Shown: piece by piece, positions 1-64,000 of the stretch
Numbering within the stretch: position 1 is the stretch's first letter
How the letters are laid out: the number at the start of each line of letters is the position of its first letter
Source: Actinomycetota bacterium
Lineage (GTDB): Bacteria; Actinomycetota; CADDZG01; JAHWKV01; JAOPZY01
Assembly: GCA_035765775.1 (NCBI GenBank)
Contig: DASTWV010000057.1
Coordinates: 27,160-91,159 of the forward strand
DNA: 64,000 bases
Reading direction: 5' to 3'
The notes under the pieces: generated by a model
Told to the model about the DNA's origin: nothing
The model's input: only the letters and a program-made list of their open reading frames with translations
Database searches by the model: none
Translations under genes and position numbers: made by a program

Positions 1-2221
1 CCGTGGCGGGGTCCCGGTCAACCAGGATCCCCGCCTCACCGTTACCGACCAGCTCGCAGACCCCGCTCACCCGGGTGGCGATAACCGGCAGCCCGCAGGC
101 GGCGGCCTCGAAGCTGGCCAGGGAGAAGGTCTCGTAGGCGCTGGGGAGGACGAAGACGTCGGCGGCCTGATAGAAGACCTCTGGCACCTCCGAAGGACCG
201 AAGAACGTCACATCGGGGGCCACGCCGCACGCCTCGGCGATCCCCTGCATGCGCCGGGGCTCCCCCCCGCCCACCACCCACAGGCGGTAAGGGCAGCCCT
301 GCTCCCGGACCCGCTCCAGCGCGTGGATGAGGATCGGAAGGCCCTTGCGGTCCCAATCTCCCCCGACGAAGAGGGCCACGAGGGCGTCCTCTGGGACCCC
401 GGCCTGGGCGCGCATGCGCGCGCGGGCGGCGCGGTCCGGGCGGAACACCTGGGCGTCCACCCCGTTGGGGCAGGTGGCGATGGCGACGCCCGGGAACCAG
501 CGGGCGAGCTCGGTGGCCACACCGAGGGACACCGGCGCCAGCCAGCCCAGGCGGCCAGGGCGGTAGCAGAGCCGCTCGCTGCCGCGGGCGATGGCCTTCG
601 ACACCGCCTTGTTGGCCCGGCGCAGCAGCGGGATGCCCCGCTCCGGGGGGAGGTCCCGCTGGGCGGCTTGTGCGCCGGCGTGGCAGTAGTGCACGGCGGC
701 CACATCGACTCGGTTCACCACAATGGCCCCGACGGTGTGCACCACGTCGGCGTCCACCCGCCGGAGGGCCACGCTGGCCCGGGCCAGGAACCACCCGAAG
801 CGCACCGCGAACGGCCGGGCGGGGATCGGGATGCGCGTCCAGCCCTCCACCAGGGGGATCAGCTCGGGCTCCAGGTACCCCGAAACCACGTGGAACCGGA
901 ATTCCCTGTAGGTGTGCTGGATCAGCTCGGCACACGCCCGCTCCATCCCGCCGCGGTGATCGACCCGGTGCGCCACCAGGGCGACCCGGGGCCGGGCGGC
1001 AGGATCCGCCGCGGGCGGGGGTGGGCCGGTGGGCCCGGGGGTGGCGTCGGGAGGGTGGCGCCGGAGCCTGCGCCCCCGGCCCGGGATGTCGAGCGAGGTG
1101 AGCAGCTCGGCGAAGCCCGCCGCCATCCGCTCCTCGGAGAACCGGGGGGCCCGGGCCAGGGCCCCCGCGCGCAGTGCTGCGGCCCGGGCTTCGTCCCCGA
1201 CGATGGAGAGGATGGCGTCCGCCATGGGAGCCGGCTCCCCCACCGGCACCAGCACCCCTGACACCCCGTCCTCGATGATCTCGAGCGGCCCCCCGGCAGC
1301 GGTCGCCACCAGCGGCTTGCCCAGGGCCAGCGCCTCCACCAACACCAGCCCGAAGGGCTCACCGAAGGAGGCGTGCACCACCACATCCATCGCGTCGAAC
1401 CACGGGTAGACATCGCTGCGGTGGCCGGCGAAGTGGACTCGGTCGGTGATCCCGAGCTCCTCCACCTGGGTCTGGAGCTGCGCCGGGTAGTCGCCCTCCC
1501 ACCCGAGGACCGCACCACCTACCACCAGGAAGCGCGCCGCGGGATTCGCCCTCGCCACCCGGGCGGCCGCCTCGAGGAACACCCGCTGGCCCTTCCAGGC
1601 CTGCAGGCGGCCGACGATGCCCACGACTGGGGCGGATTCCCAGCCTAGCTGCGCCCGGATCGCCTGGCCGGATCCGCGGTACTCCGCCACCTGTTCCACC
1701 GGCGATCCGAGATGGATCTTGACCACGCGGCGCTCCGGGGTCAGCTCCCGCTGGGCGGCAACCGCCTCCTCGCAGCTGGCCACCACGACCGTGGCGGGCA
1801 CCCGGGCGGCGACCGCATCCATCCGGGAGGCGGCATCCGGAATCCCCTGCTGCCACCAGATGGCCGGCACGCTGCTGGCCCAACAGGCGGCCCCGCCGTA
1901 CACGTGGCCCTTCGCCATGTTGGACACCACCGCCTGGATGCCGGTGCGGCGGATCATGCTCCGCAGCTCACGCACCACGCGGATGCCGGCGGCGGGGTCC
2001 CGGAGCCGACCGGCCTCCACCACGTGCGCCGGCCAGCCCACCTCGGCGAACCACTCCTCGACCGGACCCCGGTGCAGGAGCACAGGTTTCGGCTCGTACC
2101 CGAAGGCGGGGAGATGGCGCGCCAGGCCCACGAGGGCGCGCTCGGCGCCGCCCGGCACCGCGCTCGGGCTGACGAGCAACACCGCACCCTTGCCGGGACG
2201 CTGGTTTAGGAGGTGGGCCAT
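1..2221 (-). CDS. Tandem GT4-GT4 (two fused family-1-fold glycosyltransferase domains), partial: C-terminus runs off window start
   Basis: The minus frame from ATG 2221 stays open to position 1 and is not in the ORF track because no stop lies in the window. The N-terminus reads MAHLLNQRPGKGAVLLVSPSAVPGGAERALVGLARH, a GT4 N-terminal fold. A linker (...DIPGRGRRLRRHPPDATPGP...) leads to a second GT4-like start, RVALVAHRVDHRGGMER. The final residues in the window, ...FVLPSAYETFSLASFEAAACGLPVIATRVSGVCELVGNGEAGILVDRDP, form the GT4 E-x7-E region. The ATG lies 5 nt after the ugd stop, so the two genes are packed as an operon. Confidence 0.6.
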   Translation of the reverse strand, partial: MAHLLNQRPGKGAVLLVSPSAVPGGAERALVGLARHLPAFGYEPKPVLLHRGPVEEWFAEVGWPAHVVEAGRLRDPAAGIRVVRELRSMIRRTGIQAVVSNMAKGHVYGGAACWASSVPAIWWQQGIPDAASRMDAVAARVPATVVVASCEEAVAAQRELTPERRVVKIHLGSPVEQVAEYRGSGQAIRAQLGWESAPVVGIVGRLQAWKGQRVFLEAAARVARANPAARFLVVGGAVLGWEGDYPAQLQTQVEELGITDRVHFAGHRSDVYPWFDAMDVVVHASFGEPFGLVLVEALALGKPLVATAAGGPLEIIEDGVSGVLVPVGEPAPMADAILSIVGDEARAAALRAGALARAPRFSEERMAAGFAELLTSLDIPGRGRRLRRHPPDATPGPTGPPPPAADPAARPRVALVAHRVDHRGGMERACAELIQHTYREFRFHVVSGYLEPELIPLVEGWTRIPIPARPFAVRFGWFLARASVALRRVDADVVHTVGAIVVNRVDVAAVHYCHAGAQAAQRDLPPERGIPLLRRANKAVSKAIARGSERLCYRPGRLGWLAPVSLGVATELARWFPGVAIATCPNGVDAQVFRPDRAARARMRAQAGVPEDALVALFVGGDWDRKGLPILIHALERVREQGCPYRLWVVGGGEPRRMQGIAEACGVAPDVTFFGPSEVPEVFYQAADVFVLPSAYETFSLASFEAAACGLPVIATRVSGVCELVGNGEAGILVDRDPAT

Positions 2222-2225
2222 CGGT

Positions 2226-3551
2226 TTACGCGGCCGCTGGCTTCTGGGGAGGCCGGCCGGTCGGGTAGTACGCGAAGCCCGCTGCCGCCACCTCCTCGGG
2301 ATCCAGGAGGTTGCGGGCGTCGATGATGATCGGGATGGCCATGACCTCCCGGATCCGGGCGAGATCCAGGGCGCCGTACTCCGGCCAGTCGGTGGCCACC
2401 ACCAGGCAGTGCGCCCCCGTGGCCGCGGCATATGGGCCGTCGGCCAGTTCGAGCCCGGGCAGCGCGGCAACGGCCGAGGATCCTGCCGCGGGGTCGGCGC
2501 CGGCCACCTGCGCCCCGGCCTCCATGAGGTGCCCGGCCAAGCGGAGTGCGGGCGAGTCCCGGATGTCGTCGGTGCCCGGCTTGAAGGCGAGCCCCAGGAC
2601 CCCGACCCGCTTGCCCTCGAGGTTCCACAGGGCGGCGCGGACTTTGCCCACGATCGCGTCGAGCGCCTCGTCGTTCAGCTTGACCACCTCGTCGAGCAGG
2701 CTGAAGTCGTAGCCGAGTCGCGTGGCCTGCGAGCGGAAGGCCGCGAGATCCTTTGGGAAGCAGAACCCGCCGTAGCCGAGGCCGGCATTGAGGAAGGCGC
2801 GGCCGATCCGGGGGTCGGCGCCCATGATGTCGGCGATCGCCACCACATCGGCGCCCGAGGCCTCGCACACCCGGGCCAGGCCGTTGGCAAACGAGATCTT
2901 GAGGGCCAGGAAGGCGTTGCAGGCATGCTTGGCCAGCTCGGCGGTGGCCACGTCGGTGGCGAAGTACTGTGCCCCGGCATCGACAATCGGTGCGTACAGC
3001 TCCCGCAGGAGGCCGTGGGCGACCGCCGAGTCCGCCCCCACCAGGATCCGGTCCGGGCGCAGGGAATCCTCCACCGCCGCCCCCTCGCGCAGGAACTCGG
3101 GGTTGGATGCCACCTCGAAGCGGTGCCGGGTGGACCGCGAGAGCACGAGGCGGACCCACTCGGCGGTCTGCACCGGCACGGTCGACTTCTCCACCACCAC
3201 CATGTCCCGGCTAGCCCAGCGGGCCACGGCGGAGGCGGCGTGCTCCACCGCCACCAGGTTGGGCTCGCCGTTGGGCCGGCCCGGGGTGCCGACGCAGATG
3301 AATGCCACTTCGGCCCCGGCAATCGATGCTTCGGGGTTCCCGGCGAACACCAGGTGCCCTCCGGCCTGGCCGGCGTCCACCAGGGCCTGGAGGCCCTCCT
3401 CGTAGAAGGGCATCACTCCCGCCTGCAGCGCCGCCACCTTGGCGGCGTCGTCATCCAGGCCCACCACGTGGTGGCCGATGTGCGCCAGCGCGGCGGCAGT
3501 CACCAGGCCAACGTGGCCCGCGCCGATCACGACAATCCGTCGGCTTCTCAT
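2226..3551 (-). CDS. ugd: UDP-glucose 6-dehydrogenase
   Basis: 441 aa. N-terminal Rossmann motif IVVIGAGHVGLVTAAALA. UDPG/GDP-mannose dehydrogenase family motifs GGFCFPKD and a C-terminal UDP-binding domain. Confidence 0.9.
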   Translation of the reverse strand: MRSRRIVVIGAGHVGLVTAAALAHIGHHVVGLDDDAAKVAALQAGVMPFYEEGLQALVDAGQAGGHLVFAGNPEASIAGAEVAFICVGTPGRPNGEPNLVAVEHAASAVARWASRDMVVVEKSTVPVQTAEWVRLVLSRSTRHRFEVASNPEFLREGAAVEDSLRPDRILVGADSAVAHGLLRELYAPIVDAGAQYFATDVATAELAKHACNAFLALKISFANGLARVCEASGADVVAIADIMGADPRIGRAFLNAGLGYGGFCFPKDLAAFRSQATRLGYDFSLLDEVVKLNDEALDAIVGKVRAALWNLEGKRVGVLGLAFKPGTDDIRDSPALRLAGHLMEAGAQVAGADPAAGSSAVAALPGLELADGPYAAATGAHCLVVATDWPEYGALDLARIREVMAIPIIIDARNLLDPEEVAAAGFAYYPTGRPPQKPAAA

Positions 3552-3625
3552 ACGTCTCCTCTCAAAGGTGTGGATGGGGCATCGCTCCAGCCGGTCGCCC
3601 TCGGCAGGCGCGCCTGGGCCGGGCT

Positions 3626-5383
3626 TCAGTGGTCGTCGTGCGCCGGACGGCGCCGGGGCGCAGGCTCTCTCACCGGCTGATCGGGGAACCAGCCGTCGCC
3701 CGCAGCACCCTGCTGCCAGGGGTAGTCGGCGGAACGGGCGTGGGTGCTGACACTCGGCTGCGGGAGCTTCCCGCCCACCGGGCGGTTCGTCGCCCGCTCG
3801 GACCGCTCCCGCCTTCGGCGCGCCCCGCGGGGCTCTTCCGCGGTATACGAATAATAGTCGTACCCATAATATCCCGTATCATAATCAAAACCTCTGGACG
3901 ACCCGACTCCGTTGATCACAACCCCGAGCAGTTGGCCGCCCGCTTTCTGCAGCTGCGCCTGGGCGTGCGTGAGCGTCCGGTGGGTAACCTCGCCCGGGTT
4001 CACCACCAGCACCACCCCGTCCACCCGCGAGGCGAGCGCGCCGGCGTCCGCCACCCCCAGCAACGGGGGGGAGTCGATGATCACGAGGTCCGCCGCCGAG
4101 CGCAGGACCTCGAGGATCTCGCCGAAGCGGGCCGAGGCCAGGATCTCCGCCGGATTGGGCGGGGTGCGCCCGGCCGCCAGCACTCGCAGATGGGGCAGCT
4201 CGTTGGTCTGCATCAGGCGCTCCAGCGGCACGTTGGGCAGCACGGCGTCCACCAAGCCCAGCGAGTTCTGCAGCCCGAAGAACCGGTGGACGCTCGGGCG
4301 GCGGAGATCGGCCGAAACCAGGACGGTGCGGACACCGGAGACCGCGAACGCGGCGGCGATGTTGGCGGCCGTCGTGCTCTTGCCCTCCCCTTTCACCGAG
4401 CTGGTGACCAGCAGGGTGCCCAATGGCCGATCAACGGAGAGGAACCGCAGGTTGGTGCGCAAGCTGCGGTAGGCCTCGGCGGTGGGCGAGGCGGGGTTGT
4501 GCACCAGCGCCGCAGATCCCGCCGGGGTCTCCAGCTCCTTGGTATGGGGAACCGATCCCAGGATGAGCGAGCCCGTGACCGCCTCCACGTCCTCGGCGCT
4601 GCGCAGGCGGTCGTCGAGAGCCTCGATGAGCAACGCCAGGCCGACCGCCAGCAGGAGTCCCAGTGCTGCACCCAGCAGCACGTTCTGCTTCCCCTTCGGG
4701 CTCACCGGGAAGCGGGGGGTGGCGGCCGACTGCACGACGGATCCCCCACCGGACACGATTGAATTGGCGCCCGGCAGTTGGTCGAGTTGACCCTGGAGCG
4801 TCGTCAGGGTGTCGTTCATCGAGGTCACCGCGGTGGCGGAGGCGGGCGAGGCACCGGCGGCCGCAATCTGGGCCTTGAGCGAGTCGATCTGCGTGGTGAG
4901 GTCCTTGCTGGCGGCGGCGATGTCGTTGATCACCGCGTCCCGCTGGAAGGAGATGAACGCATTGGCCACCGCGTCGGCCCATGCGGCCGCCAGCGCAGGA
5001 TGGTGGTTGGCTGCCTGCACCTGGATGATCTGCGTGCCCGGAACCACCGACGCCTTGACTGTGGACCGCTGGGCGCCGGCGGCCCCGGGCGGCAGGTTCT
5101 TCTGGGCCAGCGTGAGCACCGCGTCGCTCTGGATCAGGGTGACGTCGGTCTGCATCGCCACGGTGGGATTAGCCAGGAAATTGAGCACGTCGGAATTCGG
5201 TGACGACGGGTTCACGAACGGGGTGACGTTGACTTCGGCGGTCGCCTGGTAGGTCGGCGCCATGCGGACCGACACCACTGCTGCGCTCACCGCCCCTGCG
5301 ACAACCAGGCCCGCGATGATCAGCCAGCGGCGCTTGAGGATGCGCAGGTACTTGCGGAGCAGCTGGGCGCCGGCGTCATCCAC
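3626..5383 (-). CDS. wzc: Wzc-like polysaccharide co-polymerase / BY tyrosine autokinase
   Basis: Cytoplasmic LLRKYLRILKRRW motif followed by TM1, then a periplasmic coiled-coil domain and TM2. The CpsD/CapB-like ATPase has Walker A GEGKST, and the C-terminus carries a Tyr cluster YDTGYYGYDYYSY. The track ORF runs to 5485. The likely start is the GTG at ~5383 just before the LLRKYL motif, overlapping the stop of the upstream HTH gene (sequence GTGGATGA). Confidence 0.85.
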   Translation of the reverse strand: MDDAGAQLLRKYLRILKRRWLIIAGLVVAGAVSAAVVSVRMAPTYQATAEVNVTPFVNPSSPNSDVLNFLANPTVAMQTDVTLIQSDAVLTLAQKNLPPGAAGAQRSTVKASVVPGTQIIQVQAANHHPALAAAWADAVANAFISFQRDAVINDIAAASKDLTTQIDSLKAQIAAAGASPASATAVTSMNDTLTTLQGQLDQLPGANSIVSGGGSVVQSAATPRFPVSPKGKQNVLLGAALGLLLAVGLALLIEALDDRLRSAEDVEAVTGSLILGSVPHTKELETPAGSAALVHNPASPTAEAYRSLRTNLRFLSVDRPLGTLLVTSSVKGEGKSTTAANIAAAFAVSGVRTVLVSADLRRPSVHRFFGLQNSLGLVDAVLPNVPLERLMQTNELPHLRVLAAGRTPPNPAEILASARFGEILEVLRSAADLVIIDSPPLLGVADAGALASRVDGVVLVVNPGEVTHRTLTHAQAQLQKAGGQLLGVVINGVGSSRGFDYDTGYYGYDYYSYTAEEPRGARRRRERSERATNRPVGGKLPQPSVSTHARSADYPWQQGAAGDGWFPDQPVREPAPRRRPAHDDH

Positions 5384-5687
5384 GGGCGCCCCCGGCGCCT
5401 TCGGCGGGAGCCGTGCGGGCGTCCGGGGGGGCGGCCCCCGCCCGGCTCCAGCTCGCCAGCACCCGGCCCACTTCGGAGACGGCAAAAAGCCGGTGGCCGC
5501 CGAAGGTCCGGTAACAGGCGATCTTGCCTTCGTCCGCCCAGGTCCGCACCGCCCGGGCGCTCACTCCCAGCGCCTTCGCCACCTCGGCGGTGCGCAGGGC
5601 GGGCTCCGCAGACGGCATCTCGGTGGGCGTCCCAGGACCGGCGAGATGACCGGGCAGCCGATCATGCATGGGATCAAGCTCTGACAT
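5376..5687 (-). CDS. Small MerR/excisionase-family HTH DNA-binding protein (BldC-like)
   Basis: An internal ATG sits behind the RBS AGGAGGGGA. The HTH region reads LRTAEVAKALGVSARAVRTWADEGKIACYRTFGGHRLF, typical of HTH_17/MerR N-terminal domains. The long track ORF 5376..6011 upstream of this ATG is a Cys/Ser/Arg-rich, non-protein-like extension. Confidence 0.6.
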   Translation of the reverse strand: MSELDPMHDRLPGHLAGPGTPTEMPSAEPALRTAEVAKALGVSARAVRTWADEGKIACYRTFGGHRLFAVSEVGRVLASWSRAGAAPPDARTAPAEGAGGARG

Positions 5688-5754
5688 GGTGCTCCCCTCC
5701 TGAGGGTGGACGTCGGGCAAGCCAGCGAGTGGCGGGACGGCAGGGATGGGCTGG

Positions 5755-6114
5755 TTACGAGGCCGCTTTGTCGCATAGGGCAGCAAGGGCGCCGCTGCGC
5801 AGCCGGTAAGCGTGCATCCGGGAGATGCCGAGCCTGCCGGCCACGGTCGACGGCGACAGGTCGGCGATGTACCACAAGAACAGCAGCTCCCGCTCCCGGG
5901 GTGCCAGGCGTTGGACCATCCGGCGGCGCAGCTCCTCGCGCTCGTCAAGACGGTGGACAAACCCGTCGTGGAATGGCCCGTGGGCAGCATCGAACGGCCC
6001 GTTCGAAACAAGCAGGACCGAGGCAGACTTGGGATCGAAGAGATCCCGATAGCGTTTCAGGGTCAGTGCCACCCCCTCCGGGGTGGCCCACAGCGTTGGC
6101 TCCGCACGTCCCAT
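5755..6114 (-). CDS. Small regulator containing only a sigma-70 region-4-like HTH
   Basis: C-terminal LAPRERELLFLWYIADLSPSTVAGRLGISRMHAYRLRSGALAAL matches sigma-70 region 4 (ECF/LuxR-like HTH). No region 2 is recognisable. Start taken at the internal MGRAEP. Confidence 0.5.
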   Translation of the reverse strand: MGRAEPTLWATPEGVALTLKRYRDLFDPKSASVLLVSNGPFDAAHGPFHDGFVHRLDEREELRRRMVQRLAPRERELLFLWYIADLSPSTVAGRLGISRMHAYRLRSGALAALCDKAAS

Positions 6115-6266
6115 GCCCACTCCGTTCTCGGTCCCCCCGGCCCGGCGGTCCAGCACGCACAACAGAAGAATGGCATCTCCTGAACCGTGTACGTGCCTTG
6201 AAACATGTAGTCCAGTAACTCTCCTTCTATAGGGGGTTATGGAGAAGCCGCAGGTACGATGCTGCC

Positions 6267-6827
6267 GTGACGACGGTGCTCTTCGTCTGCACGGCCAACC
6301 AGTGCCGCTCGCCCATGGCCGTTCTCTTCGCCCGGCAGGCCTTGGCCCAGCGGGAGCCACAGGTGCAGGTCATGGGGGCAGGGACCTCGGCCGCCGGCGC
6401 ACGGCCGGTGACACCCGCCACGGCCAAGGTCATGGCTCGCCGGGGGCTCGACGCCTCCGCGCACCGCTCCAGCGGCATCCTCGAGGCTCTCTCCCCCGAG
6501 CCTGACCTGGTGATCGGGCTGGCCCGAGAGCACGCCCGAACCGTCGTCGAGGAGCGCCCTGAGATGTTCCCGAAGACCTTTACCCTTAAGGATCTGGTTC
6601 GCCGGGCTACCGACGCCGGCCCGAGGGGCCACAACGAGGATCTCGCCTCCTACCTGTCCCGGCTGGGAGCGGGCCGCGGATTCTCGTCGTTGGCCGGGTG
6701 GGCTGCCACCGACGAGGTTGCCGACCCGGTAGGGCAACCACTGGCGGCCCACGAACGCTGCGCCGCCGAGCTCGAAACCCTGGTGGGCGCTCTGGTGGAC
6801 CATCTCTGGCCGCCACCGCGATCGTAA
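6267..6827 (+). CDS. Low-molecular-weight protein tyrosine phosphatase (Wzb-like)
   Basis: The P-loop VLFVCTANQCRSPMA is a C-X5-R(S) motif, and a D-P loop follows. 186 aa. Divergent from the wzc operon. Confidence 0.85.
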   Translation: MTTVLFVCTANQCRSPMAVLFARQALAQREPQVQVMGAGTSAAGARPVTPATAKVMARRGLDASAHRSSGILEALSPEPDLVIGLAREHARTVVEERPEMFPKTFTLKDLVRRATDAGPRGHNEDLASYLSRLGAGRGFSSLAGWAATDEVADPVGQPLAAHERCAAELETLVGALVDHLWPPPRS

Positions 6828-7454
6828 ATGCCCCGTCCATTCTGTAGGGCGTTCGACCAGCCGACTCTTCTCTGTCCTTGCGCTTCCATTCCTGGCTCGT
6901 CATATGGAGGCCGTCCGGTCCCTTCCAGGAATGCGGTGACCGCATGCGGCCCCCCATTTCCAGCTGGCATTCCCGGGAGATGTTCCCCGCCGGTTCCTGA
7001 CCAAACAGGGGCACCGGGACGAGAGACGAACGCCGCAGCTGCCGGGTCTCCGGGCGAGGTCGAGGCGGGGCCCGGGAGATCCACCCCGTCCCCGAGGCCC
7101 ACTGCTGAATGACGCCATACCCCACGTGTCAACCTTTCACGAGGTCCACGGTCAACAGAAACTTCAGGTGGAACGGACCCCCATCATAATCCGTTGAAAC
7201 GAACGTATCGTCTTCATATACCCGACGATCGTCCAAGATCACGTTTCGGGAGTTGCTTGATCCGATCCGGCATGAGGATGACGGGCGAGCCTGCCATTCC
7301 CGGACCATCCCGGGTGCCCGTCAGTGGACGGAGCCGCGGGGCGGCTGGCGGCCCGTCGGGGCCCCCTTCATCCGAAAAGGATTTTCCACTCCGGAATGTA
7401 CCGCCGTTTCTGTAACATTGTCAAGGCGGCTTTGTTTCCTGGAGATGAACACTT

Positions 7455-8111
7455 TTGACGCCCCCGGCTGGTCACCGGAGCGGTGCCGATTTCGTGACGA
7501 TGCTGCGAGGCGGAAAAAACGGCAAAGGGTTCGTGCACCATCATGGGAGGATGCACCATGCCGACCACGTCGCCCTGATCCGGGCCGGTGTCGAAGCTCA
7601 CCCGGGCACCTGGGCCGACCTGGGCTCAGGCCGGGGGGCCTTCACCCTCGCCCTGGCGGACCTCCTCGGACGCATCGGAGGCCCGGCCGGGACGATCCTT
7701 TCCATCGACCTCGACGCCGGCGCTTTGCGCTCGCAGGAGGAGGCGATGCGGCGGCGTTTCCCGGCCGCCCAGGTGGTCTACCGGCGGGCCGACTTCACCG
7801 ACCCCGCTGCCCGGGGCATCACGCCGGCCTCCCTCGACGGGCTGCTCATGGCGAACTCGCTGCACTTCATCCGCAGCCCGCGATCGGCCCTGGTGGATCT
7901 GGTAGCCCTCCTGAAACCGGGCGGCCGCTTCGTCCTGGTGGAATACGACACCGACTCGGGCACCACCTGGGTGCCGTACCCGCTCTCGTTCGCCACCTGG
8001 GAGCGGTTCTCGGCCGAGGTTGGGTTGCAGGCGACGCACCTGGTGCACCGGGTGCCGAGCCGCTTCCTGGGCCATATCTACTCGGCGGCAAGCGACGCCC
8101 CTGGAAGGTAG
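7455..8111 (+). CDS. Class I SAM-dependent methyltransferase
   Basis: Motif I DLGSGRGAFTLALA and motif II/post-I region LVEYD. Start may be the internal ATG at ~7500 or ~7551. Its TAG stop lies 10 nt before the DNA methyltransferase ATG. Confidence 0.7.
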   Translation: MTPPAGHRSGADFVTMLRGGKNGKGFVHHHGRMHHADHVALIRAGVEAHPGTWADLGSGRGAFTLALADLLGRIGGPAGTILSIDLDAGALRSQEEAMRRRFPAAQVVYRRADFTDPAARGITPASLDGLLMANSLHFIRSPRSALVDLVALLKPGGRFVLVEYDTDSGTTWVPYPLSFATWERFSAEVGLQATHLVHRVPSRFLGHIYSAASDAPGR

Positions 8112-8121
8112 CGTGGCCGCC

Positions 8122-8997
8122 ATGCCGGGCATCGACTGGGACGCGGTCATGGGGGGCTCGGCTTGCCGGACCGCCCTGGGCGCCCTGGTGGTCGGCGACG
8201 CCCTCGCACAGCTCCGGGTGCTCCCTGCCGCCAGCATCGACCTGGTGGTGACCTCGCCCCCCTACGACCGGCAGGGCAAGTACCACGACGGCCTGGCCTA
8301 CGGGCGGGACTGGTACGAGGGTTACTTCCTGGAGGTCACCGCCGAGATCCGCCGCCTGCTCGCGCCCCGGGGCAGCTTCGTCCTCAACTACCGCTCGAAA
8401 CGCCACGGCTCCGAGCGCGGGACCCTGCAGTACGAGCTCGTGTTCTGGCTCCGGGACCAGGGCTTCCTCTTCGCCGAGGATTTCGTGTGGGGCAAGCCCT
8501 CGCCCCCGCCCGGGCGGTTCAACCGGTTCCTGAAGGACGCCGTGGAGTACTGCTTCCAGTTCACCGTCTCGCCTGACTGGGCCTTTCACCCGGAGCATTG
8601 CCTGCGGCCCGCCCGCTGGGACGCCGCCGATCGCCTCCGGCGCCGGGCGCTGGCGCACAACTATGAGCGGGTGCAGGAGCCGTCCGGGCACGGGCGCCGC
8701 AGGGTGCAGGCCGGCCCCGACCTGGTGCGCCCCTCCACCTTGCTGGCCTTCGAGCCCGAGTTCGGCCCCAACCCCACCGGCCACCCCAGCCGGTTCCCCA
8801 TCGGGCTGCCAGACTTTTTCATCCGGCTGCTCAGCCAGCCCGGGGATGTGGTCCTCGACCCGTTCGCCGGCACCGGGACCACCGGGGTGGCAGCGGAGCG
8901 CCTGGGCCGGCGATGGCTGGCCGTGGAGGCCGATGCCAGCTACGCCGCAGGCTTGCCAGCCCGCCTGGCCGAGGCGCGCCCAGCTGACGGCGCCTGA
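8122..8997 (+). CDS. DNA methyltransferase, beta-class (N4-cytosine or N6-adenine)
   Basis: Motif IV DLVVTSPPY precedes motif I VLDPFAGTGTTGVAA. The IV->I order defines beta-class amino-MTases of the N6_N4_Mtase family. The internal ATG MPGIDWD is used, because the track ORF extension upstream overlaps the preceding gene. Confidence 0.85.
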   Translation: MPGIDWDAVMGGSACRTALGALVVGDALAQLRVLPAASIDLVVTSPPYDRQGKYHDGLAYGRDWYEGYFLEVTAEIRRLLAPRGSFVLNYRSKRHGSERGTLQYELVFWLRDQGFLFAEDFVWGKPSPPPGRFNRFLKDAVEYCFQFTVSPDWAFHPEHCLRPARWDAADRLRRRALAHNYERVQEPSGHGRRRVQAGPDLVRPSTLLAFEPEFGPNPTGHPSRFPIGLPDFFIRLLSQPGDVVLDPFAGTGTTGVAAERLGRRWLAVEADASYAAGLPARLAEARPADGA

Positions 8998-9041
8998 GGC
9001 GCGCGGCACTGCCGCCCGAGACCCTGCTGTGCTGCCGGGGA

Positions 9042-9290
9042 CTACGGGTGGAGGTTGTGTTCCTTTGCGATCTCCAGGAACTTCAAGATCTCGTCGGGCT
9101 TGGTGTCCTGGTTCCGCAGCGGCTGGAGGATCAGCGGGTCTTCGACCCTCTGGTGTGTGAACACGTGCCGGATGCCACGAGGGCCCTGGTAGCGGTAGCC
9201 ACAGGCCTCGATCATGCGCCGGAAATCGTTGAACGACACGTTGAGGACGTCACCGTTGCTGACCTGCTGGAAGAGCGGTTTGGGTTCCAT
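9042..9290 (-). CDS. HicA-like (YcfA family) putative toxin
   Basis: 82 aa from an internal ATG. The segment ...FRRMIEACGYRYQGPRGIRHVFTHQRVEDPLILQPLRNQDTKPDEILKFLEIAKEHNL follows the HicA pattern of an x-G-W/Y..G-S/x-H-h-F-x-H core followed by a Pro/Lys-rich C-terminus. Local GC is lower than the surroundings. Confidence 0.45.
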   Translation of the reverse strand: MEPKPLFQQVSNGDVLNVSFNDFRRMIEACGYRYQGPRGIRHVFTHQRVEDPLILQPLRNQDTKPDEILKFLEIAKEHNLHP

Positions 9291-9375
9291 GTGCTGCGAT
9301 GCTACCTGCTCTGCGCGGTTATGCAACCACCGGGGGCCGGGTGCATGACCCCGGGATGGGTAAACGTCAGGAGGG

Positions 9376-9930
9376 ATGGATGTCTTCGAGGCCATCAGGG
9401 CCCGGCGCAACGTGCGCCAGTTCGACGGCCGCCCGGTCCCGCCCACCGACCTGGACCGCATCCTGGAGGCCGGCCGCCTGGCTCCTTCGGCGGGCAATTC
9501 GCAGCCCTGGGACTTCATCCTCGTCACCGACCGGGCACTGCTCGAGGCCCTCGCCGGCGTCTGGCAGGGAGCCCGCCACGTCGCCGCGTCGGCGGCCACC
9601 ATCGCGCTGGTGGCCCCGGTGCTGGCCGATCCCGGGCGCAGCGCCATGGTGGAGTTCGACCTGGGCCAGGTGACCGCCCACCTGATGCTGGCCGCCGCCG
9701 AGCTGGGTGTCGGGTCGGCGCACGCTGCGGTCCGGGACCAGGATCTGGCCCGGCAGATCCTCGGCCTGCCGGGGGACCGCCGCCTGGCGTGGCTGATCGC
9801 CCTGGGCTACCCGGCTACCCGGGCGCTGCGGCCGCGCCGGCACCCGAACCGCCGGCCGCTGGAGGAGATCGTCCACCTGGACCGCTGGAACGAGGTCAGC
9901 CCGCCCGGACCTCCTCCAACCGGCGCCTGA
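9376..9930 (+). CDS. Nitroreductase-family flavoprotein
   Basis: RRNVRQF...[23 protein letters not shown] signature. 184 aa. Confidence 0.85.
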
Positions 9931-11143
9931 GGAACCGGCGCACCACGGCGTTCGCCGTGAGGCCCAGCGCCCGCTCGTAGGCGGCGGCCGCCTCCGCCCG
10001 CCGGCCCATGCGCCGGAAGAGGTCGGCCCGGGCGGCGTGGAACAGGTGGTAGCCGCCCAGCTCGTCGGCCAGCGGCGCCATGCGGGCCAGCCCGGCCGGG
10101 ATGTCGCCCGCCATCGCCACCGCCACCGCCCGGTTCAACTCGATCACCGGCGAGGGCACCTGGGCGGCCAGGAGGCCGTAGAGCCGGGCGATGGAGGCCC
10201 AGTCGGTGTCGGCCGCCGCCCGGGCCCGGCAGTGGGATGCCGCGATCGCCGCCTGGAGCTGGTAGGGCCCGGGCGCCGCCCGGGCGCCGAGATGGGCCAG
10301 CAGCCCCTCACCCTCGGCGATCTCGGCCCCGTCCCAGGCGCTGCGGTCCTGGTCCTCCAGGAGGACCAGCTCACCGCGGGCGGAGACCCGGGTGGCCCGC
10401 CGGGCATCGTGGAGCAGCATCAGGGCCAGGAGGGACACCACCTCGGGCTCGGTCGGCATCAGGGCCACCAGGACCCGGCCCAGCCGGATCGCCTCGGCAG
10501 CCAGCTCCCGGCGGATCAGTGCGTCGCCGCTGGTGGCCTCGTAGCCCTCGTTGTAGATCAGGTAGACGACGGCCAGCACCGAGCGCAGCCGCTCCGCCAG
10601 CAGGTGGTCCGGGGGCACCCGGTACGGGATGCCCGCCACCTTGATCTTGCGCTTGGCCCGCACCAGGCGCTGGGCCATGGTGGCCTCCGGAACCAGGAAG
10701 GCCCGGGCGATCTCCGGCGTCGTCAGCCCGCCCAGGCTCCACAGCGTGAGGGCCACGCGGGCCTCGGGGGCCAGCGCCGGGTGGCAGCAGGTGAAGATCA
10801 GGCGCAGGCGGTCGTCGTCGATGGCTCCCTCCGGCTCGTGCCCGGCCGCCTCCAGCGCGGCGAGCTGGCCCAGGGCGTCCCGCTTCTCGGTGAGGCGCCG
10901 GTCGCGCCGGAGCCGGTCGATGGCGCGGTGGCGGGCGGTGGTGGTGATCCAGGCGGCAGGGTTGTCGGGCAGCCCGTCCTGCGGCCACCGCTCCAGGGCC
11001 ACCACGAAGGCCTCCTGGACCGCCTCCTCGGCGACATCGAAGTCGCCGGTCAGCCGGATGAGCGTCGCGACCGCCCGCCCGCGCTCGGCACGGAACAGGC
11101 GGTCGACGACGCTGCCCGAAGAGCCCTCTGTGCTGATGGCTAG
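9896..11143 (-). CDS. ECF-type RNA polymerase sigma factor with C-terminal TPR-like extension (COG4941/ECF56-like)
   Basis: Region 2 (AFVVALERW...[16 protein letters not shown]) and region 4 ([31 protein letters not shown]) are present, followed by a ~200-aa helical extension. The start is uncertain: the track ATG at 11212 would overlap the YciI gene by 72 nt. The 3' end overlaps the nitroreductase 3' end by 35 nt (convergent). Confidence 0.8.
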
Positions 11144-11496
11144 CCTTCGTAGTCGATGACCGGGCGCACCTCGATCGACCCGGCCGCCGCGCCCGGGATC
11201 CTGGCGGCCCACTCGATGGCCTCGTCGAGGTCCTTGCAGGTGAAGACGTAGAAACCACCGAGGGCCTCCTTGGTCTCCGCGAACGGGCCGTCGGTGGTGA
11301 GCACCTGGCCGTCGCGCACCCGGACGGTGGTGGCCGTCGAGGAAGGCTGCAGGCCGTCGCCCGACTGGAAGATGCCGGCCGCCTGGGTCTCCTCGGTGTA
11401 GACCTGGTAGGCCTTGGCCATCTGCATGCCGTCCTCCGGCGTGGCGTCGGCGAAGCGCGACTCGTCGAGGTAGATCAGTGCCATGTACCTGGGCAT
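11140..11496 (-). CDS. YciI-like (DGPF domain) protein
   Basis: 118 aa, with motifs YMALIY...DGPFAETKE...GGFYVF. It is the canonical partner gene found upstream of COG4941/ECF41-56 sigma factors. Confidence 0.8.
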
Positions 11497-11629
11497 TGCG
11501 GTCTCCTTCCGGTCACCGGCACCCCTGCGGCGCCGTTTGACTGTACCGACGAACGGGGGGATGGCGAAATCGACAGCCGTCCAAAAAATTGTTGCTGCCG
11601 TTCTCCATGGATGGTCTATGCGGGGTGGT

Positions 11630-12115
11630 CTATGCGGCGCTCTCGGTGGTGGGGCCGGGCGGCGGAGCAGCCCGCGCTCCGTGGAAGTACGCCGACGCCT
11701 CCGGGCGGTAGAGCAACAGGATCGTCGCGGCGCCCACCCCCAGCACCACGAAGCTGGTCAGCTTGGTCCATGCCGGGTCGGCGTTGACCAGCGATGCCAG
11801 CCAGTCGGCGGCGAAGACGGCGAACAGCCCGGTGGCGGTCCGGCGCGCCCACCGGTAGCCGAGGCCGTTGGCGTGCGCCATCCACAGCCACAATGCGACG
11901 CCCAGGATGCCGGCCACCACGATCGCCACGATGGCGGCGGCGAAGGCGGCGTTGAGCTGGTGGTCGGTGAGGTGGTGCGCGCCGTGCTGGCGGATCGAGG
12001 TGCGGAGCTGGCCCATGAAGGCCAGGCCGAGGAGGAAGTTCAGCCCGCTCGCCACGGCCCCGGCGTGCATGAGCTTGACCGCCTGGGCGACGCTCGGCGG
12101 TGGGTCGGCACGCAT
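11630..12115 (-). CDS. Small integral membrane protein (4 predicted TM)
   Basis: The in-frame ATG lies 11 nt after the MidA stop. Hydrophobic segments include AFAAAIVAIVVAGILGVALWLW and FVVLGVGAATILLL. The upstream part of track ORF 11630..12940 is non-protein-like. Confidence 0.5.
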   Translation of the reverse strand: MRADPPPSVAQAVKLMHAGAVASGLNFLLGLAFMGQLRTSIRQHGAHHLTDHQLNAAFAAAIVAIVVAGILGVALWLWMAHANGLGYRWARRTATGLFAVFAADWLASLVNADPAWTKLTSFVVLGVGAATILLLYRPEASAYFHGARAAPPPGPTTESAA

Positions 12116-12128
12116 GGTGGCCAGAATG

Positions 12129-13295
12129 TCACGCCTCCCCCCCACTCCGGGGCATGGCAATGTCGCCTTTCGTCGCCCGGAACACCAGGATGTCGCCCAA
12201 GCCTCCCTCGGCGGCGAGAGCGGCGGCGGCCTCCGCCTCGCCCTCGAGCACCTCGGCCTGGCCGTGCCAGCCGCAGGCGGCGGCCCGCCACACCTGCTCG
12301 GCGAGGGCATCCACCACCTCCCCCAGCCCGATCGACAGCAGGAACAGGCGCTGTGTCGTGAGGGCCGGGTGGTGGAAGCCGGCGTGACGGGCGGCCCGGA
12401 TGACCGCCGAGAAGTTGACGTCGGCGGTGATGTCCTGATGGCCGGGGGCCTCGAGCGGGGCCTGGCCCCTCCCGGCCGGGCCGTAGGTCGCCAGCGTGCC
12501 GGTTGGCCCCCGATGCCAGATGTCGGGCTCGACATCACCGTAGTCGAGGACCAGGACCATCCCCTGCTGCAGGGCGCCGGAGGCCTCCTGCCACCAGGAC
12601 TCGAACGCTGGGCAGACCTCCATGCGGTCGCCCTCGTGGAGGTGCGGGGCCGCGGCCACCGCCGGCGCCGCCAGGTCGGCGCACGACAGGGGGCCGAGGC
12701 ACTCGTAGAGCCCGCGGCCGTCCGCATCGACGTACACCTCCCCCACCTCGCCCCGGGCCTTCTCCAGCACGTGGACCGGGAAGTTGTCCAGGACCTCGTT
12801 GGCCAGCAGGCAGCCGGTGACCGGGGAGCCGTCACCCAGGGCCGGGGTCCAGGCGGACCGCTCCGCCAAGGCCCCCAGGCGGGCGTGTTGCAGGTCCCGG
12901 ACCGGGGCGAAGCGCTCCACGAATCGCCAACGCAGGGCATCGGCTACCGGCCAGGCGAACGCCTCCTGGAGGGCCTCGGCCGCCAGATCGCCCTGGCCCG
13001 CCCCCACCTCGAGGACGGTGAACGGGTCCGGGCAGCCCAGTGCCTCCCAGATGCCAGCGAGTTCCCGGGCCAGGAGCCGGCCGAACCAGGGCGACACCGA
13101 CGAGGAGGTGGCGTAGTGGCCCCCGTGGCCGGGCTGGTGGGCGGCGTAGTAGCCGTGCTCGGGATCGTAGAGGGCGGCGTGCATGAACGCGGCGAAGGTC
13201 AGGGGTCCGCCCCGGCGGATCCTCGCCGTCAGCTCGTGCACGAGCCCGACCGTCACATGCCGGTTCCTCGAGCGTCTCCGCGCCCCGGACCGCAT
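12129..13295 (-). CDS. MidA/NDUFAF7-like class I SAM-dependent methyltransferase (DUF185)
   Basis: PLTFAAFMHAALYDPEHGYY, FGRLLARELAGIWEALGCPDPFTVLEVGAGQGDLA and VLANEVLDNFPVHVL are typical of COG1565. The upstream half of the 628-aa track ORF is a Pro/Arg/Gly-rich artefact. Start is the ATG at 13295 or the GTG 13 codons later. Confidence 0.8.
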   Translation of the reverse strand: MRSGARRRSRNRHVTVGLVHELTARIRRGGPLTFAAFMHAALYDPEHGYYAAHQPGHGGHYATSSSVSPWFGRLLARELAGIWEALGCPDPFTVLEVGAGQGDLAAEALQEAFAWPVADALRWRFVERFAPVRDLQHARLGALAERSAWTPALGDGSPVTGCLLANEVLDNFPVHVLEKARGEVGEVYVDADGRGLYECLGPLSCADLAAPAVAAAPHLHEGDRMEVCPAFESWWQEASGALQQGMVLVLDYGDVEPDIWHRGPTGTLATYGPAGRGQAPLEAPGHQDITADVNFSAVIRAARHAGFHHPALTTQRLFLLSIGLGEVVDALAEQVWRAAACGWHGQAEVLEGEAEAAAALAAEGGLGDILVFRATKGDIAMPRSGGEA

Positions 13296-13387
13296 GGGCG
13301 CGTTGCGGCGCCACTTCGCTAGTGCCCCTACTGCCTGCTGGTGCGTCGAGATATACCCCGGCCGGGCGGCCGGAGGCAAGCCGGCGA

Positions 13388-13978
13388 CTAGTGGGTGTAG
13401 GCCGGGGTCCCCCGGTGGGCGCTGCTGGCGCCGGTGCCGTTGGTGGACTTGCGGTCCGCCAGGGCTGCGGTCAGGCCGCTGACGTGGCTGCTGACCGGCT
13501 GGGCGCTGTACTGGGGTCGCTTGGCCACCGGTGACGTGTACAGCGACAGGTCGGGCAGGCGGATCCCCGGGTTTGCCACCCTGGCCGCACCGTTGTCCAC
13601 GGCGGCGTGGCGGGCATCCCAGCGGAAGGGGCGGTGGACCGGGGCGTTGGGCGTCTCCGCCTGGCGGGCCAGCTTGGCACGGCGGGCGAGGACCTCCTCG
13701 GGGGTCGGGCCGTAGAAGATGCGGCCATTGGCGATCCCGGTTTCGCGGGTCTCCACGGCGACGTGGTGCGGGATGATGCTGTTGCCCCGCCAGAGCATGC
13801 AGGTCGGGAAGAATCGGCCGTTTTTTTTGCCATACCCGGAGAACGGCCGGTACTCCAGTTCCTCCTGCGGCTCTCCGTTGTGCTGCCAGTACCCGGTCAC
13901 TGCTGCGTGATGAATGGTCTCCAACGCCGGCCCCCTTTGACGGACCCTCAAGATACGCCCGGCGGGCCCGGCCTTCAA
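13388..13978 (-). CDS. Hypothetical protein
   Basis: 196-aa ORF with strong GC3 bias and balanced composition (e.g. ETGIANGRIFYGPTPEEVLARRAKLARQ). No family recognised by eye. Confidence 0.4.
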   Translation of the reverse strand: MKAGPAGRILRVRQRGPALETIHHAAVTGYWQHNGEPQEELEYRPFSGYGKKNGRFFPTCMLWRGNSIIPHHVAVETRETGIANGRIFYGPTPEEVLARRAKLARQAETPNAPVHRPFRWDARHAAVDNGAARVANPGIRLPDLSLYTSPVAKRPQYSAQPVSSHVSGLTAALADRKSTNGTGASSAHRGTPAYTH

Positions 13979-14937
13979 TGCCTCGGTGGCGGTGCGGCCC
14001 CACCCCCGGGTGCACTGTGGCGAAGCGCTGTGGTGCGTCGGGCAGCGTCGTGATGCGGTAGTATTGCCCGGTTCGGGGCCGCTGGGCTCGTATAAAAAAC
14101 GTTCAGACGAGTCGCATAGGGCTCACCTACGCCGCTCCGGCGGCGGCCAGGGCGCCTGAGTGGCCCTCAAGAGGCATTGAGCGGCGGCCGCGGCTCCGCC
14201 GTGAAGCTCCGCGTGGTCCTGAGCCGCCCGTTGGTCAACTGCTGGCAGGAGGCCTGGCCGTCGATCCAGAGGTCGGCATCGCTGCGGCCGTGGCAGGCGA
14301 GGGCGATGAGCACATGGTCGGCCCCGGCGCACGCCCAGGCGTCGCTGCCCGGCCGGGCGGTGCGGGCGCGGTCAGCCGCGGCGGCCACCCCGCCGGCCTG
14401 GGCGGCGGTGAGATCGAGATGCCGTCCAGATCCCCACCGAGGCCCCCGGAGCCGTAGGAGCACACCAACCCGGCGGTCGGGTCCTGCACGGCCATCTCGA
14501 ACCAGAAGCCCAGGCCGGGGTTGCTGACGCCCCGCTGGACCAGAACGATTGGCGGACGAAGAGCCCCGCCACCACCCGGATGACCAGGAGGAGGGCGAGG
14601 GCGGTGGGGCGCACCCGATGACGCGTGGCCAAGCGGCGGAGCAAGAACCATGTATGCGCCCTGCCGTGGACCATGCAGGTAATGTCGGACCTTAGCAACG
14701 GGCGCTAAATAGCGCCACCGTGTCAAGTTCGGAGGATAGATTCGAGCCGGACCGGCTTGCTAGACCCCCCCAGCCCTCTTTGTGCATGGCTGAGCAGGAT
14801 AATCCTGCTCAGGGCGGCACAAATGGAGGGCGATCTGCAGGTTCGGGCTCATGCGGTCAGCAGTGTGTTGGGTCCCGGCCGGCGGAGTACACTTTCCCGA
14901 CACTCCGCGCGAGATCAGGCGTCAGCTTGGTGGCCCT

Positions 14938-15390
14938 ATGCCTAGGCTGTTCGGCAGGCGATCAACCTCGGCCGTGGCCCTTGTGGTTGGCAGTCGGAGA
15001 AACTATGTGCACGTGGTATCCCTTATCGTGCTCCTCGCGTCTCTGGCTGGGACTTCCTGTGCTCACCGGACTCATGCAGCTTCTCGGGCAACGATAACTG
15101 GACACATTTGGTTCGCCGGCCCGCGCGTGTTCTTCGTTGTTCCAGGAACCGTATGGGCTTATGAACGGAACGTCCAGGGTGAGGTCGTAGCCTCCTCTGA
15201 GACTGACACTCACGGCACTTTTAGCCTTTCGGTGCCGGCACCAGGGGTTTACGTCATCGGGGGGGACTCGCCAAAATTCAATGGGGGGAGTCCATCCCCC
15301 GCCCGTCCCGTGGCAGCGTGCGTGAGCTCACCGGTGCGCGTTTCTCCTCGGACAAGCGCCACTGTACGAGTGCTTTGTCAAGCTCAATAG
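14938..15390 (+). CDS. Small secreted protein with carboxypeptidase-regulatory-like (transthyretin-fold) domain
   Basis: Internal ATG MPRLFGRR, then the signal-like segment VVSLIVLLASLAGTSCA. The following ITGHIWFAGPRVFFVVPGTVWAYERNVQGEVVASSETDTHGTFSLSVPAPGVYVIGG resembles a CarboxypepD_reg/Cna-B-type beta-sandwich. The gene sits in a stretch of distinctly lower GC (~58%) next to tRNA genes. Confidence 0.5.
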   Translation: MPRLFGRRSTSAVALVVGSRRNYVHVVSLIVLLASLAGTSCAHRTHAASRATITGHIWFAGPRVFFVVPGTVWAYERNVQGEVVASSETDTHGTFSLSVPAPGVYVIGGDSPKFNGGSPSPARPVAACVSSPVRVSPRTSATVRVLCQAQ

Positions 15391-15558
15391 GCCGACCTGG
15401 GGCGCCCTGCGGGAATTGTCATTTGCGGGACTCGTAACTCTACCGCCCGATACCCTCGGGCGGATCTGGCCTCAATGTGGCCTGACGTTTCCGAGCAGGC
15501 CGTGGAGTCAGGGCCGCCGATCTGACGAAACTGGTCTGTGACCAGCGGAAATGCTCCG

Positions 15559-15632
15559 TACCCCCGACGGGTTTCGAACCCGTGATCTCCGCCTTGAGAG
15601 GGCGGTGTCCTAGGCCGCTAGACGACGGGGGC
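15559..15632 (-). tRNA. tRNA-Glu (anticodon CTC)
   Basis: The reverse complement GCCCCCGTCGTCTAGCGGCCTAGGACACCGCCCTCTCAAGGCGGAGATCACGGGTTCGAAACCCGTCGGGGGTA folds as a cloverleaf with a GTTCGAA T-loop. The anticodon loop is CTCTCAA. Close to E. coli tRNA-Glu. Coordinates are ±1. Confidence 0.85.
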
Positions 15633-15654
15633 CTGTGCCACTTCTGACGATCGG

Positions 15655-15727
15655 CTGCCGGGCAAGGACTCGAACCTTGAGCCTTCTGGGCCAGAACCAG
15701 ACGATCTGCCAATTGATCTACCCGGCA
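15655..15727 (-). tRNA. tRNA-Gln (anticodon CTG)
   Basis: The reverse complement TGCCGGGTAGATCAATTGGCAGATCGTCTGGTTCTGGCCCAGAAGGCTCAAGGTTCGAGTCCTTGCCCGGCA has a U1-A72 pair typical of bacterial tRNA-Gln, anticodon stem TCTGG/CCAGA, anticodon loop TTCTGGC and T-loop GGTTCGAGTCC. Coordinates are ±1. Confidence 0.85.
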
Positions 15728-15857
15728 ATCGCAAGCCAGTCTACCAAGCGCGGAGGCGCTCACGGCACAGCGGTACCGCCCGCCCGATCAGGGGCCAAGG
15801 TTCTCGAACTGTCGAGAACTGGATCGGCAGCGCCGTCAGGCTGCCGGATTTGGCCGT

Positions 15858-18290
15858 CTAGCGGGCTGCCCAGGCCCGGCTCCGGGGTCGAACCGGCGCC
15901 GGCTCCCCGGCCGGTTCCTCGACCTCGGCGCTCTGAGCGCTCGGCATCCCTGCCCACCAGAAGCCGTTGCCCGACGAGCCGTTGGAGGGAGGCCGGGGCG
16001 GGCGGGCTTCGGCGTCCCCGGTCGTTGCCTGCCGGGGAGAGGACTCCATCGCGTCCGCCACTGGGTGGTGAGATGCGGGCACGGGCGCTGGAGGCTCGGT
16101 CGCAGCCAGGATGTCCTCGACGTACACGATGCCCGGGATCTCCTCGGGCACCTCCGCCGCTGCCGGCCGGCGGTCGGTCGACCTGGGACGGGCGGCCGGA
16201 GCAACCGGGTCGGCCGCCCGAGCCGCGGGTCGTCCCGCGGCCGTCCGGGCCGAGGCGGCCGGTCGGGCGGCCGGGCGGTCGATCACCGGAGCACGCCGGG
16301 CCGCCGGCTCGAAGAGTTCGACGGGCAGCTGGCTCGGGAACTCGGGCGCCGCTGGTGGCACGGCGACTGGGCCGGCGGCCGCCCCCACCAGCACCGGCAC
16401 GGGAGTCGCCACCGGAGCCGGCGCCCGCACAGGCGCACGTTCCGGCCGGACAGGCTCCACGACCGGCCGGAACGGCTCCACAGCCGGCCGCACAGCCTCC
16501 GCAGCCTCCCCGGGCTCCAGGGCCGGGGTCGGCACCAGCACAGGGGCGGGGGCCAGCACTGGCCCGGCGAGCCGCTCCGCCGCCGCCCGCTTCTCGATCT
16601 CCTTCGACTTGCGGTGCGACCACCGGATGATCGGCCGCTCCATGCAGTAGTACGACACCGACCCCACGATCAGCGCCCCGCCGCAGGCGAAGGCGAACAT
16701 CTTGAGGAAGTCGCCCGAGGTGGCGTTAGGCGTCCAGTGCAACGTTTTCAGGGCATACCCCACGAACAGCAGGTGCGTGAGGTACAGCCCATAGCTCACG
16801 TCGCCCAGCTTCTTGCTGATCCAGTTTGTGAACGGGAACTGCGCCCATGTCGGCGCCAGAGCGGTCGCCAGGACCAGCACCGTGAAGCACACCGCCACCG
16901 GCGTGGTGCCGATCCAGTGGTCGAAGGGCCCGGACTTGAAGGCCACGTCCCGGGCTCCCGCCTGGTTCATCCACCACAGCACGCCCGACAACGATGCCGC
17001 CTCCACCGGCACCCAGGCCAGGGAGGGGATCTTGAACTTCAGGTTGCCGTTGCGGATCTGGACGAAGACGAAGGCCGCGGTCATGCCGAGCGCGAAGTGG
17101 GCGGTGTAGGTGGGGAACTGTGTGACCAGGATCTCCTTGACGAACTGGGGCGACTTCAGCCCGGCCCAGTGCGGCAGGGGGAACCAGCCGTGGGTCCCGA
17201 TGGTGCGCCAGGTGGCGGCGATCACCTCGGCGATGCCCAGGCCGACGAAGGGGTGCTTGCGGTACCACCCGGCGATCACCGGCAGCAGGGCGTAGAACAC
17301 CACTTCGATGGCCAGCGTCCACACCGCACCGTTGACGAAGAAGCCCTCGGGATAACCGAGCGCCAGCCCCAGGCTGTGCTGAGCGAAGGTCAGGTGGAGC
17401 AGCAGGGTCATCGAGCCCACCCGGGTGAAGGGCGTGACGTGCACCGGAACGGTGACCACCCAGGGCAGCAGGAGCAGGGTGGCGATCACCGCCAGGTAGT
17501 AGGCGGGCACGATCCGGGCACTCCGGCGCAGGGCGTAGGCCTTCTTGCTCCCGAAGTTGCCCTCCGCCACCATGGGCAGGAACAGCAGGAAGCCGCTCAA
17601 GATGAAGAAATAGTCGACGCTGACGTACGAGGCGACGATCAGGTGGAGCAGGAACTTGTTCGACAGGTGGGGCCGGGCAGCGGCATACAGGCAGTGGCAG
17701 GCCACGACGCCGATCGCCGCCAGCCCGCGGAAGCCGTCGGCCGACGGGACCCGCAGCCGGCCCTGGGCCCGTTTGCGGCGCCCCAGCCGGCGAGGCGCCT
17801 GACCTGCCGGTACCGATCCGCTGCCCTGGGGCGCGGTCTCCGCCGGCGGTGCATGGCCGTTCTGGGGCGGCGGGCGGAACCCGCTCCCGACCGGTGGGCG
17901 GATCTGGGCGGGCACGAAGGCGGAAATCCGGGCGCGCCCGGGCGCCGCCACCCTTTTCGCATGGCCATTGCCGTTGCCAGTGCCATTGCCGGTGCCATTC
18001 CCATTGGCCGCCCCATGGGCGTGACCGTTCGATCCCGCCGGGGCATGCCCGTTGGAGGAGACCGGGGCATGCCCGTTGGGCGCCGTCGAGCCGTGCCCGT
18101 TCCTTCCGGGCAACGCCCCGGGCAACACCCCGGGTACCCCGCCCAGCGGGCTGTACCCGTTCCGCCCCGTGGGGCTGCCGGGCTTCGGCCGGAAGGGGAT
18201 GTCGGGGTTCTCGGCCAGCAGGCGCGGACCCTTGGACGGCGAGCGCCGGGCGGTCTTCTTGGGCGCCGGGGCCGGCGGGCGGAGGCTCAC
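15858..18290 (-). CDS. Acyltransferase-3 family membrane O-acyltransferase with low-complexity N- and C-terminal extensions
   Basis: The AT3 core has FRGLAAIGVVACHCLYAA and VSVDYFFILSGFLLF with ~10 TM helices. The N-terminal ~200 aa is Asn/Gly/His/Pro-rich (NGHAPVSSNGHAPAGSNGHAHGAANGNGTGNGTGNGNGHA) and the C-terminal ~270 aa is Pro/Ala-rich. The likely start is a GTG overlapping the FkbM stop (GTGA) at ~18290. The track ATG at 18407 would overlap FkbM by 120 nt. Confidence 0.8.
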   Translation of the reverse strand: MSLRPPAPAPKKTARRSPSKGPRLLAENPDIPFRPKPGSPTGRNGYSPLGGVPGVLPGALPGRNGHGSTAPNGHAPVSSNGHAPAGSNGHAHGAANGNGTGNGTGNGNGHAKRVAAPGRARISAFVPAQIRPPVGSGFRPPPQNGHAPPAETAPQGSGSVPAGQAPRRLGRRKRAQGRLRVPSADGFRGLAAIGVVACHCLYAAARPHLSNKFLLHLIVASYVSVDYFFILSGFLLFLPMVAEGNFGSKKAYALRRSARIVPAYYLAVIATLLLLPWVVTVPVHVTPFTRVGSMTLLLHLTFAQHSLGLALGYPEGFFVNGAVWTLAIEVVFYALLPVIAGWYRKHPFVGLGIAEVIAATWRTIGTHGWFPLPHWAGLKSPQFVKEILVTQFPTYTAHFALGMTAAFVFVQIRNGNLKFKIPSLAWVPVEAASLSGVLWWMNQAGARDVAFKSGPFDHWIGTTPVAVCFTVLVLATALAPTWAQFPFTNWISKKLGDVSYGLYLTHLLFVGYALKTLHWTPNATSGDFLKMFAFACGGALIVGSVSYYCMERPIIRWSHRKSKEIEKRAAAERLAGPVLAPAPVLVPTPALEPGEAAEAVRPAVEPFRPVVEPVRPERAPVRAPAPVATPVPVLVGAAAGPVAVPPAAPEFPSQLPVELFEPAARRAPVIDRPAARPAASARTAAGRPAARAADPVAPAARPRSTDRRPAAAEVPEEIPGIVYVEDILAATEPPAPVPASHHPVADAMESSPRQATTGDAEARPPRPPSNGSSGNGFWWAGMPSAQSAEVEEPAGEPAPVRPRSRAWAAR

Positions 18291-19711
18291 GAGGGGCCCT
18301 CCCCGGCCAGGGTCACCCGCACCCACGCCACGGCCACACCCAGCTCGAGGTCCCCGTCCTCTGAGGCCGACGCCGGTGACCCGGGCGACGGGTTCACCGA
18401 GCTCCACAACCGGGTGGCCGACGTCCCCACCATCACCCGGGTGCTCCCCCTCCGGGACAGCGCCCCCTCCGGGACCACGCCGGCGTACAGGGTGCCGTGC
18501 CGGTGGGGCGAGGCGGTCAGTGCCACGTTCCGGCCCCCGACCGACACCGCCAGGCTCCCCTCGACCTCCGGGGTGACGGCCGCCGCCACCAGGAGCTCGA
18601 CGCGGGACCCGGCCCCCACCACCGCCGGCAGGTCGATCCAGGCGTCCCGGCCGGGCCCACTCCAGCGCAGGCCGAGGTCGCCCACCACCTGGGGCGGGTG
18701 CCAGCCCCCGCCGGCGAAGGCGGGGTCGGTCAGGCTGATCTTCACCGTCCCGGGCCGCCGGAACGACGAGACCGGGGCCGGGGCCGCCGGGGCCGGAGGC
18801 GCTCCCGGCGACGCCAGAGCCGCCGAAATCCGTTCGGCCACCGCCGGCGGGGCGCCATCCCGGGCCAACCCGAGGGCCAGCCCGGACACGTCGTGGAATC
18901 CCAGCGCCCCGGTGATGCAGGCGTCGCGCACGAGCTGGTGCCAGCCGAGACCGGCGGCCGGGTAGGCCACCTCCCGGCGCAGGTAGTAGGCGTTCGCCCA
19001 GAAGAGCTGGCCGGGGCCGCTGTCGAACCGGTGGGCGCCGTCATCCAGCTGCCACACGTCGGGCGTGCGCCAGCCGAGGTCGGCCCCCGCCTGCCCGTAG
19101 TGGGCGAGGTCCCGCAGCCGCCAGAGGACGAAACCCCGCCGGCGCAGGAACCGGTCGACGTCGCCGAATAGCGGCGCCCCGGCGTAGAGCTCGTTGAACT
19201 CGACCTCGACCTCGACCGCCCGCACCCCGGCCAGGGTCGCCTGGGCGCCCTCCAGGACGCCCAGCTCCGACCCCTGCGTATCGACCTTGATGACATCCAC
19301 CCGCGCGATCCCCTCAGCGGCGCACCACTCGTCCAGGACGGCCAGCTCGACCATCACCGAGGACTCCGGGGTGATCACCCCGAGGCCCGGGTGCCGCTCG
19401 TAGGCCGCCGCCGAAGGCGGGTAGAGCGAGGAGCACGCCGGCTGCCGGGTGACGTGCAGGGTGGCCACCCCCGAACGGGGGCCCAGCGCCACCGGCGCTA
19501 CCCGGTGCGGCGCCCCCGACCGCCGGTGGAGTTCCTGCAGCCGCCGGCACTCCTCGGCGTCCGGCTCGAAGCCGATGGCCACATAGCGGTCACCCAGGTC
19601 GTCCCAGGTGGAAGCAAACCCCCACCGGGCGCCCACGTCAACCACGACGATGGGGTCGTCGAGGAGGGGGGCGATGGCGGCGGCTCGCGAGGAAGGTAGA
19701 GGTAGATCCAA
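18287..19711 (-). CDS. FkbM-family SAM-dependent methyltransferase with C-terminal extension
   Basis: Motifs VVDVGARWG and IKVDTQGSELGVLEGA (Methyltransf_21/FkbM), followed by a ~200-aa C-terminal beta-rich extension. Confidence 0.8.
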   Translation of the reverse strand: MDLPLPSSRAAAIAPLLDDPIVVVDVGARWGFASTWDDLGDRYVAIGFEPDAEECRRLQELHRRSGAPHRVAPVALGPRSGVATLHVTRQPACSSLYPPSAAAYERHPGLGVITPESSVMVELAVLDEWCAAEGIARVDVIKVDTQGSELGVLEGAQATLAGVRAVEVEVEFNELYAGAPLFGDVDRFLRRRGFVLWRLRDLAHYGQAGADLGWRTPDVWQLDDGAHRFDSGPGQLFWANAYYLRREVAYPAAGLGWHQLVRDACITGALGFHDVSGLALGLARDGAPPAVAERISAALASPGAPPAPAAPAPVSSFRRPGTVKISLTDPAFAGGGWHPPQVVGDLGLRWSGPGRDAWIDLPAVVGAGSRVELLVAAAVTPEVEGSLAVSVGGRNVALTASPHRHGTLYAGVVPEGALSRRGSTRVMVGTSATRLWSSVNPSPGSPASASEDGDLELGVAVAWVRVTLAGEGPS

Positions 19712-19824
19712 TTGGGCACCTCTCGGGGCGGCACCGGACGGCGCATTCTACATGTCACGCATCATCGGCAGGCATGACCGTTTTGCTAAGCGCCAATCCG
19801 GCGCGGCCTTGCTAGCCTCCCGCC

Positions 19825-22347
19825 ATGCGCATCGGCATCGACTACCAGATCCTCGCCCTGGGGCCGGAGCTCATCACCCGGGGGATGGGCCGCTACACCC
19901 AGCAGCAGCTGCGCGAGGTCCTGGCGGTGGACCGGGACAACGAGTACCTCCTGCTGTGCGAGGCGGGGGCCGACCTCTCGCTGATCGATCCCGCCGTCCT
20001 GGAAGCCCCCAACGTCGACCTCGCCTGCTACCCGAAACCCCGCGCCGAGGTGACCGAAGCGACCACCCTCCAGCTGGCCGAGCACTACCTGGCCTGGCTG
20101 GAGCGCCAGGGCCTCGATCTCTACCACGCCACCGCCCCGCTCATGCTGACCGGCCCCCCGCTGGTCCGCGTGGACACCTGCCCCACAGTCGTCACCCTCT
20201 ACGACCTCATCCCGCTGCGCTACCCCGACCGCTACTACGTCGAGGACCCCCTCCGCCGCCAGTACGAGCGGGGCCTCGGGTTCCTGGCGACCGCCGACCG
20301 GCTCCTCGCCATCTCGGAGTACGCCCGGAGCGACGCCGTGGCCCTCATCGGCTACCCGGAGGAGCGCATCGACAAGGCCTGGCCGATCGCCGACGACGTC
20401 TTCCGGCCGCTCCCCGACCACCTCGTCCGCAAGCTGCTCAGCGTGGTCTCCAGCCGGATCCGGATCCCCGAGCACTACCTGCTCACGGTCAGCCACATCC
20501 ACTACTCCAAGAACCTCGACACGCTGCTCCGGGCGTACGCCGGCCTCCCCGAGGCCCTGCGCACCCGGCTGCCGCTGGTGCTCTGCTGCCACCTGGACCA
20601 GGCCAGCCTGAACGCCGTCGGCAGCCTGGCCTTCGACCTCGGCATCAGCGCCGACCTCGTGATCACCGGTGGCGTGTCCGACGCCGAGCTCGCCGCCCTG
20701 TACAACCGGGCGACGCTGGTGGTCCACCCGTCCCGGGCCGAGGGCTTCGGGTTCCCGGTGCTGGAGGCGATGCGCTGCGGTGCCCCGGTGGTCACCACCA
20801 CAGCGTCGTCCCTGCCCGAAGTGGCGGGCGACGCCGCGCTCCAGGTGGACCCCGAGGACGCCGGCTCCCTCGCCGCCGCCATCCAGCGGGTGGCCGGCGA
20901 CCCGGCCCTCCAGGCCACCCTGCGGGCGAAGGGCTTCGTCCAGGCGGAGCGCTTCAACCGCCACCAGCTGGCCGAGGCCACCCTGGCGTGCTACCAGCGG
21001 GCCGTCGCCCTCCCACCGGCGCCCGGAGGACCGGGACCCGCAGGCCGGCGGATCGCCCTGTGGACTCCCCTGCCGCCGCAGGCCACCGGCATCGCCGACT
21101 ACTCGGCAGAGCTCCTGGACGGCCTCGCCACCCGGTGCGAGGTGGACGTCTTCGTCGACGGCGGGTACCTCCCGGCGGGAGCCGTCCTGCAGCGCCACCA
21201 CATCCACCACGCCTCCGGCTTCGTCCGGCGCAACGCAGCCCGCCCGTACGACGCCGTGCTCTACCAGGTGGGGGCATCACCCTTCCACGCCTACATGACG
21301 GCGGCGTTCGAGGCCCACCCGGGCATCGCCGTGCTCCACGACCTCATCTGGAGCAACGTCGTGTACACCGAGATCGTCCACGAGACGGGCGACGCCCCCC
21401 GGTTCCACCGCATGCTGGCCGACCTGCACGGCGCCCGGGCGGTCGAGGAGCTGCGCCGGCTCGCCTTCGAGGACCAGGACGCGGTCTGGGACTTCTTCGG
21501 GCGCTACCCGATGCTCGACCCGGTGGTGAACCCGAGCATCGCCCAGATCGTGCACTTCCCGGACGCCGCCCGGGAGCTGCTGGCTGCCTTCCCGGGCAGC
21601 CACCCCTGGGTGGTGCCGATGGGGGTGGCCGATCCCTATGCGGGCCAGCCGGACCTGGACCAGGCGGCGGCGCGCACCGCCCTCGGGATGGACCCGGAGC
21701 GCTTCGTCGCCTCCCTCGTCGGCCTGGTCCACCCGCTCAAACGGGTCGAGTCCTGCCTGTGGGCCATCGCCGCCCTGAAGGAGCAGGGCCGCCACCCCCT
21801 CCTGGTGGTCGCCGGCCCGTGTTACGACCAGGCCTACCTGGAGCGGCTCTCCCACCTCGGCTACACGCTGGGCCTGGGCGACACCCTGGAGTTCACCGGC
21901 CGGCTCCCCCGGGAGGACTTCGACCGGCACATGGTGGCCGCCGATGTGATCGTCAACCTGCGCGCCCCGGTCCACAAGCACATGTCGGCAGTGCTCATGC
22001 GCTCGGTCGCCGCCGGCAAGCCGGTGGTGCTCAGCGACCTCCCGGAGTGGCGCTTCCTGCCCGGGTCGTTCTGCTGGCGGGTCCCCGTGGCGGGCGAGGC
22101 CGAGGCGGTGGCCACCGCCCTCGGCGCCCTGGAGGACGACCCCGGGCGCCGCCGGGCCATGGGTGAGGCCGCCCGCGCCTGGTACCTGGCCGAGGGCACC
22201 GCCGAGCGGATGGCGGAGCGCTACCTCGGGGTGGTCGATGCCGTGATCGGCGGCCGGGGCCAGCCTCCCCCTGCCCACCGGGGCGCCCCCCAGACGGATC
22301 GATACAATTCGCCGGTGCCCGGACCGCTGACCCCCTCTTCCGCATGA
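19825..22347 (+). CDS. Tandem GT4-GT4 glycosyltransferase (two complete family-1-fold GT domains in one 840-aa protein)
   Basis: Domain 1 (~1-400) includes LTVSHIHYSKNLDTLLRAY, GFGFPVLEAMRCGAPVVTT and the E-x7-E region. Domain 2 (~410-840) includes GLVHPLKRVESCLWAIAAL and SAVLMRSVAAGKPVVLSDLPEW. Resembles WbdA-type dual-domain mannosyl/rhamnosyl transferases. The stop overlaps the next gene's start (ATGA). Confidence 0.85.
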   Translation: MRIGIDYQILALGPELITRGMGRYTQQQLREVLAVDRDNEYLLLCEAGADLSLIDPAVLEAPNVDLACYPKPRAEVTEATTLQLAEHYLAWLERQGLDLYHATAPLMLTGPPLVRVDTCPTVVTLYDLIPLRYPDRYYVEDPLRRQYERGLGFLATADRLLAISEYARSDAVALIGYPEERIDKAWPIADDVFRPLPDHLVRKLLSVVSSRIRIPEHYLLTVSHIHYSKNLDTLLRAYAGLPEALRTRLPLVLCCHLDQASLNAVGSLAFDLGISADLVITGGVSDAELAALYNRATLVVHPSRAEGFGFPVLEAMRCGAPVVTTTASSLPEVAGDAALQVDPEDAGSLAAAIQRVAGDPALQATLRAKGFVQAERFNRHQLAEATLACYQRAVALPPAPGGPGPAGRRIALWTPLPPQATGIADYSAELLDGLATRCEVDVFVDGGYLPAGAVLQRHHIHHASGFVRRNAARPYDAVLYQVGASPFHAYMTAAFEAHPGIAVLHDLIWSNVVYTEIVHETGDAPRFHRMLADLHGARAVEELRRLAFEDQDAVWDFFGRYPMLDPVVNPSIAQIVHFPDAARELLAAFPGSHPWVVPMGVADPYAGQPDLDQAAARTALGMDPERFVASLVGLVHPLKRVESCLWAIAALKEQGRHPLLVVAGPCYDQAYLERLSHLGYTLGLGDTLEFTGRLPREDFDRHMVAADVIVNLRAPVHKHMSAVLMRSVAAGKPVVLSDLPEWRFLPGSFCWRVPVAGEAEAVATALGALEDDPGRRRAMGEAARAWYLAEGTAERMAERYLGVVDAVIGGRGQPPPAHRGAPQTDRYNSPVPGPLTPSSA

Positions 22348-23576
22348 CCGTGTCGTTCGCCGAGCTGCCCGCCGTCCTGCGGGCCGCCGAGGACCGGGTC
22401 CGCGCCCTGCACGAGGAGCTCGCCCGGGGCGTCACGGCCGTCGACGAGGCGCTGGCCGCCATTGACCGGGACCGGGACGCCGCCGACGAGGCCCTCGACG
22501 CCGTCCCGGCCATCGGGCGCCGCCTGGCTGGCCGCCTGGCCGCCGCCGACGTGTCCGCCCCAGCCGTCCCCCTCGACGGTCCGGGCTGGGAGCCGGTGCC
22601 GGTGGCCGTGGGCGACGGCCTCGCCTTCACCGTGATGCTCGACACCGCCATGCACGACCCGGTGACCGCCGGGCTCGCCACCGGGCGGACCTCGGACGAG
22701 CCCCTCATTGCCCTGATGCTGGAGTTCGTGCAGCCGGGCGACTGGGTCATCGACCTCGGCGCCCACGTCGGCACCTTCTCGCTGGCCGCCGCCGCCCGGG
22801 GGTGCGGCGTCCTGGCCATCGAGGCGTCCCCCGCCAACGCCGCCCTGCTGCGGGCCAGCGCCGCCCGCAATGGGTTCCACGACCTCCGGGTCATCCACTG
22901 CGCCGCCACCGACACCGCCGGCCCCCTCTCCTTCGAGGCCAACGGCCCGTGGGGGCACATGACCTGGGGCGGCGAAGGGGAGACCCACACCGTCACGGTG
23001 CCCGGGGTGCCCATCGACCAGCTGCTGGGCGCCTTCGCCTCCCCCCCGCCCGCCTTCATCAAGATGGACGTCGAGGGCGCCGAGCTGAAGGCGATCGCCG
23101 GCATGCGGGCGCTGCTGTCCGGGCCGGGCGCCCCGCCGGTGCTCTTCGAGTCCAACGGCCACGCCCTGGCCCTCGCCGGGGCCACGCCCAACGAGCTGCA
23201 GGCCTGCTTCGAGGAGCTGGGCTACGCCACCTACCTGATCGAGGGCCGCCGCCTCACCCGGCTCTCCCCGGACGAGGTCCAGGTGGTCACCGTCGCCGAC
23301 TGCCTGGCGATGAAGCGCCGGCCCGCCGGTCTCGACGCCTGGGAGGTCCGCATCCAGTCCACCGAGGAGGATGCCCTGCTGCGCATCACCGCCGAGGCCG
23401 CCCACCCCAACCCGGACTGCCGGGCGTACGCCGCCCGGGCGCTGGAGGGGCTGGACCCCGAGCTCCTGTCCCACCCGCTGGTGACCGGGGCGCTGGCCGA
23501 CCTCCGGGCAGATGCCGACCCCGTCGTGGTGGCGGCAGCCGCCTGGTCGCACCCCGGCGAGGGGGCGCAGCCGTGA
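22344..23576 (+). CDS. FkbM-family SAM-dependent methyltransferase
   Basis: Motifs VIDLGAHVGTFSLAAA and IKMDVEGAELKAIAG. 410 aa. Confidence 0.8.
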   Translation: MTVSFAELPAVLRAAEDRVRALHEELARGVTAVDEALAAIDRDRDAADEALDAVPAIGRRLAGRLAAADVSAPAVPLDGPGWEPVPVAVGDGLAFTVMLDTAMHDPVTAGLATGRTSDEPLIALMLEFVQPGDWVIDLGAHVGTFSLAAAARGCGVLAIEASPANAALLRASAARNGFHDLRVIHCAATDTAGPLSFEANGPWGHMTWGGEGETHTVTVPGVPIDQLLGAFASPPPAFIKMDVEGAELKAIAGMRALLSGPGAPPVLFESNGHALALAGATPNELQACFEELGYATYLIEGRRLTRLSPDEVQVVTVADCLAMKRRPAGLDAWEVRIQSTEEDALLRITAEAAHPNPDCRAYAARALEGLDPELLSHPLVTGALADLRADADPVVVAAAAWSHPGEGAQP

Positions 23577-23578
23577 CC

Positions 23579-24697
23579 ATGGTCTCCTACGCCCAGAACG
23601 GTGAGGACGTCCTCCTGGACCGCTGCTTCCCCCGGGGCAAGGCCGGCTTCTACATCGACGTCGGCGCCAGCGACCCGTCGGTGGCGTCGGTCACCCGCCA
23701 CTTCTACGACCTGGGCTGGCACGGCATCAACGTCGAGCCCACCACCGGCTCGTTCGAGCGGCTGCAGGCCGAGCGCCGCCGGGACATCAACCTCAACGTG
23801 GCGGCCTCCGACCGCAGCGGCGAGCTCACGTTCCACGAGTTCCCCGGCTACGACTCCGGCGTGTCCACCGCCTCCGAGGTCAACTACACCCGCCACCGGG
23901 ACGCCGGCCTCACAGCCACGGAGCGCACCGTCGCCGCCCTGACGCTGGCGGAGATCTGCGAGCGCCACGTACCGGGCCCGATCGACTTCCTGTCCGTGGA
24001 CGTCGAGGGCCACGAGGAGAAGGTGCTGGCGGGCGCCGACTTCACCCGTTGGCGCCCCCGGGTGGTCCTGGTGGAGGCTACCGAGCCGACCACCCTGGAG
24101 GAGGGCATCGACCCGCCCCGGCTGCTGCAGCCCAGCCACGAGTCCTGGGAGCCGATCCTGCTGGAGGCGGGCTACCTGTTCGCCGCCTTCGACGGCATCA
24201 ACCGCTTCTATGTCCGCAAGGAGGACGCCGACCTCGCGCCGGTCCTGGCGGTGCCGGTGAACTTCCTGGACGGCTACCTCACCTACGCCCACTTCAAGTT
24301 GCAGAAGGACCTGGAGATGCTGCGCAGCGAGCAGTACGCCGACTGGGTGGCCAACCAGACCCTGCGGGCCGAGTACCAGTCCCTCTCCGGCGAGCTGGCC
24401 GTGCTCCGGGCGGCGTACGAGAAGGTGGAGCGGGCTCTCACCACCATGCGGGCGGCCTACGAGCACCTCCGGGGCGAGGTGGCGCAGGCGGAACGCGTCG
24501 CGGGCGACGCGCTCGGCGCGGTCGCCGACGCCCGGGCGCAGGTGGAGCACGTCAGCCCCCTGGCCCTAGCCGTCGCCCGCCGGCTGACTGCCGCCTCCAG
24601 CCGCTACCCTGGCGCCGCCCGGCCGCTGAAGCAGGCGCTGCGGGCCGGCCGCGACCTGAAGCGTTCCATCGACGGCAGCAAGGGGGGACCCCGATGA
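23579..24697 (+). CDS. FkbM-family SAM-dependent methyltransferase with C-terminal coiled-coil
   Basis: Motifs YIDVGASDPSV and LSVDVEGHEEKVLAGA. The C-terminal ~120 aa is heptad-like (LQKDLEMLRSEQYADWVANQTLRAEYQSLSGELAVLRAAYEKVERALTTMRAAYEHLRGEVAQAE). An alternative GTG start overlaps the previous stop (GTGA). Confidence 0.8.
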   Translation: MVSYAQNGEDVLLDRCFPRGKAGFYIDVGASDPSVASVTRHFYDLGWHGINVEPTTGSFERLQAERRRDINLNVAASDRSGELTFHEFPGYDSGVSTASEVNYTRHRDAGLTATERTVAALTLAEICERHVPGPIDFLSVDVEGHEEKVLAGADFTRWRPRVVLVEATEPTTLEEGIDPPRLLQPSHESWEPILLEAGYLFAAFDGINRFYVRKEDADLAPVLAVPVNFLDGYLTYAHFKLQKDLEMLRSEQYADWVANQTLRAEYQSLSGELAVLRAAYEKVERALTTMRAAYEHLRGEVAQAERVAGDALGAVADARAQVEHVSPLALAVARRLTAASSRYPGAARPLKQALRAGRDLKRSIDGSKGGPR

Positions 24698-25452
24698 TCG
24701 ATCTGCCGGCACGCCAGGACGACCCCAGGCTCCAGGGCTGGTACCACACCATCGAGCTCGGCAACGGGCTGGTGTCCGACGGGTTCTTCGACCACCGCCC
24801 GGTGGTGCACCGCTACGGCATCCCCGAGTCCCTGCGGGGCAAGGAGGTGCTGGACGTCGGCACGGGCGACGGCTTCTTCGCCTTCGAGATGGAGCGCCGG
24901 GGCGCCGCCCGGGTGACCGCCATCGACGTCGCCCGCATGAAGGACTGCGACTGGGTTCCCAATATGCGCTACCGGCTGGCCGACGCCGCCATGGGCGACC
25001 CGTGGCCCCGGCACTTCCGCCTGGCCCACGCCATGCGCCGCTCCCGGGTGGACTACAAGCCGTGCAACGTGTACGACCTGTCGCCCTACACCGTCGGCAT
25101 GTTCGACATCGTGTTCTGCGGCTCGCTGTTGCTGCACCTGCAGAACCCGTTGGCCGCCCTGATCGCCATCCGGTCGGTCACCCGGGAGTACGCCATCATC
25201 GAGACCGCCATCGAGCCGGAGTGGGACGAGAAGTACCCCTCCCGGCCGGTGCTGTCGTTCGGCTACCAGAAGGACGAGGTGGTGCCGGGCGAGAACAACG
25301 CCTTCTGGGTGATGAGCTCCTGCACCCTCGAGAAGATGATCCGCTACGCCGGCTTCGCCGAGGTGGAGCGCCAGGGCACCTTCATGCTGCCGCCCCACAC
25401 CGACGTCACGGCGTGCTCGATGATCGCCAAGCCGCCGCCGGCCTGGGGCTGA
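24694..25452 (+). CDS. Class I SAM-dependent methyltransferase (CmoB/DUF1698-like)
   Basis: ATG overlaps the preceding stop (ATGA). The N-terminal WYHTIELGNG is followed by motif I VLDVGTGDGFFAFEM and by DIVFCGSLLLHL. Confidence 0.8.
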   Translation: MIDLPARQDDPRLQGWYHTIELGNGLVSDGFFDHRPVVHRYGIPESLRGKEVLDVGTGDGFFAFEMERRGAARVTAIDVARMKDCDWVPNMRYRLADAAMGDPWPRHFRLAHAMRRSRVDYKPCNVYDLSPYTVGMFDIVFCGSLLLHLQNPLAALIAIRSVTREYAIIETAIEPEWDEKYPSRPVLSFGYQKDEVVPGENNAFWVMSSCTLEKMIRYAGFAEVERQGTFMLPPHTDVTACSMIAKPPPAWG

Positions 25453-25828
25453 CGGCCCGCCGGGTACGGCGCAGGAGCAGGAACAGGGTCAGCACCAGCA
25501 CCGGCAACACGGTGCAGTGGTAGGCGATGTCGATGGCCGGCCCGCCCGAGATCGTGATGGTCACCCCGACCAGGAATCCGGCGATGGCGAAGCCGACGGC
25601 GGCCACCACGCCCGCCCACGACCTGGCGGGCGCCCGCCAGCCCGCCCCGGCGCCCACGGCGAGCACGGCGCCGATGACCGCCTCGGCGATCCCCGCGGCA
25701 CTCGGCCGGTAGGGCGGCGTCCCGCCCCCCACGACCCCGCTCAGGTGCAGGGTGGACATCACCGCCAGGGACGCGGCCTCGGCGGCCATGAGGATGGCTG
25801 CGGAGCGGGGGACGCGGCGCTCGTTCAT
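25406..25828 (-). CDS. Small membrane protein (3-4 TM)
   Basis: Hydrophobic helices include AAILMAAEAASLAVMSTL, AVIGAVLAVGAGAGW, VVAAVGFAIAGFLVGVTI and TVLPVLVLTLFLLL. Convergent with the methyltransferase above and overlapping its 3' end. Confidence 0.45.
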   Translation of the reverse strand: MNERRVPRSAAILMAAEAASLAVMSTLHLSGVVGGGTPPYRPSAAGIAEAVIGAVLAVGAGAGWRAPARSWAGVVAAVGFAIAGFLVGVTITISGGPAIDIAYHCTVLPVLVLTLFLLLRRTRRAVSPRPAAAWRSSSTP

Positions 25829-25949
25829 GGAGCCATTGTCGGGCCGGCGGAGCGGCGCGTCGTCGTCCTGCGGGCCCCATTGCCCCTACATCTCTGGGCG
25901 TAGGCGCGGCCGGGGTGCTCGGCCCAGCGCCGGACCTCGGGCATTCCGG

Positions 25950-27900
25950 CTTTGGAGAGTCTGTGAGTGCTGGAGGTAGCTATACAGGCCGTCGCAGAAT
26001 CACGCGCCATAGAGCGGGCTTCACCCCTCGATGGGTCACATCCGGAGGCTCCTAGGCCGCCACAAGGACATCCCGCCGGAGGATGTTTCTGCGCCCGGTC
26101 CCGTGCAAGACGCGCCTGAGCGAGCGGAGAGCGCCGGAGGTGGCCGGGGAACCTGCCTTCCCGTGCCGCATCCGTGGCGAGTGCTTCTTGCCATACAGCT
26201 TCAGCAGGTTGTTGCACATGGCCAGCAGGATCCACTCGTCGTTGGCGCCCTGCTCGCCCATGCGCAAGAACTGTCGGTAATGGCGATTCCATTTGATCTG
26301 GCCGAAGACCGGCTCGACGATGTACTGGCGCTGGGCGTAGGCCGCCACCCCCTCCTCGGTGAGCAGGCGGTGCGTCATGGCGTCGATCGGCGAGCAGCCC
26401 TCGGGCGGGTCCCCCACCCGGTAGCCCTCCTCGGCCTGCTGGTGGCGCAGCTTGTAGGCCTTGGACGTGGCGATCATCCGGGGAGGGCCGGCGGCGGTCA
26501 GGTTGGCGGTGCTCAGGTAGCCGGCGTCGGCCAGCACCAGGTCGAACGAGTCGGTGATGCCCGCCAGCTCCAAGTTGGCGAGGCCGAGGACCACCATCGG
26601 CTGGTAGGAGCCGGTGTCGGCGGCGCAGGTGGTGACCTGGGCGCCCACGATGATCTGGTCCGAGCTCACCAACGCCTGGGCGTTGAAGGCCTGGAGGTAG
26701 CGGCCGGCCTGGTCCACCATGATGGCGCTGGCGGGGTCGGTGGTGTTGATCTTCTCCTCGGCCGCCCGGGCGGCGTCCTGGGCGGCCGCCTCGGCCAGCT
26801 GGGCCTGTGCGGCGGCCACCCCCCGGTCCAGGTTTGGGTGGCGTCCTCCCGGCTTGCGGCCCTGGGCTGCCGCCTCCGCCTCCACCGCCTGGCGGCGGGC
26901 CTTGACCGCCTCGGCCTGTTCTTTGGCGACCTCCAGGTCGGCTTCGGCCTCCGGCAGGGTGGGCTGGTCGCGGGTGGTCAGCCGAGGATCGACCCGGGGT
27001 GCCCGCCGGGCGGTCTCCCGTCGGCGCTCGGTGCGCTCCGCCAGACCCTGGCGTTCGGCGTCCAGGGCGTCGGCGTGGCGCTGGTTGACCAGCTCCAGCG
27101 CGGCGTTCAGGTGGGCCTCCCGGGACCCGGGCTCGATCAGGTGCTCGGGCAGCTCGTCGCCCCGGGACTGGCCGAGGCGCTGGTCGTCCTCGGCGTCGGC
27201 CAGCTCACCCTGGCTGACCAGCTCGGCAGCCTTCTTGGTGGCCTCGGCCTTCAACTCGGCCAACTCCTTAGCGATCTGTTTTTTGGTGCGGTTGGCCCTG
27301 AGCGAGGCGCGGGCACGGATCTTGGTGCCATCCAGGGCGACTGTGCCCGCGATCGTCAGCCCGGCGGCTTGGCACAGCATCAGGATGTCGCTGAACAGCG
27401 CCCGGATCTGGGGAGCCTGCTCGGCGCGGAAGCGGGCGATCGTGGCGTGGTCGGGCACCTGGTTGGCGGCGATCACCCGGAAGGCGACGTCGACCTTGCA
27501 GGCTGCCTCGATCGCCCGGGAGGAGTACACCCCGGTGCAGTAGGCGTAGAACAGCAAGGTGAGCAGCATCTCGGGGTCATAGGCGGCCCGGCCGGGACCC
27601 CAGTTGGGGTGGCGGCCGTGCAGCTTCCAGGTCTTTTGCTTGAGCTTGTCGACGACGCTGAGCACGAACCAGGCGAGGTGGTCCGGGGGCAGCCAGTCGA
27701 GCAGGCTGGGCGGCATGAGGAACGGGGTCATGCGATCCGTGGAGACATAGTGTTTGGCCATGCCCCCATTCGCGCACACTTCCGGGGGAAGGTGTTGGAT
27801 TTCGCGATTGCTAGTTTGAGGCCTCGATTTTGCGACACCCTGATAGGTGGCTCAGCGTCACAGGAAACTCCACTAGTGGCCCTGGCATCCATCTCCAAGC
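25950..27900 (-). mobile_element. IS1182-family insertion sequence (boundaries approximate)
   Basis: Contains the 26052..27779 transposase ORF. An imperfect terminal inverted repeat, GCTTTGGAGAG at ~25950 and CATCTCCAAGC at ~27890, flanks ~1.95 kb. The element is inserted between a membrane-protein gene and a REP13E12-like element. Confidence 0.6.
26052..27779 (-). CDS. IS1182-family DDE transposase
   Basis: The N-terminal MTPFLMPPSLLDWLPPDHLAWFVLSVVDKL is the IS1182 N-terminal signature. Also present are YDPEMLLTLLFYAYCTGVYSSRAIE, a central coiled-coil and a C-terminal DDE region (ADAGYLS...). 575 aa. Confidence 0.8.
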   Translation of the reverse strand: MCANGGMAKHYVSTDRMTPFLMPPSLLDWLPPDHLAWFVLSVVDKLKQKTWKLHGRHPNWGPGRAAYDPEMLLTLLFYAYCTGVYSSRAIEAACKVDVAFRVIAANQVPDHATIARFRAEQAPQIRALFSDILMLCQAAGLTIAGTVALDGTKIRARASLRANRTKKQIAKELAELKAEATKKAAELVSQGELADAEDDQRLGQSRGDELPEHLIEPGSREAHLNAALELVNQRHADALDAERQGLAERTERRRETARRAPRVDPRLTTRDQPTLPEAEADLEVAKEQAEAVKARRQAVEAEAAAQGRKPGGRHPNLDRGVAAAQAQLAEAAAQDAARAAEEKINTTDPASAIMVDQAGRYLQAFNAQALVSSDQIIVGAQVTTCAADTGSYQPMVVLGLANLELAGITDSFDLVLADAGYLSTANLTAAGPPRMIATSKAYKLRHQQAEEGYRVGDPPEGCSPIDAMTHRLLTEEGVAAYAQRQYIVEPVFGQIKWNRHYRQFLRMGEQGANDEWILLAMCNNLLKLYGKKHSPRMRHGKAGSPATSGALRSLRRVLHGTGRRNILRRDVLVAA

Positions 27901-27978
27901 GCCGCGCCAGTGACGCCGGGCGCCCGTCGCAGGGTGAAGAGGGTTCGGCTGGGTGGAGGGTGGAGGGAAGGCCCGGCC

Positions 27979-29505
27979 TTAACGGGGCGGGGGGTCCTCC
28001 CAGTCGTAGTGGGCGGGGCCGAGCTCGAAGGTCTCGGTTTGCTCCTCGTAGAGCCAGGCGTCCTCCGCTGGCGGCCCCGTGCTGGGGGACCGGGTGTCGG
28101 GGGGTGGCTTGGCCGCCTCCTCGATCACGCCCCGGGGCACCCCCGAGAAGCGGCCGTCCCTGCCGTAGAGCCCACAGATGACATCGACCAGGTTCATCGA
28201 CCCCCCGAGGTAGCGGCACAGGGTGTCGGTGGGCTCCACCGGGAAGCCGAGCTGGGCGGTGTAGGTGACCTCGGGGCGCTCCTCGGCGCCCACCTCCGAG
28301 CCATCGGGCCGCAGGAAGCAGAACTGCCCCGGGGCGGCCACCACGATGCGGTAGCCCCCCTCGTGCACCAAGACGTGGTGCGCCCAGCACAGCTGACACA
28401 GGTTGGCCAACGAGGTCTCCCCGCCCTTAGCCCAGTGCACGATGTGGTGGCCCTCGACATGGCGGGTGTGGCCACAGCCGGGGAACACGCAGCCCTGGTC
28501 CCGGGAGCCCAGGGCGGTGCGCAGGGGGGTGGGCAGGCACCGGCTGCGCCGCCCCACCGACAACGGCTGGCCGTCGGCGTCCTCGACGAGCGTGACCACG
28601 GTGGCGTCGCAGGTGATGCGCCGGGCGGACTCCGGGGCCAGGGGGGCCTCGGCCCCCGCCAGCTCGCAGCGGGCGTCTGGCCCGGGCTGGTGGCCGGAGA
28701 GCAGGGCGGCGTCGACGTGGACCACCACCTCGGCGCGGGCCGCCCCCGGGCGGGCGGAGCACTCCCGGTCCCGCACCGCCTCACAGATCGCCACCAGGGC
28801 GTCGGCCTGGCGGGCCTCCCAGGGCCGGCGTGCGGTCTCGGTCGGGGAGTCGCGCACCTCGAGCTGTTGCGCCTCGGCCTTGAGCTCGGCGGCCACCTGG
28901 TTGAGGGCCGCCTCGATCACCAGCCCGGCCTCCGGGGAGAAGGTGCCCGAGAGGTGGAAGAAGCCCTCGTCGTCGAAGCAGTACGACAGCCCCCGGGCCT
29001 CCCGCCCGGCCAGGGCGGCCTCGTTCCGGGCCGCCTCGCCATGGGCCGCCAGCAGCCAGCGGTAGCGGCGCAGCGCCCGCTCCAGCATCGGGCCGGTGGC
29101 CGCCCGGGCCAGGGCGATGAGCTCGTCTTCGATCTCGGGGGTGGCCACCCGGAGCAGGGCACCCACCTGGCTCCAGCACAGCTTGCCCGCCGAGAACGCC
29201 TGCCGGATCCTGGTGCACTCCTGCAGCCTGCGGGCCAGGGCGACCATCTCGCGTGCCGCCCGGGAGCCCATGCCCGCCCGGTAGCCCAGGAACGAGGCCA
29301 TGGCCGGGGTGCCCTCCCAGCCCCGGGCGGTCTCGTAGGCCGCGACCCAGCACAGCGCCTGGCACTGGGCGGCTGCCACCTGGCCGAGCAGGGAGACCAC
29401 CGCGTCCCCCAGGGCCTCGGTGCCGAAGTCCTCGGGCGGGAACAGATCCGTGGTCGGTTGCTCGAACATGTGTTCTATGATACCCGGCAGTGCAGAAGAA
29501 TGCAA
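27979..29505 (-). CDS. DUF222 / HNH endonuclease protein (REP13E12-like repetitive element protein)
   Basis: The DUF222 N-terminal region precedes an HNH motif, CVFPGCGHTRHVEGHHIVHWAKGGETSLANLCQLCWAHHVLVHEGGY. This is the architecture of the actinobacterial 13E12 repeat family. Confidence 0.8.
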   Translation of the reverse strand: MHSSALPGIIEHMFEQPTTDLFPPEDFGTEALGDAVVSLLGQVAAAQCQALCWVAAYETARGWEGTPAMASFLGYRAGMGSRAAREMVALARRLQECTRIRQAFSAGKLCWSQVGALLRVATPEIEDELIALARAATGPMLERALRRYRWLLAAHGEAARNEAALAGREARGLSYCFDDEGFFHLSGTFSPEAGLVIEAALNQVAAELKAEAQQLEVRDSPTETARRPWEARQADALVAICEAVRDRECSARPGAARAEVVVHVDAALLSGHQPGPDARCELAGAEAPLAPESARRITCDATVVTLVEDADGQPLSVGRRSRCLPTPLRTALGSRDQGCVFPGCGHTRHVEGHHIVHWAKGGETSLANLCQLCWAHHVLVHEGGYRIVVAAPGQFCFLRPDGSEVGAEERPEVTYTAQLGFPVEPTDTLCRYLGGSMNLVDVICGLYGRDGRFSGVPRGVIEEAAKPPPDTRSPSTGPPAEDAWLYEEQTETFELGPAHYDWEDPPPR

Positions 29506-29811
29506 GCGATGGGCAACGGATCTTGAAGATTTTCTTACGGTAGCTCGCTCGATCCCGCTGACAGCAGCGGTTCCGCGTCGCCGTTGCCCACTTCGTGGAA
29601 GATCTGGGGCCGGGCTGGCCCTTCCGGCCGGGCCTCAGGGTGAAGGGTATAGAAGGTGGAGGGAACCGGCGACATCATGGACCTTCCCCCCAGATGGGCG
29701 GGCCAGCTGGCAGTTCGGGCCCGGCGTCACGCCGGCGAGGCTCAGGTCGTGCGGCGCCCGATCCGCACCCACGACGTCTCCCGCTCCCGGGAGCGACGGC
29801 CTGACCCGCCG

Positions 29812-30438
29812 TCATCCTGCGTCTTCGCCGGCCGTTTCCTCCCCCGCCCGCGCTGCCGCCCGCAACTGGTCCTCGGACCAGGTCAGGCGGCCGCTGCGCA
29901 GATCGTCGACGACGCCCTCGACCCAGCGCAGCTCGGTCCCGGTCACCGCCCACTGGTACTCGGAGTCCAGCAGGGCGACCCGGGGCACGCCGACGGCGCC
30001 TCGCAGGCCCTCGGTCTGGCGGTCGAGCTCGGCCTGCAGGTCAGCTCGGCGGCACTCGAGCTGGGCCAGGGCATCGTCCGGCCCGAGCAGCATCACGAAG
30101 GACATCCCGGCCGGGAACTCGGGGAAGTCGGGAGCCGGGGAGGCGACCATCGCCCGGACCCATTCCACGACCACCCGTCGCCCCTCGGCGGTGATCTCGT
30201 AGACCACCCGCTCCGGGCGCTGACCCTCCCGGAGCACCTCCCGGACGGCGATGAGGCCTTCCCGGTCGAGGCGCTCGATGACCTTGTAGAGCGTCGCCCG
30301 CTGCCCGACGTTCACCACGTCGCCCTTGCCCCACTGCTTGAGCAGTTGTTGCATGCGGTACGGGTGCAACGGCTCGTAGCAGAGGAGGGCCAGGGCGGCC
30401 ATGGCCAGAGGGGAACGACGGTGCACGTCCGGACCCAT
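29812..30438 (-). CDS. PadR-family transcriptional regulator with C-terminal dimerisation extension
   Basis: The winged-HTH core reads MAALALLCYEPLHPYRMQQLLKQWGKGDVVNVGQRATLYKVIERLDREGLIAVRE, typical of PadR. Start is the ATG at 30438 or the internal ATG at 30402. Confidence 0.75.
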   Translation of the reverse strand: MGPDVHRRSPLAMAALALLCYEPLHPYRMQQLLKQWGKGDVVNVGQRATLYKVIERLDREGLIAVREVLREGQRPERVVYEITAEGRRVVVEWVRAMVASPAPDFPEFPAGMSFVMLLGPDDALAQLECRRADLQAELDRQTEGLRGAVGVPRVALLDSEYQWAVTGTELRWVEGVVDDLRSGRLTWSEDQLRAAARAGEETAGEDAG

Positions 30439-30475
30439 AATAACTAGTCCATTAGTTGTAGATACACTAGTTGCC
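30439..30475. promoter_or_regulatory. AT-rich palindromic element upstream of padR (candidate operator/promoter)
   Basis: Two ACTAGT palindromes 17 bp apart within the local GC minimum (AACTAGTCCATTAGTTGTAGATACACTAGTT), directly 5' of the PadR ORF. Confidence 0.35.
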
Positions 30476-30880
30476 CCTCCAACAGGGGAGAAGAGATCAT
30501 GGCAGATGCTCTGACCCCAGGGCTGATGCCCGCCGGTTCCTGCAACAACCCTGCCCGCACCCACTGACGCGTGTGAGGCACGGCACCGGTGGCCACATCG
30601 AGCTCCAGACGCGGTGGACACCGTGCGCGCAGACCGCGACGGCACGTGATCGTGCTCGATGCCGTGGTCATCGTCCCGGCCCCGGCTGACGACGGCCCGC
30701 TTGGCGCACGAGTCCGTACCCGACTCGTGGGCGAGCAGTTGGCTGCCCTGTGTTGATTGACCTCGAGGTCACCTCGGCTCTGCGAGGCCTGTGGCCGGCG
30801 GACCGTTGGCCCGCGGCTGGGCTCTCCGGCACACCCTGACGATCTACGACGCCCCCGGAGGGCTTTCAGGGACGCCTCTT

Positions 30881-32683
30881 TCAGGCGCTCGCCGGGGGCA
30901 CCCCCGGCACCCCCCGCACCCGCAGGCCGAGCTCCTTCAGCTGCGCCTCCTCGACAGCATCCGGCGCCCCGGTCAGCAGGTCGGTGAACGACGACGTCTT
31001 CGGGAAGGCGATCACCTCCCGGATCGAGTCCTTCCCTGCCAGCATCGCCACCAGCCGGTCGATGCCGAAGGCGATCCCGCCGTGGGGGGGGGCGCCGTAC
31101 TGGAACGCCCGCACGAACCAGCCGAAGCGCTGCTCGGCCCGCTCCTCGTCGATACCGATCAGCGAGAACACCCGGCGCTGCAGGTCCGGGCGATGGATAC
31201 GCACGGAGCCGCCGCCCAGCTCCCACCCGTTCAGCACCAGGTCGTAGGCCCGGGCGCGCACCGCCCCGGGGTCGGACTCCAGGATTGCCTCGTCGTCGGG
31301 ATGCGGGGCGGTGAAGGGGTGGTGGACCGGGTCCCAGCGGCGCTCGGTGTCGTTCCACTCCACCAGGGGCATGTCCACCACCCAGGTCAGCTGCCAGGAG
31401 GCAGGGTCGGTCGGGGCCAGGGCCGGCCGGAGCCCCAGCAGGTCCGCCACCGCCAGGCGCACCGCCCCGAGGGCCCGGTTGGCCACCGCCCGGCGGTCGG
31501 CCACCACCAGCACCAGGTCCCCATCGGTGGCCCCGGTGGCTGCGGCCAAAGAGTCCACCACCGCAGCGGACAGGAACTTGGCCAGCGGCGAGGTCACCCC
31601 GCCCTCGGCAGCGGCGTCGAACACCAGCCATGCCAGGCCCCCCGCCCCGTTGGCCTTGGCGACCGCGGTCAGGGCGTCGAGGTCCTTCCGGCCCCGCCCG
31701 GTCGCCGCCCATCCGGGCACGCAGACAGCCCGGGCCGCCCCCCCGGCGTCCAGGGCACGGCGGAACACTTGCACCTCGGAGGCGGCGAACACCGCTCCGA
31801 CGTCCACCATCGCCAGGCCGAAGCGCAGGTCGGGCTTGTCGGTGCCGTAGCGGTCCATCGCCTCCTCGAAGCGGATCCGGGGCAGGGGCACCGGGATGTC
31901 GACGCCGTGGGCGGCCCGGAACACGGCCGCCACCATGCCCTCCGTAACCCCCAGCACCGACTCCTCGTCGGCGAAGGACATCTCGACGTCCAGCTGCGTG
32001 AACTCGGGCTGGCGGTCCGCCCGGGGATCCTCGTCCCGCAGGCACTTGACGATCTGGTAGTAGCGGTCCACGCCCGCCACCATCAGCAGCTGCTTGAAGA
32101 GCTGGGGCGACTGCGGCAGGGCGAAGAACGCCCCCGGCTCCAGCCGGGAGGGCACCAGGAAGTCCCGGGCGCCCTCGGGCGTGCTCTTGGTCAGCAAGGG
32201 GGTCTCGACCTCCAGGAAGCCCTCGGCGTCGTAGTGCTCCCGGATGGCCCGGACCACCGTCGAGCGCAGCCGGAGCAGGGCCTGCATCTCGGGCCGGCGC
32301 AGGTCCAGGTAGCGGTAGCGCAGGCGGGTGTCCTCCCCCGCCTCGGTGCGGTCCTCGATCTGGAAGGGCGGGACGGCCGCCTCGGCCAGCAACTCGATCG
32401 ACGAGGCCGCCACCTCCACCTCCCCGGTGCCGATGTTCGGGTTCACGTTGGCGGGGGGCCGGGCCCGGACCTCGCCGGTGACCATCAGCACGAACTCCGG
32501 CCGCACCCGCTGCACGACGGTGTGCGCCTCCGGCGAGTCTTCGGGGTGCACCACCACCTGGACCAGGCCCTCCCGGTCCCGCAGGTCCAAGAACACCACC
32601 CCGCCGTGGTCCCGGCGGGCCTGCACCCAACCGGCGAGGCGCACCGAGCGGCCGGCATCCCCGGCACGCAGCAACCCGCACAT
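30881..32683 (-). CDS. aspS: Aspartyl-tRNA synthetase
   Basis: The class II aaRS N-terminal OB fold has RAGDAGRSVRLAGWVQARRDHGGVVFLDLRD. Motifs 1-3 are present (FFALPQSPQLFKQLLMV, GGGSVRIHR, GIAFGIDRLVAML). The internal ATG at 32683 is used, because the track extension upstream is Arg/Pro-rich. Confidence 0.9.
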   Translation of the reverse strand: MCGLLRAGDAGRSVRLAGWVQARRDHGGVVFLDLRDREGLVQVVVHPEDSPEAHTVVQRVRPEFVLMVTGEVRARPPANVNPNIGTGEVEVAASSIELLAEAAVPPFQIEDRTEAGEDTRLRYRYLDLRRPEMQALLRLRSTVVRAIREHYDAEGFLEVETPLLTKSTPEGARDFLVPSRLEPGAFFALPQSPQLFKQLLMVAGVDRYYQIVKCLRDEDPRADRQPEFTQLDVEMSFADEESVLGVTEGMVAAVFRAAHGVDIPVPLPRIRFEEAMDRYGTDKPDLRFGLAMVDVGAVFAASEVQVFRRALDAGGAARAVCVPGWAATGRGRKDLDALTAVAKANGAGGLAWLVFDAAAEGGVTSPLAKFLSAAVVDSLAAATGATDGDLVLVVADRRAVANRALGAVRLAVADLLGLRPALAPTDPASWQLTWVVDMPLVEWNDTERRWDPVHHPFTAPHPDDEAILESDPGAVRARAYDLVLNGWELGGGSVRIHRPDLQRRVFSLIGIDEERAEQRFGWFVRAFQYGAPPHGGIAFGIDRLVAMLAGKDSIREVIAFPKTSSFTDLLTGAPDAVEEAQLKELGLRVRGVPGVPPASA

Positions 32684-32730
32684 GTCGCTGCGGTAGGGGC
32701 TGAGCCCGGGGCCGCGCCCGTCCAGAGCGC

Positions 32731-33237
32731 TCACGGCGCCGCGCTCGCCATCCGGCGGGCCAGGCGCTCCCGGGTGGACTCGAGGCCCTCGGGCAGCACC
32801 ATGGTGTCGCCGAAGAGCGGCATGAAGTTGGTGTCGCCGCTCCAGCGGGGCACGGCGTGGATGTGGAGGTGGTCCGGGGCCCCCGCCCCTGCGGCCCGGC
32901 CGATGTTGATCCCGACGTTGCACCCGTCCGGGGTCATCTCCACCTTCAGGGCGGCCAGGGAGCGGATCAGCAGGTCCATCAGCGCCATGCGTTCCTCCAC
33001 GGTGAGCAGTTCCAGGTCGCCGATGTGGCGGGTCGGCACCACCATGACGTGCCCGCTGTTGTACGGGTAGCGGTTCAGCACCACGAAGGCGGCCGGCTCC
33101 CGGGCGACCACCAGGCTGGCGGCATCATCGGTGGAGGCGGCTGCATCGCACAGGAAGCATCCCGTCCCAGCGGTGGGGCCCTCCTTGGGGGCGCTGACGT
33201 AGGCCAGGCGCCAGGGCCGGAAGAGGCGCTCCATCAA
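32731..33237 (-). CDS. HIT-family (histidine triad) nucleotide hydrolase/transferase
   Basis: Cys cluster CFLC and HIT motif HLHIHAVPR (H-x-H-x-H). 168 aa. Its start overlaps the thrS stop by 4 nt. Confidence 0.85.
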   Translation of the reverse strand: MMERLFRPWRLAYVSAPKEGPTAGTGCFLCDAAASTDDAASLVVAREPAAFVVLNRYPYNSGHVMVVPTRHIGDLELLTVEERMALMDLLIRSLAALKVEMTPDGCNVGINIGRAAGAGAPDHLHIHAVPRWSGDTNFMPLFGDTMVLPEGLESTRERLARRMASAAP

Positions 33238-35042
33238 TCGAGGACGCCCCGGCGGGCGACCTCGTCCACCAGGCCGGCGACGAAGCGGTCCAGGGGCACC
33301 CCGTCGGACTTCTCGCCGGTGCGAGCCCGCACCGAGACCGTCCCGGCCTCCATCTCCCGGTCGCCCAGCACCAGCATGTACGGCACCTTCATCCCCTGGG
33401 CTTTGCGCACCCGGTTGCCCAGCGTCTCCCCGGACTCGTCCACCTCAGCCCGAAGGCCGGCCGCGGCCAGAGCCGCAGCAACCTCGGTCGCGTACGGCCC
33501 ATGCCGGTCGGCGATCGGGATGACCACGACCTGGATCGGCGCCAGCCAGGCGGGGAATGCGCCGGCGTAGTGCTCCACCAGGATGCCGAAGAACCGCTCC
33601 ACCGAGCCGAACAACGCCCGGTGGATCATCCACGGGCGGACGCGCTCGTTGTCGGCGCTGACGTAGGACATGTCGAAGCGGGCGGGCATGTTGAAGTCCA
33701 CCTGCAGGGTCGAGACCTGCCAGGCCCGGCCGATGGCGTCCCGGATGTCGACGTCGATCTTCGGCCCGTAGAAGGCGGCGTCCGCCTCGTTGATCACGTA
33801 GGGCACGCCCTCGGCCTCCAGGGCCTGGCGGAGCGCCGAGGTGGCCAGGTCCCAGCCCTCGTCGGTGCCCACGCTCTTGGCCGGGTCCCGGGTGGAGAGT
33901 TTGGCCTCGAAGGTGTCGAAGCCGAAGTCGCGCAGCATGCGCAGGACGAAGCCCAGCAGGCTGCGCAGCTCGTCCACCACCTGTTCCTCGGGCAGGAAGA
34001 TGTGGGCGTCGTCCTGGGTGAAGCCCCGGGCACGCAGAAGCCCGTGCAGGACGCCGCTGCGCTCGAAGCGGTACACCGAGCCGAACTCGAAGATGCGCAG
34101 CGGCAGCTCCCGGTAGGAGCGCATGCGGCTCTTGTAGACCAGGATGTGGAACGGGCAGTTCATCGGCTTGACGTAGTACTTGGCGCCCTCCAGCTCCATG
34201 GGCGGGTACATGTTCTCGGCGTAGAAGCCGAGGTGGCCCGAGATCTCCCACAGCGTGGACCGGGCGACGTGGGGCGTGAAGGCGAACTCGTAGCCCGAGC
34301 GCTCGTGCACCTGGCGGGAGTACTCCTCCATGATCCGGCGGATCAGCGACCCTTTCGGGTGCCACACCGCCAGCCCGCCGCCCAGCTCGGAGGGGAAGGA
34401 GAACAGGTCCAGCTCCGTGCCCAGCCGCCGGTGGTCGCGGCGCTGCGCCTCCTCGAGGCGGTGCAGGTAGGCCTCGAGGTCGGCCTTGGTGAACCACGCC
34501 GTGCCGTAGATCCGCTGCAGCATCGGGCGGTGCTCGTCGCCCCGCCAGTAGGCGCCCGAGGTGCGCAGGAGCTTGAAGGCCGGGATGGCGCCGGTGGAGT
34601 CGACGTGCGGGCCGCGGCACAGGTCCAGGTAGCTCTGGCCCGGCTTGGCCTTGCTGGGGTTGCGGTACAGCGACACCCGCTCCCCTTCGACGCCCTGCTC
34701 GGAGGACTCGCCGATGCCCTGCAGGATCTCCACCTTGTAGGGCTGGTCCGAGAACAGCTCGATCGCCTCCGGGATCGAAACCTCCTCGCGCTCGAAGGGC
34801 TGGTCCTGGCGGATGATCCCCTGCATCTGCTTCTCGATGGCCGCCAGGTCCTCGGGCAGGAACGGCCGGCCGATGTCGAAGTCGTAGTAGAAGCCGTCCT
34901 CGATGGGCGGACCGATGGCGTAGTGGGCGTCCGGCCACAGGGCGAGCACCGCCTGGGCCATGACGTGGGCCGCCGAGTGGCGCAGCACCGCCAGCGCCTC
35001 CGGGTCGTGGTCGCGCTCCGCCGGGGGCGCCTGCTCGCTCAT
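33234..35042 (-). CDS. thrS: Threonyl-tRNA synthetase (short form lacking N-terminal TGS domain)
   Basis: Begins close to the editing-domain HxxxH motif (RHSAAHVMAQAV). The class II catalytic core (HRRLGTELDLFSF, FTQDDAHIF, RPWMIHRALFGSVERF) and an anticodon-binding domain are present. 602 aa from the internal ATG at 35042. Confidence 0.9.
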   Translation of the reverse strand: MSEQAPPAERDHDPEALAVLRHSAAHVMAQAVLALWPDAHYAIGPPIEDGFYYDFDIGRPFLPEDLAAIEKQMQGIIRQDQPFEREEVSIPEAIELFSDQPYKVEILQGIGESSEQGVEGERVSLYRNPSKAKPGQSYLDLCRGPHVDSTGAIPAFKLLRTSGAYWRGDEHRPMLQRIYGTAWFTKADLEAYLHRLEEAQRRDHRRLGTELDLFSFPSELGGGLAVWHPKGSLIRRIMEEYSRQVHERSGYEFAFTPHVARSTLWEISGHLGFYAENMYPPMELEGAKYYVKPMNCPFHILVYKSRMRSYRELPLRIFEFGSVYRFERSGVLHGLLRARGFTQDDAHIFLPEEQVVDELRSLLGFVLRMLRDFGFDTFEAKLSTRDPAKSVGTDEGWDLATSALRQALEAEGVPYVINEADAAFYGPKIDVDIRDAIGRAWQVSTLQVDFNMPARFDMSYVSADNERVRPWMIHRALFGSVERFFGILVEHYAGAFPAWLAPIQVVVIPIADRHGPYATEVAAALAAAGLRAEVDESGETLGNRVRKAQGMKVPYMLVLGDREMEAGTVSVRARTGEKSDGVPLDRFVAGLVDEVARRGVLD

Positions 35043-35097
35043 GGCTCGCAGACTACCAAGCAGCCTTCGGGCGCCCCCCGGCGGGTAGGGTGGGGGC

Positions 35098-35427
35098 ATG
35101 CCCGCACCGGAGGAGGCCAGCCGCATCCCGGCGGACCAGATCGTCCGGGACTTCCTGCACGCCCAGAACCTGGAGCAGGTGGGCAAGGCGGAGGAGGCGG
35201 TGGGCCTCTACGAGGAGGCGGTCGCCGCCGGGTTCGACGCCGCCGGGCCCTACGACCGCCTGATCTTCATCTACCAGCAGCGCCGGGCGCACCGGGACGT
35301 CATCCGGGTGTGCGAGGCGTCGCTGCGGGCCGTGCGCACCTACGAGGCGAAGCGCACCTGGTACCGGGCGCAGATGGCCGAGGCCGAGAAGGCCCTCGGG
35401 GCGCCGCCGGCGCCGACCGCCCGGTAG
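35098..35427 (+). CDS. Hypothetical small helical protein
   Basis: 109 aa with high GC3 and TPR-like helical composition (EEAVGLYEEAVAAGFDAAGPYDRLIFIYQQRRAHRDVIRVCEASLRAV). Confidence 0.45.
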   Translation: MPAPEEASRIPADQIVRDFLHAQNLEQVGKAEEAVGLYEEAVAAGFDAAGPYDRLIFIYQQRRAHRDVIRVCEASLRAVRTYEAKRTWYRAQMAEAEKALGAPPAPTAR

Positions 35428-35484
35428 CTGGAGGCCACGGCAGGCAGGACCCGCCGGCGTTCCGTGGGCAGGAAACCGGGGCGG

Positions 35485-36390
35485 CTAGGCCCGGCCCTCG
35501 TAGACGTCGACGAAGTGGCGGTACTTGCGTGCGATCAGCGCGGCGCCCGCTGAGCGGTCCATCGTCCCGCTCGCCACGCCCTTCACGGACTCGTTGAAGA
35601 TCGACCGCCCGATGGCGAAGCCGAGGTAGCCCGGCACGCCGGCCCCGGCCCGCAACCAGGTCTCCACCTTGGCGTCGTCCGCCCCCCGGCCCAGCACCAC
35701 GCAGCCCACGGTGTCCCGGCCGTCCCGGCGGACCAGTTCGGAGACCTGCCCGCAGGTCTCCCGGGACTCCAGGCCCTCGATCTTCCAGACGTCGGGGTCG
35801 ATGCCGGCCTCCTGGATCTCCTCGATGATGCGCAGCATCAGCCCGGGGCGGACCTCGGTGTCGTAGCGGTTGGCGTCGCCGCCCACGGCGGCGAGTTGCG
35901 CAGGCGTCGCCGGCACCAGCAGCTCGAAGAGGAACCGCCGGCCGTGGTCGGCCAGCCAGTCGCCGAGGCGCTTGAGGCGGGCGAACTGGCGCTGGTTCAT
36001 CTCGGGGTCCCACTCCGGGTTGGAGCGCACCAGCACCTTGGCGAAGGTGGGGTCGAACTCCTCGATGTGGTCCCCGAAGGCGTCGCCGTACTCGAAGTCG
36101 AACTCGTCCTGGCCGGTCTTCTCCACCGGCATGGCGAAGGGGAACCCGTCCGCCTTCGCCTTGCGGGCGACGTCGGCGCCGTACTGCTCGTCGGTGAGCA
36201 CCCCGGCGGTCTCCACGGCGGCGCCGTCGGCGATGGCCTGCTGCAGGCCCTCGAAGATCAGCAGCTTGCCGTCGGCGATCCGCGCGGTGTCCTCAGCGGT
36301 CGGCGGCCCGGTTACGCCGAAGAGCTTCTGGAAGGACCCCCGGTGGTCGAAGGCCATGATGTAGATCGTGCGGTCGTAGCCGAGTGGCAT
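35485..36390 (-). CDS. DUF2090-family protein (IolC C-terminal-like, putative aldolase)
   Basis: N-terminal IYIMAFDHRGSF and TIM-barrel-like alternation. 301 aa. Family assignment is by recollection of the DUF2090 N-terminal motif. Confidence 0.55.
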   Translation of the reverse strand: MPLGYDRTIYIMAFDHRGSFQKLFGVTGPPTAEDTARIADGKLLIFEGLQQAIADGAAVETAGVLTDEQYGADVARKAKADGFPFAMPVEKTGQDEFDFEYGDAFGDHIEEFDPTFAKVLVRSNPEWDPEMNQRQFARLKRLGDWLADHGRRFLFELLVPATPAQLAAVGGDANRYDTEVRPGLMLRIIEEIQEAGIDPDVWKIEGLESRETCGQVSELVRRDGRDTVGCVVLGRGADDAKVETWLRAGAGVPGYLGFAIGRSIFNESVKGVASGTMDRSAGAALIARKYRHFVDVYEGRA

Positions 36391-36405
36391 CGCGGTCCAG
36401 CCCTC

Positions 36406-37014
36406 CTAGTCGTCTGCTCCGTCGTCGGTGTCCAGCCCGCTGTGGAGTTCGGCGTGCAGGGCGGCCAGGTCGGCCAGCTCCCCGGCGGTCCTGCCCGCCT
36501 CCACCTCGTGGGCACGGATGAGGTGCCCCACCATCTTCTCCTCGTCCGACAGGAGCAATACCCAGTCGCCGATCACCTCGCCCAGGCTCTCGACCCAGGC
36601 GGGCCGGTCATCCTCGGGCTGAGCCATCAGCTCCTCGAGGACGGGGTCGAGCATGCTGCGCGGGATCAGGCCCAGCACCCCCGCCACCGGGAACACATCG
36701 GAGACCACGAGGCGCCCGTCGCGTTCCTGCGCCAGGTGGAAGTCCCGGCCCCGGTACTGGCGGACCCAGCCCTCGAGCGCGTCGTCGTCCTCCAGGTCCC
36801 GCAGGCTCTCCACGACAAAGTCGAAGGTCTCCGCCCGGGACAGCGCGAGGTCCCAGTCGGCGATCAGGACGAAGGCTTCCAGCGCCTCCTCGAGCTCGGC
36901 CGTGACCGGGACATCGAGCTCGTCGCCCTCCCAGTCCTCGCCCTCGTCCTCGTCGTCCTCGAGATCCTCGTCCAACTCCTCTTCGAGGGTCTCGTCGTCA
37001 TCGCCGTTGGCCAT
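36406..37014 (-). CDS. Acidic hypothetical protein
   Basis: 202 aa. The N-terminal 40 aa is poly-Asp/Glu (DDDETLEEELDEDLEDDEDEGEDWEGDE) and the protein is overall highly acidic. Tightly follows the ABC-F gene. Confidence 0.5.
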   Translation of the reverse strand: MANGDDDETLEEELDEDLEDDEDEGEDWEGDELDVPVTAELEEALEAFVLIADWDLALSRAETFDFVVESLRDLEDDDALEGWVRQYRGRDFHLAQERDGRLVVSDVFPVAGVLGLIPRSMLDPVLEELMAQPEDDRPAWVESLGEVIGDWVLLLSDEEKMVGHLIRAHEVEAGRTAGELADLAALHAELHSGLDTDDGADD

Positions 37015-37063
37015 GGCCGGATCATACCGAGAAGGGCCGCAGCCCCAAACCGATGGGACCGCC

Positions 37064-39025
37064 TCAGCGCGCCGCGGCCTGTTCCTCCAGGAGCCCGGCG
37101 GCTTCCTCCCAGGCGGCCTCCAGGTCCTTCACCCGCTTGGCCCGGGCCTCGTAGTCGTCCACCAGGCCGGCGACATCGGCCCCGGAAGCGTAGACCGCGG
37201 GATCCGCCAGGCGGGCGGTCAGCTCGTTCAGCCGGGCCGATTCCGCCTCCAGCTGGGCCTCGATGCGGCTGACCGATTGCTGCAGGGCCCGGAGGGCTGA
37301 CCGGGCCTGGGCCCCCGCCCGGCGCCGGTCGGCGGCGGCCTGGCCGTTCTCGGGCTTCGCGTTGGTCTGGGCCGAGGCCTTGCCGGCCCTGCCCGCCGGC
37401 GGGGCGCCCGCCTGGGCGTCACGCTGCGAGAGGTAGAAGTCATAGTCGCCGGCGTAGGAGGTGACCCGGCCCGCCCGCACCTCGACCACCCGGGTGGCGA
37501 CGCTGCGAATCAGGTGGCGGTCGTGGGTGACCAGGACCAGTGCCCCCTGGTAGGCCAGCAGGGCCTGCTCCAGGACATCCCGGCTGGCGATGTCGAGGTG
37601 GTTGGTGGGCTCGTCGAGGACCAGCACGTTCAGCGGTGTCACCAGGAGCTTGGCGATCGCCAGCCGGGTGCGCTCGCCCCCGGACAGCACGCTGATCGGC
37701 TTGCGCAGATCCTCGGCGCTGAACCGGAAGCGGCCCAGCAGGTCGCCGGGCCGGATCGCCGCTCCGGCGGGGATGGCCGCGGCGATCTCATCCAGGACCC
37801 GGTTGGTCATAGTGAGGGTCTCATCCTGGTGCTGGGCGAAGTAGGCCAGCGCCACGTTGTGGCCCAGCGTGCGCTGCCCCTCCTGCGGAACCAGGACGCC
37901 GGCGAGCAGCTTCAGCATCGTGGTCTTGCCTGCCCCGTTGGGCCCCACCAGGGCGATCTTCTGGCCCCGCTCGACCGCGAGGTCCAGCCCGGCGTACAGC
38001 GGCGTCGCCCCGTAGCCGAACGACACGCCGTGCAGCTCGACCACCACCCGGCCGGCCCGGGGCGGCGTCGGGAAGGCGAGCCCCATCGCCCGGGGGCGCA
38101 CCTCGGGCACCCGGGGACCCCCTTCGGCCCGGGCCCGCTCCTGGGCCTTGATGCGGCTCTGCACCTGGCGGGCCTTGGTCGCCTTGGCCCGGAAGCGGTC
38201 GATGAACTCCTGCGCCTCGGCATCCGAGCGTGCCCGGGCGCGCTCGGCGGCCTCGGCCTGCTCGGTCGCCAGCGCCCGCTGGGCCACGTAGGCCTCGTAG
38301 TCGCCCTTGTAGGCCACCAGCTTCCCGCCGTCGATCTCCACCACCCGGGTGGCGACCTGGTTGATGAACTCCCGGTCGTGCGACACCAGGAAGACGGCCC
38401 CGTGGTAGGTCCGGATGAAGCGCTCCAGCCACTCGACCGCTTCGATGTCGAGGTGGTTGGTGGGCTCGTCCAGCAACAGGAGATCCGGGGCGGCCAGGAG
38501 CAGCTTGGCGAGGGCGGCACGCATCAGCTGCCCACCGGACAGGGCGTCGGCCGGCATCGCCAGATCGGCCCCGGCGAACCCGACCCCGGCGAGGATCGAG
38601 CGGGCCTCGAACTCCACCGAATAGCCGTCCAGGCCGGTGAAGCGCTCGTGGAGCTCGGCGTGCTCGGCGATGAGCCGGTCGCGCTCGGGTCCCTCCTCGG
38701 AGCCGACCAGCTCCTCCTCCAGGACGGCCAGCCGGCGGCCGGTCTCGGTGACGTCGCCGGCGGCGGTCAGCACCTCGTCCAGCAGGCTGCGGCCGGGCAG
38801 CGGGTCGGCCTCCTGGCGGAGGTACCCGATCACCGCCCGCTTGATGACCTGGATCTCCCCCCGGTCCGGGGCCTGCTCGCCGGCCAGCATGTCGAAGAGC
38901 GTGGTCTTGCCCGATCCGTTCGGGCCCACCAGGGCCACCCGGTCCCGCGGCCCGACGTGCAGGGCGGCGCCGGTGAACAGGTCCCGGGGGCCGAACGCCT
39001 TCCACAGATTGGTCACCGTGATCAT
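37064..39025 (-). CDS. ABC-F family ATPase (Uup/EttA-like; two ABC domains, no TMD)
   Basis: Walker A GPNGSGKTT in domain 1 and GPNGAGKTT in domain 2, each followed by an LSGG signature, with an inter-domain linker and a C-terminal coiled-coil. The internal ATG MITVTNLWKAF is used. Confidence 0.9.
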   Translation of the reverse strand: MITVTNLWKAFGPRDLFTGAALHVGPRDRVALVGPNGSGKTTLFDMLAGEQAPDRGEIQVIKRAVIGYLRQEADPLPGRSLLDEVLTAAGDVTETGRRLAVLEEELVGSEEGPERDRLIAEHAELHERFTGLDGYSVEFEARSILAGVGFAGADLAMPADALSGGQLMRAALAKLLLAAPDLLLLDEPTNHLDIEAVEWLERFIRTYHGAVFLVSHDREFINQVATRVVEIDGGKLVAYKGDYEAYVAQRALATEQAEAAERARARSDAEAQEFIDRFRAKATKARQVQSRIKAQERARAEGGPRVPEVRPRAMGLAFPTPPRAGRVVVELHGVSFGYGATPLYAGLDLAVERGQKIALVGPNGAGKTTMLKLLAGVLVPQEGQRTLGHNVALAYFAQHQDETLTMTNRVLDEIAAAIPAGAAIRPGDLLGRFRFSAEDLRKPISVLSGGERTRLAIAKLLVTPLNVLVLDEPTNHLDIASRDVLEQALLAYQGALVLVTHDRHLIRSVATRVVEVRAGRVTSYAGDYDFYLSQRDAQAGAPPAGRAGKASAQTNAKPENGQAAADRRRAGAQARSALRALQQSVSRIEAQLEAESARLNELTARLADPAVYASGADVAGLVDDYEARAKRVKDLEAAWEEAAGLLEEQAAAR

Positions 39026-39077
39026 GGGGCCAGTGTAGGGGCGGGATAGCGCCCGACCTGCGGTAGCATCCCGGGCC

Positions 39078-39998
39078 GTGCCCGAGTGGACCCCCGAGAT
39101 CGACGTCGACGCCGACCTGGCCCGGCGCCTGGTCGGCACCCAGTTCCCCGAGGTCGACACGACCTCGCTGGAGGCCTTCGGCGAGGGCTGGGACAACGTC
39201 CTGTGGCTGACCGGCGGCGGCACCCTGTTCCGCTTCCCGCGCCGGGAGATGGCGGCTCCGGGCGTGGCCCGGGAGCTCGCGGTCCTGCCGGTCCTGGCCG
39301 GGCGCCTGCCGCTGGCCGTCCCGGCAGTCGAGCGGGCAGGCAAGCCCGACGAGGCCGCCGGCTACCCCTGGCCCTTCTTCGGTGGCCCGCCGATCCCGGG
39401 CCGGGAGTCGGGCGAGGCGGCCCTGACCGACGACCAGCGAGCGGGCATCGCCCGGCCCCTCGGTGAGTTCCTCCACGCCCTCCACGCGCCGGCGACCGCC
39501 GAGGCGGTCCAAGCCGTCTATGACCTCCCCGTGGACCCGAACCGGCGGGCCGACATGGGCGAGCGCATCCGCCGCACCCGCATGGCCTGGGGCGACCTCC
39601 AGCGCCTGGGTCTCTGGTCGCCGAGCGGCGCCATCATCGACGTCATCGAAGGCGCCCGCATGCTGCGCTACCCAACCACCACAGCGGTGGTCCACGGCGA
39701 CCTGCATTTCCGCCACCTGTTGATCGAGGGCGGGCGTCTCAGCGGGGTCATCGACTGGGGCGATACCTGCCTCGCCTGCCCCGCCATCGACCTGCCGCTC
39801 TACTGGAGCTTTTTCCCGCCCTCGGCACGCGCCGAGTTCCTGCAGGCCTACGGCCCGGTCAGCGACCAGGACCTGGTCCGGGCACGGGTCCTCGCCCTCT
39901 GGATGAACGCCGTCCTGGCCCTGTACGGGCACCAGACCGGCAAGGAGGCGGTCGTGCGGGAGGCCGTGGGGGGCCTGCGCCGCGCCAGCGTGGACTGA
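39078..39998 (+). CDS. Aminoglycoside/antibiotic phosphotransferase (APH) family kinase
   Basis: The Brenner motif HGDLHFRHLL and IDWGD are typical of the APH/choline-kinase-like fold. 306 aa. Confidence 0.8.
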   Translation: MPEWTPEIDVDADLARRLVGTQFPEVDTTSLEAFGEGWDNVLWLTGGGTLFRFPRREMAAPGVARELAVLPVLAGRLPLAVPAVERAGKPDEAAGYPWPFFGGPPIPGRESGEAALTDDQRAGIARPLGEFLHALHAPATAEAVQAVYDLPVDPNRRADMGERIRRTRMAWGDLQRLGLWSPSGAIIDVIEGARMLRYPTTTAVVHGDLHFRHLLIEGGRLSGVIDWGDTCLACPAIDLPLYWSFFPPSARAEFLQAYGPVSDQDLVRARVLALWMNAVLALYGHQTGKEAVVREAVGGLRRASVD

Positions 39999-40134
39999 AG
40001 CGGGAGCTGAGGGCCCGATGTGGGCCGATTGTTCCCAGATTTAACCCATTCGCGCTGGTATCAAACGTCGCGCGCTGCCATCATTTAAGAGTGGCTGCTC
40101 GTTGGGCGCGGCGTGGCGCGGTAGAGGAGGGGTA

Positions 40135-40563
40135 ATGGACCTGAGCAAGCTGACCAAAGGGGATCGCATAGTGGTCGCCGGCGCGATCCTGCTGGTGCTG
40201 GATCTGCTTCTGCTTCCCTGGCTGTCGTACAGCATTCCGGGGATCCTGACCGTCTCAGTCAAGGGCGTCGATGCGCCTGATTCCCTGCTGGGGGTACTGG
40301 CCCTGGTCATCGCTCTTGCGATGGGGGCCCAGATCGTTCTGGCTCGCATGAGCGAGGTGAAGCTGCCGGAAATCGGCATGCCGTGGGGCCAGGCACACTT
40401 CTTCGGAGGCGTGGCGACCCTTGTGCTTCTCGGGCTGAAGTTCATCCTCCACACCAGCCACCTCGCCATCGGTGCCTACCTGGGCCTGATCTTCGCCATT
40501 GTGCTCACGGTCGGGGCGGTCGCGGTGCGCAAGGAGTCGACGACTGCCGGCACCGCCGGCTAG
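40135..40563 (+). CDS. Small integral membrane protein (4 TM)
   Basis: Internal ATG MDLSKLTKGDRIVVAGAILLVLDLLLLPW, with three further hydrophobic helices. Confidence 0.5.
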   Translation: MDLSKLTKGDRIVVAGAILLVLDLLLLPWLSYSIPGILTVSVKGVDAPDSLLGVLALVIALAMGAQIVLARMSEVKLPEIGMPWGQAHFFGGVATLVLLGLKFILHTSHLAIGAYLGLIFAIVLTVGAVAVRKESTTAGTAG

Positions 40564-41146
40564 GGCCTCTGGTTTTGGTTTCCTGCGAGCCCGGGCGCTA
40601 GGACACGGCCCGGGCTCGTGCGCGCCAGCCCCATGGCCACGAGGGCGGGGCTGACCGTCCAGGCTGGATGCGCCGGCTCGCACGAGACAGTTGGATGCGA
40701 AAGAAGGTCGGTCGGGGGGCACGTGAAGGTCGCCACATGCGTCCCCGACCACCACTGTGCGATGGTCCCCCCAACGCCGAGCACCAGGGCCACCACGCAG
40801 TAGCCGGCTACCCAGCGGTCCCCGGCTCCTTCCGGGCGCCCCACACGGTGAGGGCGGGCAGGACGACGCAGAGGGCCACGACGAACGAGGCATCGACTCG
40901 TTGTTATCGACGGGCGGGGCGAACAAAGCGAGTAGCCAAAAGGGACTAACCTGCACTGCTAGGCGTGAAAGCATCGGTTCAGGCTGGCGGAGACACGTTT
41001 GTGCATCGCTGACCGCTAATAAGGCGGTTATTCATGCACGAAAGCTGTCCACCGATGCACATACTGCCCTGACCGGGCCCTTACAGCGTCTCAGGACAGG
41101 CCGGGACCGGCCGATGTTCCCCCTGGAGCGGGCACAACACTTCTGA

Positions 41147-41218
41147 GTGGGCGCGACTGGGATCGAACCAGTGGCCTCTGCTGTGTGAGAGCAGCGCTCT
41201 CCCCCTGAGCTACGCGCC
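41147..41218 (-). tRNA. tRNA-Val (anticodon CAC)
   Basis: The reverse complement GGGCGCGTAGCTCAGGGGGAGAGCGCTGCTCTCACACAGCAGAGGCCACTGGTTCGATCCCAGTCGCGCCCA gives a canonical cloverleaf. The anticodon loop is CTCACAC and the T-loop is GGTTCGATCC. Coordinates are ±1. Confidence 0.85.
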
Positions 41219-41264
41219 CCCAGGAGGTACCTCGTCCACGAAGTATAGGCGCCGGGCGGCCCCG

Positions 41265-41906
41265 TCAGCGGCGCCGGAGCGCAACCATCACCCCGTCCCG
41301 GGTCGGCACGATCGCCGAGTCGAAGTCGGGGTCGGCGGCGATCAGGTCGTTGTGCCGCCGGATGGCCACCGTGGACGCCTCGTCGTTGTCCCGGGCCACC
41401 TTGCCGGACCACAGGACGTTGTCGCAGATGTAGAGGCCCCCCACCCGGACCCGCTCCCGGGCCAGCGCCCAGGCGCCGGGGTAGCCCTCCTTGTCGATGT
41501 CGCAGTACACAATGTCGAACTCGCCGGGGATCTCCCGCAGGGCGACCATGGCGTCGCCCACCACGAAGCGGCAGCGGGGCCACACCCCTGCCCGGGTGAG
41601 GAACCCCTCCGCCTGGCGGGCGTTCTCGGGATCCGTGTCGGTCAGGGTCACCTCGCCGCCCTCCCCGACCGCCCGGGCGAACCAGTAGGCCGAGAACCCG
41701 AAGCCCGAGCCCATCTCGAACACCCGGCGGGCACCGATGGAGCGGGCGAGGAGCTCGACGGTGGAGCCCACGACCCGGCCCACGATCGGGAAGCCCCGCT
41801 GCTCGGCGAGCGCCTCCATGTCCTGCAGCACGGGCTCGTCGAACCGGTCGGTGAGCCGGCGCAGGTAGGCCGAGACGTCGGCGTCGATGAAATCCACGGG
41901 CCCCAT
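41265..41906 (-). CDS. Class I SAM-dependent O-methyltransferase (family 3, caffeoyl-CoA OMT-like)
   Basis: VFEMGSGFGFSAYWFA (motif I), DIVYCDIDKEGY and GGLYICDNVLWSG, as in the Methyltransf_3 family. Confidence 0.85.
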   Translation of the reverse strand: MGPVDFIDADVSAYLRRLTDRFDEPVLQDMEALAEQRGFPIVGRVVGSTVELLARSIGARRVFEMGSGFGFSAYWFARAVGEGGEVTLTDTDPENARQAEGFLTRAGVWPRCRFVVGDAMVALREIPGEFDIVYCDIDKEGYPGAWALARERVRVGGLYICDNVLWSGKVARDNDEASTVAIRRHNDLIAADPDFDSAIVPTRDGVMVALRRR

Positions 41907-41962
41907 CCTCTCACCCGAAAACCGAAGGAAGCCGGGGGAAGCCGGGGGACACCGGGGGTACC

Positions 41963-42757
41963 GTGGGAACCATGGCCGCCACCGACCAGCACGCCCTCGA
42001 CACCGTCCGGGGCTGGATCGCCGGAGCGAGGTCGATCGTCGCCCTCACCGGTGCCGGCATCTCCACCGAGTCCGGGATCCCGGACTTCCGGGGGCCGTCC
42101 GGGGTGTGGACCCGGGACGCCAAGGCGGAGCGCCTGAGCCACATCGACGCCTACGTCTCCGATCCCGCCCTCCGGGTCGAGGTCTGGCGCCAGCGCATTG
42201 CCCACCCGGCGTGGAGCGCGGTGGCGAACCCGGGCCACCGGGCGTTGGTCGACCTGGAGCACTCGGGGCGGCTCTCGATGCTGGTGACCCAGAACATCGA
42301 CGGCCTCCACCGCGACGCCGGCACGTCGCCCGGCCTCCTCATCGAGATCCACGGCACCATGCGGGACGTCATCTGCCTGGCATGCGGCGACCGGTTCCCC
42401 GCCCAGCAGGCCTTCGACCGGGTCCGGGCGGGCGAGGAGGACCCGCCCTGCCTGGGCTGCGGCGGCATCCTGAAGTCGGCCACCATCTCGTTCGGCCAGT
42501 CCCTCATCCCCGAGGACCTCGCCCGGGCCGAGCGGGCGGCCGCGGAGTGCGACCTCCTCCTCGCCATCGGCACATCGCTGCTGGTCTACCCGGTGGCGGG
42601 CCTGCCCCGCATCGCCCTGGAGCACGGCGCCCGACTGGTGATCGTCAACGGTGAGCCGACCCCCTATGACGGCGCCGCCCACGCCGTGGTCCGCCTGCCC
42701 ATCGGCCAGGTGCTCCCCCGCCTCATCCCTCACGAACCGGGCCGGCTGCCCTCGTAG
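41963..42757 (+). CDS. NAD-dependent protein deacylase, Sir2/CobB family
   Basis: LTGAGISTESGIPDFRG, QNIDGLH and Zn-binding CLACG...CLGCGG. Confidence 0.85.
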   Translation: MGTMAATDQHALDTVRGWIAGARSIVALTGAGISTESGIPDFRGPSGVWTRDAKAERLSHIDAYVSDPALRVEVWRQRIAHPAWSAVANPGHRALVDLEHSGRLSMLVTQNIDGLHRDAGTSPGLLIEIHGTMRDVICLACGDRFPAQQAFDRVRAGEEDPPCLGCGGILKSATISFGQSLIPEDLARAERAAAECDLLLAIGTSLLVYPVAGLPRIALEHGARLVIVNGEPTPYDGAAHAVVRLPIGQVLPRLIPHEPGRLPS

Positions 42758-43554
42758 AAGGCCACGGCCGCCGCGCTCGCCACGTTCAGCGAGTCGACCC
42801 CGGCCGCGATCGGGATGCGGACTGCCGCATCGGCCGCCGAGAGGGCTGCCGCAGACAGGCCGGGGCCCTCGGTGCCCAGCAGGAACGCCACCCGGTCCCG
42901 GGCGCCCAGGCCCAGCGAGCGGATGTCTGCCGCCCCGGCACCCGGCGTGAGGGCGACAACGTAGAACCCCTCCGCCCGCAACCACCCGATGCCCCCCGGC
43001 CACGCCGCCAGCCGGGCGGAGGGCACCGAGAGGACGTGGCCGATCGAGACCCGGATGCAGCGGCGGTAGAAGGGGTCACAACATTCGGGCGACAGCAGCA
43101 CGGCGTCCAGCCCGAAGGCGGCGGCGTTGCGAAAGATGCCGCCCAGGTTCTCGTGGTCGGTGACCGCCTCGGTGACCGCCACCCGCCGGGCGGAGGCCAC
43201 CAGGGCCGCCGGGTCCACCGCCGGCCCCCGGAGGGCCGACGCCAGGACCCCCCGGTGGATGTTGAAGCCCGCCACCGCGTTCATGACCGCCTGGTTCGCC
43301 ACGTAGACCGGGTGGGCGACGCCATCGAGCAGCGCCCCGAGAGCGGCCAGCCCCTTCGGGGTCACCAGCACCGAGCGCACGCCGAACCCGGACCCGAGCA
43401 GCCGGCGGACGACGAGCTCGCCCTCGGCGATGAAGATCCCCTGGCCGCCCGCCCCCGGCTCCTCGACCGCCCGGCGCAGGTCAGCATCCTTCAGGCCGAT
43501 GTAGTCGGCCAACCGGGGATCCCCGGGGTCGTCGACCTCGACCGGGGCGCTCAC
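42730..43554 (-). CDS. TrmH/SpoU-family RNA 2'-O-methyltransferase
   Basis: An N-terminal VDDPGDPRLADY (L30e-like substrate-binding) region precedes SPOUT motifs ENLGGIFRNAAAFGLDAVLL, LLGTEGPGLS and IPIAAGVDSLNVASAAAVAFYE. The GTG start overlaps the stop of the upstream oxidoreductase (GTGA). The track ORF extends a further ~250 aa upstream in a Gly/Arg-rich non-protein-like stretch. Confidence 0.8.
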   Translation of the reverse strand: MSAPVEVDDPGDPRLADYIGLKDADLRRAVEEPGAGGQGIFIAEGELVVRRLLGSGFGVRSVLVTPKGLAALGALLDGVAHPVYVANQAVMNAVAGFNIHRGVLASALRGPAVDPAALVASARRVAVTEAVTDHENLGGIFRNAAAFGLDAVLLSPECCDPFYRRCIRVSIGHVLSVPSARLAAWPGGIGWLRAEGFYVVALTPGAGAADIRSLGLGARDRVAFLLGTEGPGLSAAALSAADAAVRIPIAAGVDSLNVASAAAVAFYEGSRPGS

Positions 43555-44570
43555 CCGATATCGACCAGCACCTTGCCCACCGCCCCCGCCTCGACGGCCT
43601 CGTGCGCGGCGGCCATCTCCTCGAGCGGGAAGCGGATCACGGGCAGGCCGGCCGCCTCCCCCACCCGGAGAGCGCCGTCCGCCACGGCGCTCGCCACGGC
43701 GGCCACCGCCGCCTGCTTCACCGCCGGGGCCAATCCGTACACGAGCACGAACTGCCACCGGGCATTCAGCACCATCGAGGGCCGCACCGGGATCGCCGCC
43801 TCCGGGGTCCCGCCGCTGGCGTAGGAGGCCACGGTGCCCCCGGGAGCGAGCACCGCCATGTCCAGGGCGGCATTGGCGACGACGGCCACTTCGACCACCA
43901 GGTCCACGCCGCCCGGAGCCGCCGCCCGGATGGCCGACCCGGCGTCCTCGGTGCGGTAGTTCACCACGCAGTGCGCCCCGGCGGCGGCCGCCAGGACGCC
44001 CTTCTCGGGACTGCTGACGGTCGTGATCACGGTCGCCCCGGCCCAGCGGGCGAGCTCGATGGCGGCGTGGCCCACCGACCCGGCCCCACCGGCCACCAGG
44101 ACCGTCCTGCCCGCCAGCGCCCCGGGGGCCAACTGGGCCGGGCCCTCCCCCGCCGTGAGGCAGCGGTGGGCGGTGATCGCCGGGGTGCCGAGGCTGGCGC
44201 CGAGCTCGAACGGGGCGCCCCCGGGCAGGGCGACGGCGTGGTCGGCGGGGAGGGCGACGAACTCCTGGCCGGTGCCCCCCGGGCGCTGGAACTGGGCTTC
44301 CCACAGCCAGACCCGCTCCCCCACCCGGCCCTCCGGGACACCCGGGCCCACCGCCTCGATCACGCCGGCGCCGTCCTGGTTCGGTACCACCTCGGGGAAG
44401 GGCGTCGGCTGATCGGGCGCGCTCCCCCGGCGCACCTTCCAGTCGGTCGGGTTGACGCCCGATACCGCCACCCGGACCAGCACCTCGCCCGGACCCGGGT
44501 CGGGTACGGGCCGCTCAGCCAGCTGCAGCACCTCCGGCCCCCCGGTGCGGGAATACACGATTGCCTTCAT
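43551..44570 (-). CDS. NADPH:quinone oxidoreductase / medium-chain dehydrogenase-reductase family
   Basis: N-terminal MKAIVYSRTGGPEVLQLAERPVPDPGPGEVLVRV, and a Rossmann motif LVAGGAGSVGHAAIELA. Confidence 0.85.
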   Translation of the reverse strand: MKAIVYSRTGGPEVLQLAERPVPDPGPGEVLVRVAVSGVNPTDWKVRRGSAPDQPTPFPEVVPNQDGAGVIEAVGPGVPEGRVGERVWLWEAQFQRPGGTGQEFVALPADHAVALPGGAPFELGASLGTPAITAHRCLTAGEGPAQLAPGALAGRTVLVAGGAGSVGHAAIELARWAGATVITTVSSPEKGVLAAAAGAHCVVNYRTEDAGSAIRAAAPGGVDLVVEVAVVANAALDMAVLAPGGTVASYASGGTPEAAIPVRPSMVLNARWQFVLVYGLAPAVKQAAVAAVASAVADGALRVGEAAGLPVIRFPLEEMAAAHEAVEAGAVGKVLVDIG

Positions 44571-44748
44571 CTTGTCGCTCCTCCCTTATGCCAACAGAGC
44601 CATCGTCCCACGCAGGGCCGGAGTGCCAAGAGTTCAAGAGGTGTTCACGCTCCGTTCACACAAACGGGGCGTTGCGCTGCGCGGCACTGTGTAGGCTCGA
44701 GAGAGAACCGATGAACAGGACCGAGGGGCCGAGAGGCCGGAGAAGCCA

Positions 44749-45387
44749 TTGAAGAGGGGACAGCCGGGTCCCGAGACCGCCGTGGACCGCCTGCTGGAGC
44801 GCCAGCGGTTGGCGCAGGCACTGGCCTACGTCCCGGCCGGGGTCCGCCTGCTCGACGTGGGGTGCGGCGACGGCGCCCTCCTGCGGGCCGCCGGATCCCG
44901 GATCGGATGGGGGGTGGGCATCGACCCCGCCCTCCCCGGCACCATCATCGGGCGCAACTACCGGTTGGTCCGGGGGGCGTTCCCCCAGCACCTCGACGAC
45001 CGGGACCCCTTCGACGTCATCACCCTGCTGGCGCTCCTCGAGGAAGTACCCCGGGGCCAGCTCCCCGCCCTGGCCTCGGCCTGCGCCATGCACCTGCACC
45101 CGGGCGGGCGCCTCATCGTCACCACGCCCTCACCGGGGGTGGACGGGGTGGCCCGCCTGCTGGAGAGCGCCCACGTCATCTCGGGCCCGCCCCGGCGGCG
45201 CACCCTGCTCGATGCCGCCGAGATCCGGGACGTCTTCGCCGCCGCCGGGCTTTCCATCGAGGCCAGCCGGCACTTCGAGCTCGGCTACAACAACGTGCTG
45301 GTTTTCGCCCGGAACCGCCTGGCGCGGACCTTCATCCAGCTGCCCGACACCGCCCCCCGGCACCCGGTCCTCTCCGGCCGGGGCTGA
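44749..45387 (+). CDS. Class I SAM-dependent methyltransferase
   Basis: Motif I LLDVGCGDGALL and motif II HLHPGGRLIV. 212 aa. Confidence 0.75.
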   Translation: MKRGQPGPETAVDRLLERQRLAQALAYVPAGVRLLDVGCGDGALLRAAGSRIGWGVGIDPALPGTIIGRNYRLVRGAFPQHLDDRDPFDVITLLALLEEVPRGQLPALASACAMHLHPGGRLIVTTPSPGVDGVARLLESAHVISGPPRRRTLLDAAEIRDVFAAAGLSIEASRHFELGYNNVLVFARNRLARTFIQLPDTAPRHPVLSGRG

Positions 45388-45723
45388 TCCCCCGGCGGCC
45401 CGCCGGCTGGTGTAGCGCTCGTACTGCATCCGGAACAGGGCGATCACGCCCTCGGCGTCCTCGGGGCGGCGCATCCAGCAGCTCACCCACCCGCTGTCGG
45501 GCAGCACATGGTGGGGCTCGGCCCGGCCTGCAGCGATCACCTCGTCGTGGATGCGGCGGGGGAAGGGCAGGTCCGCCAGGCGGTCGCCGTGCACGTGGCC
45601 CAACTCCCGGCGGCCGAGCCGGTACTCGATCCCGCCGAAGCGGTGCACGGTGGTCGCAACCCCCGGCCAGGATGCCACCGCCTCACGGATCAACTGGCCG
45701 GCGGATTTCGCAGACGTGGCCAT
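45130..45723 (-). CDS. Hypothetical protein (true 3' end uncertain; ORF overlaps convergent methyltransferase by ~250 nt)
   Basis: Internal ATG MATSAKSAGQLIREAVASWPGVATTVHRFGGIEYRLGRRELGHVHGDRLADLPFPRRIHDEVIAAGRAEPHHVLPDSGWVSCWMRRPEDAEGVIALFRMQYERY. This ~110-aa N-terminal part is compositionally protein-like. The C-terminal tail overlapping the methyltransferase is Gly/Pro-rich and probably not translated in this form. Confidence 0.35.
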   Translation of the reverse strand: MATSAKSAGQLIREAVASWPGVATTVHRFGGIEYRLGRRELGHVHGDRLADLPFPRRIHDEVIAAGRAEPHHVLPDSGWVSCWMRRPEDAEGVIALFRMQYERYTSRRAAGGSAPAGEDRVPGGGVGQLDEGPRQAVPGENQHVVVAELEVPAGLDGKPGGGEDVPDLGGIEQGAPPGRARDDVGALQQAGHPVHPR

Positions 45724-45992
45724 GAACCACGGTACTCCGGGCCAAATTTTTAACTTGACCGCCGCGCCCGGCGTCCGGAGAATCAAGAGAAATCGGCGAT
45801 TCCCGTGCCACTGGGGGCCCCCGCTTGTATCACCAAACGGACAACTCGCCAGCGATTCACGTACCACCGGCCCCCGATCCCGCCCGGGGGGCCGCCGCTA
45901 TCCACACCGGCGCCTCGGCCGCCATGCTGGCCACCCGCGGCGCCAGCCCCGGGGTCGTCCCGGCCAAGATCCGGGCACCCAGGGCGGATGGC

Positions 45993-48815
45993 ATGCGCCG
46001 GCTCCGGCTCGAGGAGGCCCTCGCCGCCGGGGCGTGGGACCGCACGCTGAGCCTGATAGCCGCCCCGGCGGGCGCGGGCAAGACGACGCTGCTGGCCCAG
46101 TGCGCCGCCGCGCTGGGCGCGCCGGCCGCCTGGTACCGGGTCGAGGAATCCGACGGCGACGCCCGCCTTGCGCTGGCCTACCTCGAGGCCACCCTGCGTG
46201 ACGCCCTCCCCGGCCTGCCCGGCCTCCCGGGCGGGTGGGCGAGCGTGGAGGACGCCGTGCTCGCCCTGGAGGGGTCCCCCGCCACCCGGGTGGTCCTGGT
46301 GGTCGACGACCTCCACCTCCTCGAGGGGACACCGGCGGCCGGGGCCTTCGAGCAGTTGCTCGCCTACCGGCCCCCGTCGCTGGCCGTCCTGGCCGCCACC
46401 CGGCGCGTGCCGTCCCTGGCCCTGCTCACCCGCCTGCGCATCGCCGGCCAGCTCCTCTACCTGGGGGCCGAGGACCTCCGCTTCCGGAGCTGGGAGGTGG
46501 AGCGCCTGTTCGCCGAGCACTACCGCCAGCCCCTCCCGCCGGAGGAGGCGGGCGAGCTGGCCCGCCGGACCGAGGGCTGGGCCGCCGGGCTGCAGATGTT
46601 CCACCTGGGCACCAGCGGCAAGACCGCCACCGAACGGCGCCAGACCCTGGCCGCCCTCGCCACCCGGCGGCTGGCCCGCGAGTACCTCGCCCGCAACGTG
46701 CTGGACGACCTGCCGCCCGCGCTGCGCCAGTTCCTGGTCGGAAGCTGCGTCCTCAGCCGCATGTCCGGGCCGCTGTGCGACGCCCTGCTCGGCACCACCG
46801 GCAGCGAGCGCTGCCTGCAGGAGCTGGAGCGCCGCCAGGTGTTCACCTCCACACTCGACACCGGCGGCTACCGCTACCACGAAGCCCTCCGGGCGCACCT
46901 CGAAGGGGTGCTGCGGGAGGAGCTCGGCCCCGACCTCGCCCGGGACCGCTACCGCAAGGCGGGGACCGTCCTGGAGGCCGACGGGCTGGCGGTCGACGCC
47001 CTGCAGGCGTACTGCCGGGCAGAGGACTGGCCGTCGGTGGAGCGGCTGCTGGGCGCGGCGGGCGGCAGCCTGGCCATGGGGCGGGGCGACTGGATCAGCC
47101 TGCTCCCAGCGAACCTGCGCGCCCACGATCCCTGGGCACTGCTGGCCACCGCCCGCCGGCTGCGGGCGCACGGCCGCTGGACCGAGGCCCAGGCCACCTA
47201 CCGCCTCGCCGAGGAGGGGTTCGGCTCCCAGGCCGGCCCGCAGACCGGCCTGGACAGCGCGGTGGAGGAGCGCCTCGCCCTGGGCTCCTGGATGGAGCCC
47301 GCCCCGCCTGCCCCCGACTGGAGCGGGGCTCTCCGCCGGGCGGTCGCCGGCGACCCCCTGGGCGCCCTGGCCGGCGGCATCGCCGGGGCGCGCGGGCTGC
47401 TGGCGGGGGGCCTGGCCAGCCTGCTGGCCGGGGACGTCGATGAGGCCCGGAGCCGGCTCGCCACCGTCCTCGGCGCCGAGGACGCCAGCCCCGAGCTGGC
47501 TGCCGGGGCCATGGTCGCCGAGGCGGCCGCCGCGGCCCTCGCCGGTCTCCCGGAGGCCAAGGAACTCGCCGAGCACGCCTCGGCCCGGGCCGAGGAGCTG
47601 CGGATCCCCTGGCTGGCCCGGGTCGGCCAGGCGGTCCTCGCCCTCACCGACCGCCCGGACGGGCGCTCCGAGGCAGCCGCGGCCCGCTTCTTCTGCCAGG
47701 AGCAGGGCGACGCCTGGGGCGCCAGCCTCGCCGGGCTGCTCGAGGGCCTCGGGGAGCTGCAGGCGGGCGGGACGCACGCCGGCGTGCTGGAACAGGCCGC
47801 CCACGGCTTCGCCGGGCTGCACGCCTACGTCCTCGAGGCCTGGTGCCTGTGCGCCCGGGCCGCGATGCTGGCCGCCGCCGCCGACCCGCAGGCCCGGGCA
47901 GCGGCCGATCACGCCGAGCGCCAGGCCCGCCGCGTGGGCCTGCGGGGACCGTGGGCGCTGGCCTACCTCGCCCTTGCCCGCATCGACGGGGCCTCGCTCG
48001 ACGAGGTCGGCCGCTGGGCCGGGGCGCTCAGCCGGGACAGCGGGTTGGCCCTGCTGCGTGCCTTCGCAGCCCCCCGGGCAAGGACGGGCCCGGCTGACCC
48101 CCCGCCGCCCCCCGTGCGGGTGCAGTGCTTCGGCGGGTTCAGCCTCTCGGTGGGCGGCGCCGAGGCGGACCTCGCCCGGGTGAAGCCCCGACCCAGGAAG
48201 CTTCTGCACCTGCTGGCCCTGCACGCCGGCGCCCCCCTGCACCGTGAGGTCCTGATCGAAGCTCTGTGGCCGGGCGCCGATCCCCGCGTGGGTGCCCGGA
48301 ACCTGCACGTGGCGGTCTCGGTCCTGCGCCAGTGCCTCCAGTCCGCCCCTGTGTCAGGGGCGGTGCGCATCGACCGGGACGGGGAGGACTACCGGCTGGT
48401 CCCGGCCGCGGCCTGGTCGGTCGATGTCGTCGAACTGGCCGACCTCGTGGGGCGCGCCCGGCGCCTCCAGGCAGGCGGCGAGCAGGCCGAGGCCGTCGGG
48501 ACGCTGACCACCGCCCTCAGCATCTACCGGGGCGAGCTCTTCCCGGAGGACGGGCCGGACGACTGGGTGGTGCGGGCCCGGGAGCGCTTCCGGTCCCTGG
48601 CGGTCGAGTCCGCCTGCGAGCTGGCCGACCTCCTCCTGGCCGAGGGCGACGGGCTGGCCGCGGCCCGGGCATGCGAGCTGGGCCTGGACGCCGACCACAC
48701 CCGGGATGACCTGTGGCGGGCCCTCGAGGAGGCCCACGAGTTGGCTGGCAACCACGCCGCCGCCCTGGCGGCGCACCGGCGCTACGAGAAGGTGCTGGCC
48801 GACCTGGGGATTTAG
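45993..48815 (+). CDS. Large regulator: N-terminal NB-ARC/AAA ATPase + TPR-like repeats, C-terminal SARP module (OmpR-type winged HTH + BTAD)
   Basis: MalT/LAL-like N-terminus RLRLEEALAAGAWDRTLSLIAAPAGAGKTTLLAQ (P-loop), with LVVDDLHLL as Walker B. A long Ala/Leu-rich helical repeat region follows. The C-terminus has VRVQCFGGFSLSVGG....RPRKLLHLLALHAGAPLHREVLIEALWPG (wHTH) and ELFPEDGPDDWVVRARERFRSLAVESACELADLLLAEGD....AALAAHRRYEKVLADLGI (BTAD). The domain order is inverted relative to canonical AfsR/SARP-LAL proteins. The internal ATG at 45993 is used. Confidence 0.8.
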   Translation: MRRLRLEEALAAGAWDRTLSLIAAPAGAGKTTLLAQCAAALGAPAAWYRVEESDGDARLALAYLEATLRDALPGLPGLPGGWASVEDAVLALEGSPATRVVLVVDDLHLLEGTPAAGAFEQLLAYRPPSLAVLAATRRVPSLALLTRLRIAGQLLYLGAEDLRFRSWEVERLFAEHYRQPLPPEEAGELARRTEGWAAGLQMFHLGTSGKTATERRQTLAALATRRLAREYLARNVLDDLPPALRQFLVGSCVLSRMSGPLCDALLGTTGSERCLQELERRQVFTSTLDTGGYRYHEALRAHLEGVLREELGPDLARDRYRKAGTVLEADGLAVDALQAYCRAEDWPSVERLLGAAGGSLAMGRGDWISLLPANLRAHDPWALLATARRLRAHGRWTEAQATYRLAEEGFGSQAGPQTGLDSAVEERLALGSWMEPAPPAPDWSGALRRAVAGDPLGALAGGIAGARGLLAGGLASLLAGDVDEARSRLATVLGAEDASPELAAGAMVAEAAAAALAGLPEAKELAEHASARAEELRIPWLARVGQAVLALTDRPDGRSEAAAARFFCQEQGDAWGASLAGLLEGLGELQAGGTHAGVLEQAAHGFAGLHAYVLEAWCLCARAAMLAAAADPQARAAADHAERQARRVGLRGPWALAYLALARIDGASLDEVGRWAGALSRDSGLALLRAFAAPRARTGPADPPPPPVRVQCFGGFSLSVGGAEADLARVKPRPRKLLHLLALHAGAPLHREVLIEALWPGADPRVGARNLHVAVSVLRQCLQSAPVSGAVRIDRDGEDYRLVPAAAWSVDVVELADLVGRARRLQAGGEQAEAVGTLTTALSIYRGELFPEDGPDDWVVRARERFRSLAVESACELADLLLAEGDGLAAARACELGLDADHTRDDLWRALEEAHELAGNHAAALAAHRRYEKVLADLGI

Positions 48816-48840
48816 CGTCGGCGGTGCTGCCGACGCTCGC
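48816..48840. terminator. Bidirectional hairpin between convergent genes (putative terminator)
   Basis: A perfect 9-bp inverted repeat, AGCGTCGGC-ggtgct-GCCGACGCT, lies immediately after the regulator's TAG and 6 nt before the PAAR gene stop. A short T-run (TTT) precedes it on the plus strand. Confidence 0.4.
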
Positions 48841-48845
48841 CGAGC

Positions 48846-49148
48846 CTAGCCGCCGATCTCCACGGTCGGGAGACCCAAAGCGATCGCCCCGCCGTGCGCG
48901 GTGGTGTCGCCCATCCGGGCGGCGGGCTTGCCGTTGATCAGGACCGTGACCGAGCCCTTCACGATCGTGTCGGGCGGCCCCACGCAGGTGCACATCATGC
49001 CCATCGTGGCCGCCGGGACGCCCCCGATCAACACCGGGGGGCCTGCCGGGGGCCCGGTCACCGGCCCGCCGACGTGCGGTATGGGCGGCGTTCCGGGCGT
49101 GACCATCGGGCAGGTGTGCATGTCGCCGATGCGGGCCGCCGGGGGCAT
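48846..49148 (-). CDS. PAAR-domain spike-tip protein
   Basis: 100 aa from an internal ATG behind the AAGGAG RBS. Sequence MPPAARIGDMHTCPMVTPG...PVLIGGVPAATMGMMCTCVGPPDTIVKGSVTVLINGKPAARMGDTTAHGGAIALGLPTVEIGG carries three PAAR-like motifs (PAARIGD, PAATMG, PAARMGD). Confidence 0.85.
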   Translation of the reverse strand: MPPAARIGDMHTCPMVTPGTPPIPHVGGPVTGPPAGPPVLIGGVPAATMGMMCTCVGPPDTIVKGSVTVLINGKPAARMGDTTAHGGAIALGLPTVEIGG

Positions 49149-49155
49149 GGCTCTC

Positions 49156-51804
49156 CTACTCCTTGGTGAAGAACTCCAGCTCACTGATGGCCACGGAGGT
49201 GCCACCGCTGGACGACGGGTAGACCGACTCGATGGTGATCGTCACCCCCCGGATGCCATGGCCGTGCTCCAGGGTCAGGAGCTGGGCGTCGGGCTGGTTC
49301 TTGAGCGTCAGGGTGTCCGACTGCCCGTTGCTGTAGCTGATGAGCACCGACTTCGGCCGCGGCTCGGCGACAAAGGTGGCGCCAATGCCGCTGAACACGT
49401 TCACCCGGTCCAGGTTGACCGGTTGCTGGGACGTGGAGGAAAAGAGGATGAACATCGAGACCCCCACCCCGAGCTTGGGGCTCGCCTGCGCCTGCCACCA
49501 GGTGTTGGTGTGACCGTCGATGGCCTGCGCCGCCAGGTGCGTGGGCACTGAGGAGGTCGACGAGGCGTTCAACGGCGTCACCAGGTTGTAGTGCGGCGAC
49601 ACCTTCTTGCGGATGCTGGAGGTGACGCTCTTCACCTTGTTCTCGACTGTCTTGCGGTACGGCCCGGCGGCGGCCACGATCCCGGCGACCACCGCCAGGG
49701 CGATTATGATCTTGATCACCTTGCCCACTGCCGAGGGCTTGGGGGCTGTCCGGCTCCCGTGGCCCTGGGCCGGCCGTTCGCCGGCGGCGAGCACCGCCTT
49801 CTTCCGCCCGAAGATGCGCTTCCACCAGGAGACCTTGGGTGTCGGGGCCACGACCGCCGCCTCCAGCGAGGTGCCACAGCGCCGGCAGAACCTGCGGTTG
49901 GGCGTATTGCCCTCACCGCACTGGCCGCAGATGAGGTCGCCCGGAGCGTAGGTGCGGGCCGGTGGCGGCGCCTCCGCAGGGGCGGGCCGGGCTTTGGCGG
50001 CCGCGGGCTTCACCGCCTCGGGCTGGGACACCTGGGGCTTCACCGCCGCGGGGGCCTGGGGCGGCATCGGTCCCCCGTACGGCGAGGGCGACGCGGCGTA
50101 GGGAGGCGCCGGTGCGCCGGGGGCCGGGGCTGGCGTGTCGGCTCGTGACGCGGCCGCGGGGGCCTGCGTCGCCGGAGCCGGTTCCCAGAGGGAACGCTGC
50201 GGCGGCGGAGGGCCCGGTGGTGCGGGAGGAGGTGGAGCTCCCCACAGAGGAGGTCCCGCGGGCGCGGCAGGCGGCGCGGGCGGGCCTGCTGCCGGTGCCG
50301 GGGTGGGTCGGGGGCCGGCCGGCGATGCCCCGGGCGGTGGTGGTGGGGGCGCCTTGGCCACGAGTGCCGCTGCTCGGCGGGCAGCCTCCTGGGCCTTGGC
50401 CGCCTGCTCGGCGGCGAGGCGGGCCTCCTCCTGCGCCCGGCGGGCCTCCTCTTCCGCCTGGGCCTTGGCGGCGGCCTCCGCTTCCGCGCGTCGGGCCTGC
50501 GCCTCCGCTTCCCGGCGGGCGGCCTCATGAGCCTGGGCGGCAGCTGCAGCCCGAGCCTCCTCCTCGAGCCGGGCGGCCTGCTCAGCCTGGCGCGCCTGTT
50601 CCGCCTCGGCAGCCTCCTCGGCCGGCGTTGGGGGTGGCGTGCCGTCCGGTCCAGCCGCCAGGCCAGCCCCGGGCGCCGAGCCGGCGTCGCCGGGCGACGG
50701 GGGCGACCCAAACGACGTGGCGGGCGCAGGCGGCGAGAGAGGCGCAGCAGGCGATACGGCGGGCTCCGACGGCGCCGGCCCAGCAGGCGGGCGGGTCCCC
50801 AGGACGCTCTGCATCCGTGGACGACGTGCCCTGCCGGTTTCCGGCGCCGGGGCGCCCGTCGATGCCGGGGCGTCAGCCGCTGCGGTCGACAGAGATTCGG
50901 CTTCGGCGCCTACCGGTCCTTCCGGACCGGCGGGTGCAGGGGCGTCGTCCGCCAAGGACCGGCGCCCGGGGCGAGCCGGCCCCAACGGAGCGTCGCTCAG
51001 GCTGTAGCGGCCGGACGCGAGCGGTTCTGCCCATGGTTCCACCCGGGCCCGGGCAGGCTCTCCCGCCGGCCCAGGCGGCTCCGCACTCGGCCCAGGAGGC
51101 GCTGCTCCCACCGGTCCGGGTGGCCGTTCGGCGGTCTTCTCACCCCGCGGGCCCGGTCTCGGCCCACCGGTCCCGGCCGCCTCGGCCGGGGGCTCCGGTG
51201 CCACGTCCGGACCCGGTTTCGGTCCCGGCTTGGACGCTTCCTCCGAGCGGGCCGCAGCCGCAGCCGCCTCAGCAGCCGCCTGCATTTGGGCCTGGGCGGC
51301 GTCGGCAGCTTGGGTGGCGTCGGCAGCTTGGGCGGCCTGCCGTCTCGCAGCTTCCTCGGCCTCAGCGGCGGCGTGGCGCCGGGCGGCTTCCTCAGCCTCG
51401 GCCCGTTGGTGCTCCTGCTCGGCGGCCACCCGGGCGGCCTCGGCCGCAGCCCGCCGGGCCTGCTCCTCGGCGGCGGCACGGCGGGCGGCTTCCTCGGCGG
51501 CTCGGCGGGCGGCCTCCTCGGCCTCCGCTGCCCGGCGGCGGGCTTCCTCGGCAGCTCGCTGGGCGGCGAGGCGCTGGCGCTCCTCCTCCCGTTGCCGGAG
51601 CTCGGTGGCCAGGTCGGGCGGCGGGGGGGGCGGGGTCAGCGGAGCCGGCGCCGGGGTGGGTGAAGGCACCGGAGCGGCCTCCGGGGGGAACGCCGGGGCG
51701 GCGGGTGCCTCGCGCTCCCCGGTGAATTCCAGGAAGGAGCCGCAGGAACCGCAGAACTCGTCGCCGTCCTCGTTGCGGTTCCCGCACTGCTTACAGATGA
51801 TCAA
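49156..51804 (-). CDS. Double zinc-ribbon / coiled-coil / single-TM / discoidin (F5/8 type C)-like domain protein embedded in the CIS operon
   Basis: The likely TTG start overlaps the gpI stop, and a GAGGTGG RBS lies 7 nt upstream. The N-terminal zinc ribbon is IICKQCGNRNEDGDEFCGSCGSF. About 500 aa of Ala/Glu/Arg-rich coiled-coil (RRAAEAEEAARRAAEEAARR...) alternate with Pro-rich segments. A second zinc ribbon is LICGQCGEGNTPNRRFCRRCGTS. One TM helix (VIKIIIALAVVAGIVAAAG) follows. The C-terminal ~170 aa, AIDGHTNTWWQAQ....GGTSVAISELEFF, resembles the F5_F8_type_C/NPCBM carbohydrate-binding fold. The upstream ~115 codons of track ORF 49156..52149 are a non-coding extension. Confidence 0.7.
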   Translation of the reverse strand: MIICKQCGNRNEDGDEFCGSCGSFLEFTGEREAPAAPAFPPEAAPVPSPTPAPAPLTPPPPPPDLATELRQREEERQRLAAQRAAEEARRRAAEAEEAARRAAEEAARRAAAEEQARRAAAEAARVAAEQEHQRAEAEEAARRHAAAEAEEAARRQAAQAADATQAADAAQAQMQAAAEAAAAAARSEEASKPGPKPGPDVAPEPPAEAAGTGGPRPGPRGEKTAERPPGPVGAAPPGPSAEPPGPAGEPARARVEPWAEPLASGRYSLSDAPLGPARPGRRSLADDAPAPAGPEGPVGAEAESLSTAAADAPASTGAPAPETGRARRPRMQSVLGTRPPAGPAPSEPAVSPAAPLSPPAPATSFGSPPSPGDAGSAPGAGLAAGPDGTPPPTPAEEAAEAEQARQAEQAARLEEEARAAAAAQAHEAARREAEAQARRAEAEAAAKAQAEEEARRAQEEARLAAEQAAKAQEAARRAAALVAKAPPPPPPGASPAGPRPTPAPAAGPPAPPAAPAGPPLWGAPPPPAPPGPPPPQRSLWEPAPATQAPAAASRADTPAPAPGAPAPPYAASPSPYGGPMPPQAPAAVKPQVSQPEAVKPAAAKARPAPAEAPPPARTYAPGDLICGQCGEGNTPNRRFCRRCGTSLEAAVVAPTPKVSWWKRIFGRKKAVLAAGERPAQGHGSRTAPKPSAVGKVIKIIIALAVVAGIVAAAGPYRKTVENKVKSVTSSIRKKVSPHYNLVTPLNASSTSSVPTHLAAQAIDGHTNTWWQAQASPKLGVGVSMFILFSSTSQQPVNLDRVNVFSGIGATFVAEPRPKSVLISYSNGQSDTLTLKNQPDAQLLTLEHGHGIRGVTITIESVYPSSSGGTSVAISELEFFTKE

Positions 51805-52340
51805 CCGGTGACCACCTCGATCTGGTGGGGGATGTGGGCGGGCTTTCCCGAGGAAACTACCGCTTCGAGCCGTTGGCGATCCACAACTCCTGCATCGGCC
51901 ACCCGAACCCGCACCTTGAGGGACGGCTCGGCGGTGCCCGGGAGATCGCCGTTGGGCACCGGCGACCACGCGGCGGCCCCGCTCTCCTCCACCTCGACGT
52001 CGCCCCCGAAGACAAGGCGCACTAGCCCGACCAACCCCCGCACCGTCCCCCGCTGCGCGTAGAGCGCGGACGCCTCGCCCACCAGCGCCCGCCGCCGCTC
52101 CAGCGACCAGGTCTCGTCCAGCACCACCCCCACCCAGCCGGCCAACCATTCCAAAAAGTCCGGGGGAGCGACGGCGGGGCTCAGGTAGGCGTCGAGGTTG
52201 TCGAGGGCCAGGAACACCGGCGCCAGCACCTCATCCAGCCCGGCGGTGATGCGCTGGGTGAAGCTGTCCTCGTAGTAGATCGGCGGCAGCAGGAACCCCA
52301 GCGGCTGGGGGCTGGCCATACCCCGGACGGCGCCCCTCAT
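51801..52340 (-). CDS. Baseplate protein, P2 gpI-like (Afp12/Pvc12 position)
   Basis: LLPPIYYED...DAYLSPAVAPPDFLEWLAGWVGVVLDETWSLERRRALVGEASALYAQRGT matches the Tail_P2_I family signature (LLPP....LLPWLA....W....R.....HR.KGT). The ATG overlaps the gpJ stop (ATGA). Confidence 0.75.
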   Translation of the reverse strand: MRGAVRGMASPQPLGFLLPPIYYEDSFTQRITAGLDEVLAPVFLALDNLDAYLSPAVAPPDFLEWLAGWVGVVLDETWSLERRRALVGEASALYAQRGTVRGLVGLVRLVFGGDVEVEESGAAAWSPVPNGDLPGTAEPSLKVRVRVADAGVVDRQRLEAVVSSGKPAHIPHQIEVVTG

Positions 52341-54283
52341 GCCGGCTCGACCAGGACCTGGTGCCCGTAGGAGAACACCAGGGCATGGGGGTCGATCGCC
52401 AGGCGCTGCACGGCCTCGCCCCGCCGGCCGGTGATCGGATCCGCCGGGTAGAGGCGGGCCTCGTCCACCAGCTCGACACCCGGCAGGCGCTGCAGGACCG
52501 CGTAGACCTCACCCGCGTGGATGGGGCGCCCGAACGGCCAGCCGGTCCCGTCGGGGCCGCCGCTGATCGGGTGGAAGTACCCGTAGAGGGCTTCGACCGC
52601 CGCCGCCCGCAGGCGGTCCACCGAGGCCGACCGGCGGGCCCGCAGCCGGGCCACCACGGTGATCCCCTGGTAGACCGGGGGCTCCACCACCAGGCGGGAG
52701 CCGATCACCCGGCGCTCGTCGAGGGCCCCCGCGACCCGGGCGAGCGTCTCGTCCGAGGGGACCAGCTGCTCGAACTCCAGGCGCCCGGCCTCCCGCTCGC
52801 TGGCCGCCGGCACCACCAGCACCCGGACGGCCCCGGGATCGGCGCCATTGCCCGCAGGCGCACACCGGACCCGGGCGACCTCGGGCGCCGCCTCGAGGGA
52901 GATCTGCTCGTAGTCCTCGGCGGTCACCGCCCGGTCCCGGGTCCGCAGGGTGAGGGGGCCCCGCAGTTTCGCCGACTCCAGGTCCTCGCCGTCCACCCCG
53001 CCCGAAGCGGGGCGCCGGTTCACCACCGAGCCCACGAAGGGGATCGTGGTGCGCAGCACCGAGATGGCACCCCGAGCGACGTTGCCCCGCCGGCCGCCGC
53101 CGGTGCGGTAGGAGCGCACCCGCAGGACGGCGCCGTCGCCCGGGGCGGCCCCGTACCGGCGCAGGGACCCGTCGGGCTCCCGGACGGCGGGGCCGAAGGC
53201 GATCTCGCCGCTGGCGGCGTCCAGCTGGAAGTGGCGGTCGTGCGGGCCGCTGTGGGCGAAGCCGTCCACCGGAGCCCACTCCTCCCACCCCTCGCCCTCG
53301 CTCACCTCGAGGATCACGGGGGCCTCCCCCGGGACCACCGGGGCGTTGCGCAGCGGGTAGCGCTGGCCGGCGCCCCCGGTGGCGGTGGCCACCACCTCGC
53401 CCTCGATGATCTCGGCGTTCACCGCCACCGTCGTCCCGCCGATGGTGGACGCCGCCACCCGGCTGATGAACGGCGGGGCGCTGTAGACCGGCTGGCCCTC
53501 CTCGGCGTCGGTGACCCGGCAGCGCAGCCAGCCCGCCCGTCGGCCGGCGATCTGGGAGGCCTGGTGGGAGGCGGGGACGTGCAGCACCACCTCGCCGTCC
53601 TTGTTCAGGCCCCCGGTGGTGTCCCGCTCGAGCTCGCAGACTGCCCAGCCCCGGCCATCCCATGCCTCCCAGGCAATCGGGGGGTTCCGGGGGTCGACAC
53701 CGACGCCCTCGATCCGGCAGCCCAGCTCCAGGAGGACCGCACACGACGGCACCGGGTTGGACAGGCCGATCAGGAGGGCGTCGCCCGGCTTGGGGGGCGC
53801 ATCGAAGCACGGGAAGCCATCCCCGATCTCCAGCCGGTCGGTCTGGTCGCCGGCCTGTGGGCCGAGGGCCGTGGCGACGCGAGACCGGGAGCACGGAACA
53901 ATGGCGAGGTCCGAGAGCACCGTGAACGACACCGCCTCCTCGGTGGGCGTGCGCAGCGTCGATACCTCGGTCCCGGCGGGGACGTCGATGGTGACCTCCT
54001 GGGTGGCGGACAGCCAGAAGGTCACGTCCACCTTGGCGGCGGTGGGTGGGAACAGCCGGATCCCCATGAGGTCCAGGAACTTGATGTAGAGCCGGTCGGG
54101 CACCCGGTTCAGCCGGAACAGCAGCTGGTCGGTCATGAAGGCGAACGTCTCGATCAGCGTCACGCCCGGGTCGGAAACGTTGTGGTCGGTCCACTCCGGG
54201 CAGCGCTGCTGGACCAGGCGCTTGGCCTCGTCGACCAGGTCCTGGAACCGGCGATCATCCAGGTTCGGCGCCGGCAGCGTCAT
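52337..54283 (-). CDS. Baseplate J-like protein (gpJ / Afp11 homologue)
   Basis: 648 aa. The N-terminal LDDRRFQDLVDEAKRLV....WTDHNVSDPGVTLIETFAFMTDQLLFRLNRVP is the conserved Baseplate_J N-terminus. Confidence 0.85.
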   Translation of the reverse strand: MTLPAPNLDDRRFQDLVDEAKRLVQQRCPEWTDHNVSDPGVTLIETFAFMTDQLLFRLNRVPDRLYIKFLDLMGIRLFPPTAAKVDVTFWLSATQEVTIDVPAGTEVSTLRTPTEEAVSFTVLSDLAIVPCSRSRVATALGPQAGDQTDRLEIGDGFPCFDAPPKPGDALLIGLSNPVPSCAVLLELGCRIEGVGVDPRNPPIAWEAWDGRGWAVCELERDTTGGLNKDGEVVLHVPASHQASQIAGRRAGWLRCRVTDAEEGQPVYSAPPFISRVAASTIGGTTVAVNAEIIEGEVVATATGGAGQRYPLRNAPVVPGEAPVILEVSEGEGWEEWAPVDGFAHSGPHDRHFQLDAASGEIAFGPAVREPDGSLRRYGAAPGDGAVLRVRSYRTGGGRRGNVARGAISVLRTTIPFVGSVVNRRPASGGVDGEDLESAKLRGPLTLRTRDRAVTAEDYEQISLEAAPEVARVRCAPAGNGADPGAVRVLVVPAASEREAGRLEFEQLVPSDETLARVAGALDERRVIGSRLVVEPPVYQGITVVARLRARRSASVDRLRAAAVEALYGYFHPISGGPDGTGWPFGRPIHAGEVYAVLQRLPGVELVDEARLYPADPITGRRGEAVQRLAIDPHALVFSYGHQVLVEPA

Positions 54284-54702
54284 TCCCCGACCCCCGCTTC
54301 CGGCAGGGTCTCGCTCGGGATCACGTAGAAGGGGAACACCAGGTTGCGGGGGTCATTGGTGCCGCGGATCGAGTACTGCACGTCGATGTAGACCGTCGAG
54401 GCATCGGCCGGGTCGGTGGTCACCGCGATCCCTTCCACATCCACCCGGGGCTCCCAGCGCTCGATCGACCGGCGCACCTCGTAGGCGATCCGCCCGGCGG
54501 TGGACCCGGTGACGGCGGCGAAGACGAAGTCGTGGATGGCGCACCCGAACTCGGGGCGCATCGGCCGCTCGCCGTAGGCGGTCCCGATGATGAGCCGGAT
54601 GGCCTCCTCGACCTCCTGTTCGCGCCCGACGAGGGCGATGCCCCCGCTGGCGCTGGTGCGCACCGGGAAGGCCCAGCCCTTGCCGACGAAGTCCTCGGTC
54701 AC
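54280..54702 (-). CDS. gp25/GPW-like baseplate wedge protein (lysozyme-like fold)
   Basis: VTEDFVGKGWAFPVRTSASGGIALVGREQEVEEAIRLIIGTAYGERPMRPEFGCAIHDFVFAAV....IERWEPRV belongs to the GPW_gp25 family. The GTG start follows a GAGGGAG RBS, and the track ORF extends further upstream into noise. Confidence 0.85.
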   Translation of the reverse strand: MTEDFVGKGWAFPVRTSASGGIALVGREQEVEEAIRLIIGTAYGERPMRPEFGCAIHDFVFAAVTGSTAGRIAYEVRRSIERWEPRVDVEGIAVTTDPADASTVYIDVQYSIRGTNDPRNLVFPFYVIPSETLPEAGVGE

Positions 54703-54728
54703 GTGCGCTCCCTCATCGTTGGCCCACC

Positions 54729-56597
54729 TCAGTTGATCTTGACGATGGCGCCCTGGACCTGGACCATGGCGCCGCCTTTGAGCTCGGCAGTGGCGTTGGC
54801 GTTGATGCTGATCGTGGCGCCCTGCACCGTGACCTGGGCGGTTCCGTTCGCCTTCAGCTGCACCCCCTTGATCTCGACGTTGCCGCCGCCGCCGTCGATC
54901 GACACCCCGCTGTCGGCCTTGATGCTCACCTGGCGGCCCTTGAGGTCCAGGTTGCCCGCTGCGGTGATCTTGATGTCGCCCGGGGCCCCCTTGCACTCGA
55001 TCTCGATGGTCCCGTCGGCATTGATGGTCAGCTTCTGGTTGTTCTTCGACAGCTTCACGATGTACTTGCTGTCGCCGGTCTGCAGCAGGATCCCGTCGTC
55101 GGTCCCCTCCTTCTCGGTGAAGGAGAGGCGGTGGTGGGTGCGGCTGAAGAAGTCCCGGCGCTGGACCTTGCCCGAGGCATCGTCGATGGTCGGCACCGAG
55201 CCGGTCGGCGGCTTGTCGACGCCGTTGTAGAGCCCGGCCAGCACGTACGGCCGGCGGCTGTCGCCCTGCTCGAAGGCCACCAGCACCTCGTCGCCCACCT
55301 CGGGCACCAGCACGGCCCCGTACCCGTTGCCCGCCGAGATCTGGGCGACCCGCGCCCAGTCGCTTTCGTAGGTATCGTCCAGCCAGGGGAACTTCAGCTT
55401 GACCCGGCACTGGTTCTCCGGGTCCTTGGCATTGGTCACGATCGCCTGCACCACCCCGGGGATGGGTTTCCGGGACGCGGAACCGCTGCCCTTGCCCGCT
55501 GCCCCGCCGGAAGCGAGGCCCAGCAGCGTCGAGTTCTGCTTGCCGCTCACGGTGAAAAAGGTGGTGTAGCCGCCGTCGGGGTCATAGTGGTGGCGGGCGG
55601 AGGTCAGGCGGTACTTACCGTCGAACGGCTTGCCCACCTGCCCGAGGCTGACGGCCGCCCCCGCCTTCAGGTCGGTGTTGCCCAGGGCCACGCCGTCGAA
55701 GGTGGCGGAGGCGCTGCCGATGTCCTCGGCCCGGGCCGCGGCGGCGGCCTCGCACTCGGCCTGCGTGGCGAACGGGATGCTGGCGGCGAGGTGCGTCGGC
55801 GAGCCGAATTTGCCGCCCAGGTCCGCCGGGGTGACATCGAGATGGCTGGCGGAGCTCTTCGCCGGCGACGTCCCCACTATCTCCCGCTTCTGCTTGGGGT
55901 CCCAGCTCCGGACCTTGACCTCCGTGACCTGCTCGGCGGCGGAGACCGCGCAGCGGAAGCTCAGCAGGTTCTCCCCCAGGGTGAGCTGCAACGGGTTGGT
56001 GGAGGCAAGCGTGCCGGGGCCCGGAGCGCCCGACGCCGACTGCGGCTTGCGGAAGTCGAGCTTGCCCTTGGTGACCATCAGCTCGTAGCCCACCTCGGCC
56101 GACAGCCCACCGAGGAAGTCCCAGTCCGAGCAGTTGAACTGCGTGATCACGTCGTGCACGACCGATGTCGAGTCGACGGTCCCCAGCGACAGTCCATTGC
56201 GCTGGGCCACCTTGCCCGCCACGTCCGAGTAGCTCATGTTCTTGTAGGCCGCGGTGGTCCGCCCCCGGAACAAGCGGTGGGACGTGTCGAGTCCGCGGAC
56301 CACCGAGAGCGTCCCCAGCGGGTCGTGCTCGGCCTCCAGGGCCGTGATCTCGGCGTCCTCGATCAGGACCGTTCCCGAGGGGCTGGCATCCGACACCACC
56401 TTGATGGTCACCTTGCCGCCGATCTGGATCCCGGACGAGGCCGCAAACACCACCCGGCCAGGGTCCCGGAAGGTGAGCACGAAGGCGTCCGGGAGGTTGA
56501 GGCTGGTCTCCACGTAGGCGGACACCAGCAGCTCCTCGAGCGACGCGCTGAGCGGGGAGCCTGCGAGGCTCACCGACAGCGAGTGGGTGGGGTTCAT
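54729..56597 (-). CDS. VgrG/gpD-gp5-like central spike protein
   Basis: 622 aa from an internal ATG overlapping the upstream stop (ATGA). An N-terminal Phage_GPD-like region and a middle OB/gp5-like region (GVVQAIVTNAKDPENQCRVKLKFPWLDDTYESDWARVAQISAGNGYGAVLVPEVGDEVLVAFEQGDSRRPYVLAGLYNG) are present. The C-terminus is a beta-helix of repeats (KLTINADGTIEIECKG...DIKITAAGNLDLKGRQVSIKADSGVSIDGGGGNVEIKG...). Confidence 0.85.
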   Translation of the reverse strand: MNPTHSLSVSLAGSPLSASLEELLVSAYVETSLNLPDAFVLTFRDPGRVVFAASSGIQIGGKVTIKVVSDASPSGTVLIEDAEITALEAEHDPLGTLSVVRGLDTSHRLFRGRTTAAYKNMSYSDVAGKVAQRNGLSLGTVDSTSVVHDVITQFNCSDWDFLGGLSAEVGYELMVTKGKLDFRKPQSASGAPGPGTLASTNPLQLTLGENLLSFRCAVSAAEQVTEVKVRSWDPKQKREIVGTSPAKSSASHLDVTPADLGGKFGSPTHLAASIPFATQAECEAAAAARAEDIGSASATFDGVALGNTDLKAGAAVSLGQVGKPFDGKYRLTSARHHYDPDGGYTTFFTVSGKQNSTLLGLASGGAAGKGSGSASRKPIPGVVQAIVTNAKDPENQCRVKLKFPWLDDTYESDWARVAQISAGNGYGAVLVPEVGDEVLVAFEQGDSRRPYVLAGLYNGVDKPPTGSVPTIDDASGKVQRRDFFSRTHHRLSFTEKEGTDDGILLQTGDSKYIVKLSKNNQKLTINADGTIEIECKGAPGDIKITAAGNLDLKGRQVSIKADSGVSIDGGGGNVEIKGVQLKANGTAQVTVQGATISINANATAELKGGAMVQVQGAIVKIN

Positions 56598-57310
56598 GCC
56601 GGCCCCGCTGCCGAGGAGATCGAGGGGATGAGCAGGTGGCGACCGGCGGCCACCCGGAGCGGGTCGTCGATCCCATTGGCCTCGGCCAGCGCCCGCCACA
56701 GCGTCGGGTCGCCGTACTCCTGGTAGGCGATGCCAGCCAGCGTGTCCCCCTCGAGGAACTGGCGGGTCGCCATCGCCGCCAGAGCCCCCGAGGTGGGGTT
56801 CTGCTTGCCCTGCTTGGTCGGCAGCTCGTGCAGGGTGAGGGAGCACACCGCCCGGATCGGCTTGCCGTTGGGGTGGAACAGCGTGTAGCGGGCGCTGACC
56901 TGCTGGATGTAGCCCACGAAGTACACCTTGTCCCAGCCGAAGCGCACCGCAGGGGGCACCGGCCGGTCCTTGCCCTGCGAGGCGGACGTCGGCGTGCAGG
57001 CATCGATGAGCTTCTGCACGTCCTTGGAGACGTCCCCGTCGGACTCCTCCGAGGCGTCGAGGAACATCTCCAGGCTCATGTGCGACGGGTTGGGCCCCAT
57101 GTACTGCGCCGGCCCGGCGTTGCTGCTGCCGGCGACGTTGGTGGTCTGCCAGTTGGCGCTCTTGGCGATGGAGAACTCCTGGGGGTTGAACTGGAAGTGG
57201 ATGGTGCCCGTGGTCGAGCCGGCGCTCACCTCGCCGGTCGAGGAGCTCTTGATCTCGGCCAGCTCCAGGTAGGCCATGGTGAAGCCCGAGGGCGGGGGTC
57301 CTATGGGCAT
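56594..57310 (-). CDS. LysM-domain baseplate hub / tube-initiator-like protein (Afp7/Pvc7 position)
   Basis: The C-terminal LysM domain reads GDTLAGIAYQEYGDPTLWRALAEANGIDDPLRVAAGRHLLIPS. The N-terminal ~180 aa is beta-rich and tube-like. Position between the tube and spike genes. Confidence 0.7.
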   Translation of the reverse strand: MPIGPPPSGFTMAYLELAEIKSSSTGEVSAGSTTGTIHFQFNPQEFSIAKSANWQTTNVAGSSNAGPAQYMGPNPSHMSLEMFLDASEESDGDVSKDVQKLIDACTPTSASQGKDRPVPPAVRFGWDKVYFVGYIQQVSARYTLFHPNGKPIRAVCSLTLHELPTKQGKQNPTSGALAAMATRQFLEGDTLAGIAYQEYGDPTLWRALAEANGIDDPLRVAAGRHLLIPSISSAAGPA

Positions 57311-57313
57311 GGC

Positions 57314-57754
57314 CTACGCCGCCTCGAGGGTGAAGCCGTTGTGGGCGATCTCGAGCGATTCCTCCGCCACCTTGGGCGACTCCGCCGAGAACGAGGGCCC
57401 GCTCCACTTCACCGGGATGACCCCGGTCAGGTGCCAGGTCACCAGGCGGTTGCCCTGCGGGGTGAGCGCCACGATCTCGGCCGAGGTGCGCTTGACCCCC
57501 TTCGCCAGCCCGGCCAGCCAGGAGGCCACCTTGATGCTCTCCGGGCCGATCGGGCGGGTGAAGCGCACGTTGGAGAAGGTGATGCGCACCGGCAGCTTCC
57601 AGACGTAGCCGTTGTTGCCCCCCTCGACCCGCTCCTCGGTGACGACGTCCATCGACAGCCCGTCGCAGGTGGTGAACTCGCCCAGGTCCACGCCGTCGAT
57701 GCGCACGTGGAAGTAGAGGGCGACTGCTGGGTCGGTGTCGGTGGCGCCGGGCAC
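57314..57754 (-). CDS. Tail tube protein (T4 gp19 / Afp1-5 family)
   Basis: 146 aa. ALYFHVRIDGVDLGEFTTCDGLSMDVVTEE....VWKLPVRITFSNVRFTRP is characteristic of the Phage_T4_gp19 tube family. Confidence 0.85.
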   Translation of the reverse strand: MPGATDTDPAVALYFHVRIDGVDLGEFTTCDGLSMDVVTEERVEGGNNGYVWKLPVRITFSNVRFTRPIGPESIKVASWLAGLAKGVKRTSAEIVALTPQGNRLVTWHLTGVIPVKWSGPSFSAESPKVAEESLEIAHNGFTLEAA

Positions 57755-57770
57755 GTCGGTCGGTTTCCTT

Positions 57771-60700
57771 TCAGGTGAGGTCGGTCAGGAGTCCCGCCCG
57801 CTCCCGGTCGTGCCAGAGCTCCCGGCGCAGGTAGGGCCGGAGGCGGGGGTAGAGGCGGCGGGCGAGCTCATCGATGTCGTCGGGCAGGGCTTTGTTCGGC
57901 TCCACCGGGGCCGTCTCGGGGCCGGCGGTGGCCGCAGATGCCGCCGGGCTGGTTGCCGGTGAACGTGGGGCCGGGGAGGTTCTGGGCGGGCTGGCCATGG
58001 GGGACGGGGTGCCGGTGGCGGTTTCTGTCGGCGCTCGCTGCACCATGCGGAACACCTGCTCCGCCGTGGGGCGGGTGGGAGCAGGAGATAGCCGCAGGAT
58101 GGGGGCGGGAAGCGGGGAGCGGGACACCAGGGCATCCATGGAAGCCCTACCCCCCGGCGCCGACCGGGGCTGGGACGACGGGGCGGCCGGCGTTGCCGGG
58201 GCGGCCGGCGTTGCCGGGGCGGCCGGGCCGTGGCCGGGGAGAGATCGTTGCAGGGCGCGGACCCCGAGGAGCGGAGTCGGTGCCTCGGGCAGCCTGGGGG
58301 CCGCCCACGGGGTGGCGGTCGGCATCGGGAGGGCCGGCAGGTCGGCGCCGGTGGGGTCTGGGTGCGCGGGGCCCGGAGGCGGCGAATTGGGCAGAACCCC
58401 GGTGGCGTCGGCCTCACCTCGCCCCCGGAGGGCGGTGGCGATCGGGCGCTCGGGGAGCGGGGCGGTATGGCCGGCCGGGACCCGGTGCGCGGGGCCCGGA
58501 GGCGAACTGGACAACAAAAGCCGTGAGTTCTGAGGGTAATGGTGCGCGGAAACCTCGGGGCTGGGCGCGACGCCGGCGCTGGGCAGCGCCGTGGCGATCG
58601 GGCGCTCGGGCAGCGGGGCGATGTGCTCGACCGGGGATGGGGACCGCTCTGGGAGCGCCGGAAGGTTGACCAAGTGGGATTCGGTGGGTGAATGGGGCAA
58701 CAAGACCGGTGGATGCTGCGCGTGACGCTGCGCGGAAACCTCAGGACGGGCCGGCGTTGCGGCAGCGCCTTCGTCCGTTGGGCGGGGCAAGGCGGTGGCG
58801 ATGGGACGCTCCGCCAGCGATGAGATCTCCCAGCTGCGTGGCGCCGAAGGTTCGGCGAATGTGCCCGGCAGCCGAGAAGCACCCTCCTTGCTCAGTTCGA
58901 GCCCAGTCCCGGGCAGCTCGGCCGGCACGGGGGGGCTTTGGTGCTGGGAGTCTGCGGGCAGCGCGGTGGCGATCGGGCGCTCCGTGAGCGGCGCAACCCC
59001 GGTGGCCGGGACGGCCTGCGCCGGGTCCGTCTGCGCCGCGTCGGTCTGCGCCGGGAGGGCGGCCGCCGGCCCCCCGGGGACAACCGGGAGCGTCGGCTCC
59101 GGGATTCTGTGTACACCGGGGTGCTCCATATGGCGCTGCGTGTACACAGAATCCGGGGTTGGCGACAATCGCTGGGCGGTTCGCTCGGGAGCTGCGCCCC
59201 GGGCGGTCAGCGGCGGGGCAGGCGGCGACGCGGACGGGACACTCTCGGGCAGCCGGGCGGGGACGACCGCCCCGCGCATCGCCCCGGCGGGGTTTCCGGC
59301 GCCCTCGCTGAGCGGCGGAGCAGCCTCGGGCAACGAGGTCGAGATCGGTCGGTCGGCCAGCGGCGGTGCGGCGGGTGAGCTGACCGATGGATCGGGGCCT
59401 TCCGTGATCCGCTGCGGTGCCGGTTCCGGGGTCTGCGACGAGAGAGGTGCCGGCGGCCACGATGTAATGGGCACATCCTCCGGGATCCGGACGGCGGGTG
59501 CCTCGCCACGCTCCGCTGGAACGGTGCCGGCGCTCCCATCCGGCGGCAGGGGCGGTGCCACCTCGGGCAGCGCGGTCTCGATCGGTCGTTCGGCCAGGGG
59601 GGGTGTGACCAGCGCTCTGGTGGCCGCCGAAGAAGGAGCGTCGACGAGCTGCTGCACCGGCGCCTCCGGCTTGGACGCGAGGTCCGCCGGAGGAGCACCG
59701 GCCTTGCCCGGCAACGGTGCCCCCAGCCCGAGGCCCAGCTGGCGGATGGTCCGTCGCTTCACGGCCACCGGAGCGGTCCGGGCCACAGCCGCTGCTCCGG
59801 GTGCCACGACGGGCGAAGAGGGCGATGCCGGACCCGGTGCGGCCGGGGAGCGCGGCGGGGCTATAGGCGGACCCGAAGGATCCGAGGGCCCCGGCAACGG
59901 CGAGGCAATCGGCGGAGCCGCCGAGGCAGGGCTGCCCGCGGCGGCAGGGCCAGACGGAACGGCGGGGGGAGCCGAGCGGACCACCGGGGCCGCCGGGAGA
60001 CGCTGGATCGGTGGCCCGGACGGGACGGGAGTGACCGGTCCGCCGTTCCGGGATGCGGCCGGCCGGGGGGCCGCGGCCGGAGGCACCGGCCGGGGCGGAA
60101 GCTGGTCGGGTGGCGACACCAGGTCCGCCGGCCCCTCGGCGGCGGGGGGCAACGTCTCGGCTCCTAGCGTCGGCGCCTCCATCGGCCGTCCTTGGGGTGC
60201 CATGGAGGGAACGGGCGGTTCGGCGACCGGTTCGACGGGCAGCCCAGCGACTGTCTGCGCCACCGGCCCCGCAGGGTCTGCAGAGGGAACACCGACCGGG
60301 GCAACGCGGGGCAAAGGGATGGTCGCGGCAGGGGCTGCCACCGACCGCGAGACGGACGGCATCTCCACCGCCGGGAGCTCCCGGGGCACCAGGCCTTTCG
60401 GGGCTGCCTGGAGGAGCGGCCGGATCGGCTTGGAAACTGGGACCGCGGGACTGGCCCCCCTCGGGGCCGCGCCGGCGGAGTCCCGCCCGCTGAGCTGGCC
60501 CGGATCCGGAACCGGGTCGATCTCCCGGGCCGGCGCGCCCGCCGACTGCTGCTGCACCTGAGGCTCCGCCCCGGTCTCGACTAGCGACCCCGGCACCACC
60601 GCATCCGATCCCAGCACCACAACCGGCCCCGGCACCGGCACCGGCGCCCCAACTGCCGGGGGAACGGGGGCAGCGGGCTCGCTCCACCGGATCGCCGGGG

Positions 60701-61148
60701 GGTCGGCCGCCCGGAACACGGTCCGCCAGGTCCGCTCCCGCCCAGGCCCTCCGGCCCGCCGCCGGGGAGCACGGGGAGCACGTTGGGCACGGGGAGCACG
60801 GGGGGCAAGGGGCGGGGAAGCTACCTGACGCTGCACGGGTGCCGGGGCCACCACAGAGGTCAGCCCGCTCACCAGGCCTGCCGGCGCTTCCTCCGACACC
60901 CCGTGCGCCAGCGGCGCCAGGAAGGGGTAGGGCGCCGTCTGGGCGGCAAGGCCGTCCTTGAAACTCTGGACCCCCACCACGGTGGGCATCGCACCGAGGA
61001 CCGGCTCGAACCCGCGGGCGGCCCGCCACTCCCCGGCCTCGGGGCGCGCAGAGGCGGGCGGCGTCACCGGCGGGGCGACGGGAACCGACTCAGGCCGCGC
61101 ACCCTGACCGGCACCGCGGCCAGCCCGGGCACCGAAACCGCCCCGCAC
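57771..61148 (-). CDS. Pro/Ala-rich tandem-repeat protein in tape-measure position (putative length determinant)
   Basis: 1125 aa with high GC3 throughout. There are at least 7 divergent ~55-60-aa repeats sharing the core P-L-(A/T)-(E/D)-R-P-I-(A/S/E)-T-(A/S)-L-P. The core is conserved at amino-acid level despite nucleotide divergence. The distinct charged C-terminus is DIDELARRLYPRLRPYLRRELWHDRERAGLLTDLT. The gene is tightly packed between the two tube genes (7-nt and 16-nt gaps). Confidence 0.6.
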   Translation of the reverse strand: MRGGFGARAGRGAGQGARPESVPVAPPVTPPASARPEAGEWRAARGFEPVLGAMPTVVGVQSFKDGLAAQTAPYPFLAPLAHGVSEEAPAGLVSGLTSVVAPAPVQRQVASPPLAPRAPRAQRAPRAPRRRAGGPGRERTWRTVFRAADPPAIRWSEPAAPVPPAVGAPVPVPGPVVVLGSDAVVPGSLVETGAEPQVQQQSAGAPAREIDPVPDPGQLSGRDSAGAAPRGASPAVPVSKPIRPLLQAAPKGLVPRELPAVEMPSVSRSVAAPAATIPLPRVAPVGVPSADPAGPVAQTVAGLPVEPVAEPPVPSMAPQGRPMEAPTLGAETLPPAAEGPADLVSPPDQLPPRPVPPAAAPRPAASRNGGPVTPVPSGPPIQRLPAAPVVRSAPPAVPSGPAAAGSPASAAPPIASPLPGPSDPSGPPIAPPRSPAAPGPASPSSPVVAPGAAAVARTAPVAVKRRTIRQLGLGLGAPLPGKAGAPPADLASKPEAPVQQLVDAPSSAATRALVTPPLAERPIETALPEVAPPLPPDGSAGTVPAERGEAPAVRIPEDVPITSWPPAPLSSQTPEPAPQRITEGPDPSVSSPAAPPLADRPISTSLPEAAPPLSEGAGNPAGAMRGAVVPARLPESVPSASPPAPPLTARGAAPERTAQRLSPTPDSVYTQRHMEHPGVHRIPEPTLPVVPGGPAAALPAQTDAAQTDPAQAVPATGVAPLTERPIATALPADSQHQSPPVPAELPGTGLELSKEGASRLPGTFAEPSAPRSWEISSLAERPIATALPRPTDEGAAATPARPEVSAQRHAQHPPVLLPHSPTESHLVNLPALPERSPSPVEHIAPLPERPIATALPSAGVAPSPEVSAHHYPQNSRLLLSSSPPGPAHRVPAGHTAPLPERPIATALRGRGEADATGVLPNSPPPGPAHPDPTGADLPALPMPTATPWAAPRLPEAPTPLLGVRALQRSLPGHGPAAPATPAAPATPAAPSSQPRSAPGGRASMDALVSRSPLPAPILRLSPAPTRPTAEQVFRMVQRAPTETATGTPSPMASPPRTSPAPRSPATSPAASAATAGPETAPVEPNKALPDDIDELARRLYPRLRPYLRRELWHDRERAGLLTDLT
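58430..59620. repeat. Tandem array of degenerate ~165-190-bp repeats (coding; inside the Pro-rich ORF)
   Basis: Recurring core GGCGGTGGCGATCGGGCGCTC(G/C)G(G/C)GAGCGG and variants at ~58433, 58596, 58790, 58959, 59338 and 59571 on the plus strand. The reverse complement encodes ...ERPIATA.... Confidence 0.6.
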
Positions 61149-61154
61149 CGGGGC

Positions 61155-61313
61155 TCACCTACCCCGGTCCTGTTCCTCGTTCAGCCGTCCGATCTCCTTC
61201 ACGAAGCGCTGCCGGACGGGATGCTCGAGGTCCAGGATGTCGTCGAGGCTCCAGTGGAAGTGGTAGGCGACGTACGCGACCTCCCGGTAGAGCCGGTCTG
61301 GCGCGTACGTCAC
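61155..61313 (-). CDS. Small ORF (52 aa) in -1 frame overlapping the preceding gene's stop
   Basis: The GTG start overlaps the TGA of ORF 61310..61783 (tcGTGAcg). It encodes VTYAPDRLYREVAYVAYHFHWSLDDILDLEHPVRQRFVKEIGRLNEEQDRGR, which is protein-like and has high GC3, and it ends 7 nt before the Pro-rich gene. It may be an independent small protein or a -1 frameshift extension. Confidence 0.3.
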   Translation of the reverse strand: MTYAPDRLYREVAYVAYHFHWSLDDILDLEHPVRQRFVKEIGRLNEEQDRGR

Positions 61314-61783
61314 GATTCCCCCAGGCGACCACCGGCCACATCGACCGAGAAGTTGTGCTCGCAGGCCGGGCAGGTCACCGCGGCCCGGGTGTGGCCCTCT
61401 TCGTTGATCCGCCGGTAGAGGTCCTGGAGGAACGCCACGTCGGAGGCGAACATGTTCTCCAGCACCCCACCGTGGATGTCCTCCACCGTCCCCAGCCGGG
61501 TGATCACCCGGGCCAGCAGCACGATGGTCAGGTAGGCAGGGTTCTCCTTGACCCGGTCGTCGTGCAGCGGCAAGAGCTCGTCCCGGGCGGTCGCCAGGCG
61601 CATGGCGCCGTTGCGGTGCACCGTGCCCGACCGGTCGACATAGCCCCGGGGGAGCACGAAATCGAACTCGGTCTGGAGCTTGCGCGGCTCCTCCGCGCGC
61701 CCCGCCCCGCGCCCGGAACCCTCGGAGGGCGCGTCGTCCTCGCTCCTGCCCGCCTCCAGGACGGGCGCCAGTCCCCGGCGCAT
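61310..61783 (-). CDS. Hypothetical CIS-associated protein (possible tape-measure/tail assembly chaperone)
   Basis: <=157 aa. Protein-like segments include EFDFVLPRGYVDRSGTVHRNGAMRLATARDELLPLHDDRVKENPAYLTIVLLARVITRLGTVEDIHGGVLENMFASDVAFLQDLYRRINEEGH, plus CxxC (TCPACEH). The start overlaps the tube gene stop by 1 nt, although the true start may lie further downstream. Confidence 0.45.
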   Translation of the reverse strand: MRRGLAPVLEAGRSEDDAPSEGSGRGAGRAEEPRKLQTEFDFVLPRGYVDRSGTVHRNGAMRLATARDELLPLHDDRVKENPAYLTIVLLARVITRLGTVEDIHGGVLENMFASDVAFLQDLYRRINEEGHTRAAVTCPACEHNFSVDVAGGRLGES

Positions 61784-62226
61784 CAGGCGGGTGCGCAGCC
61801 TTCGTGGGCGATCGTGAGCTTCTCGGTGAGGATGCTGGTGTCACCGGCTTTCAACGTCCCCACCTCCAGCACCTTGGGCCAGCAGTTGGTCAGCTTGTAG
61901 CGCATGATCTCGGCACCCTGGTAGTCGTAGACAATCACCGAGCCGCCCTTCCGGGAGACGGGCATGTTGCCCTGGTGAGCGTCCTTGACCCAGTCCTGGA
62001 AGGTCTTGTCCGACGTCAGGCCCCGGGTGATGCTGATCTCGCCGATCTTCGGCCGGCCGGGGAGCTGCTTGTTGACGTACTTGCCGTCTTTGGTGTTGGC
62101 CTTGAGCTCGATGACGTCCTGCTCCATCTTCACGCCCGACAGCTCCTGGATCTGCTTGATCTGGATGCCGTCGAATTCGAACCCGAACGACCAGCCAACA
62201 CTCGCATCCTCATCGGGCAGGGCCAT
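61783..62226 (-). CDS. Tail tube protein (T4 gp19 / Afp1-family), second paralogue
   Basis: 147 aa. WSFGFEFDGIQIKQIQELSGVKMEQDVIELK....YKLTNCWPKVLEVGTLKAGDTSILTEKLTIAHEG fits the Phage_T4_gp19 family. Confidence 0.85.
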   Translation of the reverse strand: MALPDEDASVGWSFGFEFDGIQIKQIQELSGVKMEQDVIELKANTKDGKYVNKQLPGRPKIGEISITRGLTSDKTFQDWVKDAHQGNMPVSRKGGSVIVYDYQGAEIMRYKLTNCWPKVLEVGTLKAGDTSILTEKLTIAHEGCAPA

Positions 62227-62274
62227 AGGACCTGTACCCCCTTTCGTTCAGTAGCAGGCAGTAAGCAGGGACGG

Positions 62275-63804
62275 TTATTCGGTCAGCGATGCTCCGCCGG
62301 AGAACTGCGAGAGCCGGAAGACCACGAACTCAGCGGGCTTAACCGGGGCAACGCCGATCTCGCAGATCACCATCCCGGCGTCGATCGACTCCGCCGGGTT
62401 GGTCTCGTCGTCGCACTTCACGTAGTACGCCTGGTCGGGGTTCAGACCGAACAGGGCGCCCTTGCGCCACTCGTTCACCAGGAAGGTGGCGATGGTGCGG
62501 CGCATCTTGGCCCACAGCGCATAGTCGTTCGGCTCGAAAACGGCCCACTGGGTGCCGCCCAGGATGGACTCCTCCAGGTAGTTGAACAGCCGCCGGATGT
62601 TGAGGTACCGCCACGCCGGGTCGCTGGACAGGGTGCGGGCGCCCCACACCCGCGTGCCCCGGCCGGGGAAGTTGCGGATGCAGTTGATGCCGTGGGGGTT
62701 CAGGAGGTCGTGCTCGCTCTTGGTGATGTTCAACTCCAGGGTGATCGCCCCCCGGACCACCTCGTTGGCAGGTGCCTTGTGCACGCCCCGGGTGTCGTCG
62801 TTGCGCCCCCAGATGCCCGCCATGTGCCCGCTGGGCGGGACGAAGATGTTCTGCCCCGAGGCGGGGTCGAAGACCTTGATCCACGGCCAGTACAGGGCGG
62901 CGTACTTGGAGTCGTAGCCCGCCTTGTCCACCCGCCACTCCCGGATCTGCTGGGCGTTCAGCCCGGGCGGGGAGTCGAGGATGGCCACCCGGTCGCCCAT
63001 CAACTCGCAGTGGGCGATCATCGCCAGCTGGACCGCCTTCAGCCCCTCCTGGTCGATCATGCCCTTCTGGTAGGCGGCCATGAGGTCGGGCACGCACACC
63101 ATCGTGATCGGGTCGATGGCCTCCAGGCCCCCGAAGCCGGTCCGGTCCGACGCGTCGCCTACGTAGTCGTCCGGCGCCAGGCGGGCCGGGGCGGGCGGGC
63201 TGCCCCCGCCGGTCAGGCTCACGGTGGACTTGACGGGCTTGTCGAGCGCGGCGCCCGGCGTGGCCTCCTCGATGCGGATCACTTTGGAGACGGCGTTCAC
63301 CATGGCCACCACGTTCTGGCGACCCTTCTTGGTGCTGGCCTTGTCGAACTCCTCGACCTGTTGGCCGTCGCGGCGGATGATGAGCTTGAACTGGTCCTCG
63401 GTGGCGCCCTCCCCGGGGTCGGCCACCTCGACCGAGATGTTGTTGCCCGCCGCCCCCGGCTCCAGCGCCCGGATGACGTAGCCGCCCAGCCGGGCGTCGG
63501 CCCCGCTGGCCAACTCGCCCCGCGGCCCGGAGCCGTTGCCGTCGCCGCCCACCCGGACGACGTAGCACGCTCCCCCGCCGTTGAGGAAGTACCCGTACAC
63601 CGCGTGGGCGAGGTAGGTGCCCTCGACGAACTCGCCGAAGGTGTTCGTGAACTGGCCCCAGTTGGTGCAGAGCGTCGGCTCGTTCAAGGGGCCCTGGGCA
63701 GCAAGGCCGACGAACGCGGCCACCGCCGTCCCCACGCCTTCGATCGGCCGGGATCCGGAGTCCACCTCCTCGACATAGACGCCGGGGGACAGGTACTGGG
63801 GCAT
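62275..63804 (-). CDS. Contractile tail sheath protein
   Basis: 509 aa. The N-terminal MPQYLSPGVYVEEVDSG is the canonical sheath start. A C-terminal conserved sheath domain follows (WPWIKVFDP...GINCIRNFPGRGTRVWGARTL). A strong GAGGAGGAGG RBS lies upstream. Confidence 0.9.
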   Translation of the reverse strand: MPQYLSPGVYVEEVDSGSRPIEGVGTAVAAFVGLAAQGPLNEPTLCTNWGQFTNTFGEFVEGTYLAHAVYGYFLNGGGACYVVRVGGDGNGSGPRGELASGADARLGGYVIRALEPGAAGNNISVEVADPGEGATEDQFKLIIRRDGQQVEEFDKASTKKGRQNVVAMVNAVSKVIRIEEATPGAALDKPVKSTVSLTGGGSPPAPARLAPDDYVGDASDRTGFGGLEAIDPITMVCVPDLMAAYQKGMIDQEGLKAVQLAMIAHCELMGDRVAILDSPPGLNAQQIREWRVDKAGYDSKYAALYWPWIKVFDPASGQNIFVPPSGHMAGIWGRNDDTRGVHKAPANEVVRGAITLELNITKSEHDLLNPHGINCIRNFPGRGTRVWGARTLSSDPAWRYLNIRRLFNYLEESILGGTQWAVFEPNDYALWAKMRRTIATFLVNEWRKGALFGLNPDQAYYVKCDDETNPAESIDAGMVICEIGVAPVKPAEFVVFRLSQFSGGASLTE

Positions 63805-63945
63805 AGGGCCTCCTCCTCGCTACGAGGTCGATGTGCAGGATCTGGCGTCCAGCGTCCGCCTTTCGGGAGGCGGCAACAACGGCCAAGCGGACCGTTCTCG
63901 GGGAAGGCCTGGCTGCCCTCTTGGGTTGCCTGAAGAGGCAGACCC

Positions 63946-64000
63946 CTACTCGCTGCCCTCTTTCTCTTCCTCTTCTTCCTCCTGGCGCTGCACGGGAGCG
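63946..64000 (-). CDS. 3' end of an upstream gene with poly-Glu C-terminus (partial)
   Basis: The minus-strand frame ends ...APVQRQEEEEEEKEGSE* at ~63946 and continues beyond the window end. It is 140 bp upstream of the sheath gene across a hairpin-containing spacer. Confidence 0.25.
   Translation of the reverse strand, partial: APVQRQEEEEEEKEGSE

What the first reader, a model, noticed from the sequence alone, without database searches (positions are those of the whole stretch)
5376..6266. Wzc BY-kinase and Wzb phosphatase separated by two mini-regulators (BldC-like HTH and sigma-region-4-only protein)
BY-kinase and LMW-PTP genes are usually adjacent. Here the divergent wzb (+) and the wzc operon (-) flank two tiny DNA-binding proteins. 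One is a ~104-aa MerR/excisionase-type HTH whose stop overlaps the wzc GTG start (GTGGATGA). The other is a ~120-aa protein comprising only a sigma-70 region-4 HTH. This suggests dedicated transcriptional control wired into the kinase/phosphatase pair, and the region-4-only protein could act as an anti-sigma-like decoy or LuxR-type regulator.
Basis: partly seen in the sequence, partly recalled or inferred. Interest (0 to 1): 0.5.

Follow-up and report, generated by a model that had tools for sequence, protein, structure and literature searches.

The report
Two small regulators heading an exopolysaccharide operon
Two small DNA-binding-type genes sit between a tyrosine kinase gene (wzc) and its phosphatase gene (wzb) at the head of a sugar-polymer export operon in an uncultured soil actinobacterium. 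The arrangement recurs in related bacteria, so they are probably dedicated, still uncharacterised switches for that operon rather than a chance juxtaposition.

Summary
On the minus strand lie a 119-aa protein with a SigF/SigB-type sigma region 4 (5755-6114), a 103-aa BldC-like MerR-type winged HTH (5376-5687), and a P-type BY-kinase Wzc (3626-5383). After these come ugd and a double GT4 glycosyltransferase. The HTH stop overlaps the wzc start (GTGGATGA). An LMW-PTP gene (6267-6827, +) is divergent.

Two corrections. The "sigma-4-only" protein also carries a conserved, unannotated ~50-aa N-terminal extension. The HTH scores below NCBIfam's BldC cut-off, so it is BldC-like, not BldC.

The order sigma4-like, HTH, wzc recurs on independent metagenome contigs and MAGs of uncultured Actinomycetota. 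It persists in rearranged form at 41% identity. The RTGGATGA overlap is conserved.

Relatives share a promoter element, TTGACA-N-GTWACA, upstream of the HTH gene. The window lacks it, and its sigma4-HTH gap is only 67 bp.

Most likely this is a locus-specific transcriptional control cassette of an EPS operon. The HTH is probably made together with Wzc. Direct tyrosine-phosphate control (sole Tyr59, at the position of a BldC multimer-interface residue) and a sigma-mimic role are untested. It is a new variant of known kinds, of moderate interest.

The parts
2..2221 (-). 5' part of a double GT4 glycosyltransferase gene (two GT1/GT4 modules). It runs off the left edge of the window and is the fourth gene of the operon after HTH, wzc and ugd.
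   Evidence: Frame-specific GC3 of 0.9 over 1-2100. Translation. Pfam Glyco_trans_1_4 3.5e-67 and Glycos_transf_1 6e-67, two stretches each.
2226..3551 (-). UDP-glucose/GDP-mannose dehydrogenase (ugd), directly downstream of wzc.
   Evidence: Pfam UDPG_MGDP_dh_N, central and C-terminal domains, 1e-52 to 2e-28. ugd is also linked to wzc in L001, L003/4, L017 and L021.
3626..5383 (-). P-type BY-kinase / polysaccharide co-polymerase Wzc (585 aa, GTG start).
   Evidence: NCBIfam TIGR01007 175 bits, above the cut-off of 108. Pfam Wzz, ParA and AAA_31. Walker A GEGKST at 332, Walker A' VSADLRR, Walker B LVIIDSPP at 433, Tyr cluster 501-513, TM segments near 19-42 and 233-258.
5376..5383 (-). 8-nt stop/start overlap GTGGATGA (HTH TGA inside, wzc GTG). 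It implies translational coupling.
   Evidence: Sequence. The same RTGGATGA overlap occurs in L003-L007, L009 and L014, and as a relic in L011. 26 of 38 HTH homologues end in x-[H/R/N/D/Y]-G, as this overlap dictates.
5376..5687 (-). BldC-like MerR-type winged-HTH protein, 103 aa. The core is residues 31-82, and both tails are disordered.
   Evidence: Pfam MerR 41.3 bits and HTH_17 38.7 bits. TIGR01764 excise 35.8, above 28.8; HTH_BldC 46.1, below 77. PDB BldC 6ama 3.3e-9. AF2 topology a1-a2-b1-b2-a3. Foldseek match to BldC at rmsd 1.4 A and 45% identity.
5688..5754 (-). 67-bp gap between the sigma-4 gene and the HTH gene. It holds the HTH ribosome-binding site (GGAGGGGAG) and no promoter-like site.
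   Evidence: Sequence. Promoter scan found no sites. The TTGACANGTTACA element seen in relatives is absent.
5755..6114 (-). 119-aa protein. It has a family-specific N-terminal extension (residues 1-50, one confident helix at 12-21) and a SigF/SigB-type sigma region 4 (residues ~52-116).
   Evidence: Pfam Sigma70_r4 26.9 bits. NCBIfam matches only the C-terminal ends of the SigF and SigBFG models. PDB SigF sigma-4 8jzt 9.5e-7. AF2 pLDDT 75, four helices over 52-113. Foldseek top hit 8jzt. hhalign to a 274-aa sigma factor covers region 4 only.
6115..6266 (.). 152-bp divergent control region between the sigma-4 gene and wzb. At 59% GC it is relatively AT-rich for a 72% GC window. The promoters are not identified.
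   Evidence: Sequence and composition. No consensus promoter. Only weak repeats.
6267..6827 (+). Low-molecular-weight protein-tyrosine phosphatase (Wzb-like), 186 aa, GTG start.
   Evidence: Pfam LMWPc 75.2 bits. P-loop C8-X5-R14-S and Asp153-Pro. Homologues lie divergent from the cassette in L006, L003, L007/8 and L014.

Best explanation
The stretch encodes the regulatory head of a Wzx/Wzy-type exopolysaccharide operon of an uncultured Actinomycetota lineage. The operon order is sigma4-like protein, BldC-like wHTH, Wzc, Ugd, then glycosyltransferases. wzb is transcribed divergently from a shared 152-bp control region.

The sigma4-like protein has a SigF-type region 4 but no region 2, so it cannot itself be a sigma factor. 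Its recognition helix is under strong purifying selection. It most likely works as a stand-alone, promoter-proximal DNA-binding regulator.

The second protein is a MerR-type winged HTH with no dimerisation or effector domain. By analogy with BldC, it probably binds DNA as head-to-tail multimers. Its stop overlaps the wzc start in a conserved RTGGATGA, so it is likely made together with the kinase and could autoregulate the operon.

Shown here: the genes are real, their folds, the conserved synteny, the conserved overlap, and a conserved promoter element in relatives.

Inferred: DNA binding, the targets, the sign of regulation, and co-transcription of the sigma-4 gene with HTH-wzc in this genome (67-bp gap, no promoter).
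For: - Domain and fold assignments.
- sigma4, HTH and wzc are adjacent in that order in the window, L001/2, L003/4/5, L006, L023 and L024/25.
- The same three genes stay linked in rearranged form in L007/8 (6.4 kb apart), L016 (divergent, 41% identity) and L017.
- HTH-wzc also occurs without a nearby sigma-4 gene in L014 and L021.
- The RTGGATGA overlap is conserved.
- The HTH core is 80-90% identical across relatives, with W50, H65, R66 and GG kept as in BldC's DNA-contacting HTH and wing.
- The sigma-4 recognition helix is nearly invariant.
- TTGACA-N-GTWACA with a 17-nt-spaced TAnnnT lies upstream of the HTH gene in L001, L003, L006, L007, L014, L016 and L024. It also lies near distant sigma4-family genes in L019/20.
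- That element scores 8 hits in 163 kb against 0.5 expected from shuffles.
- The flanking genes are EPS biosynthesis genes.
Against: - There are no expression or binding data.
- No operator or promoter could be identified in the window itself. The promoter element of the relatives is absent from all 64 kb, even allowing 3 mismatches.
- BldC's base-reading Arg30 is not kept (Thr49), and Lys33 is Asp52. DNA specificity, and perhaps binding mode, therefore differ.
- The function of the conserved N-terminal 50 aa of the sigma4-like protein is unknown, and the model is poor there (pLDDT below 50 over 33-52).
- One distant family member (L018) lies beside a two-component system and a subtilase, not glycan genes.
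- The motif count is partly circular, because the motif was derived from some of the loci counted.
Confidence: 0.55

Rival explanations
1. The BldC-like protein is a direct substrate or partner of Wzc/Wzb. Wzc would phosphorylate its single tyrosine (Tyr59) and Wzb would remove the phosphate. This would switch DNA binding or multimerisation on and off, giving a one-step tyrosine-kinase-to-transcription circuit.
For: - Its synthesis is translationally coupled to the kinase, and this coupling is conserved.
- In L014 and L011 the HTH gene sits directly divergent from wzb.
- Tyr59 is the only Tyr in 32 of 38 homologues, and 35 of 38 have Tyr at that position.
- By alignment it replaces BldC Ile40, a residue of the head-to-tail oligomer interface in strand b1.
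- There is precedent. B. subtilis PtkA phosphorylates FatR Tyr45 in its HTH and lowers DNA binding (PMC3814354). M. tuberculosis PknL phosphorylates Rv2175c, which lies next to its gene (PMC4601284). The HTH gives a weak Pfam hit to Rv2175c_wHTH at E 0.006.
Against: - Tyr59 is His in 2 homologues and Trp in 1. That fits a structural aromatic or hydrophobic role.
- There are no phosphorylation data.
- Gene adjacency is equally explained by simple co-regulation.
- L011 keeps the HTH and a wzb fragment without any wzc.
Confidence: 0.15
2. The sigma4-like protein acts through the transcription machinery rather than as an ordinary operator-binding factor. It could be a free region 4 that competes with or supplements sigma-A at the beta-flap or -35 element. 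It could be a decoy for a SigF/RsbW-type anti-sigma factor. It could be one half of a split sigma factor.
For: - Its closest relatives by sequence and fold are region 4 of SigF/SigB-type sigma factors. The top match is the SigF sigma-4 domain crystallised with its anti-sigma factor.
- In relatives, a second -35-like hexamer (GTWACA) sits 7 bp after the TTGACA -35 of the HTH-wzc promoter. It is better conserved than the -10.
- Precedents exist: the split sigma SigO-RsoA and the sigma mimic PhyR (PMC8103513).
Against: - No region-2-like partner and no RsbW or STAS genes lie in the conserved neighbourhood.
- The adjacent partner is a MerR-type wHTH.
- The nearly invariant recognition helix argues for DNA reading, which a pure decoy would not need.
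- There is no receiver domain as in PhyR.
Confidence: 0.15
3. The two small genes are mobile-element baggage: an excisionase (Xis/RDF) and a phage-type sigma-like HTH. They landed between wzc and wzb by chance and have no role in EPS control.
For: - The HTH passes the TIGR01764 excisionase-domain model. Mycobacteriophage Xis appears among distant fold matches.
- DUF1492, a phage-associated sigma-like family, is a weak hit for 22 of 24 sigma4-family members.
- An IS transposase lies elsewhere in the window at 26052-27779.
Against: - No integrase or recombinase lies next to the genes, in the window or in any relative.
- The link to wzc, including the exact stop/start overlap, holds across lineages whose Wzc proteins are only 42-62% identical.
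- Codon-position GC matches the host genes.
Confidence: 0.03

Closest known systems
BldC of Streptomyces (68-aa MerR-like wHTH; PDB 6AMA/6AMK; PMC5859096)
   Same: - Same fold and topology (a1-a2-b1-b2-a3), with no coiled-coil or effector domain.
- 45% identity over about 55 residues. It is the best PDB sequence hit and a top fold hit.
- Trp31, His46, Arg47 and the GG wing are kept. Lys26 becomes Arg.
   Different: - It scores below the NCBIfam BldC cut-off (46 against 77 bits).
- Base-reading Arg30 is Thr49, Lys33 is Asp52 and Arg48 is Leu67. Interface residue Ile40 is Tyr59.
- It carries disordered tails of about 30 aa (N-terminal) and about 20 aa (C-terminal).
- BldC is a stand-alone global developmental regulator. 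This protein is translationally coupled to a BY-kinase at the head of an EPS operon.
Region 4 of SigF/SigB-type (group 3) sigma factors, e.g. SigF sigma-4 in PDB 8JZT
   Same: - Four-helix sigma-4 fold, 35-38% identity.
- The recognition helix ISRMHAYRL compares with ISQMHVSRL in SigF.
   Different: - It has no regions 1.2, 2 or 3, so it cannot bind the core enzyme as a sigma factor or read a -10 element.
- Instead it has a 50-aa N-terminal extension found only in this small family. The family has about 97 clusters at 50% identity among 1.84 billion representatives, and occurs in 6 of 185,579 GTDB species.
B. subtilis tkmA-ptkA-ptpZ-ugd operon and E. coli wza-wzb-wzc (established knowledge; BY-kinase review PMC9800525)
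   Same: - A BY-kinase, an LMW-type phosphatase and UDP-glucose dehydrogenase are encoded together. Ugd is a known BY-kinase substrate in those systems (my knowledge, not tested here).
- The kinase has P-type fused architecture, as in most Actinomycetota BY-kinases.
   Different: - Here the phosphatase gene is divergent.
- Two small HTH genes precede the kinase gene, and one is translationally coupled to it. Nothing comparable occurs in those operons.
Locus-encoded regulator pairs of polysaccharide operons: RcsA/RcsB (LuxR-type HTH, cps of enterobacteria) and UpxY/UpxZ of Bacteroides (from my knowledge)
   Same: - The design matches: small dedicated regulators control a long capsule or EPS operon.
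- RcsA/B use a four-helix HTH structurally akin to sigma region 4. RcsB and DosR appear among distant fold matches.
   Different: - There is no GerE/LuxR Pfam match, no receiver domain and no NusG-like protein.
- The regulators here are the first genes of the operon itself.
Kinase-adjacent DNA-binding-domain-only regulators that are kinase substrates: Rv2175c/PknL and FatR/PtkA
   Same: - A small HTH with a disordered N-terminal tail is encoded next to a protein kinase gene. The Pfam Rv2175c_wHTH hit is weak, E 0.006.
- A BY-kinase can switch off an HTH through a tyrosine.
   Different: - Phosphorylation has not been tested here.
- The HTH families differ (OmpR-like and TetR against MerR-like), and PknL is a Ser/Thr kinase.

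Membership tests
BY-kinase (P-type Wzc) | Walker A, Walker B and a C-terminal tyrosine cluster in a P-loop ATPase domain. Family model TIGR01007. | tested here: met
   GEGKST at 332, LVIIDSPP at 433, seven Tyr in 501-513. TIGR01007 175 bits, above 108.
BY-kinase (P-type Wzc) | Walker A' motif hhhhDxDxR. | tested here: inconclusive
   The sequence is VLVSADLRR, with the first Asp replaced by Ser. The same SADLR(R/K) occurs in all relatives checked, so it is a clade feature. The effect on activity is unknown.
BY-kinase (P-type Wzc) | N-terminal two-TM Wzz/PCP domain fused to the kinase. | tested here: met
   Pfam Wzz 32.7 bits, above 25.5. Hydrophobic segments near 19-42 and 233-258.
LMW protein-tyrosine phosphatase (Wzb-like) | C-X5-R-(S/T) P-loop near the N-terminus and a DP-loop Asp. 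Pfam LMWPc. | tested here: met
   C8TANQCRS, Asp153-Pro. LMWPc 75.2 bits, above 23.2.
LMW protein-tyrosine phosphatase (Wzb-like) | Equivalog-level match to E. coli Wzb (NF007520). | tested here: not met
   38.6 bits, below 243. Thioredoxin-type ArsC models score alike. The ArsC Cys82/Cys89 pair is absent from the sequence. This is an LMW-PTP, not a Wzb orthologue.
BldC family | MerR-type wHTH with no coiled-coil dimerisation or effector domain. | tested here: met
   Pfam MerR covers only the 38-residue HTH. AF2 gives a1-a2-b1-b2-a3 followed by a disordered tail. Best PDB matches are BldC.
BldC family | NCBIfam NF033787 HTH_BldC above its cut-off. | tested here: not met
   46.1 bits, below 77.
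BldC family | DNA-reading residues Arg30 and Lys26, and wing residues His46, Arg47 and Arg48. | tested here: inconclusive
   Kept or conservatively changed: Lys26 to Arg45, His46 to His65, Arg47 to Arg66. Not kept: Arg30 to Thr49, Arg48 to Leu67.
BldC family | Head-to-tail multimerisation on direct repeats. | not testable with these tools
   Interface positions map as Phe21 to Leu40, Val23 to Val42, Trp31 to Trp50, Ile40 to Tyr59 and Thr42 to Thr61. This needs DNA-binding or structural experiments.
Classical MerR regulators | C-terminal coiled-coil dimerisation helix and effector-binding domain. | tested here: not met
   Residues 83-103 are low-complexity and disordered, with pLDDT about 45-55. 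The tails are not conserved.
Excisionase / recombination directionality factor | Encoded beside an integrase within a mobile element. | tested here: not met
   The TIGR01764 domain is matched. No integrase is adjacent in the window or in any of the related loci examined. The conserved neighbour is wzc.
Sigma-70 family sigma factor | Region 2 (core binding and -10 recognition) in addition to region 4. | tested here: not met
   Only region 4 models match, over residues 50-116. The protein is 119 aa.
Two-subunit sigma factor (SigO-RsoA type) | A region-4 protein partnered with an adjacent region-2-like protein. | tested here: not met
   The conserved neighbour is a MerR-type wHTH. No Sigma70_r2 hit occurs in the cassette. 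The definition comes from PMC8103513.
LuxR/GerE-type regulators | Pfam GerE (PF00196) HTH. | tested here: not met
   No GerE hit at E up to 0.1 for any of the 24 family members. There is only a distant fold resemblance.

The most novel reading that the evidence does not exclude
The cassette is a self-contained tyrosine-phosphate transcription switch. Wzc phosphorylates, and Wzb dephosphorylates, the sole conserved tyrosine (Tyr59) of the BldC-like protein translated with it. That tyrosine sits where BldC has a head-to-tail interface residue, so EPS polymerisation status would gate cooperative multimerisation on the operon promoter. The sigma4-like protein would read a second -35-like hexamer (GTWACA) next to the -35 element, acting as a free region 4 that modulates sigma-A holoenzyme at that promoter.
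Probability: 0.1. Interest if true: 0.7.

Novelty: new variant of a known kind. Interest (0 to 1): 0.4.

Why it matters
How BY-kinase activity feeds back on transcription of polysaccharide operons is poorly understood. In Actinomycetota it is essentially unstudied. This cassette gives a concrete, conserved and testable candidate: a BldC-like DNA-binding protein co-translated with the kinase, plus an uncharacterised family of small sigma-region-4 proteins tied to glycan loci.

It also extends the BldC-like family to a locus-specific role. It defines a small protein family (region 4 plus a novel N-terminal extension) that current annotation labels only generically. If the two proteins turn out to be plain pathway regulators, the finding is useful for annotation but not surprising.

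Tried and rejected
- **Operators in the window.** The promoter/terminator scan of 5300-6400 found no promoter and only one weak intragenic terminator-like site. The repeat search of 5600-6300 gave only short two-copy matches at chance level.
- **Aligning regions upstream of the sigma-4 gene across loci.** They could not be aligned. L008 and L011 share a different promoter, TTGTCA-N17-TAGCAT.
- **Searching the window for the relatives' element.** TTGACATGTTACA gave 0 hits with up to 3 mismatches.
- **Metagenome scan for the extended promoter.** It returned 3 contigs, 2 of them already known. The third (L027) ends just after the motif.
- **Assigning the N-terminal 50 aa of the sigma4-like protein.** Pfam on all 24 members gave nothing there. 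hhalign to a full-length SigB/F-like protein aligned region 4 only. Longer proteins that matched the N-terminal part (P0094, P0192, P0193) have no Pfam domains and may be gene-call artefacts.
- **The longer 201-aa and 211-aa ORF versions.** Rejected. The 5' extension has non-coding codon-position GC and would overlap wzb. Homologues start at the short form.
- **Literature.** No paper was found that links BldC-like or excisionase-family HTH proteins to BY-kinases.
It was rerun without that row.


Full report
**What is in the sequence**

The window is 72% GC, so long ORFs occur in every frame. There are 80 ORFs of at least 50 aa in the first 12 kb. ORF presence alone is therefore not evidence of a gene.

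Four genes at the reported place do stand up.

- **wzc**, 3626-5383, minus strand, GTG start. It encodes a 585-aa P-type BY-kinase.
  - NCBIfam TIGR01007 scores 175 bits against a cut-off of 108. Pfam gives Wzz plus ParA/AAA_31.
  - It has Walker A GEGKST, Walker B LVIIDSPP and seven tyrosines in residues 501-513. Two hydrophobic segments flank a roughly 190-aa outside loop.
  - Its Walker A' reads SADLRR rather than DxDxR. All relatives checked share this, so it is a clade trait.
- **Small HTH gene**, 5376-5687 (-), 103 aa. It passes Pfam MerR (41.3 bits) and HTH_17 (38.7 bits).
- **Sigma-4 gene**, 5755-6114 (-), 119 aa. It passes Pfam Sigma70_r4 (26.9 against 24.1 bits, residues 68-113).
- **wzb**, 6267-6827 (+). 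It encodes an LMW-PTP: LMWPc 75 bits, P-loop CTANQCRS, and a DP loop.

The HTH stop codon lies inside GTGGATGA, which also holds the wzc GTG.

Codon-position GC is gene-like for both small genes (GC3 0.79-0.80). It is not gene-like for the 5' extension of the longer sigma-4 ORF (0.56).

Downstream of wzc lie ugd (2226-3551) and a double GT4 glycosyltransferase that runs off the left edge of the window. The cassette therefore heads an exopolysaccharide operon.

The source is a TPA metagenome-assembled genome labelled Actinomycetota bacterium. The two proteins are HEU5003751.1 and HEU5003750.1.

**The BldC-like protein**

- Its best PDB sequence matches are the two BldC-DNA structures: 6AMA at E 3.3e-9 and 6AMK at 4.1e-8.
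- An AlphaFold model built on 38 homologues gives a1 33-40, a2 44-53, b1 58-62, b2 65-68 and a3 70-82. Residues 1-30 and 83-103 are disordered.
- This is the BldC topology described in PMC5859096. Foldseek superposes the model on BldC at 1.4 A with 45% identity.
- It passes the generic excisionase-domain model TIGR01764 but scores below the NCBIfam BldC cut-off (46 against 77 bits). It is BldC-like, not a BldC orthologue.

Mapping the published BldC contacts onto the alignment:

| BldC residue | Role in BldC | Here |
|---|---|---|
| Trp31, His46, Arg47 | phosphate and wing (minor-groove) contacts | kept (Trp50, His65, Arg66) |
| Lys26 | major-groove base contact | Arg45 |
| Arg30 | base-reading | Thr49 |
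| Lys33 | phosphate contact | Asp52 |
| Arg48 | wing | Leu67 |

The target sequence should therefore differ from that of BldC.

BldC Ile40 is a residue of the head-to-tail oligomer interface. It corresponds to Tyr59 here. Tyr59 is the only tyrosine in 32 of 38 homologues. The position is Tyr in 35 of 38, His in 2 and Trp in 1.

**The sigma-4-like protein**

- Residues about 52-116 are a region 4 of the SigF/SigB type.
  - The best PDB hit is the SigF sigma-4 domain 8JZT, at 9.5e-7.
  - NCBIfam matches only the C-terminal ends of the SigF and SigBFG models.
  - hhalign to a 274-aa sigma factor aligns region 4 only.
  - The AlphaFold model (pLDDT 75) has four helices at 52-113, and its top Foldseek hit is 8JZT.
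- It has no region 2, so it is not a sigma factor.
- It is also not region 4 only. Residues 1-50 are conserved across the family (consensus LFATPEGVAYALKRYRDVFDPKTTSVI).
  - This part contains one confident helix (12-21) and has no Pfam match in any of the 24 members.
- The recognition helix is nearly invariant (S98, R99, H101, Y103, R104). That argues for DNA reading.
- The family is small.
  - It has 97 clusters at E up to 1e-10 among 1.84 billion representatives. Nearly all are 110-150 aa and match over their full length.
  - It occurs in 6 of 185,579 GTDB species, all uncultured Actinomycetota MAGs.

**Conservation of the arrangement**

| Arrangement | Loci |
|---|---|
| sigma4, HTH, wzc adjacent in that order | window, L001/L002, L003/4/5, L006, L023, L024/25 (L024 has a second HTH copy upstream) |
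| sigma-4 gene divergent from wzb, 6.4 kb of glycosyltransferase genes, then HTH-wzc | L007/8 |
| sigma-4 gene divergent from HTH-wzc | L016 (41% identity) |
| sigma4-ugd-wzc-HTH-wzc | L017 (41% identity) |
| HTH-wzc with no sigma-4 gene in reach; in L014 wzb is directly divergent from the HTH gene | L014, L021 |
| sigma-4 gene, a wzb fragment and the HTH gene, but no wzc | L011/L015 |
| more distant members beside a GT4 gene | L019/20 |
| distant member beside a two-component system and a subtilase | L018 |

At the DNA level the RTGGATGA stop/start overlap is present in the window, L003-L007, L009 and L014. It survives as a relic in L011. 26 of 38 HTH homologues end in the x-[H/R/N/D/Y]-G that this overlap imposes.

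The constant core is HTH-wzc. The sigma-4 gene is a frequent but not obligatory companion. wzb is a variable neighbour.

**A promoter element in relatives**

Non-redundant loci L001, L003, L006, L007, L014, L016 and L024 carry a shared element once each. It lies in the intergenic DNA just upstream of the HTH gene and in the same orientation. Its parts, in order:
- TTGACA-N-GT(T/A)ACA;
- a TAnnnT hexamer at a 17-nt spacing;
- in most loci, CTA-N3-GGCAGATC.

L001 has a second copy upstream of its sigma-4 gene. L019/20 have one in front of an APH-family gene 2.2 kb from their sigma4-family gene, with no BldC-like gene near.

Across 163 kb of non-redundant loci there are 8 matches with up to 2 substitutions, against 0.5 expected from shuffles. 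This count is partly circular, because the motif was derived from some of the loci counted.

GTWACA is better conserved than the -10 hexamer, so it is probably a protein-binding site. Its co-occurrence with the sigma-4 family makes that protein a candidate reader. This remains a lead only, because several sigma4-bearing loci lack the element (window, L011, L017, L018, L023).

The window has no match in 64 kb even with 3 mismatches. Its sigma4-HTH gap is only 67 bp and has no promoter-like site. In L023 the two genes abut in the same way. In this genome the sigma-4 gene is therefore probably co-transcribed with HTH-wzc-ugd-GT from the 152-bp region shared with wzb. I could not identify promoters there.

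**Most likely mechanism**

This is a locus-specific transcription control cassette at the head of an EPS operon.

The BldC-like protein is a DNA-binding-domain-only factor, presumably translated together with Wzc through the overlap. By analogy with BldC it would bind cooperatively as head-to-tail multimers and could autoregulate the operon.

The sigma4-like protein would be a stand-alone promoter-proximal HTH factor.

- Shown: the genes are real, their folds, the synteny, the overlap, and the promoter element in relatives.
- Inferred: DNA binding, the targets, the sign of regulation, and the operon structure.
- Confidence: about 0.55.

**Rival explanations**

- **(a) A direct Tyr59 phospho-switch driven by Wzc and Wzb.** It is attractive because of the coupling, the sole conserved tyrosine at an interface position, and the FatR/PtkA and Rv2175c/PknL precedents. 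The His and Trp variants fit a merely structural residue, and nothing was tested. Confidence 0.15.
- **(b) The sigma4-like protein acts on RNAP or an anti-sigma factor**, as a free region 4, a decoy or half of a split sigma factor (precedents). There is no region-2 partner and no RsbW or STAS neighbour, and the recognition helix is conserved. Confidence 0.15.
- **(c) Mobile-element baggage.** No integrase is present, and the linkage persists across lineages with 42-62% Wzc identity. Confidence 0.03.

**Comparison with known systems and novelty**

The kinase, phosphatase and Ugd trio is classical. P-type kinases are the norm in Actinomycetota.

The two small proteins belong to known fold classes. 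However, neither is a member of a characterised family:
- BldC cut-off not met;
- not a sigma factor;
- no GerE match;
- not next to an integrase.

I found no paper linking BldC-like or excisionase-type HTH proteins to BY-kinases.

I rate this a new variant of known kinds. It is of moderate interest (0.4), chiefly because it offers a defined and testable link between a BY-kinase and transcription.

Noticed in passing
L001 8422 and ~7586; L003 1534; L006 8368; L007 7742; L014 2946; L024 2121; L016 7840 (-); L019 5738 (-); L020 5740 (-): A conserved promoter element, TTGACA-N-GT(T/A)ACA, followed by a 17-nt-spaced TAnnnT and often CTA-N3-GGCAGATC. It lies upstream of the BldC-like gene, and in L019/20 upstream of an APH-family gene near a distant sigma4-family gene. 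The second -35-like hexamer is better conserved than the -10. The element is absent from the whole window.
   Followed up: partly
window 61783-63804 (-): Genes for a phage tail tube (T4 gp19 family, 1.2e-30) and a tail sheath protein (Phage_sheath_1 4e-24 plus its C-terminal domain). They suggest a contractile injection system or a prophage tail module at the right end of the window.
   Followed up: no
window 26052-27779 (-): A 575-aa DDE transposase (DUF772 plus DDE_Tnp_1_6/DDE_Tnp_1). It is an insertion sequence about 20 kb from the EPS locus.
   Followed up: no
window 19825-22347 (+): A second large GT4 glycosyltransferase with two Glycos_transf_1 stretches (840 aa). It resembles the double GT4 at the left edge, so glycan genes are not confined to the wzc operon.
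   Followed up: no
window 7455-8111 (+) and 8020-8997 (+): A class I SAM methyltransferase and an N6/N4 DNA methylase lie just beyond wzb. The maximal ORFs overlap by about 90 nt, so the methylase probably starts later. They have no evident link to the EPS locus.
   Followed up: no
L011/L015 (MAG RYN_267, JAOPZY010000130.1), L011 3282-8318: This locus looks eroded. It has the sigma-4 gene, an 876-aa protein with no Pfam match, an 88-aa wzb fragment, and then the HTH gene. The HTH gene still ends in CGTGGATGA, but no wzc follows.
   Followed up: partly
L024 2266-5017; L017 5569-9395: Duplications occur within the cassette. L024 has two BldC-like genes flanking the sigma-4 gene. L017 has two wzc paralogues with near-identical N-termini flanking the HTH gene, followed by a HepT/MNT toxin-antitoxin pair.
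   Followed up: partly
window 4283-4303 (Wzc residues ~361-367) and relatives: The Walker A' motif of Wzc reads SADLRR, with Ser in place of the first Asp. This holds in the window and in all eight relatives where the motif was read. It may be a lineage-specific variant of the BY-kinase active site.
   Followed up: partly
window 6255-6269 (+): A TACGAT hexamer ends 6 nt before the wzb GTG start. wzb may be translated from a leaderless mRNA, as is common in Actinomycetota. No -35 match was found.
   Followed up: no
L008 ~1180-1250 and L011 ~3080-3150: Upstream of the sigma-4 gene these two loci share a different promoter-like element, TTGTCA-N17-TAGCAT. A conserved GGCCCC-N4-GGGGCC hairpin and a leader of about 170 nt follow it.
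   Followed up: no

Follow-up and report, generated by a model that had tools for sequence, protein, structure and literature searches.

A decayed native gene, a strong inverted repeat and a probably acquired small gene beside a tRNA pair in an uncultured soil Actinomycetota

Bacterial genes inactivated by frameshifts or small deletions retain their codon bias, show colinear homology split over several reading frames, and keep their synteny. Islets and integrative remnants next to tRNA genes carry a gene of foreign composition at the tRNA 3' end, and the relatives of that gene occur in mobile contexts. Transthyretin-like and carboxypeptidase regulatory-like domains (PF13620 and PF10670 DUF4198; structures 5aq0, 1qmu, 3e8v, and 6hif_Y) are extracytoplasmic and modular. 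The locus described here is like each of these in the traits named, with export of its small protein being a prediction. It is chromosomal, comes from an uncultured soil Actinomycetota represented by a metagenome-assembled genome (MAG) with 72% GC, and was analyzed within a window, the whole 64-kb stretch of DNA to which all coordinates refer. A sequence-only reading of the window had described a low-GC islet of decayed open reading frames (ORFs), two palindromes, and a small secreted protein, and had taken it for a classic integration or remnant site. We consider it likely that the flagged stretch is instead a composite of ordinary features, namely, a decayed native gene, a spacer, a probably acquired intact small gene, and a tRNA pair, with no active mobile element. 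The main features are as follows.

13388-13924, minus strand: native neighbor gene, 178 aa as annotated (VFW71_13435), ORF open to 13978, no Pfam family
14167-14672, minus strand: pseudogene of an uncharacterized family of ~190-aa proteins (GC3 frame plot switching phase twice; HMMER; family HMM)
14938-15390, plus strand: intact gene for a 150-aa protein, predicted to be exported (GC 0.596; six homologues; dN/dS; AF2)
15443-15463, no strand: 8-bp GC-rich hairpin where the small gene and tRNA-Glu converge (fold energy -17.9 kcal/mol, z -1.6)
15558-15632, minus strand: tRNA-Glu, anticodon CUC (ARAGORN; Rfam RF00005, 60.3 bits)
15653-15727, minus strand: tRNA-Gln, anticodon CUG (ARAGORN; Rfam RF00005, 63 bits)

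The GC content at 14650-15557 is 0.609 versus a window mean of 0.72 (sd 0.04, 500-nt windows), making this the longest low-GC run in the window. The dip behind the proposed islet is thus real and persists on recalculation, but most of it has a GC content of 0.60 to 0.69, typical of noncoding DNA in this genome, and the pseudogene is native in composition (GC 0.73, GC3 ~0.9). For coding DNA, anomalous composition is limited to the small gene. The region had also been placed directly 5' of the two tRNA genes; in the orientation of tRNA-Glu itself, it adjoins the 3' end, which faces the small gene, so that the tRNA-Glu/tRNA-Gln pair and the small gene are convergent. The hairpin between them may, on weak support, be a bidirectional terminator, but the consensus terminator scan did not report it. 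That scan returned nothing relevant, a promoter scan found no sigma-70-like site, and Rfam at a permissive threshold reported the two tRNAs and nothing else. An overlapping plus-strand ORF at 14720-15097 was discarded, as neither coding signal nor homology backs it.

No intact gene is present from ~14016 to 14850, and codon-usage segmentation bore out this part of the sequence-only reading, with coding signal confined to broken minus-strand frames. A frame plot and Viterbi segmentation both place two phase changes within the pseudogene. The 64-kb window contains 23 same-strand frame switches. A stop codon accompanies every one of them, at a distance of at most 38 nt, except the switch at 14411, whose closest stop codon is 176 nt off. 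The pseudogene resolves into three pieces and two lesions.

14525-14672, minus strand: piece A, with an ATG at 14672, a basic N-terminus, a transmembrane (TM) helix, and the 'QSFWSSGASATP' motif; family HMM positions 12-46
14525-14549, minus strand: lesion 1, an internal deletion junction (HMM coordinates, overlapping alignments of pieces A and B, translations)
14445-14549, minus strand: piece B, 'RGVSNPGLGFWFEMAVQDPTAGLVCSYGSG'; family HMM positions 60-94 (score 36.6, E 5e-13)
14424-14445, minus strand: lesion 2, net loss of one nucleotide in a variable loop (GGLGGDLDG / RHLDL), frame -1
14167-14424, minus strand: piece C, 'RHLDLTAAQAGG...GRSDADLWIDGQASCQQLTNGRL...' and the stop codon; family HMM positions 103-178 (score 71.8, E 8e-24)

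The three peptide pieces quoted earlier are present in the sequence and all belong to one protein family. A profile HMM built from 14 intact ~190-aa homologues, all of them single uninterrupted ORFs, matches the three minus-strand frames in colinear order. The family (20 relatives) was found by exhaustive HMMER alone; a word-indexed protein search with the reconstructed product returned nothing, nor did a search with that product against species-representative genomes. Family members carry an N-terminal TM anchor or lipoprotein signal followed by a Cys-containing extracytoplasmic domain. The best intact relative aligns contiguously across the second junction, and over reconstructed residues 48-168 the identity to P0008 is 55%.

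Piece C is 100% identical to a called fragment (P0007), and piece B has an E value of 5.9e-11 in a whole-window six-frame search. Piece A is the least secure of the three, with weak homology. Its GC3 is 0.80 to 0.88 in its own frame, its HMM match scores 3.3 (E 0.42 in the whole-window search), and BLASTP gave an E value of 0.002 for P0010 and 15/36 identities to P0008. At lesion 1, family HMM positions 47-59 are missing, including the conserved 'sPvxvTVaGGCP' segment with its conserved Cys, and the frame is shifted; the junction nucleotides give 'GASATP' in the first frame and, read in the following one, 'RGVSNP', each of which fits family motifs. The deletion would amount to ~70 nt, a size taken from homologue spacing and the HMM gap rather than from an aligned orthologue. 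For lesion 2, across which the homologues are contiguous, the Viterbi path puts the frame switch at 14411/14412. The ancestral gene would read as one for a ~190-aa membrane-anchored extracytoplasmic protein, presumably inactivated by the ~70-nt deletion, which takes out a conserved strand bearing a Cys, and by the separate loss of a single base.

Since the source is a MAG and one of the lesions alters a single base within a run rich in G, the frameshifts could be sequencing or assembly errors in a gene that is intact in the organism. The other lesion, however, is a ~70-nt deletion that removes a conserved motif, and no other unexplained frame switch occurs in the 64 kb. A different assembler gave the identical sequence: a Logan contig (L086) is 100% identical over 4,336 nt and reproduces the lesions, although it possibly derives from the same reads as the MAG and would then test the assembler and not the sequencing. 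The sequence-only reading had allowed that relatives with intact genes here would point to an assembly error. In contigs of a related population (L091-L096, ~76% nucleotide identity), which keep the order of pseudogene tail, 178-aa neighbor gene, and Methyltransf_28 (MidA-type methyltransferase), the syntenic copy is broken too, by a different 1-nt insertion found in five assemblies. We therefore regard error as highly improbable. It is scarcely credible that programmed ribosomal frameshifting lets the three frames be expressed, or that they yield functional split peptides. All three pieces do keep a coding-like GC3, but both junctions lack a slippery heptamer, HMM positions 47-59 are physically missing, the 14 profile homologues are uninterrupted without exception, and the relative is broken at another site by another lesion. 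On sequence grounds, then, 14167-14672 is best read as a real, dead pseudogene, as first proposed, in which the last 73 codons alone remain a callable ORF, annotated publicly as the hypothetical protein VFW71_13440.

The contigs of the related population all end near the equivalent of 14420, before the small-gene site, and on this side reach as far as the pseudogene tail. Homologues of the 178-aa neighbor at 76 to 80% identity were found, and the contexts of its more distant homologues are not syntenic. A synteny search with the methyltransferase in species-representative genomes yielded 80 loci, the closest of which are 54% identical and not syntenic; in none of them are tRNA-Glu or tRNA-Gln, the 178-aa neighbor, a member of the pseudogene family, or the small gene close by. 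The comparison around the tRNA pair that had been proposed as a check thus gave synteny on the pseudogene side in the related population, and no tRNA pair near the 80 methyltransferase loci. Because its composition is native and its surroundings are syntenic in the relative, the pseudogene is vertically inherited and does not belong to an island.

A noncoding spacer of ~265 nt separates the pseudogene from the small gene and holds a strong inverted repeat of 43 nt. The repeats in this part of the window are listed here.

14701-14716, no strand: inverted repeat GGCGCTAAATAGCGCC, GGCGCTA-AA-TAGCGCC (7+2+7), ~30 nt upstream of the pseudogene ATG
14780-14822, no strand: composite inverted repeat of 43 nt in which outer arms TGTGC/GCACA flank the perfect core CTGAGCAGGAT-A-ATCCTGCTCAG (14790-14812)
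14791-14811, no strand: TGAGCAGGATAATCCTGCTCA, 10-bp arms with one central base, 11 bp when 14790 and 14812 are included

The first repeat had been called a perfect palindrome, but it is not self-complementary, consisting of 7-bp arms and a 2-nt center. Repeats with 7-bp arms are common in the window (88 observed versus 64 ± 9 expected), and the RNA fold has a z score of -1.6; this repeat is at the level of chance and probably fortuitous. The second palindrome exists, 10 nt away from the position first given (14791-14811, not 14781-14801). No perfect repeat with a short spacer anywhere in the window has longer arms than the one at 14790-14812, and four loci have arms of at least 10 bp versus 1.4 expected. 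The full 43-nt repeat occupies the divergent spacer as a single copy in the window and folds into a hairpin of -25.9 kcal/mol (z -6.0), with none of 200 shuffles as good. It may be an operator or a relic hairpin. Two other readings were rejected. The palindrome core is not a recurrent element, its seven exact metagenome matches all lying in unrelated, mostly low-GC contigs, and the core sites of an integron attC (RYYYAAC/GTTRRRY) are absent by eye.

The 150-codon, lower-GC ORF noted at 14938-15390 is present. The encoded protein combines a signal or anchor helix with a downstream ~100-aa transthyretin-like beta-sandwich, for which AF2 gives a pLDDT of ~90 over residues 49-150. In-frame alternative GTG starts lie at 14974, 14983, and 15007, the last with a GGAG 7 nt before it. 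Six metagenomic homologues, at 59 to 71% identity, form six clusters among 5.8 billion. The family alignment has 52 invariant columns, with two invariant Cys and the invariant motifs VPAPGVYV, GGDSPxFNGGSP, ACVSS, and VLCQAQ. With dN/dS values of 0.17 to 0.26, the window copy is under purifying selection of the same strength as the rest of the family. The best-conserved part at the DNA level is the following.

15087-15387, plus strand: conserved C-terminal domain 'ATITGHIW...VLCQAQ', the sole part with DNA-level similarity (70 to 75%) to homologues

No gene caller called the small gene and none of six start variants has an exact match in the public record, where it appears to be unannotated; atypical codon usage is probably why the callers missed it. 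The protein had been described as secreted, with a carboxypeptidase-regulatory-like domain. This description holds at the level of fold, since the model predicts a transthyretin-like (prealbumin-like) beta-sandwich and five of the seven family members have sub-threshold matches to PF13620 CarboxypepD_reg and DUF4198 (best PF13620 E value, 0.0032). No member reaches the PF13620 gathering score, however, and the window protein has no PF13620 match at E values up to 10. We infer that the product is exported and would act as an envelope module for binding or sensing.

The GC3 of the small gene is 0.58, whereas every other coding segment of at least 300 nt has a GC3 of at least 0.83, which suggests that the gene is probably foreign. 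Homologues lie among genes for ParA, a resolvase, RES-Xre, and HTH proteins, near an IS110-type transposase fragment, or overlapping an ECF sigma gene. In relatives, the domain is a lipoprotein, makes up the extracytoplasmic portion of a membrane protein in translational coupling with an ECF sigma factor, or comes after a TM helix and a segment that matches PASTA below threshold. On composition and patchy distribution, the small gene was most likely acquired horizontally and kept under purifying selection; neither a donor nor an empty site was found.

The small gene could be native if low GC3 were a property of the family, arising from weak expression, from selection that acts on mRNA structure, or from recurrent recombination at the level of the domain. 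Homologues are likewise lower in GC3 than their host contigs (in L001, contig GC 0.69 and gene GC3 0.63), and the selection on the window copy matches that on the rest of the family. This is nevertheless quite unlikely, given how extreme the value is within the window, how sparse the family is, how unrelated its contexts are, and that DNA similarity is confined to the domain. An improbable further reading is that the ~100-residue domain is a self-contained, exchangeable cassette that soil actinobacteria shuffle by recombination among modules for export or anchoring (lipoprotein signal, ECF-coupled anti-sigma N-terminus, TM helix plus PASTA-like segment), with the window copy as one captured case. 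The main hint is a 450-nt segment, comprising the domain and 131 nt downstream, that two contigs share at 99.1% identity although they are otherwise unrelated and differ in the N-terminal half; in addition, DNA similarity to the window starts exactly at the domain boundary.

Alternatively, the small gene and its flanks could be the last remnant of a mostly deleted element that targeted the 3' end of tRNA-Glu and left one cargo gene. The abutment of a foreign-looking gene with anomalous GC3 on that end, and the plasmid-like and IS-associated contexts of its homologues, speak for a remnant. Against it, neither ORF lists nor Pfam scans of the neighbors showed an integrase or transposase within ~10 kb, and no recombinase gene or fragment was found between 6 kb and 23.5 kb by ORF lists and Pfam, with no PHROGs match. 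A pattern search with the tRNA 3' segment, allowing three mismatches, found the tRNA itself only. The best local tRNA matches are 10 to 13 nt (10 nt versus a shuffle mean of 10.06), so that no direct repeat exceeds chance within 4.5 kb on one side and 14 kb on the other. Protein and DNA searches of PHROGs, PADLOC, plasmid, phage, and IMG/VR data returned nothing, the neighboring genes are housekeeping and envelope genes, and the foreign segment is at most 0.9 kb, with foreign cargo limited to the 453-nt small gene. A remnant is thus unlikely. The claim of a classic integration or remnant site keeps its foreign-looking gene but not its native, syntenic pseudogene, and is weakly supported; there is no sign of an integrative element that works or was active in the recent past. 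We return to the composite of ordinary features and read the flagged stretch as ordinary genome wear and tear.

The value of these results is mostly in annotation. The 73-aa hypothetical protein VFW71_13440 reads as a pseudogene tail, and gene callers missed a conserved small protein, predicted to be exported, at 14938-15390. Both parent families are undescribed, with no Pfam, NCBIfam, or PDB sequence relative, and can be defined from the members collected here. The understanding of tRNA-linked islands and pseudogenes is unchanged, and the link of the small domain to ECF sigma factors suggests an envelope-sensing module.

Compared with the systems introduced above, the locus differs from tRNA-adjacent islets in that integrase and att direct repeats are lacking, foreign DNA amounts to less than 1 kb, and the accompanying pseudogene is native. 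The window copy is also unlike single-pass anti-sigma factors paired with ECF sigma factors, having a signal or anchor helix only and no adjacent, cotranscribed sigma gene; the nearest sigma-type gene in the window (9896-11212) is 3.7 kb from the small gene in an unrelated arrangement. No anti-sigma Pfam domain (zf-HC2, RskA-type) was detected in any family member, and a literature search found no paper on anti-sigma factors with CarboxypepD_reg domains. Among the homologues, the one in L090 has an ECF sigma gene on the other strand at a distance of ~1 kb, and a 177-aa protein (P0002 in L085) overlaps by 8 nt the stop of an adjacent Sigma70_r2/r4_2 gene and has the layout of such anti-sigma factors, with a short cytoplasmic N-terminus, one TM helix, and then the domain. 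This gene order suggests a possible anti-sigma role. Relative to the known transthyretin-like structures, with which it shares 12 to 18% sequence identity, and to PF13620-type domains, the small-gene family stands apart in having no associated catalytic domain, its own invariant motifs, and two invariant Cys.

The stretch flagged by the sequence-only reading holds a genuine native pseudogene and one small, intact gene, probably acquired and unannotated, that encodes a transthyretin-like domain likely to be exported. Apart from two tRNAs, the remainder is ordinary intergenic DNA. The features, in window coordinates, are as follows.

12129-13250, minus strand, MidA-type methyltransferase gene (PF02636)
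13388-13924, minus strand, 178-aa gene (VFW71_13435)
14167-14672, minus strand, pseudogene in three frames
14780-14822, 43-nt composite inverted repeat
14938-15390, plus strand, small gene (150 aa)
15558-15632, minus strand, tRNA-Glu(CUC) (ARAGORN and Rfam)
15653-15727, minus strand, tRNA-Gln(CUG) (ARAGORN and Rfam)

The frameshifted pseudogene proposed from sequence alone is supported by codon usage and by family profile. In a GC3 frame plot, high third-position GC shifts phase over 14175-14385, 14385-14505, and 14535-14640, and all three phases fit the minus strand. Codon-usage Viterbi segmentation found 23 same-strand frame switches in the whole window. The upstream gene's stop lies at most 38 nt from the switch in 22 of them, indicating that the assembly is not generally frameshift-prone; the sole exception is 14411, with the stop 176 nt away. 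The repaired three-piece product had no match by word-indexed protein search or in species-representative genomes, but an exhaustive search with HMMER against 1.84 billion representatives recovered 20 relatives. The best intact relative (P0008, 194 aa, 55% identity) aligns in a single stretch to repaired residues 48-168, spanning the second junction. Family proteins are ∼130 to 250 aa long, most with an N-terminal TM helix or lipoprotein-like signal, followed by a domain with the motifs VTVaGGCP, GVxNxGLGFWFEM, PTxGLxCxY, GRSDVDLW, and CxxLTNGRL. When a profile built from 14 homologues was run on the three minus-strand frames, it matched in three places, in colinear order.

14629-14525, minus strand, HMM positions 12-46, score 3.3 (weak)
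14549-14445, minus strand, HMM positions 60-94, score 36.6
14424-14200, minus strand, HMM positions 103-178, score 71.8

In a six-frame search of the whole window, the larger pieces were significant (E values of 8e-22 and 6e-11) and the N-terminal piece was not (E = 0.42); the latter rests on the frame plot, colinearity, and pairwise similarity to the homologous protein P0010 (E = 0.002). HMM positions 47-59, including VTVaGGCP and its conserved cysteine, are absent, and the first two matches share nucleotides, read as GASATP and RGVSNP in successive frames, each fitting a family motif. From these alignments, we infer an internal deletion of ∼70 nt, possibly arising through short stretches of similar sequence, and a second lesion, the loss of one base between 14445 and 14424.

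On the question of artefact, L086, a contig from a Logan assembly (run SRR25158471), is 100% identical to 11267-15602 without gaps, though its reads may be those of the MAG. Stronger evidence comes from a related population with ∼76% nucleotide identity in six Logan assemblies (runs SRR30829765 to SRR30829777). All or part of the methyltransferase lies downstream of the 178-aa gene in four of its six contigs, and all five contigs with a long enough upstream flank carry the pseudogene-homologue tail in the gene order of the window; these contigs stop near the equivalent of 14420, and the comparison reaches the tail only. An intact gene in relatives would have pointed to an assembly error, but the syntenic copy is also broken, by a different lesion, GACTTAGTGGGTC versus GACCTCTGGATC in the window. 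The GACTTAGTGGGTC lesion divides the family HMM between two frames and was found in all five assemblies covering the site. The conserved synteny and the related population's own lesion indicate that the gene is native, was inherited vertically, and decayed in both lineages.

The five tail-covering contigs (among L091-L096) all have their 5′ end inside the pseudogene and form two groups, with starts within ∼13 nt in each, which suggests a branch point just upstream, e.g., strain heterogeneity or a repeat. Between the pseudogene stop and the 178-aa gene, a block at 14091-14122 (minus strand) containing CGCGACTCGTCTGAACGTTTTTTATA is identical at 30 of 32 positions in the related population, while the remaining spacer has diverged. 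The block may be a promoter or other regulatory element of the downstream gene; a hairpin predicted there in the window is not kept in the related population.

The sequence-only reading had described a low-GC islet. The dip is real, and GC was not uniform on recalculation: 14650-15557 has a GC of 0.609 against a mean of 0.72 (sd, 0.04; 72% for the window) and no low-GC run in the window is longer. Noncoding segments of this genome typically have a GC of 0.60 to 0.69 and tRNAs 0.63, so the spacers are unremarkable, and the composition of the pseudogene region is native (GC, 0.73; GC3, ∼0.9). The genuine anomaly is the coding region 14938-15390, with a GC3 of 0.58; all other coding segments of at least 300 nt have at least 0.83 (mean, 0.94).

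Six homologues of this small gene were found in 5.8 billion clusters, all metagenomic, with 59 to 71% identity over 68 to 89% of the query. Conservation is concentrated in the C-terminal ∼100 residues, where 52 columns are invariant, two cysteines among them, and DNA similarity to homologue contigs (70 to 75%) is limited to 15080-15397. Pairwise dN/dS over the domain is 0.17 to 0.26 for the window copy (0.14 to 0.28 for other members), indicating purifying selection. AlphaFold2 predicts a helix at residues 20 to 35 and a beta-sandwich at 49 to 150 (pLDDT, ∼90). The carboxypeptidase-regulatory-like domain assigned earlier thus holds at the level of fold but not of sequence membership: PF13620 and DUF4198 are each subthreshold in five of seven members (best E values of 0.0032 and 0.01, respectively), and a Pfam scan gave no PF13620 match in the window protein. 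Six plausible starts were considered, and none of the resulting proteins occurs in a 15-billion-protein collection in which both flanking products of the window contig are present. Gene calling on the identical Logan contig also passed over the gene, which appears to be missing from NCBI's annotation as well.

N-termini vary across the family. P0004 and P0005 have perfect lipoboxes (LLASC), P0002 and P0006 combine a cytoplasmic segment with a TM helix, and in the L001 copy a TM helix is accompanied by a segment with a subthreshold PASTA match; the P0002 gene overlaps an ECF sigma gene (Sigma70_r2 and r4_2) by 8 nt. In alignment, the window copy goes with the lipoprotein type, with Leu at the lipobox Cys position and a Cys five residues on, so its export is likely and its lipidation uncertain. 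Contigs L001 and L085, from different sequencing runs, have in common only a 450-nt segment (L001:6978-7427 and L085:919-1368, 99.1% identical) comprising the C-terminal domain plus 131 nt downstream. Their N-terminal halves differ (TM helix and PASTA-like segment versus ECF-sigma-coupled membrane protein), suggesting domain-level recombination, gene conversion, or chimeric assembly.

Of the two palindromes reported earlier, 14701-14716 is instead a 7+2+7 inverted repeat, a size class that we rate as chance-level (88 observed versus 64 ± 9 expected). The second exists but lies ten bases rightward of 14781-14801, at 14791-14811. Its arms are 11 bp with 14790 and 14812 counted, and it sits inside the 43-nt repeat, which as plus-strand RNA folds at −25.9 kcal/mol (z = −6.0; 0 of 200 shuffles as good). 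This repeat lies in a divergent spacer, ∼110 nt upstream of the pseudogene ATG and, on the other side, 116 nt upstream of the first ATG of the small gene. As the genes are now arranged, none reads toward the repeat, which makes it a poor fit for a terminator. A dimeric regulator could use it as an operator, or it could be a relic brought in with foreign DNA; exact core matches in metagenomes are all in unrelated contigs.

A fully decayed integrative element at the tRNA is unlikely, though possible, and is not demanded by the evidence. The position beside tRNA-Glu and tRNA-Gln, proposed earlier as an integration site, favors it, although the minus-strand placement of the tRNAs means that the stretch adjoins the 3′ end of tRNA-Glu rather than lying 5′ of both genes. 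The composition of the small gene also favors it, as do its relatives' mobile contexts: ParA, resolvase, RES-Xre, and HTH genes in L001 and L002 and an IS110-type transposase fragment in L088 (YajQ in L089; ECF sigma factors in L085 and L090). Against it, the tRNA-Glu 3′ segment has no second copy in the window with up to 3 mismatches, and the best local alignments of either tRNA to the flanks (4.5 and 14 kb) are 10 to 13 nt, at shuffle level (left-flank mean, 10.06). No recombinase or transposase family match was found among neighboring ORFs scanned from ∼6 kb to 23.5 kb, and IMG/VR, PHROGs, PADLOC, PLSDB plasmids, and INPHARED phages gave no match.

The neighbors are ordinary chromosomal genes by Pfam: a sigma factor with DUF6596, a YCII protein, a nitroreductase, and a DNA methylase to the left and an Acyl_transf_3 protein, FkbM methyltransferases, and a GT4 glycosyltransferase to the right. 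For the adjacent methyltransferase, identity reaches only 54% in the closest of 185,579 species-representative genomes, which lack synteny, indicating a poorly sampled lineage. The 178-aa protein (taken as 13388-13978) belongs to a small family with relatives (46 to 80% identity) only in metagenomes and Actinomycetota MAGs; the window member has no Pfam or NCBIfam match, and the N-terminal part of its gene drops to a GC of 0.60 to 0.66. The Acyl_transf_3 protein past the tRNAs is an 849-aa ORF (15858-18407) in which long Pro/Ala/Arg/Gly-rich extensions flank the acyltransferase domain (residues 222 to 575) on both sides; clear coding signal is confined to 16455-17786, and the actual gene limits are uncertain. 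By codon-usage segmentation, 57933-61166 and 50623-51354 (GC, 0.76 to 0.78) lack a frame-specific codon signal, and long ORFs overlap there on both strands; they may encode low-complexity proteins or atypical genes.

Two hypothetical proteins are on public record here, VFW71_13435 and VFW71_13440, the latter corresponding to the final 73 codons of the flagged region. Neither protein family has been described, so the region has modest value for annotation; it holds no new kind of system.

Follow-up and report, generated by a model that had tools for sequence, protein, structure and literature searches.

The six genes at positions 15858-25452 of the window (the whole 64-kb stretch of actinobacterial DNA that was analysed) combine glycosyl transfer with four methyltransferases and a membrane acyltransferase, raising the question of which product they make together and what its methyl groups would be for. 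Most likely, the cassette builds a methylated and acylated cell-surface polysaccharide; the best reading is that this glycan is polyprenol-linked, exported by an ABC transporter, terminated by a methyl group and further methylated.

Organisation and conservation of the cassette

The six open reading frames form two divergent, tightly coupled operons. The minus-strand operon runs from the FkbM-family methyltransferase A (18287-19711, 474 aa; PF05050 FkbM, E 8e-18) to B, a membrane acyltransferase of the AT3 family (15858-18290, 810 aa; PF01757 Acyl_transf_3, E 2e-26). The plus-strand operon contains, in this order, the two-module GT4 protein C (19825-22347, 840 aa; two stretches of Glycos_transf_1, E 1e-42), the FkbM-family methyltransferase D (22344-23576, 410 aa; PF05050, E 1e-14), a third FkbM protein, E, with a heptad helix behind its head (23573-24697, 374 aa; PF05050, E 1e-25) and, as its last gene, the class-I SAM methyltransferase F (24694-25452, 252 aa; Methyltransf_11/23). 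All six have a strong third-position GC bias: GC3, measured from stop to stop, is 0.92-0.95 in the three filter-passing ORFs, and the coding-frame plot gives 0.9-1.0 for the others. The first-pass annotation had described every junction as ATGA or GTGA, and this is borne out by all four overlaps as read from the sequence: GTGA for A/B (the GTG start of B overlaps the stop of A), ATGA for C/D, GTGA for D/E and ATGA for E/F. The NCBI start of E is an ATG 6 nt further downstream (372 aa); as orthologues open with MTMVSYAQ, the GTG start is favoured. The divergent intergenic region of 113 bp (19712-19824) is the presumed promoter region; a sigma-70 consensus scan found no match in it and is uninformative for an actinobacterium with 72% GC, and a scan for promoter and terminator consensus sequences found nothing, as expected at this GC content.

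L093 (C 65% identical) and L007/L008 (60%), all uncultured Actinomycetota, have the six genes in the same order and with the same overlaps, and because this recurs in independent assemblies, the arrangement is not due to chance. Among eight distinct relatives, C, D and E are present in all, F in six and A in five. Of 18 top matches of the E family on contigs of at least 20 kb, 14 co-locate with a top match of the C or A family, with contigs of identical size serving as the proxy for co-location. The cassette is flanked by tRNA genes and an IS element; a test for an integrative island detected neither direct repeats of tRNA 3' ends nor an IS-bounded repeat, and mobility is suggested by the non-syntenic flanks only.

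A, D and E score well above the cut-offs of both FkbM models, with 65.5, 55.4 and 91.3 bits for PF05050 (cut-off 22.7) and 72.5, 79.1 and 76.4 bits for TIGR01444 (cut-off 37.7), respectively. A consists of a methyltransferase domain (residues 1-300), a Pro/Ala linker (301-316) and a C-terminal beta-sandwich (about 320-470; AlphaFold pLDDT 85.6). The beta-rich extension proposed in the first-pass annotation is therefore real, with about 150 instead of 200 aa, but it is not unusual, as the whole length of A is kept in the homologues among the matches listed. The beta-sandwich has no match in Pfam, in PDB sequences or to a small Wzt_C profile alignment, and the only fold matches of A outside methyltransferases are chains of GH146 arabinofuranosidase; judged by sequence, the domain appears to fall into no described family.

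B matches the AT3 model with 93 bits (cut-off 31; PF01757 at residues 183-536). Its orthologues have 405-424 aa and align, with 44-55% identity, to a conserved core of about 390 aa alone (residues ~175-565, positions ~16600-17770). Both flanking parts are absent from orthologues: the first ~170 aa are a low-complexity stretch of Asn, Gly and His, with tandem repeats in the DNA at 17960-18134, and the last ~230 aa are rich in Pro and Ala. No SGNH domain was found in B by Pfam and, since the C-terminal tail has no Pfam match and is missing from orthologues, B is probably an AT3-only enzyme. The aberrant length of B and the position of the cassette between the tRNA genes and the IS element make a local rearrangement possible.

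D has a helical N-terminal segment (residues ~1-90) and a HEAT-like C-terminal segment (weak HEAT_2 match, E 0.009). It lies directly downstream of C in all eight relatives and is, in most of them, fused behind an additional class-I (Methyltransf_11) domain (728-790 aa). An apparent Rosetta-stone fusion of this domain, D and E in L002 (1158 aa) proved, when the three frames were read, to be interrupted by a frameshift within D and a stop codon ahead of E, and was rejected as an assembly artefact. F has orthologues of 57-76% identity in six of the eight relatives tested, and a gene of the same size is found at the same position in L093. It had been called CmoB-like, but the similarity is to class-I enzymes in general: F reaches 41.9 and 39.9 bits with the CmoB equivalog models (cut-offs 209 and 275), compared with E 1.5e-9 for Methyltransf_11 and 29.6 bits for Methyltransf_9, the CmoB family, and its PDB match is confined to the SAM-binding motif. 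The gene content described at first pass is otherwise confirmed.

A degenerate glycosyltransferase module and a putative chain terminator

The N-terminal module of C is canonical, with the EX7E motif at E306-E314 (EGFGFPVLE). In the second GT4-like module, both glutamates are lost and replaced by K718 and R726 in all 28 aligned family members, and S721 and R726 are invariant across this alignment. C has one canonical active site and is assumed to be a polymerase; the second module is a possible pseudo-glycosyltransferase scaffold, which would make C a possible case of such a module serving as scaffold. C and the other GT4-GT4 protein of the window have the generic donor-binding motif alone in common. 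Scanning species-representative genomes with patterns from the alignment of C proved unselective, as 79 of 80 loci turned out to be ordinary single GT4 genes, and was discarded; it identified no cultured carrier and its sole close locus was an already known relative.

E consists of an FkbM head (residues 1-237), a single heptad helix of 88 residues (238-325), a conserved SPxxLxxARRLT motif and an amphipathic helix (346-367). The AlphaFold monomer prediction (pLDDT 86.5) has the helix 238-325 followed by two short helices, consistent with the C-terminal extension noted at first pass, which is however conserved across the E family and not a peculiarity of this protein. The hydrophobicity of the long helix has its periodicity peak at 3.5 residues, and the C-terminal helix is cationic and amphipathic (muH 0.7-0.84; net charge of +6 for residues 346-374). 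Across 114 homologues, head and tail motif are fixed and the tail is conserved, while the spacer varies between 88 and 127 residues. The length steps are 3, 4, 6, 8 and 11, not clean multiples of seven, and spacer variation was therefore rejected as proof of a molecular ruler.

A catalytic head followed by a coiled coil and an amphipathic membrane helix is the recognised layout of chain terminators in ABC-transporter-dependent pathways (PMC11231755, PMC3482155). By analogy, E is predicted to be a chain-terminating methyltransferase, and with this match in layout it appears more likely that at least one methyltransferase of the cassette is a terminator rather than a tailoring enzyme. The best BLASTP match between E and WbdD of E. 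coli HS has an E value of 0.04 and covers the coiled coil only, with no homology between the catalytic domains; at sequence level, the likeness seems to be one of architecture, not of descent. The same tail is found on a class-I methyltransferase head in P0374, encoded by a gene that overlaps the end of a C-like glycosyltransferase gene by 4 nt, indicating that it is the tail and not the head that is tied to the C family. A search with the tail alone among 1.8 billion representatives returned only 18 matches; by single-sequence comparison, a wide distribution of the tail is thus not detectable. An FkbM head starting with SYAQNxEDVLL, a heptad helix and an SPxxLGxARRLT tail can serve as a signature for finding further terminators.

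Genomic context and the proposed fate of the glycan

Four of the eight relatives have Wzm and/or Wzt with the Pfam domain Wzt_C within 10 kb of the cassette; the domain was found on Wzt of L002, L005, L090 and L091. Wzt of one relative aligns over its full length to Wzt of E. coli O9 (33% identity, E 7e-66), and of 31 metagenome loci with a length of at least 10 kb that carry more distant members of the E-type FkbM subfamily, 18 also have a Wzt homologue. Further neighbours in relatives are YfhO, additional GT4 and GT2 genes, nucleotide-sugar epimerases and, in one of the eight, an LCP ligase. In the three closest relatives, L093, L007/L008 and L001 (the same sequence in a second assembly), neither Wzm/Wzt nor a priming transferase lies nearby on contigs of 5.7-22.7 kb; the one LCP is that of L007. 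Within the 64-kb window, five Wzm/Wzt queries matched only an ABC-F protein in tblastn, no LCP was detected, and no polyprenol-phosphate priming transferase was found among the Pfam-scanned ORFs. In model ABC-dependent systems, the priming transferase gene is often unlinked.

We consider it about an even chance that the cassette supplies the core enzymes for polymerising, terminating and modifying a lipid-linked glycan that is made at the cytoplasmic face of the membrane, exported by a Wzm/Wzt-type transporter and displayed on the envelope. The sequences themselves show the gene content, the translational coupling, the conservation of the cassette, the domain layouts and, in relatives, the linkage to Wzm/Wzt and LCP; from these we infer what each enzyme does, including termination by E, as well as a scaffold function for the second GT4 module and, for this genome, export. 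Enzymes outside the cassette would supply the primer, and C would lengthen the chain with its single canonical GT4 active site, the degenerate second module acting as scaffold. E would be anchored at the membrane by its amphipathic C-terminal helix and reach the chain end by its coiled coil; methylation of the non-reducing terminus would stop growth, set the chain length and leave a mark that the carbohydrate-binding domain of Wzt could read. Further O-methylation, of the terminal residue or of the chain, may come from D, F and A, and O-acylation from B; that the glycan is multiply O-methylated and O-acylated, as first proposed, is a reasonable prediction from the methyltransferases and the AT3 enzyme. 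More tentatively, E-type FkbM proteins could be unrecognised and widespread methyl-cap terminators, with a portable ruler-plus-anchor tail that docks on the degenerate second GT4 module and the extra methyltransferases producing a multiply methylated terminal sugar. Several points speak against a terminate-then-export reading: the window has no exporter, priming transferase or LCP, and no exporter is seen near the cassette in its closest relatives either; E is not similar to WbdD in sequence; its coiled coil is predicted for a monomer and its spacer steps do not follow heptads cleanly; C has a single canonical active site; the locus may have been rearranged; and four methyltransferases exceed the needs of termination.

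The same surplus can be read as polymethylation all along the chain with no capping, the helix of E serving for oligomerisation or as membrane tether and export taking any route, including a Wzx/Wzy-type one or one using the Wzc-type system nearby. A cap does not need four methyltransferase genes, nor the up to seven methyltransferase domains that relatives have, the tight translational coupling to the glycosyltransferase suggests stoichiometric co-synthesis, and the window offers a Wzc-like/Wzb pair about 10 kb from the cassette in place of an ABC exporter. This pair belongs to the ugd/Wzc-like/Wzb/GT4-GT4 genes which, as annotated, are present at 1-6830; their proposed link to the cassette is not supported: no synteny connects the two, and relatives pair the cassette with Wzm/Wzt, not with a Wzc-type system. 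Wzx, Wzy or Wzc adjoin it in no relative examined, the Wzt of relatives has the C-terminal binding domain that reads terminal marks in the systems studied (PMC11231755), and head, coil and amphipathic helix of E correspond to the description of a terminator. We regard chain-wide methylation as rather unlikely.

It is improbable that the cassette serves to tailor glycolipids, glycosylated natural products or glycoproteins (S-layer glycans, for instance) instead of a free wall polysaccharide. The FkbM family owes its name to a polyketide O-methyltransferase and GT4 enzymes also make glycolipids, but neither the window nor the flanks in relatives have PKS, NRPS or lipid-synthesis genes, and the LCP of L007 suggests that the glycan is attached to peptidoglycan. 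With Wzm/Wzt, glycosyltransferases, LCP, YfhO and epimerases as neighbours in relatives, the initial view that the cassette acts on a glycan and not on a polyketide-type small molecule is upheld. Gram-positive S-layer glycans can be assembled by an ABC-dependent pathway with a methyl cap, and a protein would alter the final acceptor only, not the logic of assembly.

Least probable of all is a cytoplasmic polysaccharide of the mycobacterial MMP/MGLP type that is retained in the cell: the source is an actinobacterium, the cassette has several O-methyltransferases, the window has no exporter and the top PDB sequence match of C is mycobacterial ManT (7QSG, E 4e-15), but this match is limited to residues 265-396, the generic donor-binding half, the MMP cluster combines a single-domain GT4 with the hydrolase MmpH and with MeT1 (PMC9883506) while the cassette has no hydrolase domain and encodes a polytopic membrane AT3, and relatives have Wzm/Wzt, LCP and YfhO, all of which makes the precedent cited at first pass a weak one.

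Comparison with known systems

The MMP cluster (ManT, pMeT3, MeT1, MmpH) has in common with the cassette an actinobacterial GT4 next to several sugar O-methyltransferases, and no solved structure is closer to C in sequence than that of ManT; unlike the glycan proposed here, its product is cytoplasmic, and its hydrolase serves recycling (PMC9883506). The cluster also lacks AT3, a coiled-coil enzyme and a linked exporter. In WsaE of Geobacillus stearothermophilus, a methyltransferase is fused to rhamnosyltransferase modules for an ABC-dependent S-layer glycan with an O-methyl cap. Compared by description, this resembles those C homologues that are fused to a class-I methyltransferase (1215-1470 aa); sugar and glycosyltransferase families are probably different.

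For FkbM proteins in O-antigen or Wzt contexts, the literature searched gives annotation-level mentions only. The LPS cassette of Xanthomonas oryzae BXO1 type (wzm, wzt) has an FkbM-family methyltransferase and an acetyltransferase with an ABC-transporter-type O-antigen (bioRxiv 10.1101/2022.03.02.482478). By annotation and description, to which this comparison is confined, it differs in its Gram-negative host, in having a single FkbM protein and in that no coiled-coil role is described.

The terminators of Klebsiella pneumoniae O7, O4 and O12 (ORF6-O7, ORF7-O4 and WbbB) share with E, as proposed here, a terminating activity at the far end of a coiled-coil ruler, with catalysis by a methyltransferase-kinase or a Kdo transferase instead of FkbM. 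One of them has an accessory beta-sandwich described as CBM-like (PMC11231755), comparable to that of A, which is however separate from the coiled-coil protein E.

The cassette also resembles the system for the polymannose O-antigens O9a/O8 of E. coli (= O3/O5 of Klebsiella pneumoniae), made with the polymerase WbdA, the terminator WbdD and Wzm/Wzt with a carbohydrate-binding module by the logic of terminating first and exporting then (PMC3482155, PMC11231755). Here too, an 840-aa two-module GT4 protein lies beside a methyltransferase with head, coil and a membrane/recruitment region, the N-terminal modules of C and WbdA share 31% identity (279 aa, E 2e-36), and Wzt of relatives has a C-terminal binding domain and, in the case aligned, resembles O9 Wzt over its full length. 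Unlike WbdD, E has a non-homologous, FkbM-type head and no kinase; WbdA keeps EX7E in both modules (positions 317 and 750), whereas C has lost it in the second; the cassette has three further methyltransferases and AT3; and the host is an actinobacterium without LPS, with the exporter unlinked in the window. The cassette is a candidate for the genes behind O-methylated wall sugars in actinobacteria. If the proposed reading is true, the terminate-then-export logic of Gram-negative O-antigens extends to wall glycans of uncultured Actinomycetota, and the chain-length ruler and terminal-mark checkpoint of E. coli and Klebsiella also operate in these soil bacteria, with an unrelated methyltransferase head.

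The six-gene cassette and its surroundings

The GC content of the window is 72% and ORF lists are therefore full of spurious frames; genes were chosen by third-position GC (GC3 and frame plot). The stretch 15858-25452 contains six genes with a marked GC3 bias in the coding frame (0.92-0.95 in the three genes that pass the filter, by frame plot in the others). On the minus strand are A (18287-19711, 474 amino acids), with a Pfam FkbM methyltransferase domain, and B (15858-18290, 810 amino acids), with an Acyltransferase-3 (AT3) domain. The plus strand encodes C (19825-22347, 840 amino acids), a GT4 protein with two Glycos_transf_1 stretches, the FkbM proteins D (22344-23576, 410 amino acids) and E (23573-24697, 374 amino acids), and F (24694-25452, 252 amino acids), a generic class-I methyltransferase. 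The junctions within the two operons read GTGA, ATGA, GTGA and ATGA, and the operons diverge from a 113-bp spacer. Together, Pfam assignments, GC3, junctions and spacer confirm the gene set and the two divergent, coupled operons described by the first-pass annotation; F, called 'CmoB-like' there, scores far below the CmoB cut-offs.

In the AlphaFold model of A (pLDDT 85.6), the FkbM domain spans residues 1-300 and is joined by a disordered linker to a beta-sandwich of about 150 residues. The sandwich has no Pfam match, no sequence relative in the PDB and no profile similarity to Wzt_C, the carbohydrate-binding domain of Wzt ATPases. Beyond methyltransferases, the only fold matches of A are GH146 arabinofuranosidase chains (E 3e-4 to 6e-4), given for A without alignment positions; a role of the sandwich in binding substrate is conjecture. 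D begins with a helical segment and ends in a weakly HEAT-like one. B is, judged by its sequence, an AT3-only acyltransferase: its orthologues have 405-424 amino acids and the same coupled 'MS' start. The window copy is longer by about 170 residues at the N-terminus, rich in Asn, Gly and His and encoded by short DNA tandem repeats (17960-18134, periods 6/18, 24 and 12), and by about 230 Pro/Ala-rich residues at the C-terminus (15858-16560), where the frame signal is ambiguous. Both segments are missing from the orthologues and may have arisen when repeats expanded and the original stop codon was lost.

On one side, the cassette is bounded by a tRNA pair (15558-15727), tRNA-Glu(CTC) and tRNA-Gln(CTG) at 15558-15632 and 15653-15727 on the minus strand, 131 nt past the stop of the AT3 gene. 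On the other side (26052-29634) are an IS transposase (DUF772 and DDE_Tnp_1_6; 26052-27851, minus strand) directly downstream and a DUF222-HNH endonuclease gene (27979-29634, minus strand), followed by housekeeping aspS and thrS. No att-like repeats were found around the cassette, and the tRNA ends are not repeated on its far side. About 1.4 kb adjoining the tRNA genes (14100-15550) have a lower GC content (0.62-0.66), no coding-frame GC3 signal, no Pfam match for their ORFs and no Rfam match, and may be decayed or foreign DNA. A small hydrophobic ORF (25406-25885, minus strand, GC3 0.94) is convergent with F and shares 47 nt with the 3' end of that gene; it matches no family and is not kept beside the cassette in relatives. 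Elsewhere, the window encodes a class-I methyltransferase followed by an N6/N4 DNA methylase (7449-8997, plus strand; the ORFs scanned include no obvious restriction partner), a protein of about 1018 amino acids with C-terminal Trans_reg_C and BTAD domains (AfsR/SARP-like) and a long N-terminal region without assignment (45759-48815, plus strand), and genes of a phage-tail-like contractile injection system with baseplate J, CIS tube, two gp19-type tube proteins and sheath (52337-63819, minus strand).

Conservation in uncultured relatives

Metagenomes contain many homologues of C, E and A, conserved over their full length; most belong to uncultured Actinomycetota and Acidimicrobiales and a few to Chloroflexota and Dormibacteria. 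In two relatives (loci L093 and L007/L008), all six genes stand in identical order and with identical 4-nt overlaps; their C proteins are 65% and 60% identical to the window copy, respectively, and the flanks of the cassette are unlike between the window and L093. In all of eight distinct loci, D directly follows C and E is present; F occurs in six of them, A in five (always divergent from C) and a B-type AT3 in two to three. D of most relatives has an extra N-terminal Methyltransf_11 domain and reaches 728-790 amino acids. Among 18 E-family matches on contigs of at least 20 kb, 14 are on a contig identical in size to one with a C- or A-family match, which is a rough proxy for co-location.

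C homologues of 1215-1470 amino acids (P0076, P0091-P0094, P0103, P0112, P0113, P0115 and P0116) mostly also have class-I methyltransferase domains, by Pfam or by source name; P0103 shows none. This suggests that fusions of glycosyltransferase and methyltransferase exist among C homologues of Chloroflexota and Acidimicrobiales. An apparent D-E fusion of 1158 amino acids in L002 (13400-15750), from a long-contig Acidimicrobiia MAG, was rejected: the ORF was called across D and E, and the split frames probably reflect indel errors of the assembly. In this locus, the D homologue is split over two frames, and the A homologue is likewise split.

The glycosyltransferase C and the FkbM protein E

C and WbdA, the polymerase of the E. 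coli O9a-type O-antigen pathway, both have 840 amino acids and two GT4 modules. The N-modules are 31% identical over 279 residues (E 2e-36), while the C-modules do not align in register. The EX7E signature of the N-module (E306-E314) is kept in all 28 aligned homologues; the C-module has K718...R726 in its place, with S721 and R726 invariant. WbdA, unlike C, has EX7E in both modules, and C is thus not a dual polymerase of the WbdA type. Instead, C combines a single canonical active site with a second module that is conserved but probably non-canonical and that we infer to be a scaffold. The solved structure closest in sequence is the mycobacterial mannosyltransferase ManT (7QSG), of the methylmannose polysaccharide (MMP) pathway, with a match limited to the generic donor-binding half.

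The AlphaFold model of E (39 sequences, pLDDT 86.5) has a compact FkbM head (residues 1-237), one unbroken helix (238-325) and, at lower confidence, two short helices. Hydrophobicity along the long helix peaks at a period of 3.5 residues, and an xxLxxLR heptad register is visible over about ten heptads; within the family, this spacer varies from 88 to 127 residues, in steps that are not clean heptads. For the last helix (346-367) the hydrophobic moment is 0.7-0.84, and the stretch 346-374 at the C-terminus carries a net charge of +6. The family conserves the head and, in its C-terminal part, the motif SPxxLGVARRLTxxSxRxP, after which comes the basic helix. Such a layout of head, coiled-coil and membrane helix is characteristic of glycan-terminating enzymes in ABC-transporter-dependent pathways, where export hinges on the Wzt binding module reading the terminal mark (Whitfield laboratory; PMC11231755; PMC3482155). 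The likeness of E to the O9a terminator WbdD is one of architecture only, with no sequence similarity. A search with the tail alone identified P0374, a protein of 532 amino acids with a class-I Methyltransf_11 head and a coiled-coil and SPxxxGIARRLT tail as in E; in locus L175 (2-1905), its gene has a 4-nt overlap with a C-like glycosyltransferase gene, at the 3' end of the latter, indicating that it is the tail, rather than the head, that is tied to the C family.

A candidate pathway for a surface glycan

Half of the eight relatives have an ABC-2 permease and/or a Wzt ATPase with a Pfam Wzt_C domain within 10 kb of the cassette; one Wzt among them can be aligned from end to end with that of E. 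coli HS (serotype O9) (33% identity, E 7e-66). Nearby genes in relatives also encode an LCP ligase, single-module GT4s, a second AT3, an SGNH lipase, YfhO, GT2s and sugar epimerases; PKS or NRPS genes are not found beside the cassette in any relative examined. A metagenome scan with the E alignment identified more distant members of this FkbM subfamily (35-55% identity across 80 loci). Of the 31 such loci of at least 10 kb (35-52% identity), 18 have a Wzt homologue, most of them together with the permease Wzm. The 64-kb window has neither Wzm nor Wzt, its sole ABC match being an ABC-F protein at 37-39 kb, and linkage to an ABC exporter is thus a property of the family, not demonstrated for this genome. 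The second polysaccharide locus of the window (2-6827) encodes a partial two-module GT4 with EX7E-like motifs in both modules, a UDP-glucose dehydrogenase, a Wzz/ParA-type (Wzc-like) protein and a low-molecular-weight phosphotyrosine phosphatase. The first-pass annotation read these genes (1-6830) together with the cassette, but we see nothing that ties the two; unrelated genes lie between, and the glycosyltransferase is only generically similar to C.

We consider it highly probable that the cassette product acts on a glycan rather than on a small molecule, and fairly likely that this glycan is ABC-dependent. The best-supported full reading, to which we give a probability of about one half, is that the cassette is the core of an ABC-transporter-dependent, polyprenol-linked surface glycan pathway: C would lengthen the chain and E would cap it by O-methylation and fix its length, with further methyl groups from D, F and A, acyl groups from B, and export and attachment functions encoded elsewhere in the source genome.

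The main rival, methylation along the whole chain with no capping role, is favoured by the number of methyltransferases, but the layout of E and the linkage to the Wzt binding domain in relatives argue against it; we regard it as rather unlikely, and it is not exclusive with capping. A cytoplasmic polysaccharide like the mycobacterial methylmannose or methylglucose polysaccharides, the precedent named in the first-pass annotation, is very improbable given the membrane AT3, the exporters and LCP of relatives and the absence of the MMP hydrolase from the cassette (PMC9883506).

The terminate-then-export logic of the capping pathway is already well known from Gram-negative O-antigens, and FkbM genes within Wzm/Wzt cassettes have been noted by annotation (bioRxiv 10.1101/2022.03.02.482478; PMC10888714). 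The cassette differs from described systems by an FkbM-type head on the coiled-coil scaffold of a predicted terminator, by a tail that E has in common with a protein with a class-I methyltransferase head, by a predicted polymerase partner with a degenerate second module, by a conserved multi-methyltransferase operon, and by its actinobacterial setting.
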